Origin: Pelagibacteraceae bacterium GOM-A1
Lineage (GTDB): Bacteria; Pseudomonadota; Alphaproteobacteria; Pelagibacterales; Pelagibacteraceae
Assembly: GCA_001704065.1 (NCBI GenBank)
Contig: LHBX01000057.1
Span: 3,634-67,633, forward strand
Direction of reading: 5' to 3'
DNA length: 64,000 bases
Position numbers and translations under genes: made by a program
Notes under the pieces: generated by a model
The model's input: the letters and a program-made list of their open reading frames with translations, nothing else
Told to the model about the DNA's origin: nothing
Databases searched by the model: none
Part shown: positions 1 through 64,000 of the stretch, one piece after another
Position numbering within the stretch: the stretch's first letter is position 1
How the letters are laid out: each line of letters starts with the position of its first letter

Positions 1-1
1 A

Positions 2-571
2 TCCAATACAGTAGCAGCTTCAGCAGCAACAGGATCAGGATGTGGTCCAAACTCAATAAACTATGTGTTAGGAATTACAAAAGCATATACAACAAGGGTA
101 GGTGAAGGACCTTTCCCAACAGAATTAACAGATGATATTGGTAATCATTTAGGTGAAAAGGGACATGAATTTGGAACTGTAACTAGCAGAAAAAGAAGAT
201 GCGGCTGGTTTGATGGAGTTCTAGTAAGACAAACAATAAAGATTTCGGGTATTGATGGAATAGCATTAACTAAATTAGATGTATTAGATGAACTTGATGA
301 AATAAATCTTTGTGTAGCTTACGAACTAAATGGCAAAGAAATAGATTATTTCCCTGCTGCTGTTGAAGATCAATTAAATGTCAAACCCGTATATAAAACA
401 TTCAAAGGCTGGAAATCTAAAACACAAGGTATTAAAAAATTTGACGATTTACCTAATAATGCAAAAATTTATGTAAAAGCTGTTGAAGACTTCATTGAGA
501 CAAAAATATCAAGTATTTCAACAAGTCCAGAGAGAGAAGATACCATTCTCTTAATAGATCCATTTAATTAA
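2..571 (+). CDS. purA: adenylosuccinate synthetase, 3' part (gene starts upstream of the window)
   Basis: Frame is open from nt 2 ([41 protein letters not shown]), with RRCGWFD, TKLDVLD and STSP motifs. The GTG at 65 in the ORF track is internal. Confidence 0.97.
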
Positions 572-619
572 TATTAGAATTAATTTAATTAACTATAAAA
601 TCCATCATATACTACTAAT

Positions 620-2425
620 ATGATCAATAAATATATTCATATATTTATTATTTTTTGTGTTATTTTAATCAACTCTAAGCATGTATACGCTGTTGATTTA
701 TCATCAACTACTCCTGCAGATAATGCAACACAGATTACAGTGAATACTGGAATAGATCTCGTGTGGCTAGCATCAGGGTCTGTAACAGCAAATAACGGAA
801 ATGTAATTTTAAAAAAAACATCAGATGACAGCACTGTTGAAACTTTTTCAACTAATGGAATGTTTTTAGCTATGAGTTTGTCCGCTCCAGCAACAGTTAC
901 AGCTACATTTGCTTTATCATCAAATTTAGATGAGGATACTGAATATTATATCTTAGTAGATAGTGCAGCATTTAATAATTTTGATGGTATTTCAAGTAAA
1001 ACAGAATTAAATTTTAAAACAGTAGATAATAATAATCCTACTTTAACATCTTCTTCGCCATCTGATGATGCATCTAATGTTAGCATATCATCAAATATAG
1101 TTCTTACATTTAATGAGGCTGTAGATGCCGAAAGTGGAAATATTGATATAATAAATACATCAACAGGCGAAGCGATAGAGATTGATGTAACAGGATCATT
1201 ATTATCTGGAAGTGGAACAACTGAAATTACTATTAATCCGTCATCTGACTTAGAAAATGACACATCCTATCATGTAAAAATAGATTCAACCGCATTTGAT
1301 GATGCAGTTGGAAACTCTTATGCTGGTATTTCAAACACAACAACTATAAATTTTACTACTGCAAAAGGTCAAATTTTTGACGATACTGTAAAAACTTTAG
1401 TAAAAAATCAAACAACAGCCTCAATTCAATCAATGACTCAGTCATTAAATAGAGTAAATAGCCGCTTAAATTTTATAAGACCAATTCAAAATAGTAACAC
1501 TTCAAGAAATAAAATAGCATTAAATTTTAATGACCCATACGCAAACAAAATAGTTGATGCTTTAACAACTAACTTAATAAAATATGAAAAAAAGGAGAGA
1601 AAATTTGCTTTTTGGAGTGAAGGCAACCTTTCTTTTGGTAGAATAAACAACAAAGATAAAGACTTAGGTCAGGATCTTAGCACCAAGGGTTTTACGGTAG
1701 GATTTGATAAAAAAATTACAGATCTAAAAACTATAGGTTTGGCATTAAATCAATCTGAGCAAGAAACTCAAATTGGAAGTAATGATGCACATATGGATGC
1801 AACAGCAAAATCTTTATTAATCTATGGAAGCAACCAATTTTTTGAAAATCGATATTTCGAGGCTGCCATTGGATTTGGAGTAACAGAAATCGATATCAAT
1901 AGAAAAGTATCTGGAGGAAATAATAAAGGCTTAAGAGATGGAAAACAATTATTTGGAAGTTTCACTTACTTGTACGAACCATTAGAACAAAAAGAAAATA
2001 AAAACTTAAATTACTATTCTAGGATAGATTTAGGTTTTACTATATTAGACGATTATATTGAAAGTGGCGATGGTGATTCAATTAATTACAATGATCAAAA
2101 TATAAAAAGTTCGTCATTATCTTTTGGATTTAATTTTTCAAATATATTAGAGACAGATCAAGGATTTATTACTCCTTTAATACAGTTTGAAATTGGTAAA
2201 AATAAAACAATAAATTCACTATCAGAAGCTTATTATGTGAATGATTCTTCAACTATTTATGCTAATGCAATATCTGATCAAAATACATCACATGCAAAAC
2301 TAACCCTTGGATTAGGGGCTGCGTTGGAAGATGGTTTAAATATAAGTTTCATGGTCGATCATTATAGAAATGATAACGAAGCATTTAATACCAGTTTAAC
2401 TGCAAATATTAGAAAAGAATTTTAA
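620..2425 (+). CDS. autotransporter-like outer-membrane protein with two tandem Ig-like (Big_5/SbsA-type) domains
   Basis: Signal peptide; two repeats beginning SSTTPADNAT / TSSSPSDDAS and ending DS.AF...GIS..T..NF.T; helical linker; ~280-aa barrel of amphipathic strands ending in terminal Phe (ANIRKEF). Confidence 0.75.
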   Translation: MINKYIHIFIIFCVILINSKHVYAVDLSSTTPADNATQITVNTGIDLVWLASGSVTANNGNVILKKTSDDSTVETFSTNGMFLAMSLSAPATVTATFALSSNLDEDTEYYILVDSAAFNNFDGISSKTELNFKTVDNNNPTLTSSSPSDDASNVSISSNIVLTFNEAVDAESGNIDIINTSTGEAIEIDVTGSLLSGSGTTEITINPSSDLENDTSYHVKIDSTAFDDAVGNSYAGISNTTTINFTTAKGQIFDDTVKTLVKNQTTASIQSMTQSLNRVNSRLNFIRPIQNSNTSRNKIALNFNDPYANKIVDALTTNLIKYEKKERKFAFWSEGNLSFGRINNKDKDLGQDLSTKGFTVGFDKKITDLKTIGLALNQSEQETQIGSNDAHMDATAKSLLIYGSNQFFENRYFEAAIGFGVTEIDINRKVSGGNNKGLRDGKQLFGSFTYLYEPLEQKENKNLNYYSRIDLGFTILDDYIESGDGDSINYNDQNIKSSSLSFGFNFSNILETDQGFITPLIQFEIGKNKTINSLSEAYYVNDSSTIYANAISDQNTSHAKLTLGLGAALEDGLNISFMVDHYRNDNEAFNTSLTANIRKEF

Positions 2426-2430
2426 TAAGC

Positions 2431-3321
2431 TTAATTAGCTGGTAACAAATTTTTTGATTTAGCAGAGTTCAGCATATGTTTTTGAAGTTTTTCAAATGCT
2501 TTATTTTCAATTTGCCTTATTCTCTCTCTACTTATTTTGAATTTTTTACTTAAATCTTCTAAAGTTATTGGATCATCTGTTAATCTTCTCGAGTAAAGTA
2601 TTTCTTTTTCTCTTTCATTTAAAATTTTAATAGAATCTTGAAGAAGATCTTTTCGTTGTTCCATTTCTTCATTTTGTGCAAATTTAAGTTCTTGATCCAT
2701 TTCATTGTCTACAACCCAATCTTGCCATTCATCACCATCTTCTCCAATAGGTGCATTTAATGACTGCTCTTTTCCTGAAAGCCTTCTATTCATAGATACA
2801 ACTTCTTGTTCACTAACATCTAATCTGTTTGCTATATCTTTTACGTGTTCATCACGTAAGTCACCCTCAGTTCTAGGTGCAATTTGATTTTTTAACTTCT
2901 TCAAGTTGAAAAAAAGCTTTTTCTGAGCTGTTGTGGTTCCAATTTTTACTAAGCTCCATGATCTTAGAATATATTCTTGAATAGAAGCTTTAATCCACCA
3001 CATTGCATAAGTTGCAAGTCTAAACCCTTTTTCAGGTTCAAATTTTTTAACAGCTTGCATTAAACCTACGTTACCTTCTGAAATCATTTCATTAAGAGGC
3101 AAACCATAGCCTTTGTAACCCATTGCTATTTTAGCAACTAGTCTTAAATGACTTGTAACAAGTTTTTCAGCTGATTTAACATTTCCTGTAGTTTGCCAGT
3201 TTTTAGCTAGCATGTATTCTTCTTCTGCATCTAGCATAGGAAATTTTTTTATTTGAGCTAGATATGCCGCTAAGCCACCTTCATTTGAAAGTGTAGGCAA
3301 GTTATATGTATTATTACTCAT
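2431..3321 (-). CDS. rpoH: RNA polymerase sigma-32 factor
   Basis: LVTSHLRLV, EGNVGLMQAVKKF, RLATYAMWWI, RpoH box QKKLFFNLKK, SRERIRQIE; lies downstream of an RluA-family gene as in many Alphaproteobacteria. Confidence 0.96.
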   Translation of the reverse strand: MSNNTYNLPTLSNEGGLAAYLAQIKKFPMLDAEEEYMLAKNWQTTGNVKSAEKLVTSHLRLVAKIAMGYKGYGLPLNEMISEGNVGLMQAVKKFEPEKGFRLATYAMWWIKASIQEYILRSWSLVKIGTTTAQKKLFFNLKKLKNQIAPRTEGDLRDEHVKDIANRLDVSEQEVVSMNRRLSGKEQSLNAPIGEDGDEWQDWVVDNEMDQELKFAQNEEMEQRKDLLQDSIKILNEREKEILYSRRLTDDPITLEDLSKKFKISRERIRQIENKAFEKLQKHMLNSAKSKNLLPAN

Positions 3322-3364
3322 TGGAAGTATTTATGTAATAGAGAAATTTTTTTTTACAATCGTT

Positions 3365-4345
3365 TTATTTACTTAATTTTCTTAGTTTTTTTAGGATATC
3401 ACCTAACTCCTTTGGGATATTTGATGAAAATTCTAATCTTTCCTCTGTCCTTGGATGGTCAAAACCTAGCTGTTTTGCATGCAAAAATTGTCTATCAAGA
3501 TTTAAAATTTTATTATTAAGATCTTCATCAATGTTTTTAAATTTTTTAAATTTCTTTTTATATTTTTTATCTCCAAGAATATTATTACCTTTGTATGACA
3601 TATGAACTCTTATTTGATGAGTTCTTCCAGTTTCTAATTTACATTGTATAAAACTAAATGTTGGAACTTTATCATTCTCAAAAAGCTCTAATGTTTCATA
3701 ATGTGTAATTGCTTTTTTACCTTTGGTTGATGATACTTCCATGATCTGTCTATTTTTCGAACTTCTGGTTATGAATGTTTCAATTGTTCCTTTTTGAGGC
3801 CTTAATTTTCCCCAAATTAAAGTTTGATAAACTCTAGTTATAGAATGTTCAGAGAATTGAAGAGATAATTTTTCATGAGTTGAGTTATTTTTTGCTATTA
3901 CAATTAATCCAGAAGTATCTTTATCAATTCTATGAACTATACCAGGTCTCAGTTCATCTCCAATATCAGATAAATTTTTGCTATCATAATTCATTAACGC
4001 ATTAACTATCGTATTATCATAATTACCAGCACCAGGATGCATTGAAATTCCAGAAGGCTTGTCAATTACGATTAAGTCTTCATCTTCATAAATTATATTT
4101 AATTTAAAATCGTATGGTTTTAAGCTTTGTTTCTTAGGTTCAACAATTTCAAGTTCAATTTTGTCATTTAATTTAGTCTTAATTGAAGGGTCTAAGACTA
4201 TTCTCTCATTAATTTTTAATTTACTGTCTAGTATTAAATTTTTTACTCTAGTTCTGCTTAAGCTTTTATCAAGATTTGCTAATATTGTGTCTACTCTCTT
4301 GTTACTATCATCCTCTTTAATAATAAAATTGATGATATTTTTCAT
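3365..4345 (-). CDS. rluD: RluA/RluD family 23S rRNA pseudouridine synthase
   Basis: N-terminal S4-like domain, IVHRIDKDTSG catalytic Asp motif, TGRTHQIRVH, GD..Y, QFLHA. Confidence 0.9.
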   Translation of the reverse strand: MKNIINFIIKEDDSNKRVDTILANLDKSLSRTRVKNLILDSKLKINERIVLDPSIKTKLNDKIELEIVEPKKQSLKPYDFKLNIIYEDEDLIVIDKPSGISMHPGAGNYDNTIVNALMNYDSKNLSDIGDELRPGIVHRIDKDTSGLIVIAKNNSTHEKLSLQFSEHSITRVYQTLIWGKLRPQKGTIETFITRSSKNRQIMEVSSTKGKKAITHYETLELFENDKVPTFSFIQCKLETGRTHQIRVHMSYKGNNILGDKKYKKKFKKFKNIDEDLNNKILNLDRQFLHAKQLGFDHPRTEERLEFSSNIPKELGDILKKLRKLSK

Positions 4346-4368
4346 AAATTATTATATTAAATTATTAT

Positions 4369-4445
4369 GCGTTCGTAGCTCAACTGGATAGAGCGCCAGA
4401 TTTCGGCTCTGGAGGTTCAGGGTTCGACTCCTTGCGGGCGCACCA
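4369..4445 (+). tRNA. tRNA-Arg(UCG)
   Basis: Cloverleaf: acceptor GCGTTCG/CGGGCGC, D-loop with A20 (Arg identity), anticodon stem CCAGA/TCTGG with loop TT-TCG-GC (anticodon 4403-4405), GGTTCGACTCC T-arm, encoded CCA. Confidence 0.95.
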
Positions 4446-5237
4446 TTATTCGCCCATATTAATAAGCGTTCCTTTGTTTTTTGCGACATTGAAAGAATAA
4501 TAGAATAATGCAATTGATAATACAAAGTAAACTCCATTCCACACGAAAGCATAATAGATATTTTGAATATCTACAGTTTGATTAATCAAAATATTTCTTG
4601 CTTCTTCAAATATATATACCAATGGTAGTAGATAAGCTATCTTCTGGAACACCTCTGGCAATATTTCAATTGGATAATAAATGCATCCAAATGGAGCTAA
4701 TAAAAACATTGTAGACCATGCAATATTTTCAAAAGAGGGTCCATATCTTAATAGACCAGCAGATACCAGGATGCCAAGTGTTATTCCAAATAAATATAGG
4801 CTCAAAAATAAAAAGAATAAAAATATTCCTAAATCTAAAATTGAAATACCGAATAATGGAGAAGTTAAAAGCACTGCTGGTATTAAACCTATAAGAGCTC
4901 TAATCAAAGCTGTAGCAACAAGTGAGGTTAATATTTCACCAATTTTCATTGGCGCAATAAATAAATTTGTAAAGTTTCTACTCCAAATCTCTTCAAGAAA
5001 TAGCATATTAAATCCAATGCTTGTTCTGAAAAGAAAATCATAAAGGATTGCGCACGTTAATATAACTCCTACCGCATTATTATAATATGTTGTATGTGTA
5101 GCAAAAAAATTTGAGATAAATCCCCATAAAGTAATTTGAATAGTTGGCCAATAAACAAGATCTAAAACTCTTGGGAAAGATCTGGTAATTAAATAAAAAT
5201 GTCTTAAAAAAAGACCATACATTCTAGTTAAGCTCAT
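4446..5237 (-). CDS. ABC-2 type exporter permease (NodJ/DrrB-like)
   Basis: Six hydrophobic segments, EEIWSRNFTNLF.AP and ..YYP...LP motifs; overlaps the ATPase gene. Confidence 0.85.
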   Translation of the reverse strand: MSLTRMYGLFLRHFYLITRSFPRVLDLVYWPTIQITLWGFISNFFATHTTYYNNAVGVILTCAILYDFLFRTSIGFNMLFLEEIWSRNFTNLFIAPMKIGEILTSLVATALIRALIGLIPAVLLTSPLFGISILDLGIFLFFLFLSLYLFGITLGILVSAGLLRYGPSFENIAWSTMFLLAPFGCIYYPIEILPEVFQKIAYLLPLVYIFEEARNILINQTVDIQNIYYAFVWNGVYFVLSIALFYYSFNVAKNKGTLINMGE

Positions 5238-5961
5238 TTTTGCTCCTTGATAATTTTAAAAAAACTTCCTCTAGGTTTTTTCTGCCATGTTTATTGATTA
5301 ATTCTTTAGGATTTCCTTCATCGATAATAATCCCATCCTTCATCATTAGAATTGATTTACAAAGCCTAGTGACTTCATTCATATTATGAGAGGCAAGAAG
5401 TATAGATATTTTTTTTTCTTTTTTATAATCTTCCAAAAAAGATCTAACAAAATCACCTACTTCCGGATCTAATGATGCAGTTGGCTCATCTAATAGCAAT
5501 ACTTTTGGTTCGTTGATTAATGCTTTTGCCAAACTTACTCTATTTTTTTGTCCAGATGATAATTCACCGGTAATGCTATTAAGCAAATCTTCTAATCTTA
5601 ATTTTTCTGATAAAAATTCGATCCTCTCATTAATATTATTTATTTTGTATAATTTTCCATAAACAGTTAGATTTTGTTTAACTGTAAGTTTTTTTGGTAA
5701 TTCAATATATGGAGATATGAAGTTAATCTGTTCCAAGATTTCAATTCTATTCCCTTCCAATTTTTGACCGTTTATTAAAATTTCTCCACTAGTTGGTTTT
5801 AAAAGTCCCAATAACATGCCTATCGTTGTTGTTTTGCCCGAGCCATTTGGACCTAATAGACCTAAAATTTCGTCTTGTTTTATGTTAAAACTTATACCTT
5901 TGACAGCTTCATTCTTTCCATAATTTTTTTTTATATTTTTAACTTCCACTAAATTCTTCAT
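5224..5961 (-). CDS. ABC exporter ATP-binding protein (NodI/DrrA-like)
   Basis: Walker A GPNGSGKTT, signature LSSGQK, Walker B LLLDEPT, H-loop SHNM. Confidence 0.92.
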   Translation of the reverse strand: MKNLVEVKNIKKNYGKNEAVKGISFNIKQDEILGLLGPNGSGKTTTIGMLLGLLKPTSGEILINGQKLEGNRIEILEQINFISPYIELPKKLTVKQNLTVYGKLYKINNINERIEFLSEKLRLEDLLNSITGELSSGQKNRVSLAKALINEPKVLLLDEPTASLDPEVGDFVRSFLEDYKKEKKISILLASHNMNEVTRLCKSILMMKDGIIIDEGNPKELINKHGRKNLEEVFLKLSRSKNELN

Positions 5962-6893
5962 TTTTTTGATGCTCTAAAAAGTCTATCGTTAATCACTAAT
6001 CCAAAGTTTTGGTTTGGTATTCTTTGTACAGCTATTTTTTTGTAACCTAACTTCTTAATTTTTCTTAATGTTTTATATAAATTTTTAACACTCTCCATTA
6101 GGTTATTTGTCTTACTTAAGTAAAAATAATTCTTATTATTTTCTTCTCTCTTCTTAATTAGGATAAAAGCCTCATCTTTTTTTATTTTAACTGCGTTTAA
6201 TCTAATAGGTATACCAGGTGAATAATGAATTCTTCTTCTCCCTGGAGAACTTATTTTACTTTTAGCATACAATTTAGTTTTTAAATTTGTTTTTAATTTT
6301 TTGTTTAATATAGAAATATTTAAACCACCCAATCTTAAAATTTGGGGTTTTTTTACTAAACTTATAATCGTAGATTCAACGCCAATTTTTGATCTTCCGC
6401 CTTCTAGAATAAATTTAATTTTTTCTCCAAATTCATCATATACATCATCTTTTGTTACTGGACTTATCCCTTCAGAGATATTTGCGCTTGGCGCTGCTAA
6501 AGGATATTTTAATGATTTTAATAATTTTCTAGCGGTTCGGTGACTTGGAAATCTTACACCTAAGGTTCTTTTGTTATTAGTAACGTTTTTTGAAATTTTG
6601 CTTTCATTTTTTAGTTTTAATATAAATGTAATTGGACCAGGGCATAATGAATTATAAAGTTTATAAAACAAAGTATTAGTCTTACAATCTTTCTCCAAAT
6701 CTTTAATATTATAGTAATGAACAATTAAGGGGTTATCGGCAGGTCTTCCTTTTAATTTAAATATTCTTTTGGTAGCTTTATCAGAATAGGCATTAGCAGC
6801 TAATCCATAGACAGTTTCCGTAGGTATTCCAATACATTCGCGATTATTTAAATATTTTACTGCTTTTTTAATATTTGAATCATTAATTTTCAT
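5958..6893 (-). CDS. tsaC: L-threonylcarbamoyladenylate synthase (Sua5 type, with C-terminal domain)
   Basis: PTETVYGLAA, K.RP.DNPLIVH, APSAN.S, G+ESTI, PG....HY linker, NDRL.RA end. Confidence 0.93.
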   Translation of the reverse strand: MKINDSNIKKAVKYLNNRECIGIPTETVYGLAANAYSDKATKRIFKLKGRPADNPLIVHYYNIKDLEKDCKTNTLFYKLYNSLCPGPITFILKLKNESKISKNVTNNKRTLGVRFPSHRTARKLLKSLKYPLAAPSANISEGISPVTKDDVYDEFGEKIKFILEGGRSKIGVESTIISLVKKPQILRLGGLNISILNKKLKTNLKTKLYAKSKISSPGRRRIHYSPGIPIRLNAVKIKKDEAFILIKKREENNKNYFYLSKTNNLMESVKNLYKTLRKIKKLGYKKIAVQRIPNQNFGLVINDRLFRASKK

Positions 6894-6916
6894 ATAATAT
6901 TACAAATTATTATATG
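6891..6916. promoter_or_regulatory. symmetric bidirectional promoter between tsaC and xseB
   Basis: CATATAATA-N8-TATTATATG is a perfect 9-bp inverted repeat that includes both start codons; TATAAT at 6893-6898 (+) and at 6914-6909 (-). Confidence 0.5.
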
Positions 6917-7168
6917 AATGAAAAAATTTTGCCAGATGATATTGAATCAAAATCTTTGAGTGAACTCACAGATATAGCGGATCGTTTAATACAAGAATTA
7001 GAAAGTAAAAAAAATTTGGAAGAATCTATTGATGATTATCAATATTTGATAAAGTTAAATAATTTAATAGAGAAAAAATTTCAAAAGGATTCAAAAAATA
7101 TATCTGAAACTACCAAGCTAAAAATTGAAGAATTAACCTCAAAAAAAAATGAAAAAAAAATTAGTTAA
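6914..7168 (+). CDS. xseB: divergent exodeoxyribonuclease VII small subunit-like protein
   Basis: 84-aa helical protein with LE...LEESI..Y pattern, in the conserved xseB-ispA-dxs position. Confidence 0.6.
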   Translation: MNEKILPDDIESKSLSELTDIADRLIQELESKKNLEESIDDYQYLIKLNNLIEKKFQKDSKNISETTKLKIEELTSKKNEKKIS

Positions 7169-8018
7169 AACTGTTAATGAAGTAAATAAATTTTTAAAAG
7201 ATTACTTAGCAAAACAAAAAAAAACAGATCTAATTATACCTATTAAGTATGGTTTATTTCCTGGAGGAAAAAAAATAAGATCTAAGCTTATTTTTGATGT
7301 TGGAAAAATTTTTAATGTCGAAAAAAAATATCTTTTATATTTAAGTTCAGCTGTTGAATGTATACACGCTTATTCACTAATACATGACGATTTACCGTGT
7401 ATGGATGATGATGATATTAGAAGAGGTAAACTAACTACACATAAAAAATTTGGAGAATCAACAGCTGTTTTAGCTGGAAACTCCCTTTTGACATTAGCTT
7501 TTGAAATTTTATCTGATCCAAAGTTCAATATAAATAACAATAAAAAAATATCCCTAATAAATCTAATATCTCAATCGTCAGGTCACCAAGGAATAGCTGG
7601 AGGTCAATTTTTAGATTTAAATTATGAAAGAAAAAAAGTTTCTAAACAAAAAGTTATAGATATGGAGATTAAAAAGACTGGAAAATTATTTTCATTCAGC
7701 TGTTTGTCTCCAGTTTTTTTGACAAATAAAAAAGATCAAATAAAAAAATTCTCAATTATTGGTGAAAAAATTGGTTTACTTTTTCAAATTGCAGATGATT
7801 TAATTGATTATAGCAGTACATCAAAAACTGCAGGAAAAAAAACAAATAAAGATTCAAAAAGGGGAAAAGCAACATTAATAAGTTTACTAGGATATAAAAA
7901 TGCTATTAAATATGCGTCAAAACTAAAAAAAGAAATATTTAATAGTTTAGTTAGCTATGGAAATAATGCTGGTGATTTAAAAGAAACAATTGAATTTATA
8001 TTAAGTAGAAATAAATAA
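7149..8018 (+). CDS. ispA: farnesyl diphosphate synthase
   Basis: GGKKIR, SLIHDDLPCMDDDDIRRG, GQFLD, KTGKL, FQIADD. Confidence 0.95.
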   Translation: MKKKLVKTVNEVNKFLKDYLAKQKKTDLIIPIKYGLFPGGKKIRSKLIFDVGKIFNVEKKYLLYLSSAVECIHAYSLIHDDLPCMDDDDIRRGKLTTHKKFGESTAVLAGNSLLTLAFEILSDPKFNINNNKKISLINLISQSSGHQGIAGGQFLDLNYERKKVSKQKVIDMEIKKTGKLFSFSCLSPVFLTNKKDQIKKFSIIGEKIGLLFQIADDLIDYSSTSKTAGKKTNKDSKRGKATLISLLGYKNAIKYASKLKKEIFNSLVSYGNNAGDLKETIEFILSRNK

Positions 8019-9929
8019 ATGCAAAATTATAAATATTTAAATAATATTAATTTTCCTTCAGATATAAAAAAGCTGAATAATGAAGAATTAAAAATTCTAT
8101 CAGATGAAGTAAGAAGCGAAATGATTGATGCTGTTTCAAAAACAGGTGGTCATCTTGGCGCTGGTTTAGGTGTTGTAGAATTAACAGTAGCACTTCATCA
8201 TGTTTTTGACACCCCAAAGGACAAATTGATATGGGATGTTGGCCATCAATCATACCCTCATAAAATTTTAACAGGAAGAAAAGATAAAATACGAACTTTA
8301 AGACAAGGAAATGGATTATCTGGTTTTACAAAGCGAACAGAAAGTGAATTTGACCCTTTTGGTGCAGCTCATAGTTCTACTTCTATTTCTGCTGGACTTG
8401 GTATTGCAACGGCAAATAAATTATCAAATAAATCAGATCAGGTTATAGCAGTTATTGGAGACGGTGCCATGAGTGCAGGAATGGCATATGAAGCTATGAA
8501 TAATGCTGGAGACTCAAAAACAAAAATGATCGTAATTTTGAATGACAATGATATGTCAATTGCAAAACCAGTTGGTGCAATGAAATCTTATCTTGCTAAA
8601 ATTTTTTCAGGTAAAATTTATTTTAGTTTCAGAGAAACAGTTAAAATGATTATTTCGTCCTTTTCAAAAAGATTTAGCAAAAAGGCTGGAAAGGCTGAAG
8701 ATTTTTTGAGATCGGCTGTCACGGGTGGTACATTATTTAATTCATTAGGTTTTTATTATGTTGGTCCAATTGATGGTCATGATTTAGATGTTCTGTTGCC
8801 AATTTTAAAAAACGCAAAAGAAAGTGATTATAATGGTCCAATACTGATTCACATAAAAACTCAAAAAGGCAAAGGATATAGTTTTGCTGAAAAATCAGAT
8901 GATAAGTATCACGGAGTTACAAAATTTGATGTTCAAACTGGAGTACAACAAAAATCAAAAACCAAAGCCCCTGCTTTTACAAAGGTATTTGCAAATACAT
9001 TAATAGAGCATGCAAAGAAAGATAGTAAAATTGTAGGTATAACTGCTGCTATGCCATCTGGGACAGGAATGGACGCATTTAGTAAAGTTTTCCCAGACAG
9101 AACTTTTGATGTTGGAATTGCTGAACAACATGCTGTTACTTTTGCTGCAGGTTTAGCAACAGAGGGTTATAAGCCTTATGCAGCAATTTATTCAACATTT
9201 TTACAAAGAGCTTATGATCAGGTAGTTCATGATGTTGCAATTCAAAGTTTACCAGTAAGATTTGCAATTGATAGAGCTGGTTTAGTTGGCGCCGATGGAG
9301 CCACGCATGCAGGTGCTTTTGATATTACATATTTATCAACTTTACCTAATTTTATTGTTATGGCAGCAAGTGATGAAGCAGAATTGGTAAGAATGGTCAA
9401 TACGTCAGTAGATATTAATAATCAACCATGTGCATTTAGATATCCAAGAGGAAATGGAGCAGGTTTAGAATTACCTGATATCAATGAAAAAATAGATATT
9501 GGAAAAGGTAGAGTTATAAGAGAAGGTAAGAAAGTTGCCTTAGTAAGTTTTGGTAACAGATTAAAAGAATGTTTATTGGCTGAAGAAGGTTTAAAAAAAA
9601 TGGGAATTAATCCAACAATTATAGATGCTAGATTTGCAAAACCTCTGGATGAAAATCTTATGTGGCAAGTTGCAACAAATCATGAAGTGCTAATTACGTT
9701 GGAGGAGGGCTCTATAGGAGGTTTTGGAGCCCATGTAAATCATTTCTTAAATGAAAAAAATTTATTAGATAATAATATAAAATTTAGATCAATGATTTTA
9801 CCTGATAAATTTTTAGACCAAGATAAACCAGAAGAAATGTATAAAGAAGCTGGTCTAGATGCTAAATCTATTGAAGCGAAGGTTTTGGAAACTTTAAATT
9901 CCAAAGTTGTAATTAAAAAAACAAATTAA
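8019..9929 (+). CDS. dxs: 1-deoxy-D-xylulose-5-phosphate synthase
   Basis: [50 protein letters not shown]. Confidence 0.98.
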
Positions 9930-11011
9930 TTTCCACATTGAGCTTTATTCATTAAGTAGTGATCAAGTATTACGCAATGCATCATTGCTTCACCTATAGG
10001 CACTGCTCTAATACCTACGCATGGATCGTGTCTGCCTGTGACTGAAATTGAAGTATTTTTTCCAAATTTATTAATTGTTTTTCTTTGAGATAGAATTGAT
10101 GAAGTTGGTTTTACTGCAAAAGAAACTATTATTTCTTGACCACTAGAAATACCTCCAAGAATTCCTCCAGCATTATTCGATTTAAATTTTGTTTTCTTTC
10201 CTATTTGAGACATTTCATCAGAATTTTGTTCACCAGAAAGTTGAGCAGAATTCATTCCTGATCCTATATTTACCCCTTTTACTGCGTTAATACTCATCAT
10301 TGCTGATGCTAAATCCATATCTAATTTTGAATAAATTGGAGCTCCTAATCCGACAGGCACACCTCTTGCTCTTACTTCAATAATAGCTCCACATGATGAG
10401 CCATCTTTTCTTATTCCAAGTAAATATTTTTCCCATAATTTTAAAACTGTTTTATCAGGACAAAATAAAGGGTTTTTTGCAATGAATTTGTCATTCCATT
10501 TTTCTATATCACATCCTAGTATTCCTAATTGTGTTACTGCTCCAATTACACTGTACTTTTTCCCAATAATATTTTGCAAAACTTGTTTTGCTATTGCTCC
10601 TGCTGCCACTCTTGAAGCAGTCTCTCTCGCTGATTGTCTGCCTCCACCTCTATAATCTCTAATTCCATACTTTTTAAAATATGTATAATCAGCATGACCA
10701 GGTCTAAATTTATCCTTAATATTTTTATAATCCCTAGAACGCATATCTTTATTGAAGATAATCATTGAGATAGGTGTACCAGTTGTTTTGCCCTCAAATG
10801 TTCCTGATAAAATTTCTATTTTATCATCCTCTTTTCTTTGGGTTGTGAATTTTGACTGACCAGGCTTTCTTTTATTTAATTCTAACTGAATGTCTCTGAT
10901 ATTAAGCTTAATATTCGGTGGACAACCATCAACAACACATCCTATTGCTGGACCGTGAGACTCACCCCATGTTGTAAATCGAAAAAATTTTCCAAATGTA
11001 TTAAAAGACAT
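9926..11011 (-). CDS. aroC: chorismate synthase
   Basis: [37 protein letters not shown]. Confidence 0.98.
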
Positions 11012-11043
11012 TATATTATTATATAAATTATTTTGGTTAAATT

Positions 11044-11667
11044 ATGAACGAAAAAAATTCATTAGGGTTAGATAAATGCTTTCTAGATCTAGATAATCCA
11101 ATACTATTATTCACTGAATGGTACAACGAGGCAAAGAAAACAGAAATAAATGATCCAAATGCATTAGCTCTAGGCACTATTAACGAAAAAGGCTATCCGA
11201 ATGTAAGAATGGTATTGCTCAAAGATTACGGAGAGGATGGATTTGTTTTTTACACTAACTTTAATAGTAATAAGGGAAACTCTATAAAGCAGAATCCAAA
11301 CATTTCGATGTGCTTTCATTGGAAAAGTTTACTCAGACAAATTCGAATAGTTGGTACTGCTGAAAAAGTTTCTGATGAAGAAGCTGATAATTATTATAAA
11401 TCCAGAAGTTACGGAAGTAGAATTGGTGCATGGGCATCAAATCAGAGTTCAATTTTAAAAGATAGAGAAGAGCTAAACCAATCTATAAAAAAATTTAAAG
11501 ATCTCTATAAAGATGAAAATAATGTTCCAAGACCTGATCATTGGTCAGGATGGAGGTTAAAACACCACGAAATTGAATTTTGGTTAGATGGTGAAAATAG
11601 AATTCACGAAAGATTAAAATATATTAAAGAAAATAATGATTGGAAAAAAATTCTCTTATCACCTTAA
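11044..11667 (+). CDS. pdxH: pyridoxamine 5'-phosphate oxidase
   Basis: RMVLLK, FYTN..S.KG, RQIRIVG, SRIGAWAS.QS, EFW...NRIHER. Confidence 0.96.
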   Translation: MNEKNSLGLDKCFLDLDNPILLFTEWYNEAKKTEINDPNALALGTINEKGYPNVRMVLLKDYGEDGFVFYTNFNSNKGNSIKQNPNISMCFHWKSLLRQIRIVGTAEKVSDEEADNYYKSRSYGSRIGAWASNQSSILKDREELNQSIKKFKDLYKDENNVPRPDHWSGWRLKHHEIEFWLDGENRIHERLKYIKENNDWKKILLSP

Positions 11668-12677
11668 AATTTTCTATTAATACTAAATGAAGTTAAATTT
11701 TTGAGTATAGTTTTTTCTTCACAATCTTGAAATATACCTAATGAATTTGATGCTAAACTTATATAGTGCTCCGCTTTTTTGTAACACTCATTAATTATAT
11801 TATATTTTTTTACCAATGTAAGCACATAGTCAAATTGTTCTTTAGATCTGATATTTTGTTCAAATATTTTTTTTAAAAATAATTTTTCCTCTGAAGATAA
11901 TTTTTGATTTAACAGAATAATCGGAAGAGTTACCTTACCCTCAAAGAAATCTTTCCCTATCTCTTTACCAAACATTTTTAATTCTGAGTTATAATCAAGT
12001 GTGTCATCTGCAATCTGAAATGTTAATCCAAGGTTCTTTCCATAGAATTCCAGTGCATCTTTAAATTTATTGCTTTTATCAGTAATTATCGACCCAACTT
12101 TTGAAGATGCTGAAAATAAAGCTGCAGTTTTAGAAGAAATTATATTCAAATATGTTTCTTCTAACATATCAGAGTCACCTTTATGTTGTAACTGCAAAAC
12201 TTCTCCTTGAGCAATAGTTGATGATGTAGAAGATAAAAGTTTTAATACTTCAATGCTTCCATCCTCAACCATCATTTCAAAACATCTACTTAATAAATAG
12301 TCTCCAACAAGAATTGATGATTGATTCCCCCAAATTTTGTTTGTTGTTTTTTTGCCTCTTCTTAAATCTGCGCTGTCGATTACATCATCATGCATAAGAG
12401 TTGCTGCGTGTATAAGTTCAACACATGCAGCTAGGTTCACATCTCTACTACCTTTTGTATATCCACACAATTTAGCACACTCCAAAGTGAGCAATGCTCT
12501 TAATCTTTTACCTCCACTAGTCATGTGGTAAGCTGTCATTTCTTTAACAAGCTCAACTTTACTATCTAATTTATAAGAAATTTTGTCTTCAACTAAACTA
12601 AGTTTTTGATCAACAGAATTTACTAAATCTGTATATGCATTAGTTATTTGCTTTTTTAATTGAACCACTGAACCCAT
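11664..12677 (-). CDS. ispB: long-chain polyprenyl diphosphate synthase (IspB/decaprenyl-PP synthase)
   Basis: GGKRLR, ATLMHDDVID...RRG, LVGDYLL, KTAALF, FQIADD, EGKVTLP. Confidence 0.93.
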   Translation of the reverse strand: MGSVVQLKKQITNAYTDLVNSVDQKLSLVEDKISYKLDSKVELVKEMTAYHMTSGGKRLRALLTLECAKLCGYTKGSRDVNLAACVELIHAATLMHDDVIDSADLRRGKKTTNKIWGNQSSILVGDYLLSRCFEMMVEDGSIEVLKLLSSTSSTIAQGEVLQLQHKGDSDMLEETYLNIISSKTAALFSASSKVGSIITDKSNKFKDALEFYGKNLGLTFQIADDTLDYNSELKMFGKEIGKDFFEGKVTLPIILLNQKLSSEEKLFLKKIFEQNIRSKEQFDYVLTLVKKYNIINECYKKAEHYISLASNSLGIFQDCEEKTILKNLTSFSINRKF

Positions 12678-12719
12678 AAATTCAAAATATTACATTAAGT
12701 TTATTAATATACTTATCAA

Positions 12720-12747
12720 TTGACGCACCTATTTCTTCAACTATAAG
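12720..12747 (+). promoter_or_regulatory. putative sigma70 promoter upstream of sppA-glyQS-ppdK
   Basis: TTGACG-N16-TATAAG; a second TATAAT at 12773-12778 lies 7 nt before the ATG. Confidence 0.35.
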
Positions 12748-12785
12748 TAGCTTTATAATTAAATAAAATTTTTATAATCATTTGT

Positions 12786-13592
12786 ATGTTTTCATTTTTT
12801 AAAAAAAAAAAAATTGTTAGCCATTTAAGACTTACCGGTGTTATTGGAAATGTTGGAAAGTTTAAACAGGGAATAGAATATTCCTCTCAAGAAGAAATGA
12901 TAAAAAAAGCTTTTTCAGTAAAAAAAGCAGAGGCTGTTGCAATTTCAATTAATTCACCAGGTGGTTCACCCGTTCAATCACATCTAATATATAAATTTAT
13001 TAGAGAACAGTCTAAGAAAAACAAAAAAAAAGTAATAGTTTTTGCGGAAGATGTTGCTGCATCTGGAGGCTATCTAATTGCATGTGCAGGTGATGAGATT
13101 TATGCTAATGCAAGTTCTATAATCGGATCAATAGGAGTAATTTATTCTTCTTTTGGTTTTAAAGATCTAATTCAAAAAATTGGGGTTCAAAGAAGGGTTT
13201 ATACAGCAGGAAAAAATAAAAGTACTCTAGATCCTTTTTTAGACGAGAAAGAGGAGGACATTCAAAGATTAAAAAATATTCAACTGGAACTTCACCAAGA
13301 ATTTATTAATGTTGTAGAAGAAAGTAGATCAACAAAATTAAACAAAACAGACGTTGAACTTTTTTCTGGAGAATTTTGGTCTGGCAAAACCTCCTTTAAA
13401 CTTGGTTTGATAGATGGAATAGGTAATGCTGAACAAATACTAAGAGAAAAATTTGGTGAAGATGTTGAAATTAAAAAATTTGAAAAGTCTAAAGGATGGC
13501 TTGCCAAAAAACTTTCATCTTCAGAAGACCATACAGATAAATTGATTAGTGTTCTAGAAGAAAGATCTATTTGGCAAAAATATGGTTTCTAA
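12786..13592 (+). CDS. sppA: S49 family peptidase (short SppA)
   Basis: [42 protein letters not shown]. Confidence 0.9.
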
Positions 13593-14466
13593 AAAAAAAA
13601 CAAAAAATTTAAAATCATTTATTTCTTTTCAGAATACAATTTTAAATCTTCAAAAGTACTGGTCAAAAAAAGGTTGTGTTATTTTACAACCATATGATTT
13701 AGAAGTTGGAGCTGGAACATTTCACCCCGCAACAACTTTAAGATCTTTAGGCCCCAAACCTTGGAAAACAGCTTATGTTCAACCATCAAGAAGACCAACA
13801 GATGGAAGATACGGAGAAAATCCTAATCGTTTGCAACACTACTATCAATTTCAAGTATTAATAAAACCTTCACCAAAAGATATTAAAAAAATGTATCTTA
13901 ATAGTCTTTCATCAATTGGTATTAAACATGAAGAGCACGATATAAGATTTGTAGAAGATGATTGGGAAAGTCCTACTTTAGGTGCCGCCGGTCTTGGATG
14001 GGAAGTATGGTGTGATGGTATGGAAGTTACTCAATTTACTTATTTTCAACAAATGGCAGGGATGGAATGCAATCCAATATCTGTTGAAATTACTTATGGT
14101 TTAGAGAGATTATGCATGTTTATTCAGGATAAAAAAAATGTTTTTGATTTAATTTGGAATGATGAAGGAATTTTATACAAAGATGTTTTTTATCAAGCTG
14201 AAAAAGAATTTTCATCTTATAATTTCCAGTATGCAAATACTGATAATTTATTTAAAATTTTTGATATGTTCGAAGAAGAAGCAAAATCACTAATTAAAAA
14301 GAAAATTTCTCTTCCAGCATATGATCAATGTTTAAAATCAAGTCATGTATTCAATATTTTAGATGCTAGAGGAGTTATAAGTGTTGCCCAAAGAGCAGAA
14401 TATATTGCAAGGATAAGAGATCTAACAAGAGAAATTGGAAAAATTTGGTTAGAAACACAAAATTAA
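13582..14466 (+). CDS. glyQ: glycine--tRNA ligase alpha subunit
   Basis: [46 protein letters not shown]. Confidence 0.98.
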
Positions 14467-14467
14467 A

Positions 14468-16531
14468 ATGTCTGAATTTTTCCTTGAATTATTTAGTGAA
14501 GAAATACCTTCCAGATTACAAATCAATGCTAGAAATGATTTAATACAAATTTTTAAAAAATTTTTTGATGATAATGAAATTACAGTTAAAGGTAAAATTA
14601 ATACTTACTCAACTCCAAATAGGCTCATTGTTCATATAAATAAGATATCTAAAGATGTAATAAAAAAAGCAGAAGAAATTAGAGGCCCAAATATAAATGC
14701 TCCAGAAAAGGCTTTAGAAGGATTTTTAAAATCCAATAAAATAAATAAAGAAAAAGTTTTCAAAAAAAGCACTGAAAAAGGCATATTCTACTTCTACAAC
14801 AAACCGTCACAAAAAATAAAAACATACGATTTATTAAAAGAAAATATTGCAAGTTTGCTTTTAAAAATTTCATGGAAAAAAAAAATGAAATGGGGCAATC
14901 ATAATTTATACTGGGGAAGACCGTTAAAATCAATATTAGCTTTATTTGATAAAAAAATAATTGAATTTAAATTAAACCATTTACAGAGTTCAAATAAAAC
15001 TTTTACAGATAAAGATCTAGAAGATGAAGTAAAAAGTTTTTATGATTTTAAATCTTATATAAAATTTTTTAAACAAAAAGGAGTAACAATTGACCAAAAT
15101 AAAAGGAAAAAATTTATAATTAAAGAAATAAATAAGGCAACTACTCAAAAAAAAATTCATATAGACCTGAATGAAAAACTTATAGACGAAATAATAAATA
15201 TTGTTGAAAAACCGAAAGTTTTAGTGTGTGAGTTTAATAAGAAATTTTTAGAAATTCCACAAGAAATACTTATTATAACAATGCAACATCACCAAAAATA
15301 TTTTCCTACATTTGATAGTAAAAACAAAATAACAAGTAATTTTATAGTTGTCGCGGATTGTAAGGATAAAAAAGGATTAGTTAAATTAGGAAATCAAAAT
15401 GTTGTAGATGCAAGGTTGGCAGACGCAGAATTTTTTTGGAATAGAAATAAGTCTCAAAATTTAGTTAAACAGGTATCTAGATTGAAGCAGATTAATTATT
15501 TTAAAGGATTGGGAAGTTATTTTGATAAAATACAAAGAGTAAGAAAACTTAGCGGAATAATATCAGATGAACTTTTAATAAGTAAAGAAAAGATAGAAAT
15601 TGCCTCCTCAATTTGCAAAGTAGATTTGATGTCGGATTTAGTTGGAGAGTTTCCCGAATTACAAGGCGTGATGGGTGGATACTTTGCAAGAGAGCAAGGT
15701 TTTGACGAAGAAATAAGTTTAGCTGTTTCAGAGCATTACTTGCCGAGTGGTATTGATAGCAAAGTTCCAAAAAAACCATACAGCATAGCATTATCGTTAA
15801 GTGACAAAATAGACTCGTTAGTTGGATTTTTTGGAATTAATCTAAAGCCAACCAGCTCAAAAGATCCTTATGCTTTAAGAAGAATGGCTATTAGTTTATT
15901 GAGGTTGATAATTGAAAATCAAAAAAAAATAAAATTAAGAGATCTAATAAATTATTCAATAAATTTATACAAAGATCAAAATTACTCTTTTGACTCAAAA
16001 TTGATAAATGATGAATTGGGAGATTTTATTTTAGATAGATTAAAAAATTATTTGAAAGAAAAAAATATTAGGTCGGATATTATTGAGTGCTCAACTAATT
16101 CATATGGAATAGATGATTTACTAAAAATTTTTAATAAATCATTAAATTTGAATAAAAATATTAAAAAAGATTTTGGCCTTGATGTTATTGCAATTTATAA
16201 AAGATCTGCAAACATTTTAAATAGTGAAAGTAAGTCAAAACTAGAAATTGTGGGTTCTGCCGATCCTGGTCTATTTAAAAATGATTATGAAAAAAATCTT
16301 TATAAAAAAATACATAATATAAGAAAGTATTTTTCAAGTATAGGTATAGATGAAGACTATGATGAAAGTCTTAAAACACTCTCAAGTGCAAAAATAGAGG
16401 TTAATGAGTTTTTTGATAATGTAATAGTTAATGATCAAGAAGAAATAATAAAAAAAAACAGACTAGAACTTTTAAAAATGTTGTGTAAAAGCTTCGATAA
16501 TTATTTTAACTTTTCTAAAATAGAAGCATAA
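14468..16531 (+). CDS. glyS: glycine--tRNA ligase beta subunit
   Basis: LELFSEEIP, TPNRL, ARLADAEFF, EFPELQG.MG.YFA, SKDPYALRR, C-terminal NRL.LL. Confidence 0.96.
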   Translation: MSEFFLELFSEEIPSRLQINARNDLIQIFKKFFDDNEITVKGKINTYSTPNRLIVHINKISKDVIKKAEEIRGPNINAPEKALEGFLKSNKINKEKVFKKSTEKGIFYFYNKPSQKIKTYDLLKENIASLLLKISWKKKMKWGNHNLYWGRPLKSILALFDKKIIEFKLNHLQSSNKTFTDKDLEDEVKSFYDFKSYIKFFKQKGVTIDQNKRKKFIIKEINKATTQKKIHIDLNEKLIDEIINIVEKPKVLVCEFNKKFLEIPQEILIITMQHHQKYFPTFDSKNKITSNFIVVADCKDKKGLVKLGNQNVVDARLADAEFFWNRNKSQNLVKQVSRLKQINYFKGLGSYFDKIQRVRKLSGIISDELLISKEKIEIASSICKVDLMSDLVGEFPELQGVMGGYFAREQGFDEEISLAVSEHYLPSGIDSKVPKKPYSIALSLSDKIDSLVGFFGINLKPTSSKDPYALRRMAISLLRLIIENQKKIKLRDLINYSINLYKDQNYSFDSKLINDELGDFILDRLKNYLKEKNIRSDIIECSTNSYGIDDLLKIFNKSLNLNKNIKKDFGLDVIAIYKRSANILNSESKSKLEIVGSADPGLFKNDYEKNLYKKIHNIRKYFSSIGIDEDYDESLKTLSSAKIEVNEFFDNVIVNDQEEIIKKNRLELLKMLCKSFDNYFNFSKIEA

Positions 16532-19189
16532 ATGTCAAAATTAATATTTAATTTTAAATCTAAAGACACAAAAAAAATAAAAAACCCAAAAAATATTTTA
16601 GGAGGCAAAGGTGCAAATTTATCAGAAATGGGAAGGATGGGTTTGCCTGTCCCACCTGGATTTACGATTTCTACTGAAGTTTGTGATTTATTTTATAAAA
16701 ATAAAAAGAAATTAAAACCTAAAATCATAAATGAAATAAATAAAGAATTAAAAAATATTGAAAAAGATTCTGGTAAAAAATTTGGAGATTTGAAAAATCC
16801 TTTGTTGTTATCTGTAAGATCTGGCGCGAGAGTATCTATGCCAGGAATGATGGATACTATTTTAAATCTTGGTCTAAATGACAAAACTGTGATTGCATTA
16901 GCAAATAAAACATCAAATATGAGATTTGCAAAAGACAGTTATAGAAGATTTATACAAATGTATGCAAATGTTGTTATGGGTGTTGAAAGTTATAATTTTG
17001 AAGAATTAATTGAAAATTACAAACTTACAAAAGGTGTTTTGCTAGACACTGATTTGGACGAAGATGATTGGGATGGATTGATTAAAGACTTTAAAAATAT
17101 TGTAAAAGAAAAAACCAAAAAAGATTTTCCTCAAAATATTAATGAACAATTATTAGGTGCTATTAGTGCAGTCTTTTTGTCATGGGAGAGTAACAGAGCA
17201 AAAGTTTATAGAAAATTAAATCATATCCCATCAGATTGGGGAACTGCAGTAAATGTTCAGTCCATGGTTTTTGGTAATATGGGTGATGATTGTGCGACGG
17301 GTGTTGTATTTACACGTAATCCATCCAATGGGTTAAATGAAATCTATGGCGAATATTTAATAAATGCTCAAGGAGAAGATGTAGTTGCAGGAACAAGGAC
17401 ACCTCAACATATAACTAAGAAAGCTAGAAAAGATGCAAAAGAAAAACTCCTTTCAATGGAAGAGTTTATGCCCAAAGTTTACAAAAATCTAAAAAATATT
17501 CTTATTAAACTGGAGAATCACTATAAAGATATGCAGGATGTAGAGTTCACAGTCGAAAATAATAAGTTGTGGATGTTGCAAACTAGATCAGGAAAAAGAA
17601 CTGCAAAATCATCAGTCAAAATTGCTGTAGATATGGAAAGAGAAAAACTCATCACAAAAAAAGAGGCTGTGCTTAGAGTACAACCAAATTCATTAGATAC
17701 TTTGCTTCATCCAACTTTAGATGAAACAGCGAATTTAGAAGTAATAGCCAAAGGCCTTCCAGCTTCGCCGGGAGCTGCTAGTGGAAAAGTGGTATTTACA
17801 TCTGATGAGGCTGAAAGATTAAATGGAATGATGCAAAATACAATCCTAGTAAGAGTAGAAACATCACCTGAAGATATCAATGGAATGCATGCAGCCAAAG
17901 GAATTCTTACCGCAAGAGGAGGGATGACCAGCCATGCTGCAGTAGTTGCAAGAGGAATGGGTAGACCTTGTGTATCTGGCTCAAGCGAAATAGAAATAGA
18001 TTACCAAAATAAAATTTTTAAAACAAAAAATAATGAAATTAAAGAAGGTGATTTAATTACAATTGATGGATCAACTGGTAAAATTATAAAAGGAGAAGTT
18101 AAAACTGTTAAACCCGAAATTTCGGGAGATTTTTCCAAACTTATGAGTTGGGCCGACAAATTTAGAAAACTAAAAATTAGAACTAATTCGGAAACACCTC
18201 TTGATAGTAAAACTGCTAGAGAATTCGGAGCTGAAGGAATAGGTCTTTGTAGAACAGAACATATGTTTTTTGATGAAGAGAGAATTTTATCTGTAAGAGA
18301 AATGATATTATCAAAATCAAAAGAAGATAGAGCTAGTGCTTTAAAGAAACTACTTCCTTTTCAAAAAAAGGATTTTATTGATATCTTTAAAATCATGAAT
18401 GGTCTTCCTGTTACAGTTAGATTATTAGATCCACCACTTCATGAATTTTTACCAAAAAATCAAAAAGAAATTAGCGATGTAGCAAATGCTTTAAACATCA
18501 AAAGTTCTGAATTAGAGGGTAGAATAACAGAACTTCATGAACAAAATCCAATGCTTGGTCATAGAGGTTGTAGATTAGGTATATCATTCCCAGAAATATA
18601 TGAGATGCAGTGCACAGCGATTTTTCATGCTTTAGTTGAATGTAAAAAACTCAAGATAAAATCTATTATTCCGGAGATCATGATACCTTTGGTATCAACT
18701 GAAGCAGAAATTAAAATAATGAAAGATTTAGTAATTAGAGTTGCAAAAGAAGTTGAAAACAGAACTAAAACAAAACTAAATTTTTTAGTGGGTACAATGA
18801 TTGAGCTCCCAAGAGCAGCAATCAAAGCGGATGATATATCTAGACATGCAGAATTCTTTAGTTTTGGAACAAATGACTTAACACAAACAACTTTTGGCAT
18901 TAGCAGAGATGATAGTGGTAAGTTTTTAAATGATTATATTGATAATAAAATTTTTGATATTGATCCATTTGTTTCTATAGACGACGGAGTTGGAGATTTG
19001 ATAAAAATAGCAACAAAAAAAGGTAGAAAAACTAACAAAAAAATCAAACTCGGTATATGTGGCGAACATGGAGGTGATCCGAAAAGTATCGACTTTTGTG
19101 CACGTGCTGGTTTAGATTATGTATCCTGTTCACCTTTTAGAGTGCCTATTGCAAGACTGGCTGCTGCTCAAGCTCAATTAAAAAAATAA
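16532..19189 (+). CDS. ppdK: pyruvate, phosphate dikinase
   Basis: LGGKGANL, VSVRSGA..SMPGMMDT, GGMTSHAAVV phospho-His motif, GTMIELPRA, CGEHGG; glyQS-ppdK synteny. Confidence 0.98.
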   Translation: MSKLIFNFKSKDTKKIKNPKNILGGKGANLSEMGRMGLPVPPGFTISTEVCDLFYKNKKKLKPKIINEINKELKNIEKDSGKKFGDLKNPLLLSVRSGARVSMPGMMDTILNLGLNDKTVIALANKTSNMRFAKDSYRRFIQMYANVVMGVESYNFEELIENYKLTKGVLLDTDLDEDDWDGLIKDFKNIVKEKTKKDFPQNINEQLLGAISAVFLSWESNRAKVYRKLNHIPSDWGTAVNVQSMVFGNMGDDCATGVVFTRNPSNGLNEIYGEYLINAQGEDVVAGTRTPQHITKKARKDAKEKLLSMEEFMPKVYKNLKNILIKLENHYKDMQDVEFTVENNKLWMLQTRSGKRTAKSSVKIAVDMEREKLITKKEAVLRVQPNSLDTLLHPTLDETANLEVIAKGLPASPGAASGKVVFTSDEAERLNGMMQNTILVRVETSPEDINGMHAAKGILTARGGMTSHAAVVARGMGRPCVSGSSEIEIDYQNKIFKTKNNEIKEGDLITIDGSTGKIIKGEVKTVKPEISGDFSKLMSWADKFRKLKIRTNSETPLDSKTAREFGAEGIGLCRTEHMFFDEERILSVREMILSKSKEDRASALKKLLPFQKKDFIDIFKIMNGLPVTVRLLDPPLHEFLPKNQKEISDVANALNIKSSELEGRITELHEQNPMLGHRGCRLGISFPEIYEMQCTAIFHALVECKKLKIKSIIPEIMIPLVSTEAEIKIMKDLVIRVAKEVENRTKTKLNFLVGTMIELPRAAIKADDISRHAEFFSFGTNDLTQTTFGISRDDSGKFLNDYIDNKIFDIDPFVSIDDGVGDLIKIATKKGRKTNKKIKLGICGEHGGDPKSIDFCARAGLDYVSCSPFRVPIARLAAAQAQLKK

Positions 19190-19198
19190 AATTAAATC

Positions 19199-20035
19199 TT
19201 AGATTTCTAGTTTTAAGTCTAATGCATTAATTGAGTGAGTTAAAGATCCTATGGAAATCCTATCTACACCAGTAGAGGAAACATTTTTTACATTCTTTAA
19301 GTTAATTCCTCCTGATGCTTCAGTTTCATAAAATTTCCTAGACATTTTGACTGCTTTTTCTAAATTTTTTGAACTCATATTATCTAATAAAATCCTATCA
19401 AATTTCAGACCCAATATTCTCTTTAACTGAGATAAATTATCAACCTCAACTGTAATTTTTTTTTCTCCCTTTTTTTTGATGGCTCTTTTAATTAAATTTT
19501 CAAAATTTTTTTCAGAGCTTATATGGTTATCTTTTATTAAGTATTCATCACTTAGATTAAATCTGTGATTTGTTCCACCACCTAATTTTACAGCATATTT
19601 TTGAATCACTCTAAGATTTGGGATCGTTTTTCTTGTGCAGCATATTTTAGTTTTTTTTCTAACTTTTTTTACAAACATATTTGTTTTCGTTGCTATTCCA
19701 GAAATATGGGAAACAAAGTTTAATGCTACTCTCTCGCCGGTTAGAATATTTTTTAGGTTACCATCAATAGTCGCAATTACTTCGCCTTTTCTTATTCGAG
19801 ATCCATCTTTTTTTTTATTTTTAAAATTTATTTTTTTATCTACTAATTTAAAAGTCTCTTTAGCAAAATCTATCCCACCTAAAATTCCATTTTGGTTACA
19901 TATCATTTTAACTTTTTTTTTAATGTTTTTGTCAATTAATTCTGAAGTAATATCGCCTGATGGATATAAGTCTTCATTCAAAGCTAATTTACATGATGAT
20001 TTTATAAAATTTTTACTTAATTGAATTTTAGACAC
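19199..20035 (-). CDS. nadC: nicotinate-nucleotide pyrophosphorylase (quinolinate phosphoribosyltransferase)
   Basis: GDITS, ERVALN, SGIAT, TRKT.P, NHRFNLSD, KDNH, EVD, LLDNM, EASGGI. Confidence 0.96.
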   Translation of the reverse strand: MSKIQLSKNFIKSSCKLALNEDLYPSGDITSELIDKNIKKKVKMICNQNGILGGIDFAKETFKLVDKKINFKNKKKDGSRIRKGEVIATIDGNLKNILTGERVALNFVSHISGIATKTNMFVKKVRKKTKICCTRKTIPNLRVIQKYAVKLGGGTNHRFNLSDEYLIKDNHISSEKNFENLIKRAIKKKGEKKITVEVDNLSQLKRILGLKFDRILLDNMSSKNLEKAVKMSRKFYETEASGGINLKNVKNVSSTGVDRISIGSLTHSINALDLKLEI

Positions 20036-20040
20036 AGATT

Positions 20041-21030
20041 TTATCTGCCTATTTCTGCCATTCTCTCTACAGATTTTCTTGCTTTTTTGATTGTTTCATT
20101 GTCCATTATTAATTCATTAGTTTCATTTTCTAAACAATCTAATATTTTAGGCAAAGTTATTCTTTTCATATGAGGACAAAGATTACATGGTCTAATAAAC
20201 TCAACATTTGGATTATCAATTTGTACATTATCGCTCATTGAGCATTCCGTAACCATCATGACTTTTTCTGGTTGATTATCTCTTACATATTTAATCATTC
20301 CACTTGTAGAACCTGCAAAATCAGATGCTTGTATCACATCAGGTGGACATTCTGGATGGGCTATTATTTTTATACCTGGATTAGCTTTTCTAATATCATT
20401 AATTTCTTGATCATTGAATTGTTCATGCACTTCACAAGTTCCCTTCCAAGAAATAATTTCTATATCAGTTTGTGATGCCACATATTTAGCTAAAAAATCA
20501 TCGGGTAAAAATATTACTTTTTTTACTCCTAATGATTCAACAATTTTTACTGCATTTGCAGATGTACAGCAAACGTCAGTTTCAGCTTTAACATCAGCAG
20601 ATGTATTTACATACGAGACAACTGGAACTCCAGGGTATTTTTTTTTGAGATTTCTTACATCATCACCTGTTATAGACGATGAGAGTGAACAACCTGCTTT
20701 CATATCTGGTAATAAAACTTTTTTTTCTGGACTCATTAATTTTGCAGTTTCAGCCATAAAATGAACTCCACACATGACAATTATGTCTGCTTTTGTTTTT
20801 GCAGCCTCTACTGCTAAAGCTAAAGAATCTGCAGAAAAGTCTGAAATGCCGTGATAAATTTCTGGTGTTTGATAATTGTGTGCAAGAATTACCGCATTCT
20901 TCTCTTTCTTTAATTTATTAATTTTATAAATATAAGGTGCATGTGTAGCCCATTCTATCTCAGGAATTTTTTTTGATACTTTGTTATAAATTGAGCTTGT
21001 TGCTTTTTTTATTTCACTAGTAAATTCCAT
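20041..21030 (-). CDS. nadA: quinolinate synthase
   Basis: LAHNYQ, CGVHFMAETAK, AGCSL, YVNTSA, HPEC, CNLCPHM (three Fe-S cysteines present). Confidence 0.97.
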   Translation of the reverse strand: MEFTSEIKKATSSIYNKVSKKIPEIEWATHAPYIYKINKLKKEKNAVILAHNYQTPEIYHGISDFSADSLALAVEAAKTKADIIVMCGVHFMAETAKLMSPEKKVLLPDMKAGCSLSSSITGDDVRNLKKKYPGVPVVSYVNTSADVKAETDVCCTSANAVKIVESLGVKKVIFLPDDFLAKYVASQTDIEIISWKGTCEVHEQFNDQEINDIRKANPGIKIIAHPECPPDVIQASDFAGSTSGMIKYVRDNQPEKVMMVTECSMSDNVQIDNPNVEFIRPCNLCPHMKRITLPKILDCLENETNELIMDNETIKKARKSVERMAEIGR

Positions 21031-21088
21031 AAAAAAAACTTATCAACTTGAAATAGAATTGTCATTCATTTAATCTGCCGCATAACAT

Positions 21089-21174
21089 GCGGTCATGCTG
21101 AAACTGGTAGACAGGCACGGTTGAGGGCCGTGTGGGCCTAGCCCATGAGAGTTCAAGTCTCTCTGACCGCACCA
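21089..21174 (+). tRNA. tRNA-Leu(GAG)
   Basis: Acceptor GCGGTCA/TGACCGC, anticodon stem CACGG/CCGTG with loop TT-GAG-GG, long variable arm TGGGC-CTA-GCCCA, GTTCAAGTC T-loop, encoded CCA. Confidence 0.96.
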
Positions 21175-21192
21175 AAAACAAATATTTATTAA

Positions 21193-21452
21193 GGGGCGTT
21201 CTGTTGCCAGGTGCCCCGGACCCCGTAACTTAATTAATAAATTAATTAAGCTGCAAGTGCGTAACTTTCGTTAGCATTTATAAATTAGCCCTTCACGGCG
21301 GAACAATACCGAACGAAAGAATAACTTTTAGTCATCCGTCGATCCTAATTCACCCCCATAAGTTGAAAATGGTGGAGGTGGTGGGTACTGCCCCCACGTC
21401 CGTAATGGTTATTACGAAATTCGTTTATCGTCATAGTTGGAAAACCAACATT
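21193..21452 (-). ncRNA. ssrA: two-piece circularly permuted tmRNA (outer ends approximate)
   Basis: On the minus strand the acceptor piece ends ...CACCTCCACCA at 21370, a 12-nt spacer follows, and the coding piece starts GGGGGTGAA at 21357. Stem GGGGGTG/CACCTCC has the G3-U70 Ala determinant; helix GTTATT/AATAAC and TTCGTT/AACGAA joins the pieces; GGCAACAGAA near the 3' end. Confidence 0.95.
21246..21275 (-). other. tmRNA tag reading frame (A)ANESYALAA
   Basis: ATAAAT followed by GCT AAC GAA AGT TAC GCA CTT GCA GCT TAA; the stop codon lies in the CTTAATTAAT/ATTAATTAAG hairpin. Confidence 0.92.
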
Positions 21453-21493
21453 AATAATATAAAACCAAATTCAACAGATTCAATAAATTATTC

Positions 21494-22441
21494 ATGAAGT
21501 TAACAGACGAACAAATAAAAGAAATAAAAGACCAGCAATCTCAGCAAAATTCAACAAAAAGAGTAACAGCTCCAGAACTTGAAAAAATTCTATACGATGC
21601 AATTCCAATATTAGACCACGGTTTTATAAGAGTGGTCGATTATATGGGTGATGATACCTCCGTAGTTCAATCAGCTAGAGTTTCTTATGGAAAAGGCACG
21701 AAAAAAGTTTCAACAGATTCTGGTTTAATAAAATATTTAATGAGGCACTGGCATAGTACTCCTTTTGAGATGTGTGAAATAAAATATCATGTAAAGCTAC
21801 CCATATTTATTGCAAGACAATGGATTAGACATAGAACAGCAAATGTAAATGAATATTCTGCAAGATACTCGATTTTAGATAAAGAATTTTATCTACCAGA
21901 GCCACAACATCTAGCTGCACAATCACGAAGCAATAGACAGGGTAGAGGAGATATTTTAGATGGAGAAAAAGCAAAAAAAGTTTTGAATTTATTAAAAGGA
22001 GATGCTGAACAAACTTATAATAATTATGAAACTATGCTTAATGAAAGATATGACGGCTCAACTATAGATGAAAATGCTGTAGGTTTAGCAAGAGAGCTTG
22101 CTAGAATGAACTTAACATTAAATACTTATACGCAATGGTATTGGAAAACAGATTTATTAAATCTGATGAATTTTTTGAGGCTTAGAGCAGATCATCATGC
22201 ACAATATGAAATAAGAGCTTACGCTGATGCTATGCTCGATACTGTAAAAAAATGGGTGCCAATAACTTATGAAGCTTTCATGGATTATAGAATTGGAGGA
22301 ACAGAAGTCTCAGCAAAAGGAAAAAATATAATTAAAAAATTAATAAAGGGAGAAAACATTTCTATTGAAGATTCTGGTTTATCAAAAAGAGAGTGGAATG
22401 AATTAATGGAAAGTTTCGATTTGAAAAATAAAATTATTTAA
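21494..22441 (+). CDS. thyX: FAD-dependent thymidylate synthase
   Basis: [42 protein letters not shown]. Confidence 0.97.
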
Positions 22442-22445
22442 TTTA

Positions 22446-23126
22446 TTAATTTTTTAAGTAATTTTTATTTTTATATATTTGGTCCTCATAATTCCATAAT
22501 GGATCTTTAAATTTCTTTATTAATTTAAAATCATTTTTTATTAGAACTTTTTGGATAGCAGGAAATGAATATCCTTTATATAAATATTTATCTAGTTGTT
22601 TTTCAATTATAATAAATCCAATTTTTTTAAAATTTTTTTTCGAAATACCTTTTAAAACATCTATCTCAAAACCTTCCGTATCAATCTTAAGTATATCAAT
22701 TTTCTTTATTCGATATTTATTAAAAAAAAAATTTATTGGATAGATATTTACTTTTACTTTTTTTATTTTTTCTTTAAGAAAATGAAAGAAGAAAATATTT
22801 CTCAAATTTTTTTTTAAGGTAGGTTTTTGAAAACTCGAACTGCTTGCATTTGGCATAATAAAAAAAGTCTTTTTTTCAATTTTTTTACCAATACCAACAC
22901 GGAAATACTTATTTTTACTTTTTTTTTCAAGTCTTTTGAAATAATTTATGTTTGGTTCAAAAAAAAAAACTTTACTTTGTTTAAAGCTATTACCAAATTG
23001 TCCTTTGAATGCCCCAATATCAAAAACTATATCTGCCTTACACTTATCTTTAATAAATTTTGTTACTTGACTCATATGAAATAAAAATGTGTAGCTAAAA
23101 ATAAAGGTAAGAAAACGGGCTATCAT
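22446..23126 (-). CDS. FkbM family SAM-dependent methyltransferase
   Basis: VFDIGAFKG, FEPN, IDILKIDTEGFE. Confidence 0.88.
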   Translation of the reverse strand: MIARFLTFIFSYTFLFHMSQVTKFIKDKCKADIVFDIGAFKGQFGNSFKQSKVFFFEPNINYFKRLEKKSKNKYFRVGIGKKIEKKTFFIMPNASSSSFQKPTLKKNLRNIFFFHFLKEKIKKVKVNIYPINFFFNKYRIKKIDILKIDTEGFEIDVLKGISKKNFKKIGFIIIEKQLDKYLYKGYSFPAIQKVLIKNDFKLIKKFKDPLWNYEDQIYKNKNYLKN

Positions 23127-23275
23127 AAATATTAATACATATAAATAATTAAGTTATTTATGGGTTAACGAATATCACCCTTATTTAAAAAAAAAAGTTA
23201 TAAATATTTGTAAATTATCTTTTGTTTAATATGATAATAATTGTAATTTGTTTAGATTATTTTATTTAGTATAAA

Positions 23276-24460
23276 TTGAAGAATGTAATTATAACTGATG
23301 GTTTTTGGAGGAAATCTCTAAGTTGCGTTAGATCTCTTGGAAAAGCAGGATATAACGTTACAGTTTTGGGTGACTCTGTTTTTACAACCGCTTTTTGGAG
23401 TGGATTTACAAACAATAGAGTTTTAAGTCCATCGTCACAGGAAAGTCTATCTGATTTTAACAGCTTTGTAACAAAATATATTGAAAAAAAAAATTTTGAG
23501 TTAGGAGAAAAAATAATATTGATACCAAGTGAAGACAGTACCATTAATTGGTTATCAGCACGCAGAAGAAAAATTTCTAAACACGCAAAATTTCTAATTC
23601 CAGACCAAAATTCTCTTAAACTTGCTCAGTCTAAAGAGTCCACTTTGAGAGCGGCTAACAAGATTGGAATTGATATTCCAGAGACATACTTTTTTAAAAA
23701 TTACAATCAATTCAAAAAAAAAATCCATTTTTTATCGAGAAAAAATTTATTAAAAAAATATATAATCAAACCAGATGTGGGTTCAGGTTCTATTGGAATT
23801 ATTTACCCAAAAGAAAATAATATTAAAAATTTAAGCTTTCACTGGAAAAAATTTGGTAAATTATTAATTCAAAAAAAAATTAATTCAAAAGGAAATGGCA
23901 TTGGTGTTTCAATGATATTTGATAAAAATTCAAGGTGTATTGCCAACTTTTCTCATAAACGAATTAAAGAATATCCATTGAAAGGTGGACCAAGCACAAT
24001 TCGTAAAAGCATAAAAAACAAAAATTTACAAAATTTATCAAAAAAACTTTTACAAAAACTTAATTGGAAAGGAGTTGCTATGGTTGAGTGGAAAATAGAT
24101 ATAGATGAAAAAAAAATAAAATTATTAGAGATTAACCCAAGGTTTTGGGGAAGTCTTGAATTAGCTGTTAGATCAGGTGTAAATTTTCCACTATTATATG
24201 CACATCTCTCCAGTGGACGAAAAGTAAAAGTAATCAAAAGATATAAACCAGGTGTAATATGTAGATGGATATTTCCAGGTGACATACTTAGATTTATAAA
24301 TGACAAAAATAATAAAGAAAATTTGTGGAATTTTATAAAATCAATATTTAAAGAAGGTGAAGAGTATGATTCAAAAGATATTAGGGGTTTCATATCCTCT
24401 ATATTTTGTAATTTATTTTCAGTATTTAAACCCAAATATTGGAAATACCTGACAAGATAA
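23276..24460 (+). CDS. ATP-grasp carboxylate-amine ligase (polysaccharide-cluster type)
   Basis: IIKP..GSGSIGI, LIQKKI, GVAMVEWK, LLEINPRFWGS; TTG start. Confidence 0.85.
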   Translation: MKNVIITDGFWRKSLSCVRSLGKAGYNVTVLGDSVFTTAFWSGFTNNRVLSPSSQESLSDFNSFVTKYIEKKNFELGEKIILIPSEDSTINWLSARRRKISKHAKFLIPDQNSLKLAQSKESTLRAANKIGIDIPETYFFKNYNQFKKKIHFLSRKNLLKKYIIKPDVGSGSIGIIYPKENNIKNLSFHWKKFGKLLIQKKINSKGNGIGVSMIFDKNSRCIANFSHKRIKEYPLKGGPSTIRKSIKNKNLQNLSKKLLQKLNWKGVAMVEWKIDIDEKKIKLLEINPRFWGSLELAVRSGVNFPLLYAHLSSGRKVKVIKRYKPGVICRWIFPGDILRFINDKNNKENLWNFIKSIFKEGEEYDSKDIRGFISSIFCNLFSVFKPKYWKYLTR

Positions 24461-24538
24461 AAATATATATAATAAAATTATCTAGAAACTATTTACTTAG
24501 AAAGTAATGTGATACCTTAAGAAAAAAATTGTATTAAT

Positions 24539-25297
24539 TTGACTGATAATTTAATTTTAATTTTGGCACATCAAGATGATGAAATGTTTATTTTTAATAG
24601 AATACATCATCATAAAAATAAAAAAAAAATTTTTATTTTTTATATGACATCAGGGCTTGATGAAAATTTAAAAAAAGACGAAGTAAATCATCGAAATATT
24701 GAAAGTTTAAAAGTTTTATTAAAAATGGGAGTTTCAAAAAGAAACATTCGATTTATTGGAGGAAAATTATCTATAAAAGTTAACACACTTTACAAGTCTA
24801 TGGAAAAAGCTTTCAATGAGTTATCAAGGGAAGTTAATAAAATTAGAGGCCCAAAAGTAATTATAACTCATGCTTTAGAGGGAGGTCATGAAGATCATGA
24901 TGCATGTTATTATTTAACAAAAAAATTATCATTTAAAAAAAAAGATGTTTTAAAAATTTATCAATTTCCTGCTTATCATGGGAAAAATTTACCTTTCATT
25001 TTTTATAAGGTACAAAGCCCTTTGAAAGAAAATGGTTCAATTAATTCAAAAAAAATATGTCTTTTAAGCCGATTTAAATTTATATATTTATTATTTACTT
25101 ATGTTTCGCAAATCAAAGTTTGGATTGGCTTATATCCATTTATTATTTTAAATTTTTTATTAAAAAGAAATGATAAGCTACAAGAAGTCCCTAAAAATAT
25201 ATTAATAAGAAAACCACATTTAGGGAAGTTATTGTATGAAAAAAGAGGATTTTGCAAATATTTAGTATTTAAAAAATATGTAAAAAAATTTTTATAA
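24539..25297 (+). CDS. PIG-L/LmbE family de-N-acetylase
   Basis: LAHQDDE (variant of PHPDDE) and GGHEDH zinc-binding motifs, R..E helix; TTG start. Confidence 0.8.
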   Translation: MTDNLILILAHQDDEMFIFNRIHHHKNKKKIFIFYMTSGLDENLKKDEVNHRNIESLKVLLKMGVSKRNIRFIGGKLSIKVNTLYKSMEKAFNELSREVNKIRGPKVIITHALEGGHEDHDACYYLTKKLSFKKKDVLKIYQFPAYHGKNLPFIFYKVQSPLKENGSINSKKICLLSRFKFIYLLFTYVSQIKVWIGLYPFIILNFLLKRNDKLQEVPKNILIRKPHLGKLLYEKRGFCKYLVFKKYVKKFL

Positions 25298-25298
25298 A

Positions 25299-26252
25299 AT
25301 GATAGAAAATAAATCTATTTGTATTGTAGTACCGGTATATAATGTTGGAAATAAAATTGTTGATTTTATTTCTTCAATTCCCGACTATGTTGATAAAATA
25401 ATAGTTATAGATGATAAATGTCCGCTTAAAAGTGGTTTAATTTTAAAAAAAAATACACCTGAAAATAAAAAATTAAACATCTTATTTAACGAAAATAATC
25501 TTGGCGTGGGTGGTACTGTTAAAAGAGGTTACAATGAAGCTTTAAAAAGTAATGAGGATATAATTATAAAAATAGATGGTGATGGTCAAATGGATCCTGA
25601 CCAAATACCAATCTTAACAAAATCAATAATTAATGGTTATGATTATTCAAAAGGCAACAGGTTTCTTAACAATACTTATATAAAAAATTATCCATTAGAA
25701 AGGTTTTATGGTAATAAATTTTTGTCTTTATTTTCAAAATTATCTACTGGCTATTGGGATATATTTGATCCAATTAATGGGTTCACAGCAATCAAAAGAG
25801 AAAAACTAAATAATATAAATTTAGATGATATAGATAATGGTTATTTTTTTGAGACAGATATGCTTTTTAATTTATATCTTTTAAAATCAAAAATTAAGGA
25901 TGTGCCAGTAAAAATTAAATATTTTAAAAATCATAGACAGAACTTAAGTATTTTTAGAGAAAGTTTTAATTTTTTTTTTAAAAATCTCCATAGATTATTA
26001 AAGAGAGTAAAAATTTCTTATCTTAGTAATAATTTTGGATTGCCAGGTTTATTATTTTCTATTGGCTCTATCTCTTTGATTTTTACATTATTTTATGGTG
26101 GATTTAATTGGTTTTATTATTCATTTATAAAAGAAACATTTGCTCCAAATGGAGTAATTACTTTTAGCGCCATTTCATTAATTGTTGGATTATTTTCTAT
26201 GTTTATGTTCATGATTATAGATAATAATAATAATCCCAACTTAAAAAAATGA
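25299..26252 (+). CDS. GT2 polyprenol-phosphate glycosyltransferase (DPM1/ArnC-like) with two C-terminal TM helices
   Basis: VVPVYN, VIDD, N.GVG, IDGDGQMDP, KGNRF, D..NGF, Y.FETDML; hydrophobic C-terminus. Confidence 0.85.
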   Translation: MIENKSICIVVPVYNVGNKIVDFISSIPDYVDKIIVIDDKCPLKSGLILKKNTPENKKLNILFNENNLGVGGTVKRGYNEALKSNEDIIIKIDGDGQMDPDQIPILTKSIINGYDYSKGNRFLNNTYIKNYPLERFYGNKFLSLFSKLSTGYWDIFDPINGFTAIKREKLNNINLDDIDNGYFFETDMLFNLYLLKSKIKDVPVKIKYFKNHRQNLSIFRESFNFFFKNLHRLLKRVKISYLSNNFGLPGLLFSIGSISLIFTLFYGGFNWFYYSFIKETFAPNGVITFSAISLIVGLFSMFMFMIIDNNNNPNLKK

Positions 26253-27553
26253 ATAAAAAAAATCTTATTGTTTTCGAAATTAACGAATTTGATTACAAAT
26301 TTTTCATTTATGGTTCTAAAAAATATAAATTTCCGCAAATAAAAAATTTTTTTAAACTTAAAAAGAAAAATACGATTACCAAAGATAATAAGGAAGGATT
26401 AAACTTAGATCCATGGGTACAATGGGTGTCGGCTCATACAGGCAAAGATTCAAATAAACATAAAGTTTTAAGGATCGGGCAAGTTTTAGACAAAGATATA
26501 AGACAAGTATGGGAAAAACTTCCAAACAAGAAAAGAGTTTCAGTATGGGGGCTCTTTAACTCGATTTTAAGAAAAAAAAATAATATTGATTTATTTTATC
26601 CTGATCCTTGGAGTTTTACACAAAAAGCTTATCCAGAAAATCTAAATTCCTTTTTAGCTTTGCCAAGATATTATGCAAAAAATTATCCAAATTTTAATTT
26701 ATCAGATATTTTGAATTGTAGTTTAAAATTATTAAACAAAGTATTATTTTCAGGAATAATTTTTTTTATAATTAAAAATATTATTAGTTTAACATCTATT
26801 TTTTTTCGTTCAGGGTTAAGTTCATTCAATATTTATTTCTTATTTGATCTTTTTTCTTTAATTTTGTTGCGAGAACAACTTAATAAAAATAGATCAGATC
26901 TAGTAATCATTGGTTTAAATTCATTTGCTCACTATCAGCATAATTACTGGAATGAAAAAAAATACGAAAAAATTTATTTTTGGTATTTAAATCAAATGAT
27001 AATTGAAATGAATAAAATTTCTCAAAATTACAATAGCAAAATTGTGTTTAATGGTTTCTCACAAAAAAAAGTCAAAGTAAATTATTATCCTCGCATTATT
27101 GATCAAAAGAAATTTTTTAAAGATCTTAAAATAAATTATATTAGGCATGAAATAAATATGACATATGGAGGTACTATTTATTTTAAAAGTTTAAATGACA
27201 AATATAAAGCAATAAAAATTTTAAAACAAATTGGATATAATAATAAAAGATTGTTTGATGTTTCAGATTTTAATAATGAAAAAAAAATTTTTTATTCAAT
27301 AAACTTTGTTTTTATAAATAAAAAAAATTTTAAAGAGATAAATAAATTACCAAAGAAAAATATCGTAAATGATAAATTTATTTTTAAAAAAATAATCAAA
27401 AACATAAAACTCAATCAATCAACAAGTAGACACTTGCAAAATGGATTAATTTTTTTTAGTTCTGAAATAAAATTAAAAAAAACTTATTTTATAAGAAATT
27501 ATTTTTATAACCAAAAACTATACAATTTAATTTTAGATTATTTTAAAAATTAA
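26249..27553 (+). CDS. uncharacterised alkaline-phosphatase/nucleotide-pyrophosphatase superfamily protein
   Basis: N-terminal LIVFEINE metal-site strand, LDPWVQWVSAHTG (W.S..TG nucleophile region), AHYQH second-metal-like motif. Confidence 0.5.
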   Translation: MNKKNLIVFEINEFDYKFFIYGSKKYKFPQIKNFFKLKKKNTITKDNKEGLNLDPWVQWVSAHTGKDSNKHKVLRIGQVLDKDIRQVWEKLPNKKRVSVWGLFNSILRKKNNIDLFYPDPWSFTQKAYPENLNSFLALPRYYAKNYPNFNLSDILNCSLKLLNKVLFSGIIFFIIKNIISLTSIFFRSGLSSFNIYFLFDLFSLILLREQLNKNRSDLVIIGLNSFAHYQHNYWNEKKYEKIYFWYLNQMIIEMNKISQNYNSKIVFNGFSQKKVKVNYYPRIIDQKKFFKDLKINYIRHEINMTYGGTIYFKSLNDKYKAIKILKQIGYNNKRLFDVSDFNNEKKIFYSINFVFINKKNFKEINKLPKKNIVNDKFIFKKIIKNIKLNQSTSRHLQNGLIFFSSEIKLKKTYFIRNYFYNQKLYNLILDYFKN

Positions 27554-28353
27554 TAAAAATTTATAACTTCGGATTTCCAACTACATTTTTCGTTGATAAA
27601 AACAAAATTTTCTCCATTAATGTATGTCTTGAATTTTAAATTATTTTTTGAAAATGATTGAAATATTTTATTTGTGGCAAACGGGCTATCATTATCTGGA
27701 CATTCAATAATAATCATATTTACACTCTTGATCCATTCAGCTGCACTGTCATCAAATATAACACTCTCTGATCCTTCAATATCAATTTTAAGAATATCAA
27801 TTTTATTAATTTTATGATCATCTATTATATTTTTGATAGTTGTTGTCGGAACTACATCTGATAAACCATTTTTTTTACTTATCTTAAAAGTTTGAGAGCT
27901 CGTCTCAAAATAATTATTTTCAATACTTACTTTATCTACTTTATTCCAAATGGCTTTATTAATTGAAATAATGTTTTTTTTATTTTCAATGTTTTTTAGA
28001 AGAACTTTGTAATTATTTAACTCTGGCTCAACACATATAATTTTAGAATCTGGAAATAATTTATTAAATCTTAAAGTTTCAACACCAATATTTGCACCGA
28101 TATCTAAAATAATTTCTGGCTCTTCTCCAAAAGTATTAATGTTTATTTGTTGATTGTAAAAATGACCAACAACACCATAATCTATTTTGCTTCTCCAATA
28201 GATATCTCCAAATTTCTTTGTTTTTAGACAAGATATTTCATCACTCGGAAAGAATTTTAAAAATAAAATTTTGATAGTGTTTATGAGACCCAAGTTATGG
28301 ATTGATATGGAATATCTTGTAAGTGGTGTTAAAATATTTATTAAAAATTTCAT
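27550..28353 (-). CDS. second FkbM family methyltransferase
   Basis: ILDIGANIGV, CVEP...NY, NKAIW, IDILKIDIEGSE. Confidence 0.9.
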   Translation of the reverse strand: MKFLINILTPLTRYSISIHNLGLINTIKILFLKFFPSDEISCLKTKKFGDIYWRSKIDYGVVGHFYNQQININTFGEEPEIILDIGANIGVETLRFNKLFPDSKIICVEPELNNYKVLLKNIENKKNIISINKAIWNKVDKVSIENNYFETSSQTFKISKKNGLSDVVPTTTIKNIIDDHKINKIDILKIDIEGSESVIFDDSAAEWIKSVNMIIIECPDNDSPFATNKIFQSFSKNNLKFKTYINGENFVFINEKCSWKSEVINFY

Positions 28354-28360
28354 AATTTAT

Positions 28361-30073
28361 TTATTTGATGAACAAATAGTGATCGTTATAAAAAAATAAT
28401 GTTTTAAATTTATTATCCCTATAATAATCTCGCATTTCTTCACCAATTAAATTTTGGCAATAAGAACTTTTTATTAACAAATAATATTTTTCTTCATTCT
28501 TTAAAAGATCTTTGCAATCGTGTTTGACTATTACTCTGTTTTCAATTTTTGGTAGATATCTAAAATCCATTTGATCGGGAATAGATAAAATCTTGAAATT
28601 ATTTTTATCAACATAGTGATAAATTAATGAGTTAAGAACTTTATCTCCTCTCTCATTTTTTTTATTAAGGTTTGAAGAAATCAATCTTTCAGTACTCCTA
28701 TAATTATTTAAAATTAATAGTATTAAAATTATCGAAATAAAACCCAAAAAATTAAAGAAGTAAATTGGATATTTGAAATTATAAATTTTAAATTTATTAA
28801 CAAGTTCATAAACTCCAAAAGAAATATTGATAGCTAGAAATGGAACGATTAATGAAATATGCCTATTATCGTAACCAAAATAAAAGTAATAAAGAGCAAA
28901 AAATGGTAATGAAATAATTAAAAATAATTTTAATGAGTGTTTATTAATTAAACCTAGAAAAATCAAGGCCAGGAAAGGTATCCACATAAAACCAAAAATA
29001 TTCTCAAGTTTTTCTAAAAGTGAACCTTGATTTAAAGATATTATGAAACCTAAATTACTTGTTTGAGTCTTCAGAAATAAAATATTATATGCTTTACTGG
29101 TTATCCAAATAAAAGGACCAAATATTGGTATGATTATAAAAATAGTATTTTTTATAACTTCTCTAAAATTTTTTTTATTTATAAAAAAAAATAAGTAGAA
29201 TATTGGAAAAATAAAACAAATAAAAAAACCAGTTTGTTTAAGAATTGGACTTGAAATAACTATTAATCCAGAAATTATATACTCAAAATAACTCAATTTA
29301 TTTTTATATAAATAAAGTAAGTAAAATACAAAAGCAGTAGAACTAGATGTTAGGAATAATAAAGGTTCATTTAAACCTATATACATCCCATAATTTCTAA
29401 AAATATAAACAAAAACAAATAAAGTAATTAAAAGAGATATTTTAATATAGTTTTGAAACTTGTTAGCTAAAACTGAAGTTCGATAAAAAATAAAAAAAAT
29501 CCAAATTGGATAAATTATCAATATTGCTCTGGTAAAAAATTCTACATCAGTATTATTTATAAATTTATAAACTACCGACATTAGAATAGACATCCCCGGA
29601 GTATAAAATCCAAAGTCCTTAGGGCTGCTATTAAACCAGAAAATACTCCAAGGATTGAAGCTACGTATTGCATCACCAATATGAATTACTTCACCTAAAG
29701 TTTTGAGCCCAAAATAACAAATAAATACAAAAAAAACTAAATTAGCTAAATCTATTAAATTAAATTTAAATGCTATATTATTTTTTAGTTTTATAAAGTT
29801 TTCTAAATGCAGAATTGAATTTCTAAAGTATGTGCTTCTGTATAAATTTAAAAATATAATTATTAGTTCTAGCCCCACCAATATTAAAATACTAGTTTGA
29901 TAATAAATTTTGAAAAAAACAAGCAATGAGACTATGATGGTATTTAGTGTTATACTTAGTGGTAGTGATAATATTATACAGTCAATGAACTTTAATTTTC
30001 GATTAAACGATAATAAAGTAATTCCTGGTAAAAACCAAACTTGTAAAATTCCTAATATTCCAAATAGAAACAT
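28361..30073 (-). CDS. multi-pass membrane protein, probable GT-C fold (ArnT/PMT-like) glycosyltransferase
   Basis: About 12-13 hydrophobic segments, FLPG in TM1, acidic loop motifs GDA and NEP, LKQTG, DNRH before a late TM helix, soluble C-terminal domain. Confidence 0.5.
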   Translation of the reverse strand: MFLFGILGILQVWFLPGITLLSFNRKLKFIDCIILSLPLSITLNTIIVSLLVFFKIYYQTSILILVGLELIIIFLNLYRSTYFRNSILHLENFIKLKNNIAFKFNLIDLANLVFFVFICYFGLKTLGEVIHIGDAIRSFNPWSIFWFNSSPKDFGFYTPGMSILMSVVYKFINNTDVEFFTRAILIIYPIWIFFIFYRTSVLANKFQNYIKISLLITLFVFVYIFRNYGMYIGLNEPLLFLTSSSTAFVFYLLYLYKNKLSYFEYIISGLIVISSPILKQTGFFICFIFPIFYLFFFINKKNFREVIKNTIFIIIPIFGPFIWITSKAYNILFLKTQTSNLGFIISLNQGSLLEKLENIFGFMWIPFLALIFLGLINKHSLKLFLIISLPFFALYYFYFGYDNRHISLIVPFLAINISFGVYELVNKFKIYNFKYPIYFFNFLGFISIILILLILNNYRSTERLISSNLNKKNERGDKVLNSLIYHYVDKNNFKILSIPDQMDFRYLPKIENRVIVKHDCKDLLKNEEKYYLLIKSSYCQNLIGEEMRDYYRDNKFKTLFFYNDHYLFIK

Positions 30074-30118
30074 GTTAATTTATTATCTCTACCTCACTCT
30101 TCTATAAATTAAAGATTT

Positions 30119-31021
30119 TTATTTAGAGTTTAAATAATCTTTTATTTGCAGCTTTAATCCTTCCTCTATTTTTATTGGATTAAAATTAAAATCTTTAATT
30201 GCTTCATCAAAAGTGAATATTTTATCTTCACCTTGTCTTCTGACTTGTGATGAATTTATTGGGAATTTTCCAAAAAACAAAATATTTAAAATTTTAACTA
30301 ATATTGCGCTAAAATTTATCGGTAATCTTATAAATATAATTTTTTTCTTTAAAGTAGCTTCAATAATCTTTAAAATTTTTGAATATTCAATAGAATTTTT
30401 GCCAGCTAAATTATAGCACTTGTTAAATGTAACATTTTTATTTTTAATGACATTAAAGTAAGATTTGGATAAATCATTTACATATATTGGTTGTAATAAA
30501 TTTTTCCCATTTCCAAATATTGGAAAAATCTTATATTTATCTAAGTACTTAATTAATCTAGAAATATTAATATCTCTTTTGTTACCATAAATCATTGTTG
30601 GACGAAGTATAGTTATATTTTTGTTTTTTTTTAAAATATCTTTCTCAATATTAATTCTATTTAAAATAAATTTTGATTTATTTTTTGAGAAGATCATTGT
30701 AGAGTGAACTAAAATAAACCATTTAACTTTTTGTTTTGATCCAAATTCAACAATTTTTGGACTATTTTCCATATTAGCTAAATTTAATACAGTATCAATG
30801 TTATCAAAACATTTTTCCAAAAAGTTAGTATCATTAATATCACCATTTAATATTTTAAAATTTAATCTAAATTGATTGAAATATTTATTTTTACTTTTAT
30901 CTCTAGATACAACAGTAATTTCTCCTTCAAATTTTTCTTTTTCTAATATTTTTAAAAAATAATTTGCTGTATTTCCTCTCGCCCCAAAAATTATAAGTTT
31001 TTCAAAATTTTGAAGTAACAT
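30119..31021 (-). CDS. NAD-dependent epimerase/dehydratase-like (atypical SDR)
   Basis: IIFGARGNTA Rossmann motif, ILRPTMIYG, IFGNG..LLQPIYV.DL, YNLAG. Confidence 0.82.
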   Translation of the reverse strand: MLLQNFEKLIIFGARGNTANYFLKILEKEKFEGEITVVSRDKSKNKYFNQFRLNFKILNGDINDTNFLEKCFDNIDTVLNLANMENSPKIVEFGSKQKVKWFILVHSTMIFSKNKSKFILNRINIEKDILKKNKNITILRPTMIYGNKRDINISRLIKYLDKYKIFPIFGNGKNLLQPIYVNDLSKSYFNVIKNKNVTFNKCYNLAGKNSIEYSKILKIIEATLKKKIIFIRLPINFSAILVKILNILFFGKFPINSSQVRRQGEDKIFTFDEAIKDFNFNPIKIEEGLKLQIKDYLNSK

Positions 31022-31849
31022 TTAAACTAAAAATTTTTTTTTAACTTTCTTTGCAAAATCTAAATAAATATTTGATATTTCATGTTCTGGATTGCTCTCA
31101 ACTATCGGTCGTCCTAAATCTCCTTGCTTTCCAACTTCTGGATCAATTGGTATTTCACCTAGAAAATCTTTTTTAAAATCTTCAGCAGTCTTTTTGACAC
31201 CACCTTCACCAAAAATTGCATATTTTTTTCCATCATCACCTACAAAGTGACTCATATTATCTATAAGACCGAGTATCTTTACTTTAAGTTTATCAAACAT
31301 TCTAATTCCTCTCTTTACGTCCTGTAAGGCTATCTCTTGCGGCGTAGATATAATAATCACCCCATCCATATTTATCTCTTGTGCAAAAGTTAGTTGTGTG
31401 TCGCCAGTTCCAGGAGGCATATCAACAATTAAAAAATCCAAATTTTCCCATAAAACTTTTTGTGTAAAAGTTTTTATAGCGGATATCACCATAGGACCCC
31501 TCCAAATCATTGGAGTTTGTTCATCTGTTAAAAAACCAATTGACATACACTGAATTCCATATTTTATGATTGGCTTTAATTTTTTCCCATCACTTTCAGG
31601 TTTGTCATTTATTGAGAATAATTTTGGAAGCGATGGTCCATATATATCTGCGTCAAGCAATCCGACATTTAAATCTATTTTTTTTAATGCCAAAGCAAGA
31701 TTCGAGGCAAATGTTGACTTTCCAACTCCTCCCTTTGCACTTGAGATTGCAATTGTAAACTTTGTTCCAATAATCGGGTTCCTTCTAAAGGTTTTTGGCT
31801 CAGTTCTTGCCTTTGTTGTGTCACTTAAACCTACTTTTTTTTCGTCCAT
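31022..31849 (-). CDS. mrp: Mrp/ApbC/NBP35 family P-loop ATPase, short form lacking the CxxC motif
   Basis: SSAKGGVGKST, DADIYGPS.P, WRGPM, DMPPGTGD, TPQ..A..D, DNMS, GEIP. Confidence 0.93.
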   Translation of the reverse strand: MDEKKVGLSDTTKARTEPKTFRRNPIIGTKFTIAISSAKGGVGKSTFASNLALALKKIDLNVGLLDADIYGPSLPKLFSINDKPESDGKKLKPIIKYGIQCMSIGFLTDEQTPMIWRGPMVISAIKTFTQKVLWENLDFLIVDMPPGTGDTQLTFAQEINMDGVIIISTPQEIALQDVKRGIRMFDKLKVKILGLIDNMSHFVGDDGKKYAIFGEGGVKKTAEDFKKDFLGEIPIDPEVGKQGDLGRPIVESNPEHEISNIYLDFAKKVKKKFLV

Positions 31850-31862
31850 AATTTACCATTAT

Positions 31863-31890
31863 CTTGTTTTTACTAATAAAGACACTATAT
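31863..31890 (+). promoter_or_regulatory. putative RpoH (sigma-32) promoter of hflK-hflC-degP
   Basis: CTTG-N18-CTATAT matches the alphaproteobacterial RpoH consensus; overlapped by the inverted repeat GACACT-N6-AGTGTC (31881-31898). Confidence 0.45.
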
Positions 31891-31903
31891 AGAGTGTCGT
31901 ATT

Positions 31904-32995
31904 ATGAGTGATTTTAGAAATCAAAGCCCGTGGGGAACACCTCCAGGAGGAGGTGGTAGTGGAAATGGTGGATTTAGAAAAGGTCCTACTCCCCCAAATA
32001 TTGATGAAATTATAAGTAAATTACAATCAATAATAAATAGATTTTTAGGCGGAGGTAAAGGTGGTGCTAAGCCAATAATAATTGGTCTAATAATCCTTTT
32101 AATTGTTTGGACTTTAAGTGGTCTTTATAGAGTTTTACCTGATGAACAAGGCGTTGTATTGAGATTTGGAAAATTTGTTAAAACTACGCAGCCTGGATTA
32201 AATTATCATCTTCCTTTTCCAATTGAAAATGTGTTAACCCCAAAAGTTACAAAAGTTAATCGAATGGATATTGGATTTAGATCGGAGAGAGACAGTGGAT
32301 TTTCATCAGGTGGAGTTGCAGATGTACCAGAAGAAAGTTTAATGTTAACTGGTGATGAAAATATAGTTAATATTGATTTTTCTGTTTTTTGGGTAATCAA
32401 AGATGCGGGTAATTTTTTATTTAAAATTCAAGATCCTGAAGGAACGGTTAAGGCAGCTGCAGAAACAGCGATGAGAGAGGTTATTGCTCGATCTGATATT
32501 CAACCAATTCTTACTGAAGGTAGATCGGTTATAGAGGCCGATACTCAAGAAATAATTCAGGAAATTTTAGACGAATACACAAGTGGGATTCAAATCACAC
32601 AAGTTCAAACTCAAAAAGCCGATCCACCAGACCAAGTTATTGATGCATTTAGAGATGTACAGGCAGCTAGAGCGGATATGGAAAGATCTAAAAATGAGGC
32701 AGAAGCATATGCTAATGATGTAATTCCAAGAGCACGAGGAGAAGCAGCAAAAATTCTACAAGCAGCAGAGGCTTATAAAAAAGAAGTTGTTGCTAAGGCA
32801 GAAGGAGAAGCAAGTAGATTTTTATCAATATATAATGAGTATGCAAAAGCCAAAAAAGTAACTCAAGAAAGAATGTATCTTGAGACAATGGAAGAAGTAT
32901 TAGCTGATATCAATAAAATAATAATCGACAAAAACTCAGGTGAAGGTGTAGTACCATACCTTCCATTACAAGAACTTAAGACAGGAACCAATTAA
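31904..32995 (+). CDS. hflK: FtsH modulator HflK
   Basis: PWG/Gly-rich N-terminus with PP.IDE, TM helix, EQGVVLRFG, MLTGDENIV, A..AEAYK, RMYLETME. Confidence 0.97.
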   Translation: MSDFRNQSPWGTPPGGGGSGNGGFRKGPTPPNIDEIISKLQSIINRFLGGGKGGAKPIIIGLIILLIVWTLSGLYRVLPDEQGVVLRFGKFVKTTQPGLNYHLPFPIENVLTPKVTKVNRMDIGFRSERDSGFSSGGVADVPEESLMLTGDENIVNIDFSVFWVIKDAGNFLFKIQDPEGTVKAAAETAMREVIARSDIQPILTEGRSVIEADTQEIIQEILDEYTSGIQITQVQTQKADPPDQVIDAFRDVQAARADMERSKNEAEAYANDVIPRARGEAAKILQAAEAYKKEVVAKAEGEASRFLSIYNEYAKAKKVTQERMYLETMEEVLADINKIIIDKNSGEGVVPYLPLQELKTGTN

Positions 32996-32996
32996 A

Positions 32997-33866
32997 ATGA
33001 AAGCTGGAAAATTTTTATTACCAATAATTATACTAATTGCTGCAACAATATACTTTTCTGTTTTTATTGTTAAAGAGGTTAATCAAGCTATAGTCCTTCA
33101 ATTTGGAGATCCCAAAAGAATTATATCCAAACCTGGAATAAATTTTAAAATTCCATTCATACAAAACGTTGTATTTTTGGATAAAAGAATTTTAAATCTT
33201 GATACTCCACCGGAAGAGGTAATTGCATCAGATCAAAAAAGACTTATTGTCGACGCTTTTGCGAGATTTCAAATTATTGATCCACTTAAATTTTATATAT
33301 CAGTTGGAAATGAAAGAGTTGCAAGATCAAGATTGGCAACAATTATAAACTCTAGAATAAGAAACGTGCTTGGTCAGCAAGAACTTCAAACACTTTTGTC
33401 AGAAGATAGAACAAAACAAATGTCTTTAATTCAGGAAGGTGTAAATAATGAAGCTGAAAATTTTGGTATTAGTATAGTAGACGTAAGAATTAAAAGAGCA
33501 GATCTTCCACAAGCTAACAGTGATGCAATTTTTAGAAGAATGCAAACCGAAAGAGAGAGAGAAGCAAAAGAATTTAGAGCAAAAGGTGCAGAGATGGCAG
33601 TAACAATTACCTCAACTGCTGATAAAGAAGTTACCGTTATACTTGCAGACGCACAAAAAAAATCTGAGATTATGAAGGGTGAGGGTGATGGTCTTAAAAA
33701 TAAGATTTTTGCTGATGCCTTCGGACAAGATCCTGAATTTTTTGCATTTTATAGAGCTATGCAGGCATACCAAAAAGCTTTAATTGGCGGTGAAACTTCA
33801 ATGATACTTTCACCAGATAGTGAATTTTTTAAATTTTTCGGAAATATCGATCAAAAAGTAGAGTAA
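32997..33866 (+). CDS. hflC: FtsH modulator HflC
   Basis: SPFH domain, DVRIKRADLP, RMQTERERE, FFAFYRAM.AY. Confidence 0.97.
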   Translation: MKAGKFLLPIIILIAATIYFSVFIVKEVNQAIVLQFGDPKRIISKPGINFKIPFIQNVVFLDKRILNLDTPPEEVIASDQKRLIVDAFARFQIIDPLKFYISVGNERVARSRLATIINSRIRNVLGQQELQTLLSEDRTKQMSLIQEGVNNEAENFGISIVDVRIKRADLPQANSDAIFRRMQTEREREAKEFRAKGAEMAVTITSTADKEVTVILADAQKKSEIMKGEGDGLKNKIFADAFGQDPEFFAFYRAMQAYQKALIGGETSMILSPDSEFFKFFGNIDQKVE

Positions 33867-33871
33867 TTTTA

Positions 33872-34057
33872 ATGAGAGAATTGATCATCGCATTTGGTCT
33901 ATTCCTTTTTATTGAAGGTATTCTTTACGCCATATTTCCATCAAAAATGAAAAATATGATAATGAAATTAAAAGAAGCCACTGATAACCAACTAAGAACT
34001 GGTGGATTAATATTTGCAATTATTGGTTTTTTTATTATTTGGTACTTAAAAAGATGA
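33872..34057 (+). CDS. DUF2065 family small membrane protein
   Basis: GL.L.IEG...A.FP and LR..GL motifs, in the canonical position after hflC. Confidence 0.85.
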   Translation: MRELIIAFGLFLFIEGILYAIFPSKMKNMIMKLKEATDNQLRTGGLIFAIIGFFIIWYLKR

Positions 34058-35457
34058 GATGCATAAAAATTGTATTACTAATATTATTTTCAATTAATAT
34101 TCAAAATTCTTCTAACTCAGCAGACATGCCTGCATCCTTCGCAGATCTTGCTGAAAAATTAATGCCTTCAGTAGTAAATATCTCGACTACAACAACTATA
34201 ACCACAAGGTCTAATCCATTTCCATTTGAATTTCCCCCAGGGTCTCCTTTTGAAGATATGTTCAAAGATTATGGAACTCCACAAAAGAGACAAACAAGTG
34301 CACTTGGATCAGGGTTTATTATTGATGAAAAAGGAATTGTTATTACAAACAATCACGTAATCCAAGGCGCAGAAGATGTTTTTGTTAGAGTTAATGGTGA
34401 AAAAAATATAAAGGCAAAAGTAATTGGAGCTGATCCTGGTATGGATTTGGCAGTTCTTCAAATAGAGTCAGATCAAAAATTCACACCAGTTAAGTTTGGA
34501 GACTCTGATACCGCAAGAATAGGTGATTGGGTTATTGCAATTGGGAATCCATTTGGCTTAGGTGGAACGGTTACTGCAGGAATAATTTCTGCAAGAAACA
34601 GAAGTATCGGTCTTTCTAGATATGAAGACTACATTCAAACTGATGCATCAATTAACCAAGGTAATTCAGGTGGTCCATTGTTTAATATGGATGGAGATGT
34701 AGTTGGAATTAATACAGCAATATTAGGTCAATCAGGTTCAATTGGAATTGGTTTTGCAATACCTTCTAATAGTGCACAAAAAGTAATTAATCAATTAATT
34801 GAATTTGGTGAAACTAAAAGAGGATGGTTAGGTGTTAGAATTCAAACAGTCACAAAAGATATTGCAGATGTTGAAAAATTAGATGAACCTAGGGGAGCGC
34901 TTGTTGCTAGTGTAGCTGAAAATAGTCCATCAGATAAGGGAGGAATTAAAGCTGGAGACATAATATTAGAGTTTGATGGTAAGAAAATTAATGAAATGAG
35001 TGAACTTCCAAGAATAGTGGCTGAAACAGAAGTTGGAAAAAAAGTAAAACTAAAAGTGTGGAGAAATAAACGTGAAATAACTAAGGAAATTATACTTGGA
35101 AGACTAGAAACATCTGAAGACTTTAAATCTCAAGGTTTAGTAACAGAAAAACCTAAAGAAGATGCAATAGATGGTTTGAAAATAAAAGTGAGATTGCTAA
35201 ATAAAGATGACATTAAAGAAAGAAATTTACCAAAAAATACAACAGGATTAGTTATCACAGAAATTGATAAAGATAGCCCAGTTAACTATCTTCAAGTAAA
35301 TAATATTATTGTTGAAGCACAAAAGAAAAAGATCAACACCATTGGAGATCTAGATAACATAGTAAAATTAGCTCTAAAAAGTAATGATAAAAGTTTACTT
35401 ATTGCAATTTACAATAACAATAACCAAAGACGATATATTGGTGTTAAACTAAATTAA
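34054..35457 (+). CDS. degP: DegP/HtrA (Do family) serine protease with two PDZ domains
   Basis: TNNHVI, DLAVL and GNSGGPL catalytic triad. Start placed at ATG 34054 (ATGA overlap with the DUF2065 stop) rather than 34039. Confidence 0.95.
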   Translation: MRCIKIVLLILFSINIQNSSNSADMPASFADLAEKLMPSVVNISTTTTITTRSNPFPFEFPPGSPFEDMFKDYGTPQKRQTSALGSGFIIDEKGIVITNNHVIQGAEDVFVRVNGEKNIKAKVIGADPGMDLAVLQIESDQKFTPVKFGDSDTARIGDWVIAIGNPFGLGGTVTAGIISARNRSIGLSRYEDYIQTDASINQGNSGGPLFNMDGDVVGINTAILGQSGSIGIGFAIPSNSAQKVINQLIEFGETKRGWLGVRIQTVTKDIADVEKLDEPRGALVASVAENSPSDKGGIKAGDIILEFDGKKINEMSELPRIVAETEVGKKVKLKVWRNKREITKEIILGRLETSEDFKSQGLVTEKPKEDAIDGLKIKVRLLNKDDIKERNLPKNTTGLVITEIDKDSPVNYLQVNNIIVEAQKKKINTIGDLDNIVKLALKSNDKSLLIAIYNNNNQRRYIGVKLN

Positions 35458-36377
35458 TGGACTTAAAGTCCAAAATAATTCTTATTTCAGGACCAACAGC
35501 ATCTGGTAAATCAAAATTTGCTATACAGCTTGCAAAAAAAATAAATGGAGAAGTTATAAATGCAGATAGTATGCAAATTTTTAAAGAATTAAAAATTCTC
35601 ACAGCAAGACCTCATCGAAATGATTTAAAAAAAATAAAACATCATTTGTATGGATTTAAAAGTGTAAAGGAAAATTATTCTACAGGAAATTGGCTTAAGG
35701 ATGCCAAGTTAAAAATCAACAGTATCAAGAAAAAAAATAAAATTCCAATTCTTGTAGGCGGCACTGGTTTGTATTTTAAAGCAATTATTGATGGTATAGT
35801 TAAAATCCCTGATATCCCATTAATTTTTCGTAATAGAATTAGGAAGAAGCATTCAAAAATAGGTCAAAAGAAATTTTATTTAGAGTTACTTAAGCTAGAT
35901 CCACTTTGTAAAAAAAAAATTAATAAAAATGATACACAAAGATCAATAAGAGCCTACGAGGTAAAAAAATTTACAAATAAATCATTGTTTGATTGGTATA
36001 GTGAAACATATTCTGATTTTACTAAAGACAGTTTTATTAAGTTACTTATCGATTATCCTAGAGATAAGCTTGTAGAAAGAATTTCTTTAAGAACAAATGA
36101 AATGTTCAGAGATGGAGCAATAAAAGAGGCTAAGAGGTTTTACAAATTAAGAATAAAGAAAGATTTATCATCTAATAAAGTTATTGGTCTAAGTGAGATT
36201 AAAGATTATCTTGATAAAAGAATAAATCTTAATGAACTGAAAGAAAAAATATCAATAAAAACAAGGCAATATGCTAAGAGACAGTCCACTTGGGCTAGAG
36301 GACAAATGTCTGATTGGCAAAATATAAAATTTGATAGACTTAAATCATTCGCAAAAAAATTTCCTAAATCTGCATAG
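35457..36377 (+). CDS. miaA: tRNA dimethylallyltransferase
   Basis: GPTASGKS, NADSMQ, ILTARP, VGGTGLY, TRQYAKRQ.TW. Confidence 0.97.
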   Translation: MDLKSKIILISGPTASGKSKFAIQLAKKINGEVINADSMQIFKELKILTARPHRNDLKKIKHHLYGFKSVKENYSTGNWLKDAKLKINSIKKKNKIPILVGGTGLYFKAIIDGIVKIPDIPLIFRNRIRKKHSKIGQKKFYLELLKLDPLCKKKINKNDTQRSIRAYEVKKFTNKSLFDWYSETYSDFTKDSFIKLLIDYPRDKLVERISLRTNEMFRDGAIKEAKRFYKLRIKKDLSSNKVIGLSEIKDYLDKRINLNELKEKISIKTRQYAKRQSTWARGQMSDWQNIKFDRLKSFAKKFPKSA

Positions 36378-36382
36378 ATTGC

Positions 36383-36412
36383 TTGACCTATTAGCACAAC
36401 TTCAGCTAGATT
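36383..36412 (+). promoter_or_regulatory. sigma70 promoter giving a probably leaderless ilvB mRNA
   Basis: TTGACC-N18-TAGATT followed by 6 nt and then the ATG at 36419; no Shine-Dalgarno sequence. Confidence 0.55.
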
Positions 36413-36418
36413 GTCTGA

Positions 36419-38185
36419 ATGTCAAAATTATACTCTGGAGCTGAAATTGTATTTAAGTGTATGGAAGATCAGAATGTTGATCATATTTTTGGTTACCCAG
36501 GTGGTGCAGTACTACCAATTTATGACGAATTACAAAATTTTAAATCAATCAAACACGTTTTAGTTAGACATGAACAAGGCGCAGGTCATGCCGCAGAAGG
36601 ATATGCAAGATCATCAGGTAAACCTGGTGTTATTTTAGTAACCTCAGGACCTGGTGCAACAAATGTAGTCACAGCTTTGACTGATGCATATATGGATTCG
36701 ATTCCATTAGTTTGTATCTCTGGACAAGTTCCAACTCATTTAATTGGTACAGATGCATTTCAAGAATGTGATACAACTGGAATAACTAGACCTTGCACTA
36801 AACATAATTGGTTAGTCAAAGATATAAATGATTTAGCTAGTACAATACATAAAGCATTCGAGGTGGCAACTACTGGTAGACCAGGACCAGTTTTGGTCGA
36901 TATACCAAAAGATATTCAATTTCAAAAAACAAAATATTCAAAACCTAAAAAAGAAAAAAAACTTAACGATAAATCTCACAACCATTTTAATCAAAACAGC
37001 ATTAATGAATTAATTGAATTAATGAGTAAATCATCAAAACCTATTTTTTATACTGGTGGTGGAGTGATTAATTCTGGACCCAAGGCTAGTGAACTTTTAA
37101 GAGAACTTGTTTATGCAACAGGTTTTCCTATTACTTCAACTTTACAAGGATTAGGATCCTTCCCAGGTGATGATAATCAATTTTTGGGAATGCTGGGTAT
37201 GCATGGAACTTATGAAGCAAATAATGCAATGCACGATTGTGATTTAATGATTAATATTGGAGCACGTTTCGACGATAGGATAACAGGAAAAATAGATGAA
37301 TTTTCTCCAAAATCAAAAAAAGTTCATATTGATATAGATCCATCTTCTATTAATAAAAATGTTAAAGTTGATTTAGCTATTGTGGGAGATGTAAAAACTG
37401 TTCTTTCATCTACTTTAAAAAGTTTAAAACAAAAAAAATCAAAATTTTTAAAATCAAATAAACAAAAGACTTCCAGATGGTGGGAAAAAATTCAAAAATG
37501 GAGATCAGTTAGATCTTTAGATTATATCGGAAGTGAAGAGACTATAAAACCTCAGTATGCGATTGAAAGATTATATGAATTGACTAAAGACAAAGACTCA
37601 TACATTACAACCGAGGTAGGGCAGCATCAGATGTGGGCCGCACAACATTATAAATTTAATAAACCAAATCGTTGGATGACATCTGGTGGATTAGGCACCA
37701 TGGGATATGGTTTACCAGCCGCAGTGGGTGTACAAGTCGCTCATCCAAAAAAATTAGTTATTGATATTGCAGGAGAGGCTTCAGTATTAATGACAATTCA
37801 GGAAATGTCTACAGCAGTACAATACAGCCTTCCAATTAAAATATTTATATTGAATAATCAATACATGGGTATGGTTAGACAATGGCAAGAACTCTTACAT
37901 GATAAAAACTATTCTGAAAGTTATACTGCTGCTTTACCAGATTTTGTTAAATTAGCAGAAGCATATAACTGTGTTGGTATAAGAGCAAAAACACCAGAAG
38001 AGTTAGACGATAAGATTATTGAAATGTTGAATACAGATAGACCTGTAATATTTGATTGTATGGTTGATAAAGTAGAGAATTGTTTTCCAATGATACCATC
38101 AGGAAAGCCTCATAATCAGATGATTTTAGGACCCAAAGATCAAGAAAATAAGAAAATTACTGGTAAAGGCAAGTCTTTAGTTTAA
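36419..38185 (+). CDS. ilvB: acetolactate synthase large subunit
   Basis: FGYPGGA, RHEQGA, TSGPGATN, GARFDDR, GQHQMW, GTMGYGLP, NNQYMGMVRQWQ. Confidence 0.97.
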   Translation: MSKLYSGAEIVFKCMEDQNVDHIFGYPGGAVLPIYDELQNFKSIKHVLVRHEQGAGHAAEGYARSSGKPGVILVTSGPGATNVVTALTDAYMDSIPLVCISGQVPTHLIGTDAFQECDTTGITRPCTKHNWLVKDINDLASTIHKAFEVATTGRPGPVLVDIPKDIQFQKTKYSKPKKEKKLNDKSHNHFNQNSINELIELMSKSSKPIFYTGGGVINSGPKASELLRELVYATGFPITSTLQGLGSFPGDDNQFLGMLGMHGTYEANNAMHDCDLMINIGARFDDRITGKIDEFSPKSKKVHIDIDPSSINKNVKVDLAIVGDVKTVLSSTLKSLKQKKSKFLKSNKQKTSRWWEKIQKWRSVRSLDYIGSEETIKPQYAIERLYELTKDKDSYITTEVGQHQMWAAQHYKFNKPNRWMTSGGLGTMGYGLPAAVGVQVAHPKKLVIDIAGEASVLMTIQEMSTAVQYSLPIKIFILNNQYMGMVRQWQELLHDKNYSESYTAALPDFVKLAEAYNCVGIRAKTPEELDDKIIEMLNTDRPVIFDCMVDKVENCFPMIPSGKPHNQMILGPKDQENKKITGKGKSLV

Positions 38186-38733
38186 TGCCTAATTCAAAAT
38201 CAGCGTATAGTTTTTCAAATAAAAAAGAGAAATTTGACACACATATTATAGTCGTTTGGGTAGACAATGAAGCTGGTGTGTTAGCTAGAGTAGTCGGTCT
38301 ATTTTCTGGTAGAGGTTATAATATTGAGTCTTTAGCAGTCGCCCAAGTTGATGAAAAATTAAAAATATCGAGGATAACAATTGTAACTACAGGAACACCA
38401 CAAGTTGTTAATCAAATTAAGCTTCAATTAAGAAAACTTGTGCCTGTTCATAAAGTTGCAGATTTTAAAAGAGAAGATAAAGCAGTCATTTTTAAGGAGA
38501 TGGCGTTATTTAAAATTGTTGGTCCAAATAATAAATTAGAGGGTGCATTGAAAGCTTGTAAAAAATTTAATCCTGTATTACTAGACAAAACAAAAAAATC
38601 GAATGTTATTCAAATAACAGCCTTAAGACGAGAAATAGACAAAATGTCAAAGGATTTAAAAAAATTTGGATTGGTGAGTGTTTCAAGAACAGGAGCCGTT
38701 GCTATGACAAGAGGTGCAGATATATTTAAATAA
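38185..38733 (+). CDS. ilvH: acetolactate synthase small regulatory subunit
   Basis: ACT domain N..GVLARVVGLFSGRGYNIESL; C-terminal RTG..AM.RG. Confidence 0.93.
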   Translation: MPNSKSAYSFSNKKEKFDTHIIVVWVDNEAGVLARVVGLFSGRGYNIESLAVAQVDEKLKISRITIVTTGTPQVVNQIKLQLRKLVPVHKVADFKREDKAVIFKEMALFKIVGPNNKLEGALKACKKFNPVLLDKTKKSNVIQITALRREIDKMSKDLKKFGLVSVSRTGAVAMTRGADIFK

Positions 38734-39774
<1,041 letters not shown>

Positions 39775-39821
39775 GTTGATGTTAAAATTGGGTTAATTTT
39801 CTCAAATTATTTTGCAATCTG

Positions 39822-39848
39822 AGCGAGAGCATGTATTATGCTCGAGCT
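39822..39848. repeat. GC-rich imperfect inverted repeat overlapping the leuA promoter
   Basis: AGCGAGAGCAT-N5-ATGCTCGAGCT (9/11 symmetric); overlaps TTGCAA(39812)-N16-TATTAT(39834). Confidence 0.6.
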
Positions 39849-39858
39849 AAAAAAAACA

Positions 39859-41433
39859 ATGTCAGACAAAGAAAAATTATACATATTTGATACGACTATG
39901 CGAGATGGTGAGCAATCGCCAGGCGCATCTATGAGTGTCGAAGAGAAAATTCAGATATCTAGAGTTTTTGATGAAATGGGAATAGATATTGTTGAAGCGG
40001 GTTTTCCAATAGCATCACCAGGAGATTTTGAGGCAGTTTCTGAAATAAGTAAAATAATGAAAAACTCAATTCCATGTGGTCTTTCAAGAGCACTAAAAAA
40101 AGATATTGATGCATGCCATGAGTCATTGAAACATGCACCAAGATTTAGAATCCATACTTTTATTTCTACAAGTCCATTGCATATGAAACACAAACTTGAA
40201 ATGACAAACGAGCAGGTTCTAGATGCAATTAAAGAAAGTGTTACTTATGCAAGAAACTTTACTGATGATGTCGAGTGGTCATGCGAAGATGGAACTAGAA
40301 CTGATATGGATTTTATGTGTAAAACAGTTGAACTTGCAATTAACTGTGGAGCCAAAACTATAAATATTCCAGATACAGTTGGATATTCTATTCCAGAAGA
40401 ATTTGCAAAAACAATCAAACATTTAAAGAATAATGTTCCAAATATAGACAAAGCAATATTATCTGCACACTGTCACAATGATCTTGGCTTAGCAGTAGCA
40501 AATGCATTGGCTGGAGTCTCAGAAGGTGTAAGACAAATAGAGTGTACAATTAATGGAATAGGTGAAAGAGCAGGTAATGCTGCATTAGAAGAAGTAGTTA
40601 TGGCAATTAAAACTAGAAATGATTTAATGCCATATAATACTGGAATTAAAACAGAATTAATAAGCAAAGCTTCAAAAATTGTTTCAAATGCAACTGGTTT
40701 CCCAGTTCAATTTAATAAAGCAATAGTTGGAAAAAACGCTTTTGCACATGAGTCGGGAATTCATCAGGATGGAATGCTAAAAAATAGAGAAACTTATGAA
40801 ATTATGACTCCAGAGAGCGTAGGTGTTAAAAAAACCTCGCTTGTTATGGGAAAACATTCAGGACGACATGCTTTTAAAGACAAATTATCTGATTTAGGTT
40901 ATTCAGATCTTACAGATGATATTATCCAAGCTGCTTTTGGAAAATTTAAAGTTTTAGCCGACAAAAAGAAACATATATACGACGAAGATATAGTAGCTTT
41001 AGTAGATGATAGTTTAATTGTAGATAATAAAATAAATGCGATTAATTTAAAATCTTTAAAAGTTTTTGCTGGCACAGGAGAACCACAAAAAGCTGAAATG
41101 ACATTAGATGTATATGGTGATATTAAAAATACTACAGAAACAGGGGATGGACCAGTTGATGCAATATTTAAATGTATAAAAAAATTATTTCCTCACGATG
41201 TAAAATTATCTTTATACCAAGTTCATGCAGTAACAGAAGGTACAGATGCTCAAGCGACTGTTAGTGTAAAAATTGAAGAAAATGATAGGACAACAGTAGG
41301 TCAATCAGCTGACACAGATACTTTAGTTGCATCAGCAAACGCATATTTAAATGCATTGAATAAAATGCTTATAAAACGTGAGAAAAAAGCGCCATCTCAG
41401 AATATTAAACATCAAAAAGTGAAAGGAATATAA
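39859..41433 (+). CDS. leuA: 2-isopropylmalate synthase
   Basis: FDTTMRDGEQ, HCHNDLG, GERAGN, HESGIHQDG, C-terminal regulatory domain G.GPVDA. ATG 39859 is preferred because ATG 39838 lies within the predicted promoter. Confidence 0.95.
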   Translation: MSDKEKLYIFDTTMRDGEQSPGASMSVEEKIQISRVFDEMGIDIVEAGFPIASPGDFEAVSEISKIMKNSIPCGLSRALKKDIDACHESLKHAPRFRIHTFISTSPLHMKHKLEMTNEQVLDAIKESVTYARNFTDDVEWSCEDGTRTDMDFMCKTVELAINCGAKTINIPDTVGYSIPEEFAKTIKHLKNNVPNIDKAILSAHCHNDLGLAVANALAGVSEGVRQIECTINGIGERAGNAALEEVVMAIKTRNDLMPYNTGIKTELISKASKIVSNATGFPVQFNKAIVGKNAFAHESGIHQDGMLKNRETYEIMTPESVGVKKTSLVMGKHSGRHAFKDKLSDLGYSDLTDDIIQAAFGKFKVLADKKKHIYDEDIVALVDDSLIVDNKINAINLKSLKVFAGTGEPQKAEMTLDVYGDIKNTTETGDGPVDAIFKCIKKLFPHDVKLSLYQVHAVTEGTDAQATVSVKIEENDRTTVGQSADTDTLVASANAYLNALNKMLIKREKKAPSQNIKHQKVKGI

Positions 41434-41437
41434 TTAA

Positions 41438-42469
<1,032 letters not shown>

Positions 42470-42474
42470 ATATT

Positions 42475-43311
42475 ATGTCAACAGAATCGAGTAGAGATGA
42501 TTTTATTATTGCTATTCGTTCAGCATTTTTAAAAAAAGGAAATAGACAAAAATTTTCTTTATTTACTCTATTAATCATATCTATTTTAGTATTATCATTA
42601 GAGTATTTTAAAACTGGACCAGTTAATCAATTTAGGTCAATTACAAAAGATATTATATTTAGAGGCTCATACGTTGTATCAAGCCCATTTAAATATGTAA
42701 AAGATAAATATTATCTCTTCCAAGATCATATGAGTATGTATGAAGAGTTTTCAGTTTTAAGAGATAAAGACCTAGACCTTGACTCACTTAGAAAAGAAGT
42801 TGATTTTTATAAATCAGAAAATGCTCTCTTAAAAAAATTGATAGAAGAAAGAGATCTCTTTTCCAAAGAGTATATGTTAACAAAGATTTTATTAGACAAA
42901 CAAAGTCCGTATTTAAAGTCTTTGATAATTAATAAAGGTCAAAAAAATGGAGTTAAATTAGGATCAGCTGTTAAAGATCGATTATATTACATTGGAAAGG
43001 TTGTAAATGTTAACTTTTTAAGCTCTAGAGTATTACTGGCTAATGATCTTAATAGTAAAATCCCAATCATTATTGAGCCAAGTGGCATCAATGCAATACT
43101 CTCAGGAAATGGAAATGATGAATATGCAGAACTAGAGTACTTACCGAAAGACAATGAAATAAAAGAGAACGAAATTGTGTATACTTCAGGTTCAGATGGC
43201 ACAATTCCAGCATCAATTCCTGTTGGAAAAATAATAATTAAAGATAATAAAAAGTATGTAAGGTTTTTTAGCAACTTAAATCAACTAAATTATGTACAGG
43301 TAAATAAGTAA
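42475..43311 (+). CDS. mreC: rod shape-determining protein MreC
   Basis: N-terminal TM helix, coiled coil, INKG..GV, VYTSG.DG..P..IPVG; operon position. Confidence 0.9.
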   Translation: MSTESSRDDFIIAIRSAFLKKGNRQKFSLFTLLIISILVLSLEYFKTGPVNQFRSITKDIIFRGSYVVSSPFKYVKDKYYLFQDHMSMYEEFSVLRDKDLDLDSLRKEVDFYKSENALLKKLIEERDLFSKEYMLTKILLDKQSPYLKSLIINKGQKNGVKLGSAVKDRLYYIGKVVNVNFLSSRVLLANDLNSKIPIIIEPSGINAILSGNGNDEYAELEYLPKDNEIKENEIVYTSGSDGTIPASIPVGKIIIKDNKKYVRFFSNLNQLNYVQVNK

Positions 43312-43312
43312 A

Positions 43313-43834
43313 ATGGCTAGAGGAGATACAAAATTTTATCAATTTTTGTTAAATGGTTTTCCAATTATTTTATTATTTTTCTTTGCTTTGACAGGTTATT
43401 CATTTTCATTTAACATATTTAAAATAAATATATCTTTTAATTTTATTCACTTAATTGTTTTTTATTGGGTTTTAAGGAAACCTGAAATGCTTGGTTATGG
43501 CCTTATTTTTTTTGCAGGTGTAATTAATGATGTTGTACAAAACCTACCAATTGGAGTTTCATCAATAAATTATCTTTTACTATGTGTCATTGCATCTTTT
43601 TTTAGGACTAGAACTTTAGTTCCTAATCTAATTTATGATTGGATACTATTCTTTATCGCAATATTAATTATTAGCTCAATTCATTTCTCAGTATTAGCAA
43701 TTTTTTTTGATGGAAGTATTAGTTATGGGGCTTTAATGTCAACTGCCTTTTTTTCATTTTTAATTTATCCAGCAGTGGCAAAATTATTCAATCAAATTTA
43801 TTTATTAGGTTTAAAGCAAGAAAATGTTGAATAG
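43313..43834 (+). CDS. mreD: rod shape-determining protein MreD
   Basis: Hydrophobic 173-aa protein with YW..R.P and G...D....P.G, between mreC and mrdA. Confidence 0.85.
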   Translation: MARGDTKFYQFLLNGFPIILLFFFALTGYSFSFNIFKINISFNFIHLIVFYWVLRKPEMLGYGLIFFAGVINDVVQNLPIGVSSINYLLLCVIASFFRTRTLVPNLIYDWILFFIAILIISSIHFSVLAIFFDGSISYGALMSTAFFSFLIYPAVAKLFNQIYLLGLKQENVE

Positions 43835-45773
43835 AGGGAGAAACATAGAGAAAGGCAGAGTTATAACAAGGAGGATGTTTATACTGGCTGCAGCAAAAAT
43901 ATTACTCTTCGCAGGTATTTCATCAAGATTATATAATTTACAAATTTCTGATAGAGAAAAATATGAAATTTTATCTGATAAAAATAGAATACGTGAATGG
44001 AAAACTCCTCCTCAGAGAGGAATAATTGTTGATAACTTTAATAAAGTACTAGCAAGCAACGATAGAGTTTTTCAGCTACACTTAATACTAGATGAAATTA
44101 ATGATTTTGATGTAACAATATTTAAAATTAAAAATATAATCGGATTAGATCAGTTTGAAATTAAAAAATTATATAAAAAGAAGGAAAGATTAAAACCTTG
44201 GGATACACTGGTAGTTTCGGACAATTTAACTTGGGAACAATTCTCAAAAATTAATTTATATTTACATGAATTAGAAGGTGCAAAACCTGTATTATCGACA
44301 TCCAGGTTCTATCCTTATGCAAATGACTTAGCACATATAGTAGGTTATGTTGGTGATGCTAGTCCAAAAGATCTTGAAAAACCAGAGATAAAAGAAAATT
44401 TTGTTCCAGGGCTAAAAGTAGGGAAATATGGAATAGAAAATTCTCAAGAGAAAATGTTAATAGGTAACTACGGTATTAAAAGATATGAAGTCAATGCATC
44501 TGGAAAAAGAATAAGCCAAATAGATTATATTAAAGAAAGACAAGGTAATAAAGTTAACTTAACTATAGATATAGAAATTCAAAAATATGCCCAAGAGCTG
44601 CTTAAAGGAAAAGCAGGTTCAATATGTGCAATGGACATATATACTGGAGAAGTTGTTACAATGGCATCATCACCAACCTATGATCCAAATAAATTTACAC
44701 ACGGAATTAATCAAAAAGATTGGCAAGAAATTAAAAATAATCCTCTAAAACCATTGATAAATAAGTCTATTGCAGGGCTTTATTCTCCTGGTTCAACTTT
44801 TAAGCCATTAGTTGCTTTAGCAGCTCTTGAATATGGAATATTAGATCCAAATAAAACAATAAGATGCAAAGGTCATAAGCATCCATATGAACTATATGGA
44901 GTTAAATATCATTGTTGGAAAAAAGAAGGTCACGGTTATATGAAGTTGAGAAATGCAATCAAACAATCTTGCGATATTTACTTTTATGAAATGGCAAGAT
45001 TACTAGGTGTTGATAAATTATCTATAATTGCAAAAAGATATGGGCTAGGGACTAATGTACTTGGAGATCTTTATAACGACGAAAAAAATGGATTGGTTCC
45101 AGATACTAAATGGAAGAGACGTGCATTGGAGCAAAGTTGGTATTTAGGAGAAACTGTTATCAATGGTATTGGACAAGGTTATATTCAAACTACACCACTA
45201 CAACTTTGTCTAATGACTGCACAAATTGCAAATGGAGGATATAAAATTAAACCTCACATCATAAAAGACGAGTCTATAAATTATAAGAACGTAATAAATA
45301 AAATAAAATTAGATCAATCTAATTTTCCATTGCATGAAAAAAATTACTTAGATGACATAAAAGTTGAATTTTATCAAAGAATGTATCACAAAAAGTCTAA
45401 TATTAATTTTGTTTTAGATGCAATGTTTGGCTCTACAAATGAGCAATATGGAACATCATACAAATCTCGTTATGATGATCCCAAATATCAATTTGCTGGT
45501 AAAACTGGAACATCGCAAGTTAGAAGAATAACTGATCTTGATAGAGAACTAGACTTAGATACTGATCAAATTGAGTATAAAAAAAGAGACCATGCATTGT
45601 ATGTTGCTTTTGCGCCATATAAGGATCCACGATATGCAATAAGTGTTATTATTGAACATGGAGGCTCTGGAAGTAAAGCAGCCGCTCCGCTTGCAAGCAA
45701 ATTGATCAAAAGAATTATCGACAGACATAAATTAAGAGAACAATTTAATAACGGAAATACAAGTTTAGCATAA
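43824..45773 (+). CDS. mrdA: penicillin-binding protein 2
   Basis: P.RG.I.D, active-site motifs STFK, SCD and KTG. Confidence 0.96.
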   Translation: MLNRGRNIEKGRVITRRMFILAAAKILLFAGISSRLYNLQISDREKYEILSDKNRIREWKTPPQRGIIVDNFNKVLASNDRVFQLHLILDEINDFDVTIFKIKNIIGLDQFEIKKLYKKKERLKPWDTLVVSDNLTWEQFSKINLYLHELEGAKPVLSTSRFYPYANDLAHIVGYVGDASPKDLEKPEIKENFVPGLKVGKYGIENSQEKMLIGNYGIKRYEVNASGKRISQIDYIKERQGNKVNLTIDIEIQKYAQELLKGKAGSICAMDIYTGEVVTMASSPTYDPNKFTHGINQKDWQEIKNNPLKPLINKSIAGLYSPGSTFKPLVALAALEYGILDPNKTIRCKGHKHPYELYGVKYHCWKKEGHGYMKLRNAIKQSCDIYFYEMARLLGVDKLSIIAKRYGLGTNVLGDLYNDEKNGLVPDTKWKRRALEQSWYLGETVINGIGQGYIQTTPLQLCLMTAQIANGGYKIKPHIIKDESINYKNVINKIKLDQSNFPLHEKNYLDDIKVEFYQRMYHKKSNINFVLDAMFGSTNEQYGTSYKSRYDDPKYQFAGKTGTSQVRRITDLDRELDLDTDQIEYKKRDHALYVAFAPYKDPRYAISVIIEHGGSGSKAAAPLASKLIKRIIDRHKLREQFNNGNTSLA

Positions 45774-46903
45774 TGTTAAGAGAGAGAATACAATCTAGTA
45801 ATTACAGTTTTATTGATAAATTAAGATCTATTGATTATTTATTGATATTATTAATCATTGCTATTGGATCAATTAGTGTATTTGCAATTTACTCAACAGA
45901 GGGAGGAAAATTTTCTTTTTATACTAAAAATCACATAATAAGATTATCTGTATTTTTTAGTTTATTTTTAGTCTTATCATTTGTCAGAGTTTCTACCTGG
46001 TATAAAAATGCTTACTTATTTTACATTGTTGGATTAGTTTTATTAATAACAGTTTTATTTTTTGGAATTTCAGCCTCAGGTGCAACAAGATGGATAAACT
46101 TATACTTTCTAAATTTACAACCGTCAGAATTAATGAAGATTGCAGTAATAATATGTTTTGCAAGATATTATCATAGAATTCAAAGTTCAGATATTCAAAG
46201 CTATAAATTTTTAATTCAACCAATTATTCTCTTAATCATTCCATGTTATCTTGTTATTCAACAACCTGATTTAGGAACTTCTATTTTAATCGCAGGTAGT
46301 GGTATCGCTATAATTTGGTTAGCAGGTCTTAATATTAAATATTTTGTTTATTCTGGATTGTTGTTATTAGTATCATTGCCTTTTGTTATTTCCGTTTTAA
46401 AACCTTATCAAAAGTCAAGAATTCTAACCTTCTTTAATCCTGATAGAGATCCCCTCGGAGCTGGATATCAAATAATTCAATCGAAAATAGCTATTGGATC
46501 TGGTGGTTTTTTTGGAAAAGGATATTTAAAAGGGACACAAAGTTATCTGGAATTTTTACCTGAAAAACATACAGATTTTATATTCACTTTATTTTCTGAG
46601 GAATTTGGATTTCTAGGATCAATAATCCTTTTGCTTCTGTATATATTGTTAATTTACAGAATAATTAATGTTGGATTGGTATCAAGAAGCTTCTTTGCAA
46701 AACTTTATTGCTTTGGTTTTGCTACCGCAATTTTCTTATATGTATTTGTTAACATAGCAATGGTTTTAGGAATGCTACCAATTGTCGGTGCACCATTACC
46801 TATAATGTCTTATGGTGGATCATCTTTATTATCTATAATGTTGGGCCTAAGTATTGTTATGAGTTGTAAAATATACAATCAGGAACAAATATCAGTATAC
46901 TAG
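45773..46903 (+). CDS. rodA: SEDS peptidoglycan polymerase RodA
   Basis: ATRW, QPSELMK, QPDLGT, GYQIIQS.IAIGSG, PEKHTDFIF, SYGGSS. Confidence 0.97.
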   Translation: MLRERIQSSNYSFIDKLRSIDYLLILLIIAIGSISVFAIYSTEGGKFSFYTKNHIIRLSVFFSLFLVLSFVRVSTWYKNAYLFYIVGLVLLITVLFFGISASGATRWINLYFLNLQPSELMKIAVIICFARYYHRIQSSDIQSYKFLIQPIILLIIPCYLVIQQPDLGTSILIAGSGIAIIWLAGLNIKYFVYSGLLLLVSLPFVISVLKPYQKSRILTFFNPDRDPLGAGYQIIQSKIAIGSGGFFGKGYLKGTQSYLEFLPEKHTDFIFTLFSEEFGFLGSIILLLLYILLIYRIINVGLVSRSFFAKLYCFGFATAIFLYVFVNIAMVLGMLPIVGAPLPIMSYGGSSLLSIMLGLSIVMSCKIYNQEQISVY

Positions 46904-48193
46904 CTATTTTCCATCTATAGCAACAATCGTTAAATCATCTTTTTGTATGTGGCCTGCTCCTAAAATATCATCTATCATAGTTTTAAGTCTATCGTTGATC
47001 GAAGTTGATTGATATTTTTTGATATAATTTTCAAAACCTTCTGATCCTAACATTTCCCCATTTGGATTTTTTATCTCTGTAATCCCATCTGTAAAAATGT
47101 ACATCGAGCTATTTTCGAAAGGTATAGTGTGCTCAGGATATTTTGTTTTAGGCATAATGCCTAGTGGAGGGCCAGCTTCTGAGAAATTACTAAAAGTTCC
47201 ATCAGCAGACAAAATCAAAGGTGGCTCATGACCTGCACTAGATAACAATAGCTCTTTTTTATTTGAATCGTATATTCCAATTAACATAGTAACAAACATC
47301 CCTCTTGAAATAGTTTCACATATCTCATTATTTAATTGAAATAGTAAATCAGATGCAGAAAAATTAGTTTTACTTAAACATCTATAAAGACTAGATGCTT
47401 TCGACATTAGTAGTGAAGATTTAATACCTTTTCCAGATACATCAGCAACACCAAATCCATATTTACCATCTCCTAAATCAGAAAAATTATAAAAGTCACC
47501 TGAAACAACTTTGGCAGGGATATTTATTCCAGATATAGGAAAGTCTTTCTCTTTATTTTTAGATAATAAGGATCTTTGAATTTCTCCAACAATTTCTACT
47601 TCTTTTTGAATTTTATTTTTTTCGACCATTTCTTTTGCCATCTTTGCATTTCTAATTGCTAAAGCAGCTGGCGCTGAAAGTGTTTCTAAAAGTTTTCTGT
47701 CATCTTCTATAAATAATTTGTCTTGAGTTTTCTTATTTAGACAATGAATGACTCCAATACATTCATTTGCAGCAATTAAAGGAGAACATAAAACTGAGTA
47801 GGTTGTAAAATTTGTTTTATTATCGAGGTCAAAATAAAATTCTGCTATTTCTCGTACATCTTTTCTAACGTTACCAACACGGATACACTTCCTTTGTTCG
47901 ACAGCTTTACCCATAACTCCATCTTTTAAATTTAGCTCATACTCATCTAAATAATCTTGATGTAATGATGCGATACATTCAAATTTTTTCTTGTCTTCAT
48001 TAATTAAAAATATATTGGCAGCTTGTGCATTTAGTCTTGCAATAATAACTCTAAGTGCATTCATTAGGGTATCATTCAAATCTAGAGATAAAGCGAAATC
48101 CTGATTCATTTTTGTGACCAGTTCTAGATCCACATTAACTTGTGAAACTTCTTTTTCTGGCTCGATAGGTTTTTTTGACTTAAAAAAGATCAT
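46904..48193 (-). CDS. GAF + PP2C/SpoIIE (RsbU-like) Ser/Thr phosphatase
   Basis: GAF domain ending A.AIRNA, coiled coil, then SGDFY, DVSGKG, AGHEPP, FTDGITE, DDLT. Confidence 0.9.
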   Translation of the reverse strand: MIFFKSKKPIEPEKEVSQVNVDLELVTKMNQDFALSLDLNDTLMNALRVIIARLNAQAANIFLINEDKKKFECIASLHQDYLDEYELNLKDGVMGKAVEQRKCIRVGNVRKDVREIAEFYFDLDNKTNFTTYSVLCSPLIAANECIGVIHCLNKKTQDKLFIEDDRKLLETLSAPAALAIRNAKMAKEMVEKNKIQKEVEIVGEIQRSLLSKNKEKDFPISGINIPAKVVSGDFYNFSDLGDGKYGFGVADVSGKGIKSSLLMSKASSLYRCLSKTNFSASDLLFQLNNEICETISRGMFVTMLIGIYDSNKKELLLSSAGHEPPLILSADGTFSNFSEAGPPLGIMPKTKYPEHTIPFENSSMYIFTDGITEIKNPNGEMLGSEGFENYIKKYQSTSINDRLKTMIDDILGAGHIQKDDLTIVAIDGK

Positions 48194-48322
48194 TTATTTA
48201 CTAGCAATTTAAACAATTTTTGATAAATTTTTCAACAATGGAGATTATCGTCTATACGCCAAATTTATATATTCATCTTCAAGATGCAGTTTTACTGGTA
48301 CAATATGTAATCGACGGATTAA

Positions 48323-48352
48323 TTCACATCTCATCAAACATTAAATTATAAT
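48323..48352 (+). promoter_or_regulatory. putative sigma70 promoter of the pilD-moxR operon
   Basis: TTCACA-N18-TATAAT, ending 9 nt before the GTG start. Confidence 0.45.
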
Positions 48353-48361
48353 CAAATTTAA

Positions 48362-49123
48362 GTGGACTTTATATTCGTAATAGTTTTTGGAGGACTATGG
48401 GGTAGTTTTGCAAATGTTTGCATATATAGATTTCCAAACAATGAAGGCGTTGTATCCGGAAGATCGTTTTGCCCAAATTGTAAAACAAAAATCAATTGGT
48501 ACGATAATATTCCTCTAATTTCTTATATTGTTCTAGGAGGAAAGTGTAGGAGCTGTAAAAAAAAAATATCCATTCAATACTTTATTGTAGAAACTTTAAG
48601 TATAATTCTATTTACTTCAATTTATTATAAATTTGGTGCTTCACTCACCACTTTATATTTAATAATACTTTCTCTATCCTTTTTAATTATTTTTTTTATA
48701 GATCTTAAACATTTTATAATTCCAAATGTTTTAACTTTTTTTTTAATGATAATAGGATTTATAAAATCTTTTGATCCAAATTTAAATTCAATGTTCCCCA
48801 ATTATATGAACTCTTTAATTGGAGGAATTTTTGGTTATGGAATTATATGGTCGATCATATTTATTTATAAGGCTATTAGAAAAAAAGAAGGAATGGGATT
48901 AGGCGATGCCAAGTTATTTGGAGCAATTGGATTTTGGTTTGGATGGGTATCTATTCCTTTTATAATATTTTTGTCTTCTATAACTGCACTTATTCATGTT
49001 ATTCCTAGTTTATTAAATAGATCAAAAAATATATCTTCACAAATTCCCTTTGGTCCGTATATCATTTTAGCCACATTGATATATGTTATTTTTGAAAGTA
49101 ATATTAAATCTTTAATATTTTAA
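48362..49123 (+). CDS. pilD: type IV prepilin peptidase/N-methyltransferase (A24)
   Basis: GSF.NVCIYR, RS.CP.C...I.WYDNIP, KCRSC, ID..H, GMG.GD.KL, IPFGP. Confidence 0.95.
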   Translation: MDFIFVIVFGGLWGSFANVCIYRFPNNEGVVSGRSFCPNCKTKINWYDNIPLISYIVLGGKCRSCKKKISIQYFIVETLSIILFTSIYYKFGASLTTLYLIILSLSFLIIFFIDLKHFIIPNVLTFFLMIIGFIKSFDPNLNSMFPNYMNSLIGGIFGYGIIWSIIFIYKAIRKKEGMGLGDAKLFGAIGFWFGWVSIPFIIFLSSITALIHVIPSLLNRSKNISSQIPFGPYIILATLIYVIFESNIKSLIF

Positions 49124-49135
49124 GGTAATATCAAA

Positions 49136-50023
49136 ATGATATTTAATGAAATAATAGCTAATACATCGAAAATTATAATTTCTAATGTAGATAAAATTAA
49201 ATTGACATTGGCTGCAATAGTTTCTGAAGGAAGTATTTTAATTGAGGACTATCCAGGATCAGGCAAAACAACATTTGCAAAAGCTATTACGCAAAATCTT
49301 GGTCTTAACTTTAAAAGGATACAGTTTACTTCTGATTTATTACCCAGTGATATTCTTGGATTTAATATTCTTTCAGATGGAAAGTTAAACTTTCAACAAG
49401 GTCCAATTTTTACAAATATAGTTTTAGCAGATGAACTTAATCGCGGAAGTCCAAAATCACAAAGTGCCTTCTTGGAGGCAATGGAAGAAAAAAATGTTTC
49501 AATAGATGGTGAAAGCTATAAACTGCCTGAACCATTTTTTGTTATTGCTACTCAAAATCCTATGGATTATTCAGGTACAAGTTCTTTACCAGATTCCCAG
49601 CTTGATAGATTTATGATTTCATTTTCTTTGTCTGATTTAAATGAAAACGATAAAATTTTGATGTTAAAAAATACAAGTAAATTAAATGGTGCTTCATCAA
49701 AAGCTGTTGATTGGGAGACAATTAAACAAAAAAAAAATCAACTAACCATAAAAGATGAAATTTTTAAATATGTTGTTGAAATAGAGCAAGTAATTCAAAC
49801 CCTTGAACAAAGGATTTATATTTCTGCAAGATGTTTAAAGCAAATCTTGGATTTAGCTAAGGGTTGGGCAATTATTCATGAAAAAGATTATGTAACTCAT
49901 CAAGATATTAAGGAAACTCTGCCTTACATATTAAGACATAGAATTAAATTTCTTAACCAGGAGGATAAAATGAGCTTCATTAATGAGGAAATACTTCAAA
50001 AAATTAAAATAACCAATGGTTAA
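49136..50023 (+). CDS. moxR: MoxR family AAA+ ATPase
   Basis: PGSGKT, RIQFTSDLLPSD, LADELNR, ATQNP, LP.SQLDRF. Confidence 0.93.
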   Translation: MIFNEIIANTSKIIISNVDKIKLTLAAIVSEGSILIEDYPGSGKTTFAKAITQNLGLNFKRIQFTSDLLPSDILGFNILSDGKLNFQQGPIFTNIVLADELNRGSPKSQSAFLEAMEEKNVSIDGESYKLPEPFFVIATQNPMDYSGTSSLPDSQLDRFMISFSLSDLNENDKILMLKNTSKLNGASSKAVDWETIKQKKNQLTIKDEIFKYVVEIEQVIQTLEQRIYISARCLKQILDLAKGWAIIHEKDYVTHQDIKETLPYILRHRIKFLNQEDKMSFINEEILQKIKITNG

Positions 50024-50936
50024 TCAGCTAGTACAGAGGTTAACGAACTTAGACTTTAAAAATTTAATCAATCTTAAAAAAAAACTTAAAGTTTACATAT
50101 ATCCCAATCTTCAAGGACTATTATTAGGACTGTTTGTATTTTTTTGCTTTTTAATATCTGTATTTTATGAAAATAACTCAGGACTTCTTATTTCAATTGT
50201 TATTTTCTTTATTTTCTTTATTTCAATTTTTATCTCACATCAAAATATTAACAATTTAAGAATAAATTTTCTAACAGAATACTTAGTTGAAGCAAATAAA
50301 ACAGAACATATAAACTTTAAGATAATTAATGATGCAAAAGAGAAAAAATTAAATATCGATTTAGAGATCAATAAATCAATTTTACAAAATTTTAATTTAT
50401 CAGATAAAATAAAAGAATTTAATATAAAATATAATTACGACAAAAGGGGCGTCTATTCTTTAAATAAAATAATTTTAAAATCGATATATCCATTTGGAAT
50501 AATAAGGACAAAAATAAATTATCAACCTTTTAGTAAAGTATATGTATTTCCACAAAAATTAATTCCTAATCAAGAATTATTACAAGAATTTAAAATTCAC
50601 CAAAATAATAATTCTGATGAATTTGACGGTATAGATGAATACAAGAAAGGAGATAGTTACTCAAAAATCGCTTGGAAAAAATCAACTATTGGAGACAAAA
50701 AATTTGTAAAAGAATTTAAGTCTTTTAAAAGCTCGAAAAAATCAATCCTAGATTTAAATAAATACAGTCATATAGAATTTGAGAAATTATTAAGTTACTC
50801 AGTATTTATTTTAGATTATTATTTCACAAAAAGTCTAAATTTAACCTTTAAACACAAAGATAGTGTGTTCAATTTAAACGAAAATAAAAACTCTCTAAAT
50901 AAAATTTTAAAGTATATTTCAAATGTTAAAAATTAA
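50016..50936 (+). CDS. DUF58 domain protein
   Basis: Two N-terminal TM helices, S.YPFG, EFDGIDEYKKGD...IAWK.S; follows moxR. Confidence 0.82.
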   Translation: MVNQLVQRLTNLDFKNLINLKKKLKVYIYPNLQGLLLGLFVFFCFLISVFYENNSGLLISIVIFFIFFISIFISHQNINNLRINFLTEYLVEANKTEHINFKIINDAKEKKLNIDLEINKSILQNFNLSDKIKEFNIKYNYDKRGVYSLNKIILKSIYPFGIIRTKINYQPFSKVYVFPQKLIPNQELLQEFKIHQNNNSDEFDGIDEYKKGDSYSKIAWKKSTIGDKKFVKEFKSFKSSKKSILDLNKYSHIEFEKLLSYSVFILDYYFTKSLNLTFKHKDSVFNLNENKNSLNKILKYISNVKN

Positions 50937-52818
50937 ATCGCAAAATATTAGTCTTCTTACTTATATTATATTATTTTTTTGCTTAGTTTCGTTGTCTACA
51001 GATTTAATATTAACTAATAAAATATTTTGGGGCACTTTATTTTTTTTAAGTTTTATTTTTTCAAAAATACACTTTAAGTTCAAGTCCATAGCAGTTGGAG
51101 TATTTGCTTTGGGAGCTCTATATATTCAATTGATTTTCAATCAATATGTTTTGTCCGAAGATTTTTTTCTAAACTGCCTTGGAGTTTTGCTAATAATAAA
51201 GTTCTCAGAACTTAAAAATAAAAATAATCTTTTGTCATATAATTTAATCTCTATGATTATTGCTGTAGCAAGTTTAATTAAGGGTCAAGATATACTAAGT
51301 ACATTAAACTCCTTTCTAATCTTAATACTTTTAGTTGTTAACATGTATCTTATTCAACAAAAGGAAATTCTCGATTTCAGTTTAAAAAATATTTTAAAAT
51401 ATTTAGGATTTGCTCTTAGTATATTTCCGATTATTATTATTTTTTATCTTGTATTTCCTAGGGCAGAGGTAAATTTCAGATTATTTGATACATCTGCAAG
51501 CTCAGTAGGTATTCCAGATAGCATAGATCTTGGTTCATTTAGCCAGTTTTCGAACTCAGACGAAGAAGTTTTTACTTTAATAAATAACAATTTTAAGAAG
51601 GAGGATCTTTATTTTAGGGTCAAAATCTTTGATTATATGGAAAAAGATCAATCTTGGAGACCTTCCTCAAGTTACTATCTTTTTAGTGAATTTAAAAATT
51701 CTTTGAGAATAAATGGTAATGAAGATTTAAATAAAAATTATCAGATTATTTTAGAACCATATAAAAAAAAATGGATACCGAGTTTAAAAAACTCAAAATT
51801 AGTCACTAATGATATTCAAATTACAAAAGATTATTTTAACCAGTCTTTTGTAAGTAGGGAACTAATTGACAGAAAGAAGAAATTAATTTTTAAAATGAAT
51901 AAATCTGATTATTCTTTGGATAACCCACTAAAAAATTATTATACTTTGTTACCAGAAAATGTATCCCCAAAAATAAAAGAATGGGTAAATAAAAATAATG
52001 TAAGTACCAAAGAAGAATTCATTGAAAAAATTTATAAAAGATTTTCTGATGGATCATATTTTTACAACCTTAGTCCTCAGATAAACTCAAATAATAAATA
52101 TGAAAACTTTTTCTTTAATTCTAAAGAAGGATACTGCGAATATTATGCAGGAATGTTTGTCTTACTTACAAGATTAGCACAAATTCCAAGTCGGATAGTG
52201 ACAGGTTACTATGGTGGAGATTTAAATGAGATTGGGAATTTTTTCCAATTTAAACAAAAAGATACGCATGCTTGGGCAGAAGTTTGGTTTGATGAAAGAG
52301 GGTGGGTTAGAATTGATCCAACTAGGGCAATACCTAATTCTAATATTAGAAACTCATTAAATAATTATTTTGTAAATAATGATAAATTTTCAAGCTCGAT
52401 ATTTTCTAATAATTTTTTTAAAACAATTAATTTTTATTTTAACTATGTTGATTTTGTATGGACTCAACATTTACTATCATATGATGATAATGAAAGAAAA
52501 AATTTTATAAAAGAATTACTAAATTTAAATTTTTCAAAAATCATTGTTTGGATATTCGTACCAATATTATTATTTGTAAGCATAAAATTATTATATAATT
52601 TCAATTCAACTAATTTGATGAGGCTAAAATTAGCTTTCATTCTTCTAGGAAAGAAAAGAAAACTTCAAATAAAAAATTCGGATACTATCCAAGAGATTTA
52701 TCTTAAACTTATGGAAAAAGATAAAACAAAATACCAAAATTTTTTTAAATTTTACGAGAAGCAGATCTACTCAAATAACCAAATAAGTTTTATAAAAGTT
52801 TTAAAGTTAGTTTTTTAA
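50923..52818 (+). CDS. TgpA-like membrane transglutaminase-superfamily protein (DUF3488 + transglutaminase domain)
   Basis: N-terminal multi-TM region, FPR, YFR, catalytic triad GYCEYYA / HAW.EV / DPT. Confidence 0.88.
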   Translation: MLKIKSQNISLLTYIILFFCLVSLSTDLILTNKIFWGTLFFLSFIFSKIHFKFKSIAVGVFALGALYIQLIFNQYVLSEDFFLNCLGVLLIIKFSELKNKNNLLSYNLISMIIAVASLIKGQDILSTLNSFLILILLVVNMYLIQQKEILDFSLKNILKYLGFALSIFPIIIIFYLVFPRAEVNFRLFDTSASSVGIPDSIDLGSFSQFSNSDEEVFTLINNNFKKEDLYFRVKIFDYMEKDQSWRPSSSYYLFSEFKNSLRINGNEDLNKNYQIILEPYKKKWIPSLKNSKLVTNDIQITKDYFNQSFVSRELIDRKKKLIFKMNKSDYSLDNPLKNYYTLLPENVSPKIKEWVNKNNVSTKEEFIEKIYKRFSDGSYFYNLSPQINSNNKYENFFFNSKEGYCEYYAGMFVLLTRLAQIPSRIVTGYYGGDLNEIGNFFQFKQKDTHAWAEVWFDERGWVRIDPTRAIPNSNIRNSLNNYFVNNDKFSSSIFSNNFFKTINFYFNYVDFVWTQHLLSYDDNERKNFIKELLNLNFSKIIVWIFVPILLFVSIKLLYNFNSTNLMRLKLAFILLGKKRKLQIKNSDTIQEIYLKLMEKDKTKYQNFFKFYEKQIYSNNQISFIKVLKLVF

Positions 52819-54825
52819 CAAAAGATTTCTTTCAGTCTTGAGTTTATTATTTTCTTTGATCAACTGAATAATCATGTCTTTCATTATTCTATTCTCTTCA
52901 ACTGCTCTACCACTTATCTCAGCCAATCTTTCATTTTCTTTAGCTAGCTGCAATTGATCAAATAATTTTTCTAGTTCTGGATCAATAGGTAGACCCTCTA
53001 TTTTTTTGCTAATATTATTCTGAATTACTTTAGTTAATGAAATACTTACTTGGCTGTCTTTAAGTCCATTTTGTTCATTAAACTCTAGATTAAAGTTTAG
53101 ACCAAAATCATCAGTATTTTTGCTGATATTTAAACCAGCTTTTACTGCTAAATCATCATCCATATAATGGGCCATGTCTTTTCTTTCACCGTCTGCAACA
53201 ATGTCAATTTTTTCACTCAAAGTTTGATTTAAAGATAGGCCTGTATATGGTTTAAGCACAAAACCATTTTCAAAAGATTTTGAATACTCAACGTTAAATC
53301 CACCTGATAATACTTGATCCACTGCATCATCAACTGATAGATCCCCATCTGTAAAAGATGTTAGATAAGTTGGAAGTCTTCTTAGACCATATTTACCATC
53401 CACTTCAATATTTAAACTTTGACTATCATCAATTTTTATATCTTTAGATACTTTATAATTTACAGCAGCAAACTGACCTAGATTTTCTTTTGAAATAGTT
53501 TGTTGTGTTTCAGTTTCAAGATCTAAATATTTATTTTGAGTTAATCCAAAAATTGAAACGACAGAAAATTTAAATTTCTCGTAATCAATATCTTTTTTTA
53601 AACCAATAGCTAAATTTTCACTATCTAAAGCTTCTCCATTATTAAATTTTGCCTGCTGAGATGAATAACTTAAGAACGGTGTAAAGTTATCATTTTCAAT
53701 TTTAAAGTCTCCCGTTACACCACTTGTTTCACTTTTATAAATATTATCTCTTTTTTTAACAGAATAATATCCACTAGATTTTTTTTCTTCTGAAACCGAA
53801 TTGAAAATATCATTTAAATTAGATAAAAATATTTCTGATCTATATTTTTTATTATGGCTATCAATATCTAAATCTTCACCATAAATTCTTAAATATCCAT
53901 TTGTTTCAGAATTATCTGCATCTGGATTTAAATTTGAGTCTAGAATTTCATAAGTATCATTCCCACATAAATTGTTGATTACCCTCATATTTTGTTTCTC
54001 ATGAATTTCTATGGTCTGATCTCTTGAAATACTACAATCTAACGTAAAGTCGAAAAATGTTACACCGGTTGTTCCGTTTTGATCACTAAGTAGAATTTTA
54101 CCATCATAATGTCCTTCTCCTTTTGTTATTAAATTAAATCCCGAAGTTACATTGTTATCATCGCTAACATATATTGAATTTCTATCGTTATGAGTTGTGC
54201 CAGCAATTAAACCAGAATTAATAATTGTAGCATTATTTAATGAGCCATGACCTTTACCAAGTCTAATTCCATGTCTTAAATTTGTAATTGTTCCAGTGTT
54301 TGTTATTGTTGCATTTGTACCATTGGTAAGGTAAATGGCAGCACCAGTTGTATTATTTGCAGAAATAGTACCACTGTTTGTAATGGCTATATCGCTAGTT
54401 TCTAGACCTTGTATAGCATATTTTCCACCATGAATAGTTCCACTATTAACAATCTCAGTGTCATTTGTTTTCTGAACTAAAACAGCAGTGCTACTGCTAG
54501 CATTTTCATTTTGAGCTGTATTTATTGTACCTGAATTAGTAATTCTATTTGTTCCAGGGGCGCTTTTCATATTTATGGTATCACCCGTTGCACTTATCAA
54601 ACCATGGTTGATTACGGTTGTATTTGATGCACCAACACCATTATTTGCTCTTACTGCTTTAGATCCACTAAATACTATTGAACCAGTTGACTTAACAGTC
54701 AAGGTTTCACTTGCTCCACAAGTTTGCACATCAGTTAGCGCAGTAGTTACAGTTTTAAGACAAGTAGCATGACCTAAAGAGCTAAATAAAAAGAATAAAA
54801 TTAAGCTGAGGTATATTTTTTTCAT
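52807..54825 (-). CDS. autotransporter-like outer-membrane protein with beta-helix passenger and C-terminal coiled-coil tail
   Basis: Signal peptide, six [IV].N.G.I repeats, amphipathic beta-strand region, then ~71 helical residues; SD-like AGGTG upstream. Confidence 0.6.
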   Translation of the reverse strand: MKKIYLSLILFFLFSSLGHATCLKTVTTALTDVQTCGASETLTVKSTGSIVFSGSKAVRANNGVGASNTTVINHGLISATGDTINMKSAPGTNRITNSGTINTAQNENASSSTAVLVQKTNDTEIVNSGTIHGGKYAIQGLETSDIAITNSGTISANNTTGAAIYLTNGTNATITNTGTITNLRHGIRLGKGHGSLNNATIINSGLIAGTTHNDRNSIYVSDDNNVTSGFNLITKGEGHYDGKILLSDQNGTTGVTFFDFTLDCSISRDQTIEIHEKQNMRVINNLCGNDTYEILDSNLNPDADNSETNGYLRIYGEDLDIDSHNKKYRSEIFLSNLNDIFNSVSEEKKSSGYYSVKKRDNIYKSETSGVTGDFKIENDNFTPFLSYSSQQAKFNNGEALDSENLAIGLKKDIDYEKFKFSVVSIFGLTQNKYLDLETETQQTISKENLGQFAAVNYKVSKDIKIDDSQSLNIEVDGKYGLRRLPTYLTSFTDGDLSVDDAVDQVLSGGFNVEYSKSFENGFVLKPYTGLSLNQTLSEKIDIVADGERKDMAHYMDDDLAVKAGLNISKNTDDFGLNFNLEFNEQNGLKDSQVSISLTKVIQNNISKKIEGLPIDPELEKLFDQLQLAKENERLAEISGRAVEENRIMKDMIIQLIKENNKLKTERNLLLKN

Positions 54826-54837
54826 TACACCTTTTTA

Positions 54838-57800
54838 TTAATTTTCTCTCCAAGACTTTCTGTAAGTTTGAACCTCACCAGTAGCAGCATCTAATGTAAC
54901 AAGGTCAGCAACTGCTCCTAACGATTTACCTGATATATTTGCAAAAATTTTGCCAGCGAAAAGTACAATTTCTGATAAGACCCCTTTACCAACAAATCTA
55001 CATAAAGTTTTTTGTTGTTCTGTTCTTTTAGATTCTAATCCAATAAACGAGTCATGTGTTCCGCATTCATCATCAGTTACACAAATTAATGCATCTCCCA
55101 AGTCACATTTGTTTTGAGATACAGATGGTCTATAAACTGGGAAGTAAACCATACCATTGTTTACTTTTGGTTGAGCAGTAACTTTAGCAAAATCTTTTAA
55201 TACAACATACCAACCTCTATCCTTATCTGTCACTCTACAAGTAGTTCCGCTTCTATCATTTGATGTATTTTGACATTTTGTAATATCATCTGCATTTTTT
55301 GGAGTTGCGATAGATTTATAGAATGGATAATCTGGATCTTTTATTCCAATCATTAAGTTATTTGTTCCTTTTACTCTTGCATTCAATCTTTGAGCATCCC
55401 CAGTTCCAGCGTACAACCATAAATTATTTGTTGTTCCACCAATTGAAGCATCTAATGGTTTATACATGTATCTACCATTTGATTTAGTTGCTCCTGCTTT
55501 AAATAATGTTGTTATGTCATACATTTTTATAGGTACATTTTGAGGATCTGTACTCATATTTGTTAAATTTAATTTACTAATTTTACCTTCTAAATCAGAC
55601 AAATATACAAGTGCTCCTGCAAAGTCAGCACCCCTTGCTTTATCTGGAGTAATAACTGTTAATGATGCGGGAACAGAATTATCAATATCGCTTGCAGTAG
55701 TATCTTCTACCGTAATTGTCTTTATTAATTGTCCAAACTTATCTTTTGATTGCAGATCAATAACAAATACATTACTACCAGCTCCTGAGAATTGAGCACC
55801 AAAACCTCCACCCATTACAGCGACTGATATATCGTCATCTCTGACATTGTCTCCAGCACCAGCATTAGGTAGTCTAAATATTCTTGGATCTGACCATGTT
55901 TCTCCAAGAGTACTGTAGTCCCATTCAGGGTCTGTTACAACTCCAGTACCAACTGCTCCTTGTTTTATATTCACTCCGATCGGTGAGTTGTCTCTTTGAG
56001 TTTTGGACTCATCAGCATCAAATTTCATTTTTTTGTTGAAATTAATTTGAGTGTTTCCAGATGTATCATAGCTAATTGTAATGCTATTTGTTATATCAAC
56101 TCCATCTTCAAGAACTGATAGCATACTTTTAGTTAGACTTTTTACTGGTAAAGTCCATTTTGTGCTTTCGTAACAATATTTTGTTTGTGTATCATCACAA
56201 GTTTGCTTACTGGCAACTTCATTATCTTTATCTGGAGCATAAACGTTACCTACTTCTTGCGCCTCTAGAAATTCACTTAGAGGATAAGATGTACCTATAT
56301 AATCATATACAAAAACATTATTTGCATGATCCATTCTGTACACCTGATTATTAATCATATCATTATATATTGAGACTAAATGCTCTGGTTTTGCAGGATC
56401 AGTCACATCTAACACAGAGAAACCACTACCTCCTCTTCCATAAGGTACAAACAATACGGTATGCCAATTTGCAGATGTATCATGTGGACTTTGAAAGAAA
56501 ATATCATGTTGAACGGGAGATCCATCAACACCATAAATTGCATTTGAACCTCCTTTGTTTGGATTAATTTCATTTAAGTTAGTATTCATTATTGTAGGTA
56601 ATCTTGATGCTATAAATGGTGGCACAAATCCCCACAATTCTACTCCTGAGCCTGCATCTAAAGCATGCAAAACTCCGCTGTTTGATCCAGCATAAATTAC
56701 AGGTTTTCTCAATCTCTGAGATTCTGCCCAACTATCATATCCCTTAGTTGATCTCCAATAAGCCTCTTGATTTTCACTTGTAAAAGCTGTTTCTGCAGTT
56801 GGTGGTCCTACAACAACTAATTGTGAATGGTAAACATCTCCCATTGGCTTAGCTCTTGTTTCTGTCAGATTACAATCTGCATCATAATCAAAATAATCTG
56901 TCCCTCTAATAAAATTAATTAAGCCTTTTAAATCATCATCTGTTCCATCTGCTACACCACTTGTGTTTGCACATCTTTTATTATTTATAGAATTATCAGT
57001 ATTTTTAGTTTTTCTGTGATAGTCCTGAATATCAAACCCTTTTAGAGTTAAGATACTTTCAATCGCTGAAGAATTACTTTCTACCCAGTTGTTATAATTT
57101 GTCGAATAATCCGTTCCAGGAATTGGACTCCATATCTTTCTATTCCCTGGTTTAGGCAGTACATCAACAGCTGACCAATTACCTTTATCTTTTGTATCAA
57201 GATTTCCTTTTTTATCTATTTTTGTTCTCTTAATTGTTCCAGTCCACTCTTTATTTTGAGCATAATCAAACTGTGCTTGATACAATGATCCATCAGAGTT
57301 TAATGTTGCAGTAATAGCAGGCGCTGTGAAAGATAACTTAGATGCAATTATTTGCGAAACAGCAGCAGCTAGTTGAGTTTTGAGTGACTCTGCTGTTGGA
57401 GCAACAATAGCTTTTGTTGTTCCTCCTGCCACAGCTAGTTCATTAAAATACCTCATTCCTCTATTGCTAATTCCTGTTCCAAAAGCAATTGCGAATGTGG
57501 GTATCTTATAATTATTAAATAAGTTTTTTGCCATAGCCACAGCTTTTGAGTGATTGTACCAATCACCATCTCCAATAACGAGGACATAACTTTTTTGACA
57601 AGGTGAATTTTTATCAATTGGGCTTAAACTTCCATGAAGATAATAGTCTTGAGCTATTTTCATAAATGTATAGGCATCAGTTCCACCTCTTGCATTAACT
57701 GACGAAATAATTTTGTTAATTTGCGCAGCCCCATTATTATGAACTCTTACTTTTAAACAGTTTTGGGTATCACAAGGTTTTGCTCTACCTGTGGTTATAT

Positions 57801-58974
57801 CCCCTGACCATGAACTAAAACCTGGTGGCCATGCTTTCGATGACCATGAACTTGACCAATAACCAAAGCCAAAATTTACACCTGATGTTAAATTGGAGTC
57901 TGTGACCACTGCTTTTATGGCTTTATGTGCTGCTGCCATTCTTGTAGTTGCAGCATATCCACCAATAGACTTTATATATGTTCCATTTTCATCAAAGACC
58001 TGAACTTTTTTTGCATTATATCCATAGGTAATAATCCTATCATTGCTATGATCATAACTAATTCCAAAAGGATAATAAAAAAATGTATTACTTGCAGTTG
58101 AAATACCCATGTATCGGTATCTGCCTTTGTCCCAATTTAATGTGTATCCAGTTCTTGACGAGTTAACAGTTATTTTACGCATCTTATTATAGCTACGAGC
58201 CATAATATAAAGCACATCATTTGTGTTAGGGTCTGCTTCCATTCCATAAACATAGCCTGAAGCACGATCTCTAAAATATTTAGCTCTTCCTGAAGGACAC
58301 AAAGTGCCTCCAACACTAGTTAAAGGAGCACTATAAAGATAACGACTATAGTGACTGTAAAGAGTATTGTTACTTCCTGCAATAGCATATGTATATCTCC
58401 ATTCATTATGGAAATTACAACGTCTTCCACTATTAGTTTTCAGGTTCATTGAATACAAACCACTGTTGGAAGTGGTAAATAAATAATTTTGATAAACTGT
58501 TACACCTCTAGGATAAGTGCCAGTAGCTAAACTTCCTAAACAAGCACCATCTGAAAGTCTAATCTTTCTAATTCTATGGTCATATAAACTTGCCACATAC
58601 ATGACCCCGTTATAAACATCTGCACTGTAAGGATAGTAAGTTCGACATGACCCACTCATACCAACTCTTCCATTTGAACCCCAAGAAGTATCAGTTTTAC
58701 CAGTAGTATAATCTATTTTTCTAACCCCATATCTTGAAAATTGTGCAATATAAATATTTCCTGAACTGTCCGTAACACCATCAAACATTCTATTGATTGA
58801 TTGTGCGTTACTCATTCTCCAACCCATACTTCCAGATTTATCTAAAAGAATTAATAAGTTGGAAGGAACATCAGCTTGTGTTCCAGTGCCTGGCGGCAAT
58901 AATTTTGCATGTAAGTTTGATGCAAAAAAAGAAAAGAACAGTATTAGGCTGGATATAAAAATTTTAAATTTCAT
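54838..58974 (-). CDS. pilY1: PilY1/PilC type IV pilus tip adhesin (vWA + inserted NHL propeller + PilC propeller)
   Basis: Signal peptide, LLDKSGSM MIDAS motif, GGT and IGDG, GDVYHS, YAGSN.G.LHA.D...G.E.WGFVP, GVDGSP, LGETWS.P. Confidence 0.9.
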   Translation of the reverse strand: MKFKIFISSLILFFSFFASNLHAKLLPPGTGTQADVPSNLLILLDKSGSMGWRMSNAQSINRMFDGVTDSSGNIYIAQFSRYGVRKIDYTTGKTDTSWGSNGRVGMSGSCRTYYPYSADVYNGVMYVASLYDHRIRKIRLSDGACLGSLATGTYPRGVTVYQNYLFTTSNSGLYSMNLKTNSGRRCNFHNEWRYTYAIAGSNNTLYSHYSRYLYSAPLTSVGGTLCPSGRAKYFRDRASGYVYGMEADPNTNDVLYIMARSYNKMRKITVNSSRTGYTLNWDKGRYRYMGISTASNTFFYYPFGISYDHSNDRIITYGYNAKKVQVFDENGTYIKSIGGYAATTRMAAAHKAIKAVVTDSNLTSGVNFGFGYWSSSWSSKAWPPGFSSWSGDITTGRAKPCDTQNCLKVRVHNNGAAQINKIISSVNARGGTDAYTFMKIAQDYYLHGSLSPIDKNSPCQKSYVLVIGDGDWYNHSKAVAMAKNLFNNYKIPTFAIAFGTGISNRGMRYFNELAVAGGTTKAIVAPTAESLKTQLAAAVSQIIASKLSFTAPAITATLNSDGSLYQAQFDYAQNKEWTGTIKRTKIDKKGNLDTKDKGNWSAVDVLPKPGNRKIWSPIPGTDYSTNYNNWVESNSSAIESILTLKGFDIQDYHRKTKNTDNSINNKRCANTSGVADGTDDDLKGLINFIRGTDYFDYDADCNLTETRAKPMGDVYHSQLVVVGPPTAETAFTSENQEAYWRSTKGYDSWAESQRLRKPVIYAGSNSGVLHALDAGSGVELWGFVPPFIASRLPTIMNTNLNEINPNKGGSNAIYGVDGSPVQHDIFFQSPHDTSANWHTVLFVPYGRGGSGFSVLDVTDPAKPEHLVSIYNDMINNQVYRMDHANNVFVYDYIGTSYPLSEFLEAQEVGNVYAPDKDNEVASKQTCDDTQTKYCYESTKWTLPVKSLTKSMLSVLEDGVDITNSITISYDTSGNTQINFNKKMKFDADESKTQRDNSPIGVNIKQGAVGTGVVTDPEWDYSTLGETWSDPRIFRLPNAGAGDNVRDDDISVAVMGGGFGAQFSGAGSNVFVIDLQSKDKFGQLIKTITVEDTTASDIDNSVPASLTVITPDKARGADFAGALVYLSDLEGKISKLNLTNMSTDPQNVPIKMYDITTLFKAGATKSNGRYMYKPLDASIGGTTNNLWLYAGTGDAQRLNARVKGTNNLMIGIKDPDYPFYKSIATPKNADDITKCQNTSNDRSGTTCRVTDKDRGWYVVLKDFAKVTAQPKVNNGMVYFPVYRPSVSQNKCDLGDALICVTDDECGTHDSFIGLESKRTEQQKTLCRFVGKGVLSEIVLFAGKIFANISGKSLGAVADLVTLDAATGEVQTYRKSWREN

Positions 58975-59522
58975 TAATTTTGAGACTCACTTTTCGCCAT
59001 CTCTTCTTCAAGTTGATTATAGAAAATTCCAAGTAACTCATCATATTTTTTGTTAGAAAGATACATTTGCTCTTCAATAAATCCAAGATCATCCAAAGTT
59101 CTTTGGTAAACTATAAACTGCTTTGTTTTTTCAAATACTTCATACCCAAGATATGAGGTTGGAGTTTGACCTGTATCAAAGTCACCATAATTTCTTTTTA
59201 CATATTTCATTATAGTTAATTTTTCAGATTTTTTTGTGTCGCTTTCAGTATTTAAACTAATTAAATTAACCGCAGCTAGTTTGTCGTTTAAAAATCTATA
59301 CTCAATAGCAACATCTTTTAACCTGTGGTTTGGGCAGACTTCATCAGCAACAGCAATAACCATGCTCAATTCATCTTCTCCAAAATTTTCTAGTGGCATT
59401 GCTTGGCCATATTTGTCCTGTATTTTTGAGATATCCTCTCCAAAATCTAAATCAAATTTACAAGCTGCGTTTGCATGAATTGAGAAAAGGAATATGAAGC
59501 TTATTAAAATAATTTTTTTCAT
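58974..59522 (-). CDS. hypothetical secreted protein in the minor-pilin operon
   Basis: Sec signal peptide (..HANA/ACK), no pilin motif; stop overlaps the pilY1 start (TAATG). Confidence 0.75.
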   Translation of the reverse strand: MKKIILISFIFLFSIHANAACKFDLDFGEDISKIQDKYGQAMPLENFGEDELSMVIAVADEVCPNHRLKDVAIEYRFLNDKLAAVNLISLNTESDTKKSEKLTIMKYVKRNYGDFDTGQTPTSYLGYEVFEKTKQFIVYQRTLDDLGFIEEQMYLSNKKYDELLGIFYNQLEEEMAKSESQN

Positions 59523-59572
59523 AAACGTATATATTATCTTATTTTATTCATATTTTATTAGTTAATAAAACC

Positions 59573-60331
59573 TTAATTTTTAGGTAAAACTACCACACTT
59601 TCTAACGAAACTATCATTCTATCTTTTTCTTTTTCAGCTCCATAAATACCACAACCATAAACTCTGTAAGCAATACCATTCTTTGAAGCATCAGATGCCG
59701 TTAATTTAATGCTGGATCCTATTGCTTGTGTACTTGCAGCACCAATTCTTTCAATAAAGTACTCATAATAATAACTTTTCATTCTAACTGCTTCCTCTTT
59801 TTCAAAATCTTTACCTTTATTTCTAAAGGTATTTTCAAGAATTACTCCAAGATTAAAACTGTGAGCCACTTCTTTTTTCGTGGTTTCATTCTTTATAACT
59901 CTCATCCTTTTTTTGTCGTCTGGATTATCTCTATCAATATCTCTATAGCTTTTAAAACAAGATGTACCTGTATTTATAAATTTTCGATCAATTGTTGATG
60001 TAAATTTATATTTAGAACCTGGATTATAGTTTTGCGCACTCATAGTTCCTAAAAAAGGAGAGGTATGATCTTCTGGTAAATTTGCTTTTGAAGTATCTCT
60101 AGTGCTTTTTCCATCCCATGGTCCACTTTTCTCATTTAAAATATATTTCTCACCTTGTAGAAGTGCCATCTCTGCAGCATAAAATGTTTGTTGATATTGA
60201 TCACTGTTATTATTGCTTTGATGGTCACCCGATGAAATTAATATCAATGCTCCACCCATTAATGACATTGCCAATAGCAAAACTAATGACAAAACCATTG
60301 CAAACCCTTTTTCTGATTTTCTAATTATCAT
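59573..60331 (-). CDS. pilX: PilX-like minor pilin
   Basis: KG/FAMVLSLVLL without Glu+5; AAE.AL..GE helix typical of PilX_N. Confidence 0.85.
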   Translation of the reverse strand: MIIRKSEKGFAMVLSLVLLLAMSLMGGALILISSGDHQSNNNSDQYQQTFYAAEMALLQGEKYILNEKSGPWDGKSTRDTSKANLPEDHTSPFLGTMSAQNYNPGSKYKFTSTIDRKFINTGTSCFKSYRDIDRDNPDDKKRMRVIKNETTKKEVAHSFNLGVILENTFRNKGKDFEKEEAVRMKSYYYEYFIERIGAASTQAIGSSIKLTASDASKNGIAYRVYGCGIYGAEKEKDRMIVSLESVVVLPKN

Positions 60332-61125
60332 AATCCCATATTTCTTGTGTATGCTGATACAACTAAAGCTTCTCTTAAAAACTTATCTGTGAATTTCTTA
60401 TTAGATTTTTGACCTAAAAGTCTAAATGGTCTTTCCCGCTCTTTTCTAAAAAACTCACCTTGAGATCTTAAAGATACCATTATATCAACAACTTTAATCT
60501 TGTTACTATCGCTAAGTGTTTTAGGAATTGGATTCATCACTTTACCCTTGCTATCAATTGGAATAAAAATTAATTCTTGAACGTAATCAACTACTAATTC
60601 GTCTTTATAAAGCAAGTCATCAGTTGATTGTGTTGGTGCCGTCCAGCTAGATCCATTCCATTCATATTTTGATTTATAAATAGCATATGCATTAATTTTT
60701 TTGCTTGTTTTTTTGTCTACAATATTTGATGCTTTACACTCATAAACGACTTTGTATGTTTTATATAAAAAAACTGGTGGTTTAGCGTTAAGATTTTTAG
60801 GATCTCTAATTCTATCACCGTAAGTTATTTCAATTTTATCACAACCGCTACCTGGAGCTTTTGTAATTAAAATTGGAACGTAATTTGTTGGGGTTTTACT
60901 GACATCATCAAAATATCTAAAACCTGCAATTCTTATATCTCTCACTAACATTCCAATCATATCTCTTCCTGTCTGACTAATCTTTGCTCGATCAATTACT
61001 TGGGAATAACTATTATTAACTGCGTTGTAAGATGTAAACATAGCAGCCATCATTATCATTGAAATCACAACCCCAATAAGAATTTCAATTAGCGTTACTC
61101 CAGTTTCTGAATTAAATTTTTTCAT
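60328..61125 (-). CDS. pilW: PilW-like minor pilin
   Basis: TG/VTLIEILI class III signal; L.RDIR.AG motif. Confidence 0.85.
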   Translation of the reverse strand: MKKFNSETGVTLIEILIGVVISMIMMAAMFTSYNAVNNSYSQVIDRAKISQTGRDMIGMLVRDIRIAGFRYFDDVSKTPTNYVPILITKAPGSGCDKIEITYGDRIRDPKNLNAKPPVFLYKTYKVVYECKASNIVDKKTSKKINAYAIYKSKYEWNGSSWTAPTQSTDDLLYKDELVVDYVQELIFIPIDSKGKVMNPIPKTLSDSNKIKVVDIMVSLRSQGEFFRKERERPFRLLGQKSNKKFTDKFLREALVVSAYTRNMGL

Positions 61126-61766
61126 CAGTTCATTTGAAAATATAAATATTTTTTCTTTTGAACAGTTTCACCTTTAGTATCCGTCCCTGTAGTTGGCATT
61201 AATATTTCCATTCTGCCGATATAAGTTTTGTCCCAAATATCATCATTACGATAATCACAGTTTGGTCTACTCTTACCATTTTCTTTTACGTTATTTCTAC
61301 AAATCTCATAAACTTTTAATTTTTTTGTATCTTTGGTTGTTGTTGAGTTAACACTTGTGGGTTTGCATTTAATTCTGTCGCTTGATACTCTCAAATTCCA
61401 TTTTTGTGTTTTATTATCAATTGCAATATCTTTACCTTTATAAGGATTGCCTGTTATATTTTTTTTCGGTTTACATTCTGCATTTTGCCAAGCGTAATCA
61501 TTCTTATCCGTTAAGTTAGCTAGATGTTCATAAAGTTTATCATCACCTTTTTTTGAATTTGCATCTCCAATTAAATCTTCTGCTATCATAGCAGTGATAT
61601 AATTAGATTTTGTTCTTTCCCCAGAAACATCAATTGATCTAACTGAATAATTGACCATCTGAAAAACCGCTATAAAACCTATTCCAACAATAGCCGTTGC
61701 AACTAAAGCTTCTAAAAGCGTTAAACCCTTTTCTTTTAATTTACTGTCTATTCCAATCACTTCCAT
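61125..61766 (-). CDS. pilV: PilV-like minor pilin (exact start uncertain)
   Basis: KG/LTLLEALV class III signal; position between the FimT-like and PilW-like genes. Confidence 0.75.
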   Translation of the reverse strand: MEVIGIDSKLKEKGLTLLEALVATAIVGIGFIAVFQMVNYSVRSIDVSGERTKSNYITAMIAEDLIGDANSKKGDDKLYEHLANLTDKNDYAWQNAECKPKKNITGNPYKGKDIAIDNKTQKWNLRVSSDRIKCKPTSVNSTTTKDTKKLKVYEICRNNVKENGKSRPNCDYRNDDIWDKTYIGRMEILMPTTGTDTKGETVQKKKYLYFQMN

Positions 61767-62472
61767 TCCATTTAAATTTACTTACATTACCAAATCTTGA
61801 CCATTTTACTAAATAGGCTGGTTTTTTAAGAACTTTTCCTTTTGTAGGACATTTGTTTGCATTTTTTTTTGCGTTCTCATAAGTGCAAATAACAATGTAA
61901 TTAGGAGTAGCGCTACCTTCAACAATGATGTTAACGTTACTTCCTTTTGAAAGAGCATTGGTTGCTTTATAATAATTTCCTCCTTTACCAAAACATATTG
62001 CAGATGTTAATAGAAAATGAACTGCAATTTTAGACTCGCCAATTACATTTTCCTCAGGATTGAAAATTTCGTAATACTCACTAAAATTTGTTCCCTCAAT
62101 ATTTTTACGTGGTTTACCAAAATCATCCCAATAACCTGATGAGGATACTGGACAATTAATTTGTCCATTCTGCAATTTTTGTTTGAAATTTTTATCTCCC
62201 ATTCCCTTTGATACAAAAATTGAGCTTTCTTGGTTTTTAGAGCCTGTAAATGTTTGTACCATTAATTGGCTATAAGCTAAGTTTCCTCTTTGAGTTTGTG
62301 TTGCAATATTAGAAATCATGCTTGCAACTTTTTCTGTTGCAGCTCTTACTTTTCGTTCTGTGCTCCATTTTGAAAAACTTGGATATGCAACTCCAGATAT
62401 GATTGCTACAATTGCAATAACAACTAGCAATTCTAAAATTGTGAAACCTTTAATGTCCTGATCTTGCTGCAC
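61741..62472 (-). CDS. FimT/FimU-like minor pilin
   Basis: KG/FTILELLVVIAIVAII...AYPSF; GTG start overlaps the pilT 3' end by 23 nt. Confidence 0.8.
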   Translation of the reverse strand: MQQDQDIKGFTILELLVVIAIVAIISGVAYPSFSKWSTERKVRAATEKVASMISNIATQTQRGNLAYSQLMVQTFTGSKNQESSIFVSKGMGDKNFKQKLQNGQINCPVSSSGYWDDFGKPRKNIEGTNFSEYYEIFNPEENVIGESKIAVHFLLTSAICFGKGGNYYKATNALSKGSNVNIIVEGSATPNYIVICTYENAKKNANKCPTKGKVLKKPAYLVKWSRFGNVSKFKWNGSDWNRQ

Positions 62473-63466
62473 CTGGATCTATCTTACCCGACTTTACTAA
62501 TTCCTCCAGTGATTTTTCCATAGTGATCATTCCATCACGCACAGCAGTTTGCATAATGCTTGGTATTTGGTGAATTTTTGCTTCTCTTATTAAGTTCTGA
62601 ATTGGCGCAGTGCACTTCATGATTTCAAATGCACCAACCCTACCAGCACCATCTCTTGTTTTTAACAATCTTTGGGTAACTACCATTTTTAGTGATGTAG
62701 AAATTTGAGCTCTAATTTGTTCTTGTTGCTCTGGAGGAAAAACATCAATTATTCTATTTATTGTGCTTGGGGCACCGCTTGTATGCAAAGTTCCAAAAAC
62801 TAAGTGACCAGTTTCCGCAGCAGTAAGCGCTAAACTAATTGTTTCAAGATCTCTCATTTCACCAACAAGAATTACATCTGGATCTTCTCTTAAAGCAGCT
62901 TTAAGCGCTGCTGCAAAAGATTGAGTTTGTTTTCCAACTTCTCGATGAGAAACAATACTTTTTACATCTTTGTGAATAAATTCTACTGGATCTTCTACAG
63001 TTATAATATTTGATGTTCTTGTTTTATTAATTTCATTTACGATTGCTGCAAGTGTTGTTGATTTACCTGAACCAGTTGGTCCAGTTACAAGCACCAGTCC
63101 TTTATGGAAATCTACTATATCATAAAGAGCTTGCGGTAGACTAAATTGATCCATATCTGGAATTTTACTTTCAACTCTTCTTAATACTGCAGCTGGTCCA
63201 CTAATCGTTTTATAAAAATTTGCTCTAAATCTTAATCCGCTTAACATGACTGCAGAATCTAACTCATGAGTCTTTTCAAATTTTTCAGCTTCGTGTTCGT
63301 TACAATTCATTGAGATTAAATCTTTTAAATCTTGAGCTGTAACATTTGTACCTTCAACTTTTATGATTTCTCCAGTTTGTCGATAAGCTAGGGGAGATCC
63401 TGCCCTAATATGAAAATCAGAAATTTTCTTATTATCTTTTGCTAACTGCTCTAATTTTTCAAACAT
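62450..63466 (-). CDS. pilT: type IV pilus retraction ATPase
   Basis: GPTGSGKSTT, EDPVE, LREDPDVILVGEMRD, TLHT, AIRNLIRE-like PIQNLIRE. Confidence 0.95.
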   Translation of the reverse strand: MFEKLEQLAKDNKKISDFHIRAGSPLAYRQTGEIIKVEGTNVTAQDLKDLISMNCNEHEAEKFEKTHELDSAVMLSGLRFRANFYKTISGPAAVLRRVESKIPDMDQFSLPQALYDIVDFHKGLVLVTGPTGSGKSTTLAAIVNEINKTRTSNIITVEDPVEFIHKDVKSIVSHREVGKQTQSFAAALKAALREDPDVILVGEMRDLETISLALTAAETGHLVFGTLHTSGAPSTINRIIDVFPPEQQEQIRAQISTSLKMVVTQRLLKTRDGAGRVGAFEIMKCTAPIQNLIREAKIHQIPSIMQTAVRDGMITMEKSLEELVKSGKIDPGAARSGH

Positions 63467-63472
63467 TTTAAT

Positions 63473-63502
63473 AGTTTATACTTTAGTACAATAAATTGTC
63501 AT
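63473..63502 (-). promoter_or_regulatory. putative sigma70 promoter, leaderless pilT
   Basis: Minus strand reads ATGACA-N18-TAAACT-N6-ATG. Confidence 0.35.
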
Positions 63503-63620
63503 TAAATTACTATTAAATATTTGCAAAAACCCATTTCAGACACTTTGCTTGAAAGTTCGAGTATTAGTTGATTTAATGTAAATATATAATAATGGTTTAG
63601 TATTATTACATAATTAAAAA

Positions 63621-64000
63621 ATGAAAAACCCTTTTGCTAATTTATTCAAAAAGAAATCTAAAGAAGGTGAACAAACACCAGTTCCAAAAACAGAGGAAAA
63701 AAAGAAAAAAGAAAGTTTTTTAGGTAAGTTTTTTAAAAATAGAATTGGAAAATCTGCAGTTCAAGGAGAAGAAATTGTAGGTGTTGAGCTTTCACCAACA
63801 GAAATTAGGTTAGCACAACTAACAACTGATAAATCCAACAAATGGGTTTTAGAAAAATTTTTTATTCATCCAATTGAAGGTCTAGATAAAAGTGCTACTG
63901 TTTTAGATAATCAAGATAAGTTTGGAGACGAACTTAAAATTGCTCTTCAAAAATCTAAAATAACAACTACAAATGCAGCGATTGCTATTCCTGTTACCAG
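63621..64000 (+). CDS. pilM: type IV pilus assembly protein PilM, 5' part (runs off the window; absent from the ORF track)
   Basis: Open frame MKNPFANLFKKK...EEIVGVELSPTEIRLAQL...KITTTNAAIAIP matches the PilM/FtsA-like N-terminus; divergent from pilT. Confidence 0.8.
   Translation, partial: MKNPFANLFKKKSKEGEQTPVPKTEEKKKKESFLGKFFKNRIGKSAVQGEEIVGVELSPTEIRLAQLTTDKSNKWVLEKFFIHPIEGLDKSATVLDNQDKFGDELKIALQKSKITTTNAAIAIPVT

Follow-up and report, generated by a model that had tools for sequence, protein, structure and literature searches.

The Arn system, which places L-Ara4N on lipid A, and the Francisella FlmF2/NaxD/FlmK system, which places GalN on lipid A, both join an undecaprenyl-phosphate (Und-P) amino-sugar synthase to removal of an N-acyl group and transfer by a GT-C enzyme; the deacylase ArnD belongs to the NodB family and NaxD to the YdjC family. 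In mycothiol and bacillithiol synthesis, the amino group of a GlcNAc conjugate is freed by a PIG-L enzyme (MshB/BshB) and then acylated by a ligase that consumes ATP; these pathways work on soluble substrates, and their ligases are outside the ATP-grasp family. Gtr systems consist of a GtrA flippase, a GtrB glycosyltransferase of family GT2 and a GtrC transferase of GT-C fold; pentofuranose versions yielded the family GT136, and the SDR epimerase ORF13 is a precedent for an auxiliary cytoplasmic enzyme that remodels a lipid-linked sugar (PMC11127046). PpgS, Rv3632 and Rv3779 decorate arabinogalactan with galactosamine in mycobacteria and corynebacteria; the deacetylase of this system is not yet identified, and the decoration is required for infection of Corynebacterium by one phage (PMC9671496). 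Streptococcal GacI/GacJ/GacK/GacL and GacH bring an Und-P-GlcNAc-forming GT2, a GT-C protein and an AlkP-superfamily enzyme together in one cluster (10.1101/337519), so this combination of families has a precedent. In Staphylococcus aureus, CapD, CapN and CapM carry out UDP-D-FucNAc synthesis and priming, with CapN acting as a membrane-associated NADPH reductase (PMC6441080).

The window considered here is the whole 64,000-nucleotide stretch from Pelagibacteraceae bacterium GOM-A1, in which eight closely spaced genes occupy positions 22446-31021 between thyX/tmRNA on one side and mrp on the other (Table 1; the open reading frames agree in position with the initial reading). With a probability of about 60%, we consider this island to be one version of the cassette at a SAR11 locus that modifies surface glycans, following the three-component logic of Gtr, Arn and PpgS/Rv3779 by the route proposed below. 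Most likely, a tailored amino sugar is assembled while bound to a lipid carrier and is then joined, outside the inner membrane, to a molecule of the cell surface. The island is poor in GC (22.6% compared to 30.4% for the remaining window); its individual genes range from 20 to 28%, and the neighbouring thyX, mrp and hflK from 31 to 35%. All eight family calls of an earlier note on this DNA hold, six of them backed by Pfam and two, the AlkP-like and GT-C-like proteins, made at fold level only; these two have no match in Pfam or NCBIfam. A plus-strand operon runs from ATP-grasp through PIG-L and GT2 to the AlkP-like gene, with a 4-bp overlap between the last two. A minus-strand run consists of mrp, SDR, GT-C and, at its end, the second FkbM gene, whereas the first FkbM gene is a lone minus-strand gene convergent with thyX. 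Gaps of 149, 78 and 45 bp separate island genes and are insufficient for an extra gene. As the earlier note observed, the eight reading frames gave no hit to a Wzx, Wzy, Wzm or Wzt family; nor does the island, with every reading frame assigned and no gap above 149 bp, contain a flippase gene of the GtrA, EamA/ArnEF, Wzx or MATE types.

Table 1. Genes of the island, with positions in the window
Gene product	Position	Strand	Basis of assignment
FkbM-family methyltransferase 1 (226 aa)	22446..23126	-	Pfam Methyltransf_21, TIGR01444
ATP-grasp amide ligase (394 aa, TTG start)	23276..24460	+	Pfam ATPgrasp_Ter, ATP-grasp_3
PIG-L/LmbE-family de-N-acetylase (252 aa, TTG start)	24539..25297	+	Pfam PIG-L
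DPM1/ArnC/GtrB-like GT2, putative polyprenyl-phosphate sugar synthase (317 aa)	25299..26252	+	Pfam Glycos_transf_2
AlkP-superfamily NPP-like protein, uncharacterised family (434 aa)	26249..27553	+	AF2 fold + Foldseek
FkbM-family methyltransferase 2 (267 aa)	27550..28353	-	Pfam Methyltransf_21, TIGR01444
Polytopic GT-C-fold membrane protein, putative periplasmic transferase (570 aa)	28361..30073	-	AF2 fold + Foldseek
Atypical extended SDR, CapN/NDUFA9-like (300 aa)	30119..31021	-	Pfam Epimerase, 3Beta_HSD, NmrA

The GT2 (Glycos_transf_2 E 1.6e-16) matches only two solved structures at E<=0.01, Pyrococcus furiosus Dol-P-Man synthase (E 8e-15, residues 4-260) and ArnC (E 3.5e-4), in keeping with the core of a DPM1/ArnC-like GT2, PIG-L and GT-C that had been proposed. 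Weak NCBIfam matches are to AglJ, ArnC, PpgS (E 1.9e-6) and a Dol-P-hexose transferase. Hydrophobic segments at 246-264 and 289-307 correspond to two C-terminal transmembrane helices, which are typical of the DPMS/ArnC subclass, and together with the closest structures they make an Arn/Gtr-like reading the best. By sequence, the GT2 would belong to the class that makes polyprenyl-monophosphate sugars (GtrB/DPMS/ArnC). The 570-aa protein was modelled with AlphaFold2 (pLDDT 75.4, pTM 0.72) and has approximately 13-15 transmembrane segments followed by a C-terminal alpha/beta domain of ~100 aa. Its best 19 Foldseek matches in the PDB are all GT-C proteins (STT3/PglB/AglB at E 7e-4 to 2e-2, then PMT and Emb), with modest TM-scores of 0.36-0.39, and Wzy, WaaL, SEDS, flippase and transporter folds are absent from the significant matches. 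The model thus gives moderate support to the GT-C-fold transferase expected by the earlier note. No sequence-level link to a named GT-C family was found; a distant relative (P0019) matches DUF6541 below threshold, and residues invariant in 13 relatives include D134, E69, K279 and R404. Like Gtr systems (PMC11127046), the locus pairs a DPMS/GtrB-like GT2 with a GT-C protein; unlike them, it has no GtrA or MATE gene, its GT-C protein falls in no named family, and it adds a deacetylase, a ligase, two methyltransferases and an AlkP-like protein. With PpgS/Rv3779 it shares the sequence of polyprenyl-P-HexNAc synthase, deacetylation and GT-C transfer (PMC9671496), although host and acceptor differ and that system lacks the AlkP-like, ligase and methyltransferase genes.

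The 252-aa protein scores 48 bits against Pfam PIG-L (cut-off 28.2) and has the zinc motifs AHQDDE (residues 10-15) and HEDHD (117-121), the latter kept in 25 relatives, as expected for AHxDD(E) and HxxH; by this score and these motifs it belongs to the PIG-L/LmbE deacetylases. Its stretch 181-207 is moderately hydrophobic. The ATP-grasp protein matches ATPgrasp_Ter and ATP-grasp_3 at E ~1e-10 and an NCBIfam PRK12767-type model at E 3e-22, below the cut-off. Both methyltransferases match Methyltransf_21 and TIGR01444, at E 1.4e-20 and 2.8e-18 for the first (GC 0.21) and E 1.2e-14 and 1.8e-26 for the second. In the earlier note, the ATP-grasp and the two FkbM genes were left without a function. 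Related SAR11 loci hold formyltransferase (Fmt) and DegT aminotransferase genes together with GT2, PIG-L and a polytopic protein, which is an Arn-like set. In contrast to Arn and NaxD, the island deacylase is of PIG-L/LmbE type; in contrast to Arn, the window GT-C protein lacks a PMT_2/ArnT (GT83) signature, Pfam and NCBIfam find no Fmt, DegT, EamA, ArnA/ArnB or ArnE/F in the window, and the island ligase suggests re-acylation. The island works like Arn and is not a member of it. Its deacetylase and ligase resemble mycothiol and bacillithiol synthesis, which differs from the scheme proposed here in having neither lipid carrier nor GT-C protein.

The AlkP-like protein gives a confident model (pLDDT 94.6) with 159 Foldseek matches in the PDB at E<=0.001; the list is led by ENPP1/2/6/7, phosphonoacetate hydrolase (PhnA) and Xac NPP, and the best 50 of the 159 are ENPP, autotaxin, PhnA and NPP entries (E ~1e-6, TM ~0.43). 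The model indicates an AlkP core alpha/beta fold of the NPP branch. Pfam PF01663 does not match the window protein and matches 5 of 32 relatives weakly; P0360 exceeds the cut-off (28.4 bits against 23). The family comprises ~1,600 clusters at 50% identity and keeps the full 430-aa AlkP core throughout. The protein has neither a signal peptide nor an N-terminal transmembrane domain, opens directly with strand 1 and contains a conserved internal hydrophobic hairpin (166-207). One natural single-chain fusion (P0258) has the order GT2, GtrA_DPMS_TM and AlkP-like domain; GtrA transmembrane domains have four helices, which would put the AlkP-like domain on the same side as the GT2, the cytoplasmic one. 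The missing signal peptide and this topology make the AlkP-like protein most likely cytoplasmic, and for the same reasons a periplasmic or lumenal phosphotransferase of EptA, LtaS, GacH or PIG-N type was considered and ruled out. GacH is polytopic and of LtaS type, and its catalytic domain lies outside the cell, where it adds glycerol phosphate once transfer has taken place; the SAR11 protein is NPP-like, without signal peptide or N-terminal transmembrane domain, and predicted to be cytoplasmic. Likeness to eukaryotic GPI assembly, which uses a PIG-A GT4 complex, a PI acceptor and the lumenal PIG-M/V/B and PIG-N/O/G, is confined to family names, an analogy already marked as such in the earlier note; the GT2 does not resemble PIG-A, and a cytoplasmic location is predicted for the AlkP-like protein.

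Gene neighbourhoods tie this family to lipid-sugar synthases. A GT2 adjoins the AlkP-like gene in 42 of 80 metagenomic loci and lies within 4 genes in 61; in the 58 loci with at least five genes, that distance takes in a GT2 in 48, a polytopic membrane protein in 37 and PIG-L in 19. A short GT2 beside AlkP-like genes elsewhere matches Dol-P-Man synthase at E 1.4e-8. Outside SAR11, in loci with a GC of 22-66%, the gene again occurs in glycan clusters, with a GT2 beside it in L090 and L091, one gene removed in L089, and at a distance of 5-6 kb in L101 and L102. Most of these loci have large polytopic and small EamA- or GtrA-type proteins nearby (the small proteins in L089, L090 and L101), and L089 has a PMT_2 GT-C protein. 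The AlkP-like proteins are a large, uncharacterised family that travels with a DPMS-like GT2 and is sometimes fused to it.

Co-occurrence across genomes, a check that the earlier note had proposed, was found within and outside SAR11, and it also alters the idea of one coherent stand-alone eight-gene unit. The window gene set recurs in L009-L011; L009 is the same island on a metagenome contig, with an AlkP-like gene 100% identical over its length and the first FkbM gene present. The SDR, AlkP-like, GT2 and GT-C genes recur at the mrp-thyX site with varying accessory genes (L001-3, L054), and the second FkbM gene stays beside GT-C in L005, L009 and L079. SDR and GT-C (HMM E 1e-132 for the latter) are kept at the mrp-thyX locus of many SAR11 genomes, with a single FAD oxidoreductase or a different cassette between them. 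The commonest form is SDR, FAD oxidoreductase and GT-C with no GT2 within 10 kb, which implies that GT-C function is independent of the window GT2. The genes between SDR and GT-C are an exchangeable cassette, and the eight genes are not self-contained.

Other readings of the locus place the chemistry differently. The GT2 could be an ordinary Leloir enzyme that extends a glycan chain, with cytoplasmic tailoring of nucleotide sugars, no lipid-monophosphate donor and the 570-aa protein a polymerase, ligase or something else. The GT2 family is very broad, similarity to DPMS and ArnC is moderate, the GT-C fold match is weak by TM-score, and many related loci lie within large glycan clusters carrying Wzy_C, WecA-like and GT4 genes. 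We nevertheless regard this as improbable, given the exclusive DPMS and ArnC structure matches, the two C-terminal helices, the lack of Wzy, WaaL, SEDS or transporter folds among the significant matches of the membrane protein, and GtrA_DPMS_TM fusions and neighbours that link the GT2/AlkP-like pair to polyprenyl-phosphate chemistry. Deacetylation could instead be the last step, as the earlier note assumed, so that what reaches the acceptor, lipid A or some other, would be a free cationic amino sugar, as with ArnC/ArnD/ArnT or FlmF/NaxD/FlmK, with the ATP-grasp and FkbM proteins serving elsewhere. This reading is unlikely, although the GT2, deacetylase and GT-C trio is present and PIG-L has no adjacent GNAT or ATP-grasp in 9 of the 25 AlkP-like loci that contain it. 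An acylating enzyme adjoins PIG-L in the other 16 (GNAT in 13, ATP-grasp in 3); the AlkP-like gene adjoins it in 14 of 25 and GT2 in 10 of 25. In the window, ATP-grasp heads the operon 78 bp upstream of PIG-L. The sister island L010 replaces it with a GNAT gene beside PIG-L, at the same end and on the opposite strand, while L011 retains ATP-grasp, and a deacetylase followed by a ligase is also the pattern of mycothiol and bacillithiol synthesis. Pairing with GNAT or ATP-grasp points to re-acylation, in contrast to the free cationic amine of Arn/NaxD, and the amine exposed by PIG-L is probably re-acylated.

Doubt also attaches to the AlkP-like protein and the SDR. The AlkP-like protein might be a non-enzymatic partner that tethers or activates the GT2, as DPM2/3, GacJ and Rv3632 do; it adjoins GT2 genes, some of them short and without transmembrane helices, it has the conserved hairpin, and it is fused to a GT2 in P0258. 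Enzymes of the AlkP superfamily use a Thr/Ser nucleophile, placed where the helix that follows strand 2 begins, together with a bimetal site of Asp and His ligands. On motif inspection these ligands and the nucleophile appear substituted: an invariant D/E54 presumably takes roughly the place of the nucleophile, and N224 and N268 presumably occupy sites that would normally hold Asp ligands, so the protein appears to lack the canonical Thr/Ser nucleophile. However, across 223 relatives diverging to ~30% identity, 17 polar positions either never change or change only conservatively; they include four His and four acidic residues as well as several Asn, Gln, Thr and Arg. H71, H228, H231 and H395 are fully conserved, and T/S305 keeps its hydroxyl group. 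This pattern argues for catalysis and fits an active site, not a scaffold, and with the whole core retained across the family we find the tethering role quite doubtful. The SDR (Epimerase E 1.7e-9, also 3Beta_HSD and NmrA), for which 216 homologues were found, may stand outside the pathway, given its constant attachment to mrp. It would then be a conserved partner of mrp (itself a NUBPL homologue), in line with its NDUFA9-like sequence, and would only flag the boundary of the inserted DNA: the gene begins right after the mrp stop codon, it adjoins mrp in all SAR11 loci examined whatever the cassette, its closest solved structure is NDUFA9 (E 3e-12), and Phe111 replaces the canonical catalytic Tyr in the window lineage and in approximately half of the homologues. 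We think this not very likely, since its GC of 0.20 and 56-64% identity between SAR11 lineages resemble island genes rather than mrp, GT-C is conserved alongside it, and far closer relatives (40-44% identity) sit in Firmicute capsule loci beside Bac_transf/CapM-like phosphoglycosyl transferases. Staphylococcal members in that identity range adjoin a 185-aa Bac_transf enzyme, a comparison made with these proteins rather than S. aureus CapN itself. This setting, like that of the UDP-D-FucNAc reductase CapN, makes action on a nucleotide sugar plausible. The earlier proposal that the SDR makes the nucleotide sugar stands to that extent, and Phe111 weighs against it. Assignment as a CapN/WbpK-type reductase fails, because Phe111 breaks the Ser-Tyr-Lys triad and the window has no CapD-type dehydratase or Bac_transf gene.

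In the preferred route, the DPMS/ArnC-like GT2 would load undecaprenyl phosphate, at the cytoplasmic face, with a HexNAc-type sugar taken from a nucleotide donor; the sugar could be a 6-deoxy-HexNAc if a CapN-like SDR acts upstream. PIG-L would strip the N-acetyl group from the lipid-linked sugar, the ATP-grasp ligase would probably re-acylate the amine with a carboxylate (GNAT acting instead in sister islands), and both FkbM enzymes would methylate the sugar. Held at the membrane by its hairpin, the AlkP-like protein may partner the GT2 in a metal-dependent phosphoryl-type step on the lipid-linked intermediate or the donor. A flippase would then flip the product, and on the periplasmic side the GT-C protein would pass it on to its acceptor, for instance LPS, a different glycan or a protein. 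The role in phage evasion suggested by the earlier note is likewise hypothetical. What the sequences establish is the family or fold of each protein, the gene order and the co-occurrence; we infer the substrates, step order and acceptor, and also that PIG-L, the ligase and the AlkP-like protein work on lipid-linked substrates. PIG-L, ATP-grasp and FkbM may act on the nucleotide sugar instead. The island is a variant of a known scheme, and it contains a member of an uncharacterised phosphatase-like family tied to a lipid-sugar synthase.

ORF calling recovers all eight genes of the island (22446-31021) exactly where an earlier note had placed them, in three transcription blocks, with the start codon of SDR directly abutting the stop codon of mrp. 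Family assignments for both FkbM proteins, ATP-grasp, PIG-L, GT2 and SDR are borne out by Pfam and NCBIfam. The AlkP-like and GT-C proteins have zero profile matches in these collections and were assigned through structure prediction instead; sequence comparison with the PDB, using single sequences and profiles, gave nothing meaningful for either protein, and fold comparison alone worked. The window is of Pelagibacter/SAR11 type: its proteins have relatives in Candidatus Pelagibacter and Pelagibacteraceae assemblies, and its GC content is ~30%. The island has 22.6% GC compared to 30.4% for the remainder of the window, with 20-28% for individual island genes and 31-35% for thyX, mrp and hflK. 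Its left border comprises tRNA-Leu, a tmRNA gene and thyX, with thyX the sole gene between tmRNA and island. A survey of SAR11 flexible islands reports one island tied to a tmRNA (PMC11796062), and the present locus is distinct from HVR2, the large rRNA-associated hypervariable region (10.64898/2026.04.03.716430). Neither att-like direct repeats nor ones derived from tmRNA were seen at the edges of the island, where the search returned AT-rich noise only. Promoter and terminator scans gave no useful signal in this AT-rich DNA, with fewer promoter-like sites than in shuffled sequences. A search of IMG/VR viral contigs recovered no relative of AlkP-like or GT-C, which leaves an origin from phages unsupported. 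A second low-GC stretch lacks glycan genes; it codes for an A24 prepilin peptidase, a MoxR AAA ATPase, a TgpA-like transglutaminase membrane protein and a 306-aa protein without annotation, and indicates that type IV pilin processing is present.

Coordinates of the island, its transcription blocks and associated features (window positions unless a locus is named)
Feature	Position	Strand	Remarks
tRNA-Leu(GAG)	21089-21174	+	overlaps tmRNA by 20 nt
tmRNA	21155-21465	-	ARAGORN, marked '*'; tag ANESYALAA
Block 1	22446-23126	-	FkbM gene alone
Block 2	23276-27553	+	ATP-grasp, PIG-L, GT2, AlkP-like; GT2/AlkP-like overlap 4 bp
AlkP-like gene	26249-27553	+	434 aa
Block 3	31849 down to 27550	-	mrp (housekeeping), then SDR, GT-C, FkbM
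GT-C gene	28361-30073	-	570 aa
SDR gene	30119-31021	-	
SDR and mrp	30119-31849	-	co-oriented, abutting
Second low-GC stretch	48362-52818		23-25% GC
SDR, FAD protein and 593-aa GT-C	L093:10001-14187		comparison locus

At E<=0.01, the solved structures that GT2 matches are confined to Pyrococcus dolichol-phosphate-mannose synthase (E 8e-15, residues 4-260) and ArnC (three entries, E 3.5e-4 to 2e-3). Weak NCBIfam matches are to AglJ, ArnC, PpgS and Dol-P-hexose transferase, and two hydrophobic helices (246-264 and 289-307) close the protein. Short 240-aa GT2s that adjoin AlkP-like genes in other loci have Dol-P-Man synthase as their sole match (E 1.4e-8). The window GT2 is predicted from these similarities to belong to the polyprenyl-phosphate-sugar synthase class. 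The model of the 570-aa membrane protein is of moderate quality (pLDDT 75, pTM 0.72). Its best 19 PDB matches in Foldseek are all GT-C glycosyltransferases, with STT3, PglB and AglB (E 7e-4 to 2e-2) followed by PMT1/2/4 and EmbA/B, at TM-scores of only 0.36-0.39; below these the list falls to noise such as GPCRs. A GT-C fold for this protein is, on this model, supported but not strongly. The earlier note had considered that the protein might instead fold as a Wzy, flippase or transporter; the fold search gave GT-C enzymes, and Wzy, WaaL, SEDS, flippase and transporter folds are absent from the significant PDB matches. Thirteen relatives share invariant D134, within a 'HIGDA' motif, along with E69, K279 and R404, and the protein falls in no named GT-C family.

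Relatives of SDR and GT-C persist between mrp and thyX in other SAR11 loci in which the intervening genes differ. In L093-L098, this interval contains SDR, a 497-aa FAD/amine-oxidase-like protein and a 593-aa protein that is a clear relative of the window GT-C family (HMM E 1e-132), and nothing else. In L001-L003 and L054, it contains SDR, AlkP-like, PhyH, a second epimerase, a short GT2, a metallo-beta-lactamase-fold protein and GT-C. L009 is the same as the window, with a 100% identical AlkP-like gene, L011 has the window gene set minus the FkbM genes, and in L010 a GNAT occupies the place of ATP-grasp. SDR and GT-C are, therefore, conserved bookends of a SAR11 glycan-modification locus with at least three exchangeable cassettes, and the one in the window is the most elaborate. 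The form with SDR, FAD protein and 593-aa GT-C (L093, L095, L096-L098) appears to be the commonest and has no GT2 within 10 kb. Its FAD protein bears a Glf-like N-terminal motif, and an FAD oxidase and SDR beside GT-C recall DprE1/DprE2 epimerization of a lipid-linked sugar. Such a role for the minimal locus is attractive, but the window has no FAD enzyme and the idea was not retained. Other SAR11 lineages have a different AlkP-like/GT2/m393 cassette beside ppdk (L014, L015, L022, L024, L039, L052, L056, L077, L084 and L085), where m393 is a polytopic membrane-protein family. This second insertion point belongs to the same conserved neighbourhood (ppdk, nadC, nadA, tmRNA, thyX and mrp) and is a few kb away from the site used in the window.

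SDR is open to more than one explanation. Its best solved-structure relatives are NDUFA9 subunits of complex I (E 3e-12), and mrp is a homologue of NUBPL/Ind1. In mitochondria, NDUFA9 and NUBPL/Ind1 are both associated with complex I, and SAR11 belongs to the alphaproteobacteria; this parallel may be coincidental. Much closer SDR relatives (40-44% identity) occur in Staphylococcus, Macrococcus and Paenibacillus, in capsule-type clusters where they adjoin a 185-204 aa Bac_transf enzyme, in the same layout as CapN with CapM. UDP-D-FucNAc is produced by CapN, an NADPH reductase associated with the membrane (PMC6441080). This synteny supports the nucleotide-sugar role that had been proposed for SDR, and its product is perhaps, by analogy, a 6-deoxy-HexNAc. 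Such a role comes with cautions: the catalytic Tyr position is occupied by Phe in the window protein, as it is in roughly half of the relatives, the island encodes no 4,6-dehydratase as needed for a CapN-like route, and the SDR gene is always next to mrp in the SAR11 loci examined.

A GT-C profile search of genome contigs recovered four loci only, one from SAR11 and three from distant Planctomycetota; these are too few for statistics, so the AlkP-like protein was used as the metagenome anchor. The scan gave 395 relatives, from which 80 loci were kept; neighbours were called and clustered, and cluster representatives were run against Pfam. The sample is biased to AlkP-like-containing loci, so that presence of this gene carries no weight and linkage to GT2 is what counts: a DPMS-like GT2 directly adjoins it in 42 of 80 loci and lies no more than four genes away in 61. 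Restricting the count to the 58 loci with five or more genes gives 48 with GT2 within four genes, 37 with a polytopic membrane protein (390-605 aa) and 19 with PIG-L. One recurrent module, beside ppdk, consists of m393, GT2 and AlkP-like followed by PIG-L-GNAT or an MBL-fold gene. Another, within large glycan clusters, has the order GNAT, PIG-L, GT2, m399 (a second polytopic family), a set of Fmt, DegT and FAD oxidoreductase, and AlkP-like, and is an Arn-like gene set. GT2/AlkP-like linkage extends far beyond SAR11. In L089 (37% GC), a 9-TM protein, GT2 with GtrA_DPMS_TM, a methyltransferase and AlkP-like precede a small EamA protein, DegT and a PMT_2 GT-C; a Thermomonas contig (66% GC) has a 15-TM protein, GT2, AlkP-like and a small EamA protein; and in L091 (22% GC) GT2 and AlkP-like lie between 9- and 11-TM proteins. 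In L101 and L102, the AlkP-like gene occurs in glycan clusters with a GtrA-like protein or Wzm/Wzt transporter, with GT2 5-6 kb away. These occurrences, and the shared gene set of L009-L011, agree with the expectation that the genes co-occur elsewhere.

The polytopic neighbours and associated blocks have features of their own. The unannotated families m393, m399 and m391 (8-9 transmembrane segments, L012-L088, beside GT2 and AlkP-like) have in common an N-terminal 'GxDSxxYIxxA' motif with an invariant Asp, similar to the motif in the first loop of PMT_2/ArnT-type GT-C enzymes. Pfam gives a weak PMT_2 match for 2 of 23 polytopic neighbours, which hints at a GT-C nature; hhalign comparison among m393, m399, m391, the further family m550, DUF1420, the window GT-C and a PMT_2 protein gave no convincing relation (best m393 vs PMT_2, 22% probability). 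A block of FAD/NAD oxidoreductase (~460-480 aa) and DegT aminotransferase recurs beside AlkP-like genes, often with a formyltransferase or other small protein (L016, L026, L030, L031, L035, L039, L044, L045, L050, L051, L058 and L068). It is unusual for an FAD oxidase upstream of a sugar aminotransferase to replace the usual SDR dehydratase.

The most interesting element of the island is the AlkP-like partner of polyprenyl-phosphate sugar synthases. Its model is very confident (pLDDT 94.6), and the best 50 of 159 PDB fold matches (E<=0.001) are all alkaline-phosphatase superfamily members of the NPP branch, with ENPP1/2/6/7, snake-venom PDE, Xanthomonas NPP and phosphonoacetate hydrolase among those listed (E ~1e-6, TM ~0.43). 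PF01663 is weakly matched by 5 of 32 relatives, and its cut-off is exceeded by the more distant relative P0360. An exhaustive profile search (E<=1e-3) indicates a family of ~1,600 50%-identity clusters that ranges from SAR11 to Xanthomonadales. Residues that are invariant or conservatively replaced in 223 relatives are N12, E13, D/E54, Q58, S/T61, H71, N104, D119, D/E200, N224, H228, Q230, H231, Q272, R282, T/S305 and H395. This pattern looks like an active site, which makes a purely structural role unlikely. Judged by sequence motifs only, and with TG...HG after the nucleophile helix taken to be the NPP consensus, D/E54 appears to sit where the canonical Thr nucleophile would be expected, and Asn appears to replace Asp at two ligand positions.

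Gene fusion bears on the location of this protein. P0258, an 807-aa relative, joins GT2, a GtrA/DPMS transmembrane domain and an AlkP-like domain in one chain. GtrA/DPMS transmembrane domains usually have four helices; if this is so in P0258, the AlkP-like domain would lie on the GT2 catalytic side, in the cytoplasm. The window protein has no signal peptide and has an internal hydrophobic hairpin (166-207), with a hydrophobic segment near this position also in all three distant relatives examined. These features agree with the P0258 topology, and the AlkP-like protein should be cytoplasmic. An extracytoplasmic transferase of EptA/LtaS/GacH/PIG-N type was considered and rejected. GacH, the AlkP member of the streptococcal Gac cluster, is an extracellular LtaS-type enzyme, unlike the island's AlkP-like protein. 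The Gac cluster shows that the GT2, GT-C and AlkP family combination already exists (10.1101/337519). Our best guess is that the AlkP-like enzyme carries out a metal-dependent phosphoryl-type reaction at the membrane surface, on an Und-P-linked sugar or GT2 substrates. Another relative, P0277 (530 aa), has a C-terminal Hpt (histidine phosphotransfer) domain, which is an unexpected tie to phosphorelay signalling.

PIG-L scores 48 bits against a Pfam cut-off of 28.2 and contains AHQDDE and HEDHD motifs. Neighbours in the 25 loci with PIG-L include GNAT (13), ATP-grasp (3), AlkP-like (14) and GT2 (10). Because PIG-L habitually pairs with an acylating enzyme, and the L010 GNAT flanks PIG-L in ATP-grasp's place, these data point to N-acyl exchange, rather than a free amine, on a lipid- or nucleotide-linked sugar. 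Membrane anchoring of PIG-L through its C-terminus was dropped as hydrophobicity is only moderate (maximum 1.45). The two FkbM enzymes would donate methyl groups to the sugar.

In working, the island is similar to Gtr three-component systems and their pentofuranose relatives (PMC11127046), to Arn and Francisella lipid A aminosugar pathways and to mycobacterial PpgS/Rv3779 GalN decoration. It is a member of none of these because it has no flippase gene, a different deacylase family, a GT-C outside the named families, and extra enzymes. Literature searches for the gene combination, the AlkP-like family, DUF6541/DUF1420 and PF01663 in such clusters found no description. In mycobacteria, the GalN deacetylase is still unidentified, and in Corynebacterium GalN decoration is needed for infection by one phage (PMC9671496).

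We propose a scheme, at a probability of roughly 0.6, in which a nucleotide HexNAc-type sugar, possibly trimmed by SDR, would be loaded onto undecaprenyl phosphate by GT2, de-N-acetylated by PIG-L, re-acylated by ATP-grasp and methylated by the FkbM enzymes; the AlkP-like enzyme would act alongside GT2 at an undefined point. A flippase, for which the island has no gene, would export the product for periplasmic transfer to an acceptor by GT-C. GT2 loading and GT-C transfer rest on family and fold evidence and co-occurrence; we infer the other steps. The original interpretation as a lipid-linked amino-sugar decoration system thus keeps its GT2/PIG-L/GT-C core and gene co-occurrence, and its free amino sugar probably gives way to N-acyl exchange. 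A bolder joint reading, which we consider possible if rather unlikely, is that AlkP-like proteins form a large undescribed superfamily branch of cytoplasmic, membrane-embedded partners of polyprenyl-phosphate sugar synthases that add or remove a phosphoryl-type substituent in a new pre-flip step, and that PIG-L and ATP-grasp swap the N-acyl group on the carrier. If true, this would represent two new kinds of donor editing in three-component glycosylation and would make PIG-L a candidate type for missing lipid-linked HexNAc deacetylases, for example in the mycobacterial GalN pathway.

SAR11 are among the most abundant ocean bacteria, and the differences between their strains cluster in surface-glycan genes, on which phage pressure is presumed to act; to our knowledge, almost none of the chemistry of these genes has been worked out. 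The locus is a compact, testable module with a conserved transferase and exchangeable donor-editing cassettes, by exchange of which one site can yield different surface decorations. The AlkP-like family is large, unannotated and tied to DPMS/GtrB-type synthases through gene order and gene fusion. Establishing what it catalyses would supply a missing piece of lipid-linked sugar donor enzymology and allow thousands of glycan clusters to be better annotated.

Follow-up and report, generated by a model that had tools for sequence, protein, structure and literature searches.

A conserved CxxC after ENMS is regarded as the second signature of the Mrp/NBP35 (NUBPL) family of P-loop ATPases (PMC6345978). 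The loop bears this motif in ApbC, Nbp35, Cfd1 and Ind1, and the CxxC of Ind1/NUBPL, Nbp35 and Cfd1 is required for cluster binding. In ApbC/Mrp of Salmonella and E. coli (8zkc), a ~130-aa N-terminal domain is combined with a CxxC (C-S-N-C) that ligates the bridging [4Fe-4S] cluster. Within the FSC-NTPases, a group of [4Fe-4S]-cluster P-loop NTPases, the CxxC is "remarkably lacking" in plastid HCF101, a class I member, and the eubacterial class I subclasses vary in the presence of DUF59 and in the positions of their cysteines (PMC2805927). Other relatives have been described in different roles: Tk HypB (Thermococcus kodakarensis), for which no nickel-binding site has been identified, acts by ATP-dependent dimer binding of the real metallochaperone HypA, and B. 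subtilis SalA is a transcription regulator that binds DNA upstream of scoC as well as an activator of PtkA (PMC5035731).

In this study, we analyzed a 64-kb stretch of DNA from Pelagibacteraceae bacterium GOM-A1 (hereafter, the window), in which an mrp-like gene on the reverse strand (31022..31849) encodes a 275-aa deviant-Walker-A ATPase of the Mrp/NBP35 family consisting of the P-loop domain only. Profile search matched residues 30-269 of the product to PF10609 (E 2.3e-93; 312.6 bits, cut-off 27.1), covering profile positions 3-245 of 246. The deviant Walker A of the family, GKGGhGK[ST] with its signature lysine, is present as KGGVGKST (K39-T46, 31712..31735, Lys39 included), together with switch I DADIYGPS (D66-S73, 31631..31654) and Walker B/switch II DMPPGTGD (D143-D150, 31400..31423), all on the reverse strand. 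In a 100-sequence alignment, K39, G40, K44 and S45 of the first motif, D66, D68 and P72 of the second and D143, P145, P146 and G147 of the third were invariant and, as read from the sequence, the ATP-sandwich dimer machinery (signature Lys39, Walker A, switch I and II) is intact. The best PDB sequence match was E. coli ApbC (8zkc, E 6.5e-69), which is 46% identical over the P-loop domain and shares the deviant Walker A, switch I and II and the WRGP motif. The AF2 model (pLDDT 91.2) showed the fold of ApbC, Cfd1 and archaeal Mrp homologs; its top Foldseek matches were 8zkc, 2ph1, 6g2g and 3kb1, with 8zkc the best (TMq 0.85). Unlike ApbC, the SAR11 protein has neither the N-terminal domain nor the CxxC. 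A short, basic tail that is predicted to be disordered (residues 1-28, 31766..31849, reverse strand; pLDDT 48-56) stands in place of the ~100-130-aa DUF59-type domain, and the alignment with ApbC starts at ApbC residue 131. No DUF59 (PF01883) match was found in the product by Pfam profile search and the gap of 54 nt between the ORF start and the divergent hflK is too short for an overlooked N-terminal domain. The C-terminus forms a basic helix, AKKVKKKFLV. An earlier sequence-only reading had described a Mrp/ApbC/NBP35 family member without CxxC, with a single cysteine, three intact ATPase motifs and a missing DUF59 domain, and our searches and alignments agree with it on all of these points.

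Narrower models scored the product below their cut-offs. The ApbC equivalog NF008669 (NCBIfam) gave 281.7 bits against 348, with only profile positions 101-352 of 369 matched; MrpORP (NF041136) gave 267.5 bits against 450, the match stopping at profile position 248 of 365 and the C-terminal Di-Nase domain of that group not being found; and the MinD models gave 41.4 against 212.9 bits (TIGR01968) and 70.4 against 201.75 bits (TIGR01969). The architecture of HCF101 (DUF59, P-loop and DUF971) is not that of the product, in which the P-loop domain stands alone. The product is 28-30% identical to ATPase-type HypB, much less than to ApbC, and no hyp or hydrogenase gene was present among the genes annotated around mrp (~9.9-38.2 kb of the window). 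The CxxC after ENMS expected of PF10609 proteins is absent from the SAR11 product. Since 45 of the nearest 150 clusters at 50% identity are likewise without it, this motif marks a subgroup and not PF10609 as a whole.

At the site of the ApbC CxxC, the product reads FVGDDGKKYAIFG. The equivalent loop (residues 197-214, DNMSHFVGDDGKKYAIFG, 31208..31261, reverse strand) appears from HMMER alignments and from DSSP on the model as a Cys-free beta-hairpin. The sequence-only reading had placed GDDG (G204-D205-D206-G207) at the CxxC site, and the letters at 31229..31240 on the reverse strand do encode it (window letters tccatcatcacc, reverse complement ggtgatgatgga), but the register is one residue off: in HMMER alignments with E. 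coli ApbC (8zkc, ENMSVHICSNCGHH), A. fulgidus 3kb1 and 2ph1, and Cfd1 (6g2g), the two cluster-ligating cysteines lie opposite V203 and D206, so that D206 is the only residue of GDDG in a Cys position. According to DSSP on the AlphaFold model, residues 201-203 and 209-211 form the strands of the hairpin and GDDGK the turn (block pLDDT 94). The CxxC "knuckle" of solved homologs sits on the dimer axis, where the SAR11 protein has a plain hairpin with a D-G turn and an invariant K-x-Y. Among 121 SAR11 sequences, D206, K208, Y210, I212, F213 and G214 were invariant, position 205 was D or E and position 203 was I, V or T. Given the plain hairpin of the model, the D-G turn would account for the loop aspartates more simply than a metal site. 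As for the only cysteine of the protein, C101 (31547..31549, reverse strand), it lies in the predicted core strand 99-103; despite its invariance in the 121 SAR11 sequences, its column holds V, L, C, I or A in diverse family members, and on these grounds we judged it unlikely to be a ligand.

The protein might still be an Fe-S carrier, with the bridging cluster ligated by Asp205 and Asp206 of each monomer, possibly together with a glutathione-like small thiol or cysteines of a partner. The loop is located at the CxxC site of the solved homologs, D206 and the acidic position 205 are conserved in SAR11 as described, and, among Cys-free family members, position 206 is most often D (72%); ligation of single Fe sites by Asp and Glu is known in Fe-S proteins. 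However, the first Cys position is taken by a variable hydrophobic residue, no matching ligand pair occurs in the other Cys-free loops (APDTGKRY, TPAELPDNKY and LLPDGxKDY), D-G is a classic tight-turn sequence of the kind seen in the model, and to our knowledge a [4Fe-4S] cluster held by carboxylates alone is unprecedented. HCF101 does bind [4Fe-4S] without a CxxC, but it relies on other cysteines, one of them in DUF59, a domain absent from the SAR11 protein. We therefore consider carboxylate-held clusters unlikely in this protein. Less probable still is a metallochaperone role for another ion (Fe2+, Mn2+, Mg2+ or Zn2+) bound by the Asp-rich loop. Two adjacent acidic residues per monomer are found at the presumed two-fold axis, and metallochaperones occur among the related SIMIBI NTPases, the P-loop NTPase class named after SRP, MinD and BioD; yet the Cys-free lineages do not share the motif as a set of ligands, position 203 is I, V or T in a hairpin with a D-G turn, and Tk HypB, the closest homolog among metallochaperones, itself has no identified nickel-binding site. 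The Asp pair suggested as a metal site by the sequence-only reading is thus not favored, since D206 alone occupies a Cys position, the other is variable, APDTG, PAELPDNKY or LPDG stands there in other lineages, and the model shows a hairpin.

The unusual loop was also considered as an artefact, a strain-specific mutation or the mark of a decaying gene, to which we now give almost no credence. An alignment of SAR11 orthologs, proposed together with the sequence-only reading, found the pattern [DE]NMS.F..[DE]D.K.Y.IFG, without Cys, in 117 of the 120 homologs that are at least 82% identical, and Pelagibacterales proteins at a mere 54% identity, 276 aa long, lack the CxxC as well; an artefact or strain-specific change, which that reading had left open, was rejected on this basis. 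Decay would fit the faster evolution of mrp (dN/dS 0.083 against 80 SAR11 orthologs) relative to its neighbors hflC and hflK (0.010-0.015), as well as the low depth of mrp contigs in two metatranscriptomes, but all 80 of the 80 genomes have an intact ORF, a dN/dS of ~0.08 points to strong purifying selection, and transcript contigs of mrp are present. The metatranscriptome contigs that cover mrp are few and of low depth, and the depth of contigs is a poor guide to expression.

Cys-free loops were spread well beyond SAR11. They were found in all sampled Bacteroidota loci but one, in each Chlorobi and Bdellovibrionota locus whose loop could be read, and in Anaerolineae too; in one Bdellovibrionota locus (L186), the loop GDDGKKYAIFGEG was identical to that of SAR11. 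The N-terminal domain was also missing in 10 of 39 tabulated Cys-free proteins, and several had zero cysteines overall (e.g., P0125, P0137 and P0239). The assignment of a "SDDGVKNYVFG" type (P0127) to a Firmicutes/SalA type proved wrong, the UniRef name being that of an OCS116-cluster bacterium. Among 80 alphaproteobacterial orthologs, mostly of Hyphomicrobiales, 36 carried APDTG and 44 CPxCG. Cys-free Phreatobacter was 78.5% identical to the CxxC ortholog of Bosea, and Cys-free Pannonibacter 80% identical to that of Roseibium, both being nearer to these CxxC partners than to other Cys-free orthologs. Neighbor-joining and Fitch parsimony counted ~36 loop-state changes in 177 sequences and at least seven in the 80 alphaproteobacterial orthologs, on rough trees; of these changes, the Phreatobacter/Bosea and Pannonibacter/Roseibium switches alone are backed by direct identity comparisons. 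The CxxC and Cys-free groups differed only in the loop (Jensen-Shannon divergence ≤0.25 at all other positions), and comparison of the two groups identified no remote sites outside the loop co-varying with CxxC loss; the rest of the protein is therefore under equal constraint in both.

These results suggest a widespread Cys-free form that evolved repeatedly within the family and is no SAR11-specific adaptation, and SAR11 mrp is to all appearance an ordinary member of a little-studied Cys-free variant common across bacteria. The change had been thought striking for an iron-limited marine lineage. This did not hold: besides the 45 Cys-free clusters among the nearest 150, soil Rhizobium, Sinorhizobium, Mesorhizobium and Brucella lack the CxxC while marine Roseibium and Hoeflea retain it, and because of this distribution no link with iron limitation is supported. 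The sequence-only reading had also allowed that Cys-less Mrp might already be a common and characterized subfamily; common it is, and characterized in part, through HCF101 (PMC2805927). Our literature search brought up no paper dealing with SAR11 Mrp and none characterizing a Cys-free bacterial Mrp, nor any experiment on a bacterial Mrp that is both Cys-free and DUF59-free.

The neighborhood of the Cys-free genes differed among lineages. In 13 of 14 Bacteroidota loci, a PF01106 NifU-domain gene with its own CxxC lay immediately downstream of mrp, and in several of the Bacteroidota loci the stop and start codons of the two genes overlapped; at locus L205, it lay ~1 kb downstream. A NifU-domain gene adjoined mrp in convergent orientation in three Chlorobi loci. 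At the SAR11 loci, no Nfu, DUF59 or other carrier gene was linked to mrp, and phmmer against all six-frame ORFs of the 64-kb window found no second Mrp paralog, DUF59 ORF or Nfu gene. The conserved neighbors there are hflK and hflC (SPFH/Band 7 by Pfam; 31904..33866, forward strand), divergent from mrp and silent on Fe-S: mrp adjoins hflK, or hflK and hflC, in 78 of 80 SAR11 loci and likewise in the distant Pelagibacterales loci L161-L166. On its other side, an epimerase/NmrA-like gene (Pfam; 30119..31021, reverse strand) has its ATG directly after the mrp stop. It occurs downstream of mrp in only 1 of 80 SAR11 loci, metagenome depth falls from ~1000-3500 over mrp to 5-90 over this gene, and the gene is part of a strain-variable island; an operon of the two was rejected because a single genome of the 80 shares it.

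A further question was whether, as the sequence-only reading had allowed, the ATPase has been repurposed, here to a job outside Fe-S metabolism, for example as a SalA-like regulator or as a positioning or membrane-associated ATPase of the MinD/ParA type. SalA shows that a regulatory role is possible in the family (PMC5035731), the ApbC equivalog score lies below its cut-off (281.7 against 348), SAR11 mrp has hflKC rather than an Fe-S gene as its conserved neighbor, and the C-terminal helix is basic. Such a change of function nevertheless seems doubtful to us, since family-specific positions outside the loop are the same as in CxxC forms, orthologs of 78-80% identity switch loop type without further divergence, the Bacteroidota Cys-free form is still coupled to the gene of a Nfu carrier, and the scores of the MinD models stay well short of their cut-off (41 against 213 bits).

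With a probability of roughly 0.5, we favor the explanation that the gene is the Pelagibacterales ortholog of the Mrp/ApbC/NBP35 ATPase in its Cys-free-hairpin form, acting together with a separate cluster carrier as a dimer switch driven by ATP. The SAR11 homodimer would be unable to hold a bridging [4Fe-4S] cluster through cysteines; most likely, its ATP-driven dimerization would bind and release partner proteins in the maturation of Fe-S proteins. Either an apo-client or a separate carrier of clusters (Nfu or A-type protein) would serve as partner, and the cluster would be held by this partner and not by Mrp. This partner-switch mechanism is an inference. The coupling of the Cys-free mrp of Bacteroidota to a Nfu gene would link the protein to Fe-S trafficking in trans, and this linkage, seen only in Bacteroidota and Chlorobi loci, may not transfer to SAR11. 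Several observations were counted against the explanation: no carrier gene is linked to mrp in SAR11; the invariant D206 takes up a Cys position at what is presumed to be the dimer axis, where a role as metal or cluster ligand is conceivable; and HCF101 binds [4Fe-4S] without a CxxC, though through other cysteines.

More tentatively, Cys-free single-domain Mrp proteins could form a cluster-free functional class of ATP-driven adaptors, with a conserved D-G/K-x-Y hairpin at the dimer axis in place of the bridging cluster, and would shuttle clusters between clients and separate Nfu or A-type carriers. In that case, the loops of the CxxC and APDTG/GDDG types would be two interchangeable, repeatedly re-evolved states of one machine, and the textbook view of Mrp as cluster scaffold or carrier would cover only part of the family. 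Of the nearest Mrp/ApbC clusters, about one in three is without the motif that counts in reviews as a family signature, and this lack extends to most or all sampled Bacteroidota, Chlorobi and Bdellovibrionota loci and to many model rhizobia. Labels such as "iron-sulfur cluster carrier protein", assigned automatically, are unproven for the Cys-free members. The conserved core function of the family may not need a cluster of its own, because many clusters lack the CxxC and near-identical orthologs differ in loop state. For SAR11 the consequence is small, as the protein appears to be a normal, conserved member of a common variant with no sign of an iron-sparing adaptation. It offers, in addition, a minimal natural example: a P-loop domain only, one core-strand cysteine and, by its dN/dS, strong purifying selection.

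Compared with known systems, the mitochondrial Ind1/NUBPL and the cytosolic Nbp35/Cfd1 (6g2g) share the P-loop domain, and Cfd1 also lacks an N-terminal domain, but all of them retain the CxxC that the SAR11 protein has lost. HCF101 is a documented Mrp-family member without CxxC, whereas its DUF59 and DUF971 domains, with [4Fe-4S] bound via Cys128 (in DUF59), Cys347 and Cys419, have no counterpart in the SAR11 protein. SalA is a Mrp-family ATPase with a documented non-Fe-S role; no DNA-binding or kinase context was seen for SAR11 mrp. The Cys-free Mrp proteins of Rhizobiales (APDTG), Bdellovibrionota (GDDGK) and Bacteroidota/Chlorobi (PAELPDNKY, LPDG) have both the CxxC loss and the K-x-Y-x-IFG hairpin signature, and some clusters are also without the N-terminal domain and without any cysteine. 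Most of them, however, retain the N-terminal domain, the Nfu coupling in Bacteroidota is not seen in SAR11, and no experimentally characterized member of these four groups was found in the literature. Finally, Tk HypB (3vx3, 5aun) is a Mrp/MinD-family ATPase without the CxxC loop, matched by the SAR11 protein at E 1.4e-27. The two proteins differ in that they are only 28-30% identical, the loop is deleted in HypB and replaced by a hairpin in SAR11, and HypB serves [NiFe]-hydrogenase maturation while no HypA or hydrogenase context was seen near SAR11 mrp. Even so, as an ATPase that acts through dimer binding of a separate chaperone, Tk HypB is the best mechanistic analogue and the closest worked example for the SAR11 protein.

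The mrp ORF (31022..31849, reverse strand) encodes a 275-aa protein, residues 30-269 of which matched PF10609, the NUBPL/Mrp iron-transfer P-loop NTPase family (E 2.3e-93); the domain search of the protein returned nothing besides this match. By sequence, the closest solved structure was E. coli ApbC (8zkc, E 6.5e-69), followed by two Mrp homologs from Archaeoglobus (3kb1, 2ph1), Cfd1 (6g2g) and a Thermococcus HypB of the ATPase type (Tk HypB, 3vx3). The N-terminal domain of ApbC is missing, the alignment begins at ApbC residue 131, and a gap of only 54 nt lies between the start codon of mrp and the divergently oriented hflK, in agreement with the sequence-only reading, which had reported the absence of DUF59. 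As had also been stated, the ATPase motifs are intact: Walker A spans K39-T46, switch I D66-S73 and switch II D143-D150, and the three coincide with columns that are invariant among 100 aligned family sequences. The single cysteine counted earlier is C101. At 31229..31240 the window reads tccatcatcacc, whose reverse complement encodes G204-D205-D206-G207. The claim that GDDG stands in place of the CxxC held as far as the loop is free of cysteine, but its register was one residue out: V203 and D206 lay opposite the two cysteines in all four alignments to CxxC-bearing structures (for example, SAR11 DNMS-HFVGDDGKK against ApbC ENMSVHICSNCGHH), and only D206 of the four residues occupies a cysteine position.

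Orthologs were present in 80 Pelagibacteraceae genomes (79-95% identity), and the Cys-free pattern [DE]NMS.F..[DE]D.K.Y.IFG was kept in 117 of the 120 closest database homologs (at least 82% identity), which confirmed an Mrp/ApbC protein without the CxxC motif. Across 121 aligned sequences, D206, K208, Y210, I212, F213 and G214 were invariant and position 205 was D or E, while position 203, that of the first cysteine, varied among I, V and T. In a distant Pelagibacterales lineage (database protein P0123; loci L161-L164; 276 aa, 54% identity), the loop was SGDGKEH or SDDGTEH. An artefact is excluded. The median dN/dS of mrp against the 80 orthologs was 0.083, thus the gene is under clear purifying selection, although the constraint is looser than in the neighbouring hflK (0.015) and hflC (0.010). 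Across 31022..33866, the rate of evolution is several-fold higher in mrp than in the adjoining hflK/hflC, with a median amino-acid identity of 91% versus 99%. In two marine metatranscriptomes, contig depth was 0-15 over mrp and hundreds to thousands over hflKC, whereas DNA depth differed only about 3-fold.

An AlphaFold2 model built from the 100-sequence alignment (mean pLDDT 91.2, pTM 0.89) showed disorder at residues 1-28, C101 within strand 99-103, and a hairpin of strands 201-203 and 209-211 around the turn GDDGK (block pLDDT 94). Foldseek ranked ApbC 8zkc first (TMq 0.85), then 2ph1, Cfd1, 3kb1 and Tk HypB. The SAR11 ATPase, a conserved member of the Mrp family, keeps its nucleotide-sandwich motifs intact and has a hairpin in place of the cluster ligands, with no usable cysteine left. 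When alignment columns of CxxC and Cys-free members were compared, strong divergence was confined to loop 204-210 and the Jensen-Shannon divergence was at most 0.25 at all other positions, so the remaining protein is constrained alike in both groups. Of the Cys-free members, 72% have D at 206 and 56% have Y at 210, and the signature that recurs in their loops is K-x-Y preceded by a turn of D-G or D-T-G. Since D-G is a standard tight-turn sequence, a turn, as modelled, would explain the Asp residues more simply than a new metal site; binding of another metal by the loop, which would give these residues a ligand role, appears highly improbable. The C-terminal residues 257-275 (31022..31081), ending in AKKVKKKFLV, are predicted to form a basic helix, which recalls the helix that targets MinD to the membrane.

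Cys-free loops were also found well outside SAR11. A search of one representative per 50%-identity cluster, covering about 15 billion proteins, gave 100 CxxC, 45 Cys-free and 5 single-Cys loops among the best 150. The N-terminal extension was also missing in 10 of 39 tabulated Cys-free proteins, and several (including P0125, P0137, P0171, P0205 and P0239) contained no cysteine at all. The second-ranked hit (P0122, 1334 aa, E 8.8e-92) comprised two Mrp-like modules with the Cys-free loops ESPNGKQYRLFG and APDDGKRYDLFG. With taxonomy taken from species-level genomes, 80 alphaproteobacterial orthologs, mostly Hyphomicrobiales, were divided into 36 with APDTGxRYDIFG (including Rhizobium, Sinorhizobium, Mesorhizobium, Brucella, Ochrobactrum, Pannonibacter, Aureimonas and Phreatobacter) and 44 with CPxCG (including Hoeflea, Roseibium, Bosea, Rhodopseudomonas and Azospirillum). 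Because the motif is absent from soil rhizobia and present in marine Roseibium and Hoeflea, nothing ties its loss to marine iron limitation, and the suggestion of a striking peculiarity of an iron-limited lineage was not upheld. Bdellovibrionota (L186, an Oligoflexia MAG, and L168-L184) share the SAR11-type loop GDDGK[KQ]Y.IFG and keep the N-terminal domain; the L186 loop GDDGKKYAIFGEG is identical to that of SAR11 at an overall identity of only ~46%. The loop is TPAELPDNKYYIFG in Bacteroidota, LLPDGxKDYIFG in Chlorobi and MPDGSRVQIFG in one Anaerolineae genome. The Cys-free Mrp/ApbC variant is known, common and poorly characterised, and SAR11 Mrp is one more member.

With the loop masked, Cys-free Phreatobacter was 78.5% identical to CxxC-bearing Bosea and only 68% to Rhizobium/Mesorhizobium, and Cys-free Pannonibacter was 80% identical to CxxC-bearing Roseibium and 74-76% to other Cys-free orthologs. 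In both pairs (Phreatobacter L144 versus Bosea L143, Pannonibacter L089 versus Roseibium L115), the Cys-free member carried APDTGKRYDIFGH, against CPGCGGRHDIFGH in Roseibium and CPECGHRSDIFAH in Bosea. These identities indicate that either loop state is carried by near-identical orthologs and that the Cys-free state has more than one origin, each time as APDTG. Such uniformity suggests either that the lineages converged on a single structural solution or that the loop segment was exchanged. In a rough tree (all trees were neighbour-joining approximations), the non-Pelagibacterales proteins nearest to the SAR11 clade included P0247 (FFCDECGKEHKIFG, full CxxC) and P0198 (FVCDAGKKYEIFG, first Cys kept, one residue shorter), which look like possible intermediates from CxxC to GDDGKKY.

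The divergent arrangement of mrp and hflK-hflC recurred in 78 of the 80 SAR11 loci, and the distant Pelagibacterales loci shared it. On its other side, mrp borders a strain-variable island of 8.6 kb (22446..31021), flanked at the far end by thyX (21494..22441). It contains two FkbM methyltransferases, an ATP-grasp protein, a PIG-L deacetylase, a GT2 glycosyltransferase and two ORFs without Pfam match (434 aa, and a 570-aa multi-pass membrane protein), besides an epimerase/NmrA-like ORF directly after the mrp stop. This ORF, and both island genes adjoining mrp, were common to only 1 of 80 SAR11 genomes (L004), and metagenome contig depth fell ~20-100-fold, from ~1000-3500 over mrp to 5-90 over the island. 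The 64-kb window contained no further Mrp gene, nor any gene for DUF59 or Nfu. nadA and nadC (19199..21030) lie ~10 kb from mrp across the island. Quinolinate synthase, the nadA product, is a [4Fe-4S] enzyme and a possible Fe-S client, though its gene is not linked to mrp.

Linkage in other phyla bears on function. At 14 Bacteroidota loci (L165, L190-L192, L195, L197-L200, L202-L206; about 4065-4375 in most), a NifU-domain gene (PF01106, E 1e-24 to 1e-27) encoding 77-94 aa with its own C-x-x-C lies downstream of a Cys-free mrp, immediately so in 13 and ~1 kb away in L205, and its start often overlaps the mrp stop by 1-4 nt (e.g., L202, L203, L204). At three Chlorobi loci (L187, L189, L193) it is adjacent and convergent, and it is missing at L188, the sole CxxC-type Bacteroidota locus. 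This linkage suggests that Cys-free Mrp proteins remain in Fe-S trafficking, with a separate carrier providing the cysteines that bind the cluster. Repurposing of the ATPase to an unrelated, SalA-like role seems unlikely. Binding of a cluster through Asp or external thiols is quite unlikely. We infer, at roughly even odds (about 0.5), that SAR11 Mrp would dimerise on ATP and that in the maturation of Fe-S proteins the dimer would be a switch or adaptor for its partner proteins, the cluster not being held by Mrp itself.

Reviews still give the CxxC as a family signature (PMC6345978; PMC8593673), yet the motif is "remarkably lacking" from plastid HCF101, and eubacterial class I members have been subclassed according to whether DUF59 is present and where their cysteines lie (PMC2805927). 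A solved precedent for such division of labour between ATPase and carrier is Tk HypB, an Mrp/MinD-family ATPase in which the loop is wholly missing: no nickel-binding site was identified in it, and ATP-dependent HypA binding by its dimer creates the high-affinity Ni site (PMC7055735).

Follow-up and report, generated by a model that had tools for sequence, protein, structure and literature searches.

The window, which is the whole 64,000-nt stretch of DNA that was analyzed and derives from a SAR11 member of the Pelagibacteraceae, contains four co-directional, tightly packed genes, pilD, moxR, a DUF58-type gene and tgpA (Table 1). All four open reading frames described in the first-pass annotation are present, together with the 12-nt gap between pilD and moxR, the 8-nt overlap of moxR with the DUF58-type gene, and the 14-nt overlap of the latter with tgpA. 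The same annotation had the run converge on the minor pilin/pilY1 operon, which is not directly the case, because the 3′ end of tgpA runs 12 nt into a convergent gene for a secreted repeat protein of 672 aa, and the pilY1-like gene comes next. The 672-aa protein matched no Pfam family. The profile matches in the pilus-tip operon were PilX_N, N_methyl and TIGR02523 pilV, and residues 703-866 of the PilY1-like protein matched Pseudomonas aeruginosa PilY1 (3hx6, 1e-14).

Table 1. Features of the pilD-tgpA region in window coordinates
Feature	Position	Strand	Remark
GAF + SpoIIE (PP2C) phosphatase gene	46904..48193	-	conserved gene bordering the variable region on the left
Best sigma-70-like promoter match, TTCACA-18-TATAAT, 11/12	48323..48352	+	10 nt 5′ of the pilD GTG
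pilD, type IV prepilin peptidase / N-methyltransferase, 253 aa	48362..49123	+	GTG start
pilD-moxR spacer, 12 nt	49124..49135	+	site of the 2.6-5 kb insert in other strains
moxR, MRP-type AAA+ ATPase, 295 aa, predicted cytoplasmic	49136..50023	+	
DUF58-type partner gene, 306 aa	50016..50936	+	
tgpA, polytopic inner-membrane transglutaminase-like Cys-His-Asp enzyme, 631 aa	50923..52818	+	
672-aa secreted repeat protein gene	52807..54825	-	convergent with tgpA
pilY1-like gene, 1378 aa	54838..58974	-	PilY1 3hx6 match
Hypervariable pilus-tip operon: pilY1-like, 182-aa gene, pilX, pilW, pilV, GspH/FimU-like minor pilin	54838..62472	-	

Metatranscriptome contigs cover all junctions of the four-gene run, and the spacer between pilD and moxR is crossed by two of them, X27 rec17 (49059-49459) and X28 rec26 (48963-49147). 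No terminator-like site was found in a scan of the intervals between the four genes. The promoter scan returned 42 sites versus 54 in shuffled sequence, that is, fewer than shuffled, and therefore the promoter match upstream of pilD could be considered only a weak consensus match in AT-rich DNA.

Gene products and their counterparts

The PilD protein matched the Pfam families A24_N_bact (3e-33) and Peptidase_A24 (1e-21), has about six transmembrane (TM) segments by hydropathy, and keeps both CxxC pairs as well as the aspartate motifs IDLKHFIIP and GLGDAKL. This two-domain architecture and these motifs are common to PilD of canonical type IVa pili (T4aP), which in Gamma- and Betaproteobacteria is encoded in the order pilB-pilC-pilD (plus coaE), while the SAR11 pilD is located away from pilB and pilC, divergent from the SpoIIE/GAF phosphatase gene, and heads a cassette slot. 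In IIIa-type genomes, pilD adjoins the gene of a STAS protein.

The MoxR protein matched AAA_3 (5e-54) and AAA_lid_2, and contains the Walker A motif GSGKTT and the Walker B motif VLADELNR. It has neither a TM segment nor a signal peptide, and hence it is predicted to be cytoplasmic. The 306-aa product of the next gene had no Pfam or NCBIfam match, even at E<=1, so that the earlier assignment to DUF58 lacks a profile behind it, but of 119 other proteobacterial loci ~95 have a homolog of it (phmmer 1e-4 to 1e-19) as the middle gene, between moxR and tgpA, and its own cluster carries the name DUF58 at both JGI and NCBI. Hydropathy and the AF2 model predict a cytoplasmic N terminus and two TM helices, followed by a cytoplasmic beta-sandwich and the DUF58-motif region; the model has a pLDDT of 73, and its Foldseek matches were only CARDB/MG/FN3-like sandwiches. 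TgpA matched TgpA_N (4.5e-27) and Transglut_core (7e-22), and its catalytic triad is intact, as had been proposed, with Cys405, His449 and Asp465 invariant in alignments A1 and A2. The hydropathy profile showed ~7 N-terminal TM segments, a large loop (179-539), a further TM segment (540-558) and a K/R-rich tail. By the topology of P. aeruginosa TgpA, the loop would be periplasmic.

The genes PA2875 (MoxR-like), PA2874 (DUF58) and PA2873 (TgpA) of P. aeruginosa are co-transcribed, residues 180-544 of TgpA, annotated as periplasmic, have transglutaminase activity in vitro, and no pilus role of tgpA has been reported (Milani et al. 2012, PMC3507681). The SAR11 genes match this known trio, as the first-pass annotation had recognized. 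They share its three-gene order and tight coupling, and in TgpA the multi-TM TgpA_N part, the large Transglut_core loop, the Cys-His-Asp triad, and the C-terminal TM segment with its tail. On the other hand, the SAR11 TgpA is only 25-30% identical to proteobacterial TgpA representatives, the DUF58 protein is below the Pfam threshold, and the trio is located inside a type IV pilus (T4P)/hypervariable locus with pilD on its 5′ side and is present in some strains only, while tgpA of P. aeruginosa is reported to be essential (PMC3507681).

More distant counterparts are the bifidobacterial PFNA cluster, pkb2-fn3-AAA(MoxR)-duf58-tgm, and the mycobacterial neighborhood ripAB-moxR1-DUF58-vWA, in which RipA and RipB are wall hydrolases (PMC12067865). 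Common to these loci and the SAR11 locus are the MoxR(MRP)+DUF58 core, an envelope enzyme of the papain fold (transglutaminase or NlpC/P60), and adjoining genes of exported adhesins or wall proteins. They differ in that the former belong to other phyla, have other partner genes and contain no pilus genes, while the SAR11 locus is devoid of a kinase or vWA gene.

A variable slot between pilD and the pilus-tip operon

The slot was compared across 80 SAR11 genomes sampled with SpoIIE as the anchor, 7 of which were cut at a contig end before pilD, and 69 loci were informative. In all 73 loci reached by the contig pilD diverges from the SpoIIE/GAF phosphatase gene, and the phosphatase is 95-100% identical where the genes from pilD to pilV are only 50-75% identical between strains. 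The data showed that in Ia-type genomes a hypervariable cassette slot extends from pilD to the pilY1/minor-pilin operon. In 29/69 loci pilD and moxR are directly adjacent, in 22/69 they are split by a 2.6-5 kb insert, and 18/69 retain both pilD and the pilY1/minor-pilin operon but have a slot devoid of the trio. The inserts inspected consist of same-strand autotransporter-type genes, for example that of an 859-aa autotransporter (L001:5629-8208), and the contents other than the trio are autotransporters, 1-11 tandem pilA genes, and a GDSL lipase or DUF748 protein. None of the trio-less genomes is among the TgpA matches listed. The 672-aa secreted repeat protein is also variable cargo, absent in L022, L026, L043 and L045-L053, and its relatives occur both 5′ and 3′ of the trio and in both orientations. 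Hence, the single operon proposed earlier agrees with the orientation, packing, lack of a terminator and RNA contigs in this strain, while the adjacency of pilD and moxR on which it depends is not fixed.

Similar variation has been described for the hypervariable regions HVR1 and HVR4 of SAR11 strain HTCC1062 (Wilhelm et al. 2007, PMC2217521), and T4P genes were reported within such regions (PMC12789548). The slot resembles HVR1 and HVR4, although it is not equated with either, in being rich in pilins and autotransporters, in its low metagenomic recruitment, in its position between conserved core genes, and in varying among near-identical strains. A MoxR-DUF58-transglutaminase module is mentioned in neither paper, as judged by the words "transglutaminase" and "MoxR", both absent from PMC12789548, and "transglutaminase", absent from PMC2217521.

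The comparison of the window with locus L009 showed dS values of 0.05-0.22 for the trio, versus 1.26 for the flanking pilD and 1.38 for pilY1, which places breakpoints at the pilD|moxR and tgpA|672-aa gene boundaries. Thus, the trio recombines as a separate unit with a history different from that of pilD. The alleles also reassort, because pilus classes A and E are each found together with both trio class A and trio class C; the pilus-tip operon has 17 allele classes, and the DUF58 and tgpA alleles co-vary nearly one-to-one. With dN/dS of 0.09-0.19 the trio is under purifying selection. The divergence of TgpA is similar in its TM and periplasmic regions and somewhat higher in the C-terminal TM segment and tail, which together with the low dN/dS points to old functional alleles rather than to pilus-driven diversification. 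These data showed that the segment consists of two juxtaposed units, pilD as the fixed first gene and a self-contained MoxR(MRP)-DUF58-TgpA module that fills the slot in this strain. The module is an independent recombination unit, and the pilus locus does not need it in cis.

Linkage of the trio to type IV pilus genes

The pilus-locus setting noted at first is real across Pelagibacterales, where all trio loci with enough flank have T4P genes within ~7 kb. This holds in at least four arrangements with different flanking genes, which are the Ia type, the Ia type with pilA right after tgpA, the HIMB1485 type and the HIMB114/IIIa type. In several lineages a canonical pilA starts 19-26 nt past tgpA on the same strand; it lies directly 3′ of tgpA in L153, L156, L157, L160 and L170, and 5′ on the same strand in L137. 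The genomes of the HIMB114 and HIMB1485 types have pilD 6-7 kb off; one of the two has it 3′ of tgpA, and the other has it on the opposite strand. Such closeness despite rearrangement exceeds what is expected from chance adjacency, and it counts against an autonomous module.

The order moxR-DUF58-tgpA is also kept in 119 TgpA loci (1.92 Mb) outside Pelagibacterales, with a moxR homolog 5′ of DUF58-tgpA in 67 of the 80 beta/gamma loci. None of the 119 has a pilD or prepilin gene within 10 kb (zero PilD profile matches, zero prepilin ORFs). T4P are generally known to be common in these other proteobacterial taxa. The commonest 3′ neighbors in these loci are genes of peptidoglycan enzymes, SLT_2 (12/100) and M23+LysM (10/100), and the commonest 5′ neighbor is a deacetylase gene (21/76). 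The first-pass annotation had regarded absence of pil linkage in relatives as evidence against its pilus proposal; the linkage is absent outside the order and present within it wherever the flank suffices.

Possible roles of the module

With moderate confidence, we consider the trio an autonomous envelope module of the PA2875-PA2873 type, which is one interchangeable cassette 3′ of pilD. The trio may have a part in pilus assembly, but this is not the likeliest reading, because in related strains the slot is taken by other genes or is devoid of such a module. The earlier proposal of an envelope module serving the pilus is consistent with the order-wide T4P association, while the pilus loci devoid of the trio and the separate recombination histories speak against it. 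In the autonomous module, cytoplasmic MoxR would hydrolyze ATP and act via the membrane-anchored DUF58 protein, with its soluble domain facing the cytoplasm, to remodel or gate TgpA, whose transglutaminase/protease-like Cys-His-Asp domain, facing the periplasm, could act within the envelope, on the cell wall or on exported proteins. Given the minimal spacers between SAR11 genes, transcription from the pilD promoter probably continues into the module in this strain, and such co-transcription would be an effect of genome compaction and not the sign of a dedicated role in the pilus.

A less probable and tentative explanation, close to the pilus proposal of the first-pass annotation, is that the module was recruited specifically in Pelagibacterales as an accessory of a surface-protein island. 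TgpA could then cross-link, deamidate or trim exported products of the neighboring genes (major or minor pilins, PilY1, autotransporter passengers), or locally remodel peptidoglycan for their passage, with MoxR and DUF58 providing the coupling to cytoplasmic ATP. This would fit the T4P genes next to every sufficiently flanked Pelagibacterales trio despite changed order and flanks, the five loci with pilA directly 3′ of tgpA, the same-strand pilA on the 5′ side in L137, the RNA contigs spanning pilD-moxR, and the fact that only secreted proteins share the slot with the trio. Peptidoglycan hydrolase genes beside tgpA in ~22% of non-Pelagibacterales loci agree with it as well, as do, by analogy, the bifidobacterial PFNA cluster, where an FN3 adhesin is paired with the same trio, and the position of mycobacterial moxR1-DUF58 near the RipA/B genes (PMC12067865). 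It is weakened by the 18/69 SAR11 pilus loci that miss the trio, by the 0/119 linkage in other Proteobacteria, and by trio alleles that are isolated by breakpoints and do not co-vary with pilus alleles.

It is unlikely that the trio is a phage-related cassette for envelope variation or defense, that is, alternative cargo of a phage-pressured island that alters or guards receptors. Such a role would fit the deep allele classes in a hypervariable region, where the trio is 57-67% identical in amino acids between strains whose flanks are 97% identical, the pilins and autotransporters known in SAR11 HVRs (PMC2217521), and the proposal of MoxR-vWA systems as conflict systems, in work cited in PMC12067865. 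However, PADLOC matched neither DUF58 nor TgpA and recognized MoxR only through a weak P-loop hit, the dN/dS values show no excess of replacements, the divergence is not focused on the exposed domain, and many Proteobacteria carry the same trio as a stable module of the chromosome.

The suggestion that MoxR is a chaperone of the PilY1 vWA domain, in a RavA-ViaA-like pairing, is very improbable, even though vWA proteins are frequent partners of MoxR ATPases (PMC12067865) and the N terminus of the PilY1-like protein has a DKSGS MIDAS-type motif, with a VWA_2 match that stays below threshold (E 0.003). This partnership was rejected on topology, since PilY1 is exported via a signal peptide and MoxR is predicted to be cytoplasmic; in addition, moxR and pilY1 belong to convergent operons, the trio accompanies PilY1 alleles of <50% identity, PilY1 loci also occur with no trio, and the conserved MoxR partner, the DUF58-type protein with its predicted cytoplasmic C-terminal domain, is encoded directly beside moxR, with alleles that co-vary with tgpA.

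Organization of the genes downstream from pilD

The four open reading frames that follow each other on the forward strand of the window were identified as pilD and the trio moxR-DUF58-tgpA, which encodes a MoxR ATPase, a DUF58-type protein and a TgpA transglutaminase-like protein. Their positions were exactly those given in the first-pass annotation, including a 12-nt gap between pilD and moxR and overlaps of 8 nt between moxR and DUF58 and 14 nt between DUF58 and tgpA. The trio genes are translationally coupled by these overlaps, and their order matches the PA2875-2873 type. PilD has the four-Cys N-terminal domain and the two catalytic Asp residues of type IV prepilin peptidases (MEROPS A24A), with the motifs CPNC...CRSC, FIDLKHFIIP and GLGDAKL present in its sequence, while the Walker A (GSGKTT) and Walker B (VLADELNR) motifs of MoxR are intact. 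The Cys-His-Asp triad of TgpA, which had been described as intact, was confirmed as C405, H449 and D465; these residues were invariant in two TgpA alignments, unchanged among Pelagibacterales homologues and 40 distant representatives. The 306-aa ORF had no Pfam match even at E<=1, including DUF58 (PF01882), and no NCBIfam match. A phmmer comparison related it to the gene that moxR and tgpA flank in about 95 of 119 non-SAR11 loci, its cluster carries the name DUF58 at JGI and NCBI, and it contains the stretch KGDSYSKIAWKKS...VKEF, which we take to resemble the DUF58 family motif.

Coordinates of features in the window and in compared loci from other genomes (L numbers)
Feature	Position	Strand	Remarks
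Autotransporter gene	window 620-2425	+	Autotransporter beta-domain 1.7e-22, Big_5
Low-GC region	window 22000-31000		21-25% GC
GAF+SpoIIE (PP2C) phosphatase gene	window 46904-48193	-	divergent from pilD
pilD	window 48362-49123	+	GTG start; A24_N_bact (PF06750) 3e-33, Peptidase_A24 (PF01478) 1e-21
moxR	window 49136-50023	+	AAA_3 5e-54, AAA_lid_2 4e-10
DUF58-type ORF, 306 aa	window 50016-50936	+	homology to gene between moxR and tgpA elsewhere
tgpA	window 50923-52818	+	TgpA_N (PF11992) 4.5e-27, Transglut_core (PF01841) 7.4e-22
672-aa secreted repeat protein gene	window 52807-54825	-	no known family; 3' end overlaps tgpA by 12 nt
Metatranscriptome contigs over pilD-moxR junction	window 49059-49459; 48963-49147		strandless
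Sharp recombination breakpoint between pilD and moxR	window 49123/49136		
Sharp recombination breakpoint between tgpA and 672-aa gene	window 52818		
859-aa autotransporter gene	L001:5629-8208	same as pilD, moxR	equivalent to window 49124-49135; Autotransporter beta-domain 1.7e-28, Big_5
PilA-like prepilin genes	L271:1993-7886	both	about 11 genes
PilA-like prepilin genes	L270:7061-8615; L288:7568-9069		
DUF748 (AsmA-like) membrane protein gene, 250 aa	L046:11914-12666; L047:11828-12583	same as tgpA	6 nt after tgpA
Region with second PilY1-like gene	L263:11298-18293		rodA side of spoIIE
Methyltransferase fragment and sulfatase-family genes	L163:11803-13775; L137:7669-8175, 11949-13508		
pilD with adjoining STAS-domain gene	L163:18396-19694; L137:1508-2776		

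The window is AT-rich, with about 30% GC. To the left of pilD are the ilv and leuA genes, mreBCD-pbp2-rodA and the phosphatase gene. To the right, tgpA does not converge directly on the minor-pilin/pilY1 operon, as had been proposed, but on the 672-aa gene; beyond that gene follow a PilY1-like gene, pilX, pilW, pilV, a GspH/FimU-like pilin gene and pilT. The window belongs to a SAR11 Pelagibacteraceae genome; a TgpA-based scan returned 55 SAR11 single-cell or MAG loci at 56-99% identity. Elsewhere in the window, a low-GC region containing an ATP-grasp gene, a family-2 glycosyltransferase gene and several family-less ORFs looks like a second variable island of the surface-polysaccharide type, and another autotransporter gene lies distant from the pilus locus.

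Co-transcription of pilD and the trio in the GOM-A1 strain is likely rather than shown. No terminator-like sites were detected between the four genes, and the best promoter-like match was located just upstream of pilD, in a sigma-70-like promoter scan that was uninformative because it yielded fewer sites than shuffled control sequence in this 28% GC DNA. Candidate sites for an internal transcription start near the 3' end of pilD are at 49036-49065 and 49076-49104. The pilD-moxR junction was spanned by contigs in two of eight metatranscriptomes, at low depth, strandless and with possible DNA carry-over. The moxR-DUF58 and DUF58-tgpA junctions were also crossed by strandless contigs, and four further metatranscriptomes contained no junction-spanning contig.

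MoxR has no TM segment and no signal peptide. Hydropathy analysis of the DUF58 protein indicated a K/R-rich N-terminus followed by two TM helices; the C-terminal part of 239 aa is on this basis predicted to be cytoplasmic. Its AF2 model (pLDDT 73) consists of a beta-sandwich and a poorly resolved DUF58-motif region. A reading in which DUF58 pairs with MoxR through a vWA fold was rejected, as Foldseek searches against the PDB returned only CARDB/MG/FN3-like beta-sandwiches, and we make no vWA claim for this protein because the motif region of the model is of low confidence. TgpA has about seven TM segments, a 361-residue loop (179-539) carrying the catalytic triad, one further TM segment and a basic tail, with a hydropathy profile and K/R distribution compatible with a periplasmic loop. 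The loop probably faces the periplasm, by analogy with residues 180-544 of Pseudomonas aeruginosa TgpA, which are annotated as periplasmic and have Ca-independent transglutaminase activity in vitro (PMC3507681). This activity was measured on the P. aeruginosa protein, and that of SAR11 TgpA is predicted from its sequence. In such an arrangement MoxR and DUF58 could work on TgpA from the cytoplasmic face, and TgpA would then act on an envelope substrate.

Presence, absence and recombination of the trio in SAR11 genomes

The gene order in the TgpA-anchored SAR11 loci was mre...rodA, spoIIE (reverse strand), pilD, moxR-DUF58-tgpA, the 672-aa gene in some cases, pilY1...pilV and pilT. Hypervariability extends from pilD through to the minor pilins. 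Among strains whose RodA, SpoIIE and PilT are 95-99% identical, the identity was about 74% for PilD, 77% for MoxR, 57% for DUF58, 66% for TgpA and about 50% for PilY1. For a sample independent of the presence of the trio, 80 SAR11 genomes were anchored on the conserved SpoIIE gene; 11 loci were uninformative (contig ends or unresolved). In the remaining 69, pilD and moxR were adjacent in 29 and separated by an insert of 2.6-5 kb in 22, while in 18 (26%) both pilD and the pilY1 operon were present and the slot between them, to which this count refers, had no trio. Hence, pilD and the trio are not a fixed operon, and the frequency of trio-less slots speaks against a dedicated pilus role of the trio, as does the variety of alternative cargos that the slot accepts.

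One 2.6-kb insert, whose content was inspected, is a single true autotransporter gene placed exactly between pilD and moxR of locus L001, 43 nt after the former and 8 nt before the latter. In slots without the trio, the cargo includes autotransporters (4e-30 to 8e-33), a GDSL lipase lipoprotein, small membrane proteins and, in tandem, genes for PilA-like prepilins. The sister genomes represent a clean presence/absence polymorphism of the trio: three loci (L273, L276, L277) have the order pilD, insert, trio, pilA and a 684-aa gene, and three others (L272, L274, L279) share this frame but lack the trio. In a more divergent group (L046, L047), with TgpA 56-58% identical to that of the window, a DUF748 gene is found where the 672-aa gene would be; because it lies directly downstream of tgpA in L046, it is an extra neighbour and not a replacement of the trio.

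Downstream of pilD, genes for PilA-like major prepilins were seen in tandem arrays in L270, L271, L283-L287 and L288, the longest of them in L271, a locus counted as unresolved. The products of the L271 array all begin alike (GFTLIELLVVVAIIGILAAVGVVAY as shared N-terminus) but diverge in their C-terminal parts, and the array looks like a set of pilin-variant cassettes. A second PilY1-like gene was present on the rodA side of spoIIE in L263, L269, L270, L281 and L282, sometimes accompanied by an autotransporter-like gene and by another SpoIIE-like gene, so that the variable region reaches both sides of spoIIE in these strains.

The allele classes, defined by single linkage at 85% identity, numbered 1-2 for pbp2, rodA and spoIIE, 11 for pilD, 7 for moxR, 11 for DUF58, 10 for tgpA and 17 for pilY1. 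The DUF58 and tgpA classes co-vary nearly one-to-one, while the trio classes reassort versus the pilus classes and versus those of pilD; the mosaic of classes gave no support to co-evolution of trio and pilus. The dS values among allele classes were saturated (1.2-2.5 versus 0.3-0.9 for flanking core genes), and the dN/dS ratios of pilD and the trio were 0.09-0.19, compared with 0.29-0.33 in PilY1 and 0.02-0.05 in core genes. For the periplasmic domain of TgpA, positive selection was rejected, given dN/dS <=0.19 and divergence not concentrated there: identity was 0.65-0.68 in the TM region, 0.70 in the periplasmic region and about 0.50 in the most divergent C-terminal TM/tail. The trio of the window was 96-97% identical to that of another genome, L009 (dS 0.05-0.22), whereas the flanking pilD (75%, dS 1.26) and pilY1 (48%, dS 1.38) were deeply divergent. 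This places recombination breakpoints at the borders of the trio with pilD and with the 672-aa gene, and the trio is a recombination unit of its own. Such modular recombination and the reassortment of alleles also argue against a dedicated pilus role.

Neighbourhood of the trio in deeper Pelagibacterales and outside the order

In five loci (L153, L156, L157, L160, L170) a canonical pilA gene (MNKKGFTLIELLVVVAIIG...), co-directional with tgpA, begins 19-26 nt behind it. HIMB1485, HIMB1495 and AG-901-M14 have a 541-aa gene, pilA, a 282-aa gene, a 168-aa methyltransferase-like gene and the trio in this order on one strand; the opposite strand carries pilD and a STAS gene, 6 kb upstream. In HIMB114, a member of subclade IIIa, and in HIMB109, the trio is followed by a methyltransferase-like gene, a sulfatase-family gene, two pilin genes, a PilO-like gene and a zinc-ribbon gene, with STAS-pilD about 7 kb downstream of the trio. 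The core genes flanking these loci are unlike those of the window. These orders therefore indicate that the neighbourhood of trio and pilus survives rearrangement, while the pilD-moxR junction does not.

The 168-aa RrnaAD-like methyltransferase fragment and the sulfatase-family membrane protein (493-519 aa) are encoded beside pilin genes, flanking the trio, in IIIa- and HIMB1485-type genomes. The latter protein may be akin to pilin phospho-form transferases, of which Neisseria PptA is an example.

Among 1.84 billion representatives searched, 27,040 TgpA relatives were found, and two alignment-based genome scans provided 119 non-Pelagibacterales loci (1.92 Mb), mostly from Beta- and Gammaproteobacteria. 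The trio was kept in these loci wherever contigs permit, with the order moxR-DUF58-tgpA in 67 of 80 beta/gamma loci and the others broken by contig ends. No PilD match (E<=10, with a profile from 88 SAR11 sequences that had no positive control outside SAR11) was found within 10 kb in any of the 119 loci, nor were any prepilin-motif ORFs found within 10 kb of tgpA. Thus, the synteny of trio and pil genes raised in the first-pass annotation extends across Pelagibacterales, where pil genes lie within about 7 kb of every trio locus with enough flank in at least four arrangements, but not outside the order (0/119 loci), which further weakens the case for a dedicated pilus role. Outside SAR11 (L056-L135, L171-L208), the next gene after tgpA often encoded a peptidoglycan enzyme, namely an SLT_2 lytic transglycosylase (12 of 100 loci) or Peptidase_M23+LysM (10 of 100), and in 21 of 76 loci a histone-deacetylase-family gene was located upstream of moxR. 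Such neighbours may partly reflect synteny inherited within Betaproteobacteria. They are in line with the cell-wall role suggested for TgpA of P. aeruginosa (PMC3507681).

Possible roles of the trio

On this evidence we lean slightly toward the trio being an autonomous module. A role as a pilus or adhesin accessory in Pelagibacterales is possible but on balance unlikely: the lasting neighbourhood across at least four architectures, the pilD or pilA genes that nearly abut the trio on the same strand and its exclusively secreted-protein neighbours speak for it, and the general proneness of SAR11 genomes to fuse units by compaction speaks against it. It is distinctly doubtful that Pelagibacterales recruited MoxR-DUF58-TgpA to a T4P/adhesin island as an ATP-gated periplasmic enzyme covalently modifying pilins, PilY1 or the passengers of autotransporters, whether through isopeptide cross-links, deamidation or trimming. 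If so, natural trio-plus and trio-minus strains should differ in pilus/adhesin chemistry, and the first physiological substrate of the TgpA family could be obtained. A phage-related cassette is quite improbable. PADLOC gave no defence-system match for DUF58, TgpA or the 672-aa protein and only a weak IetA P-loop match for MoxR (E 4e-4), and the trio was accordingly rejected as a known anti-phage defence system. The suggested action of MoxR on the vWA domain of PilY1 is highly improbable: the PilY1-like protein, related to P. aeruginosa PilY1 (3hx6, 1e-14), does carry a DKSGS MIDAS-type motif, but it has a signal peptide and its gene is in the convergent operon, so it cannot be the vWA client of MoxR, and its alleles reassort relative to the trio, leaving neither a shared compartment nor genetic coupling.

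MoxR-DUF58 modules are widespread and poorly understood, we know of no substrate for TgpA, and SAR11 are the most abundant bacteria of the ocean. They offer a natural series of strains with the trio present, absent or allele-swapped in one defined slot beside pilus/adhesin genes. If the link is functional, comparison of sister strains could expose the substrate. Otherwise the locus is still a clean case of genome compaction making apparent operons out of unrelated units within a hypervariable surface island, and a warning for operon-based prediction of function in streamlined genomes. The trio itself is of a known kind, having been described in P. aeruginosa, where tgpA is reported to be essential (PMC3507681), in the PFNA cluster of bifidobacteria and in the moxR1-DUF58 neighbourhood of mycobacteria (PMC12067865), and pilins and autotransporters are known from SAR11 hypervariable regions (PMC2217521, PMC12789548). 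Our literature search found no paper noting MoxR-DUF58-TgpA in SAR11 or tying the module to type IV pili. What is new is the context, that is, the trio as a presence/absence cassette in the slot downstream from pilD and its order-wide neighbourhood with pilus genes.

A separate observation concerns pilD, which was always paired with a gene of the partner-switching signalling type. In Ia genomes, the divergent GAF+SpoIIE (PP2C) phosphatase gene was at pilD in every SpoIIE-anchored locus whose contig reaches pilD, and in the HIMB114 and HIMB1485 types a STAS-domain gene adjoins pilD. This pairing points to a possible RsbU/RsbV-like regulation of the pilus locus.
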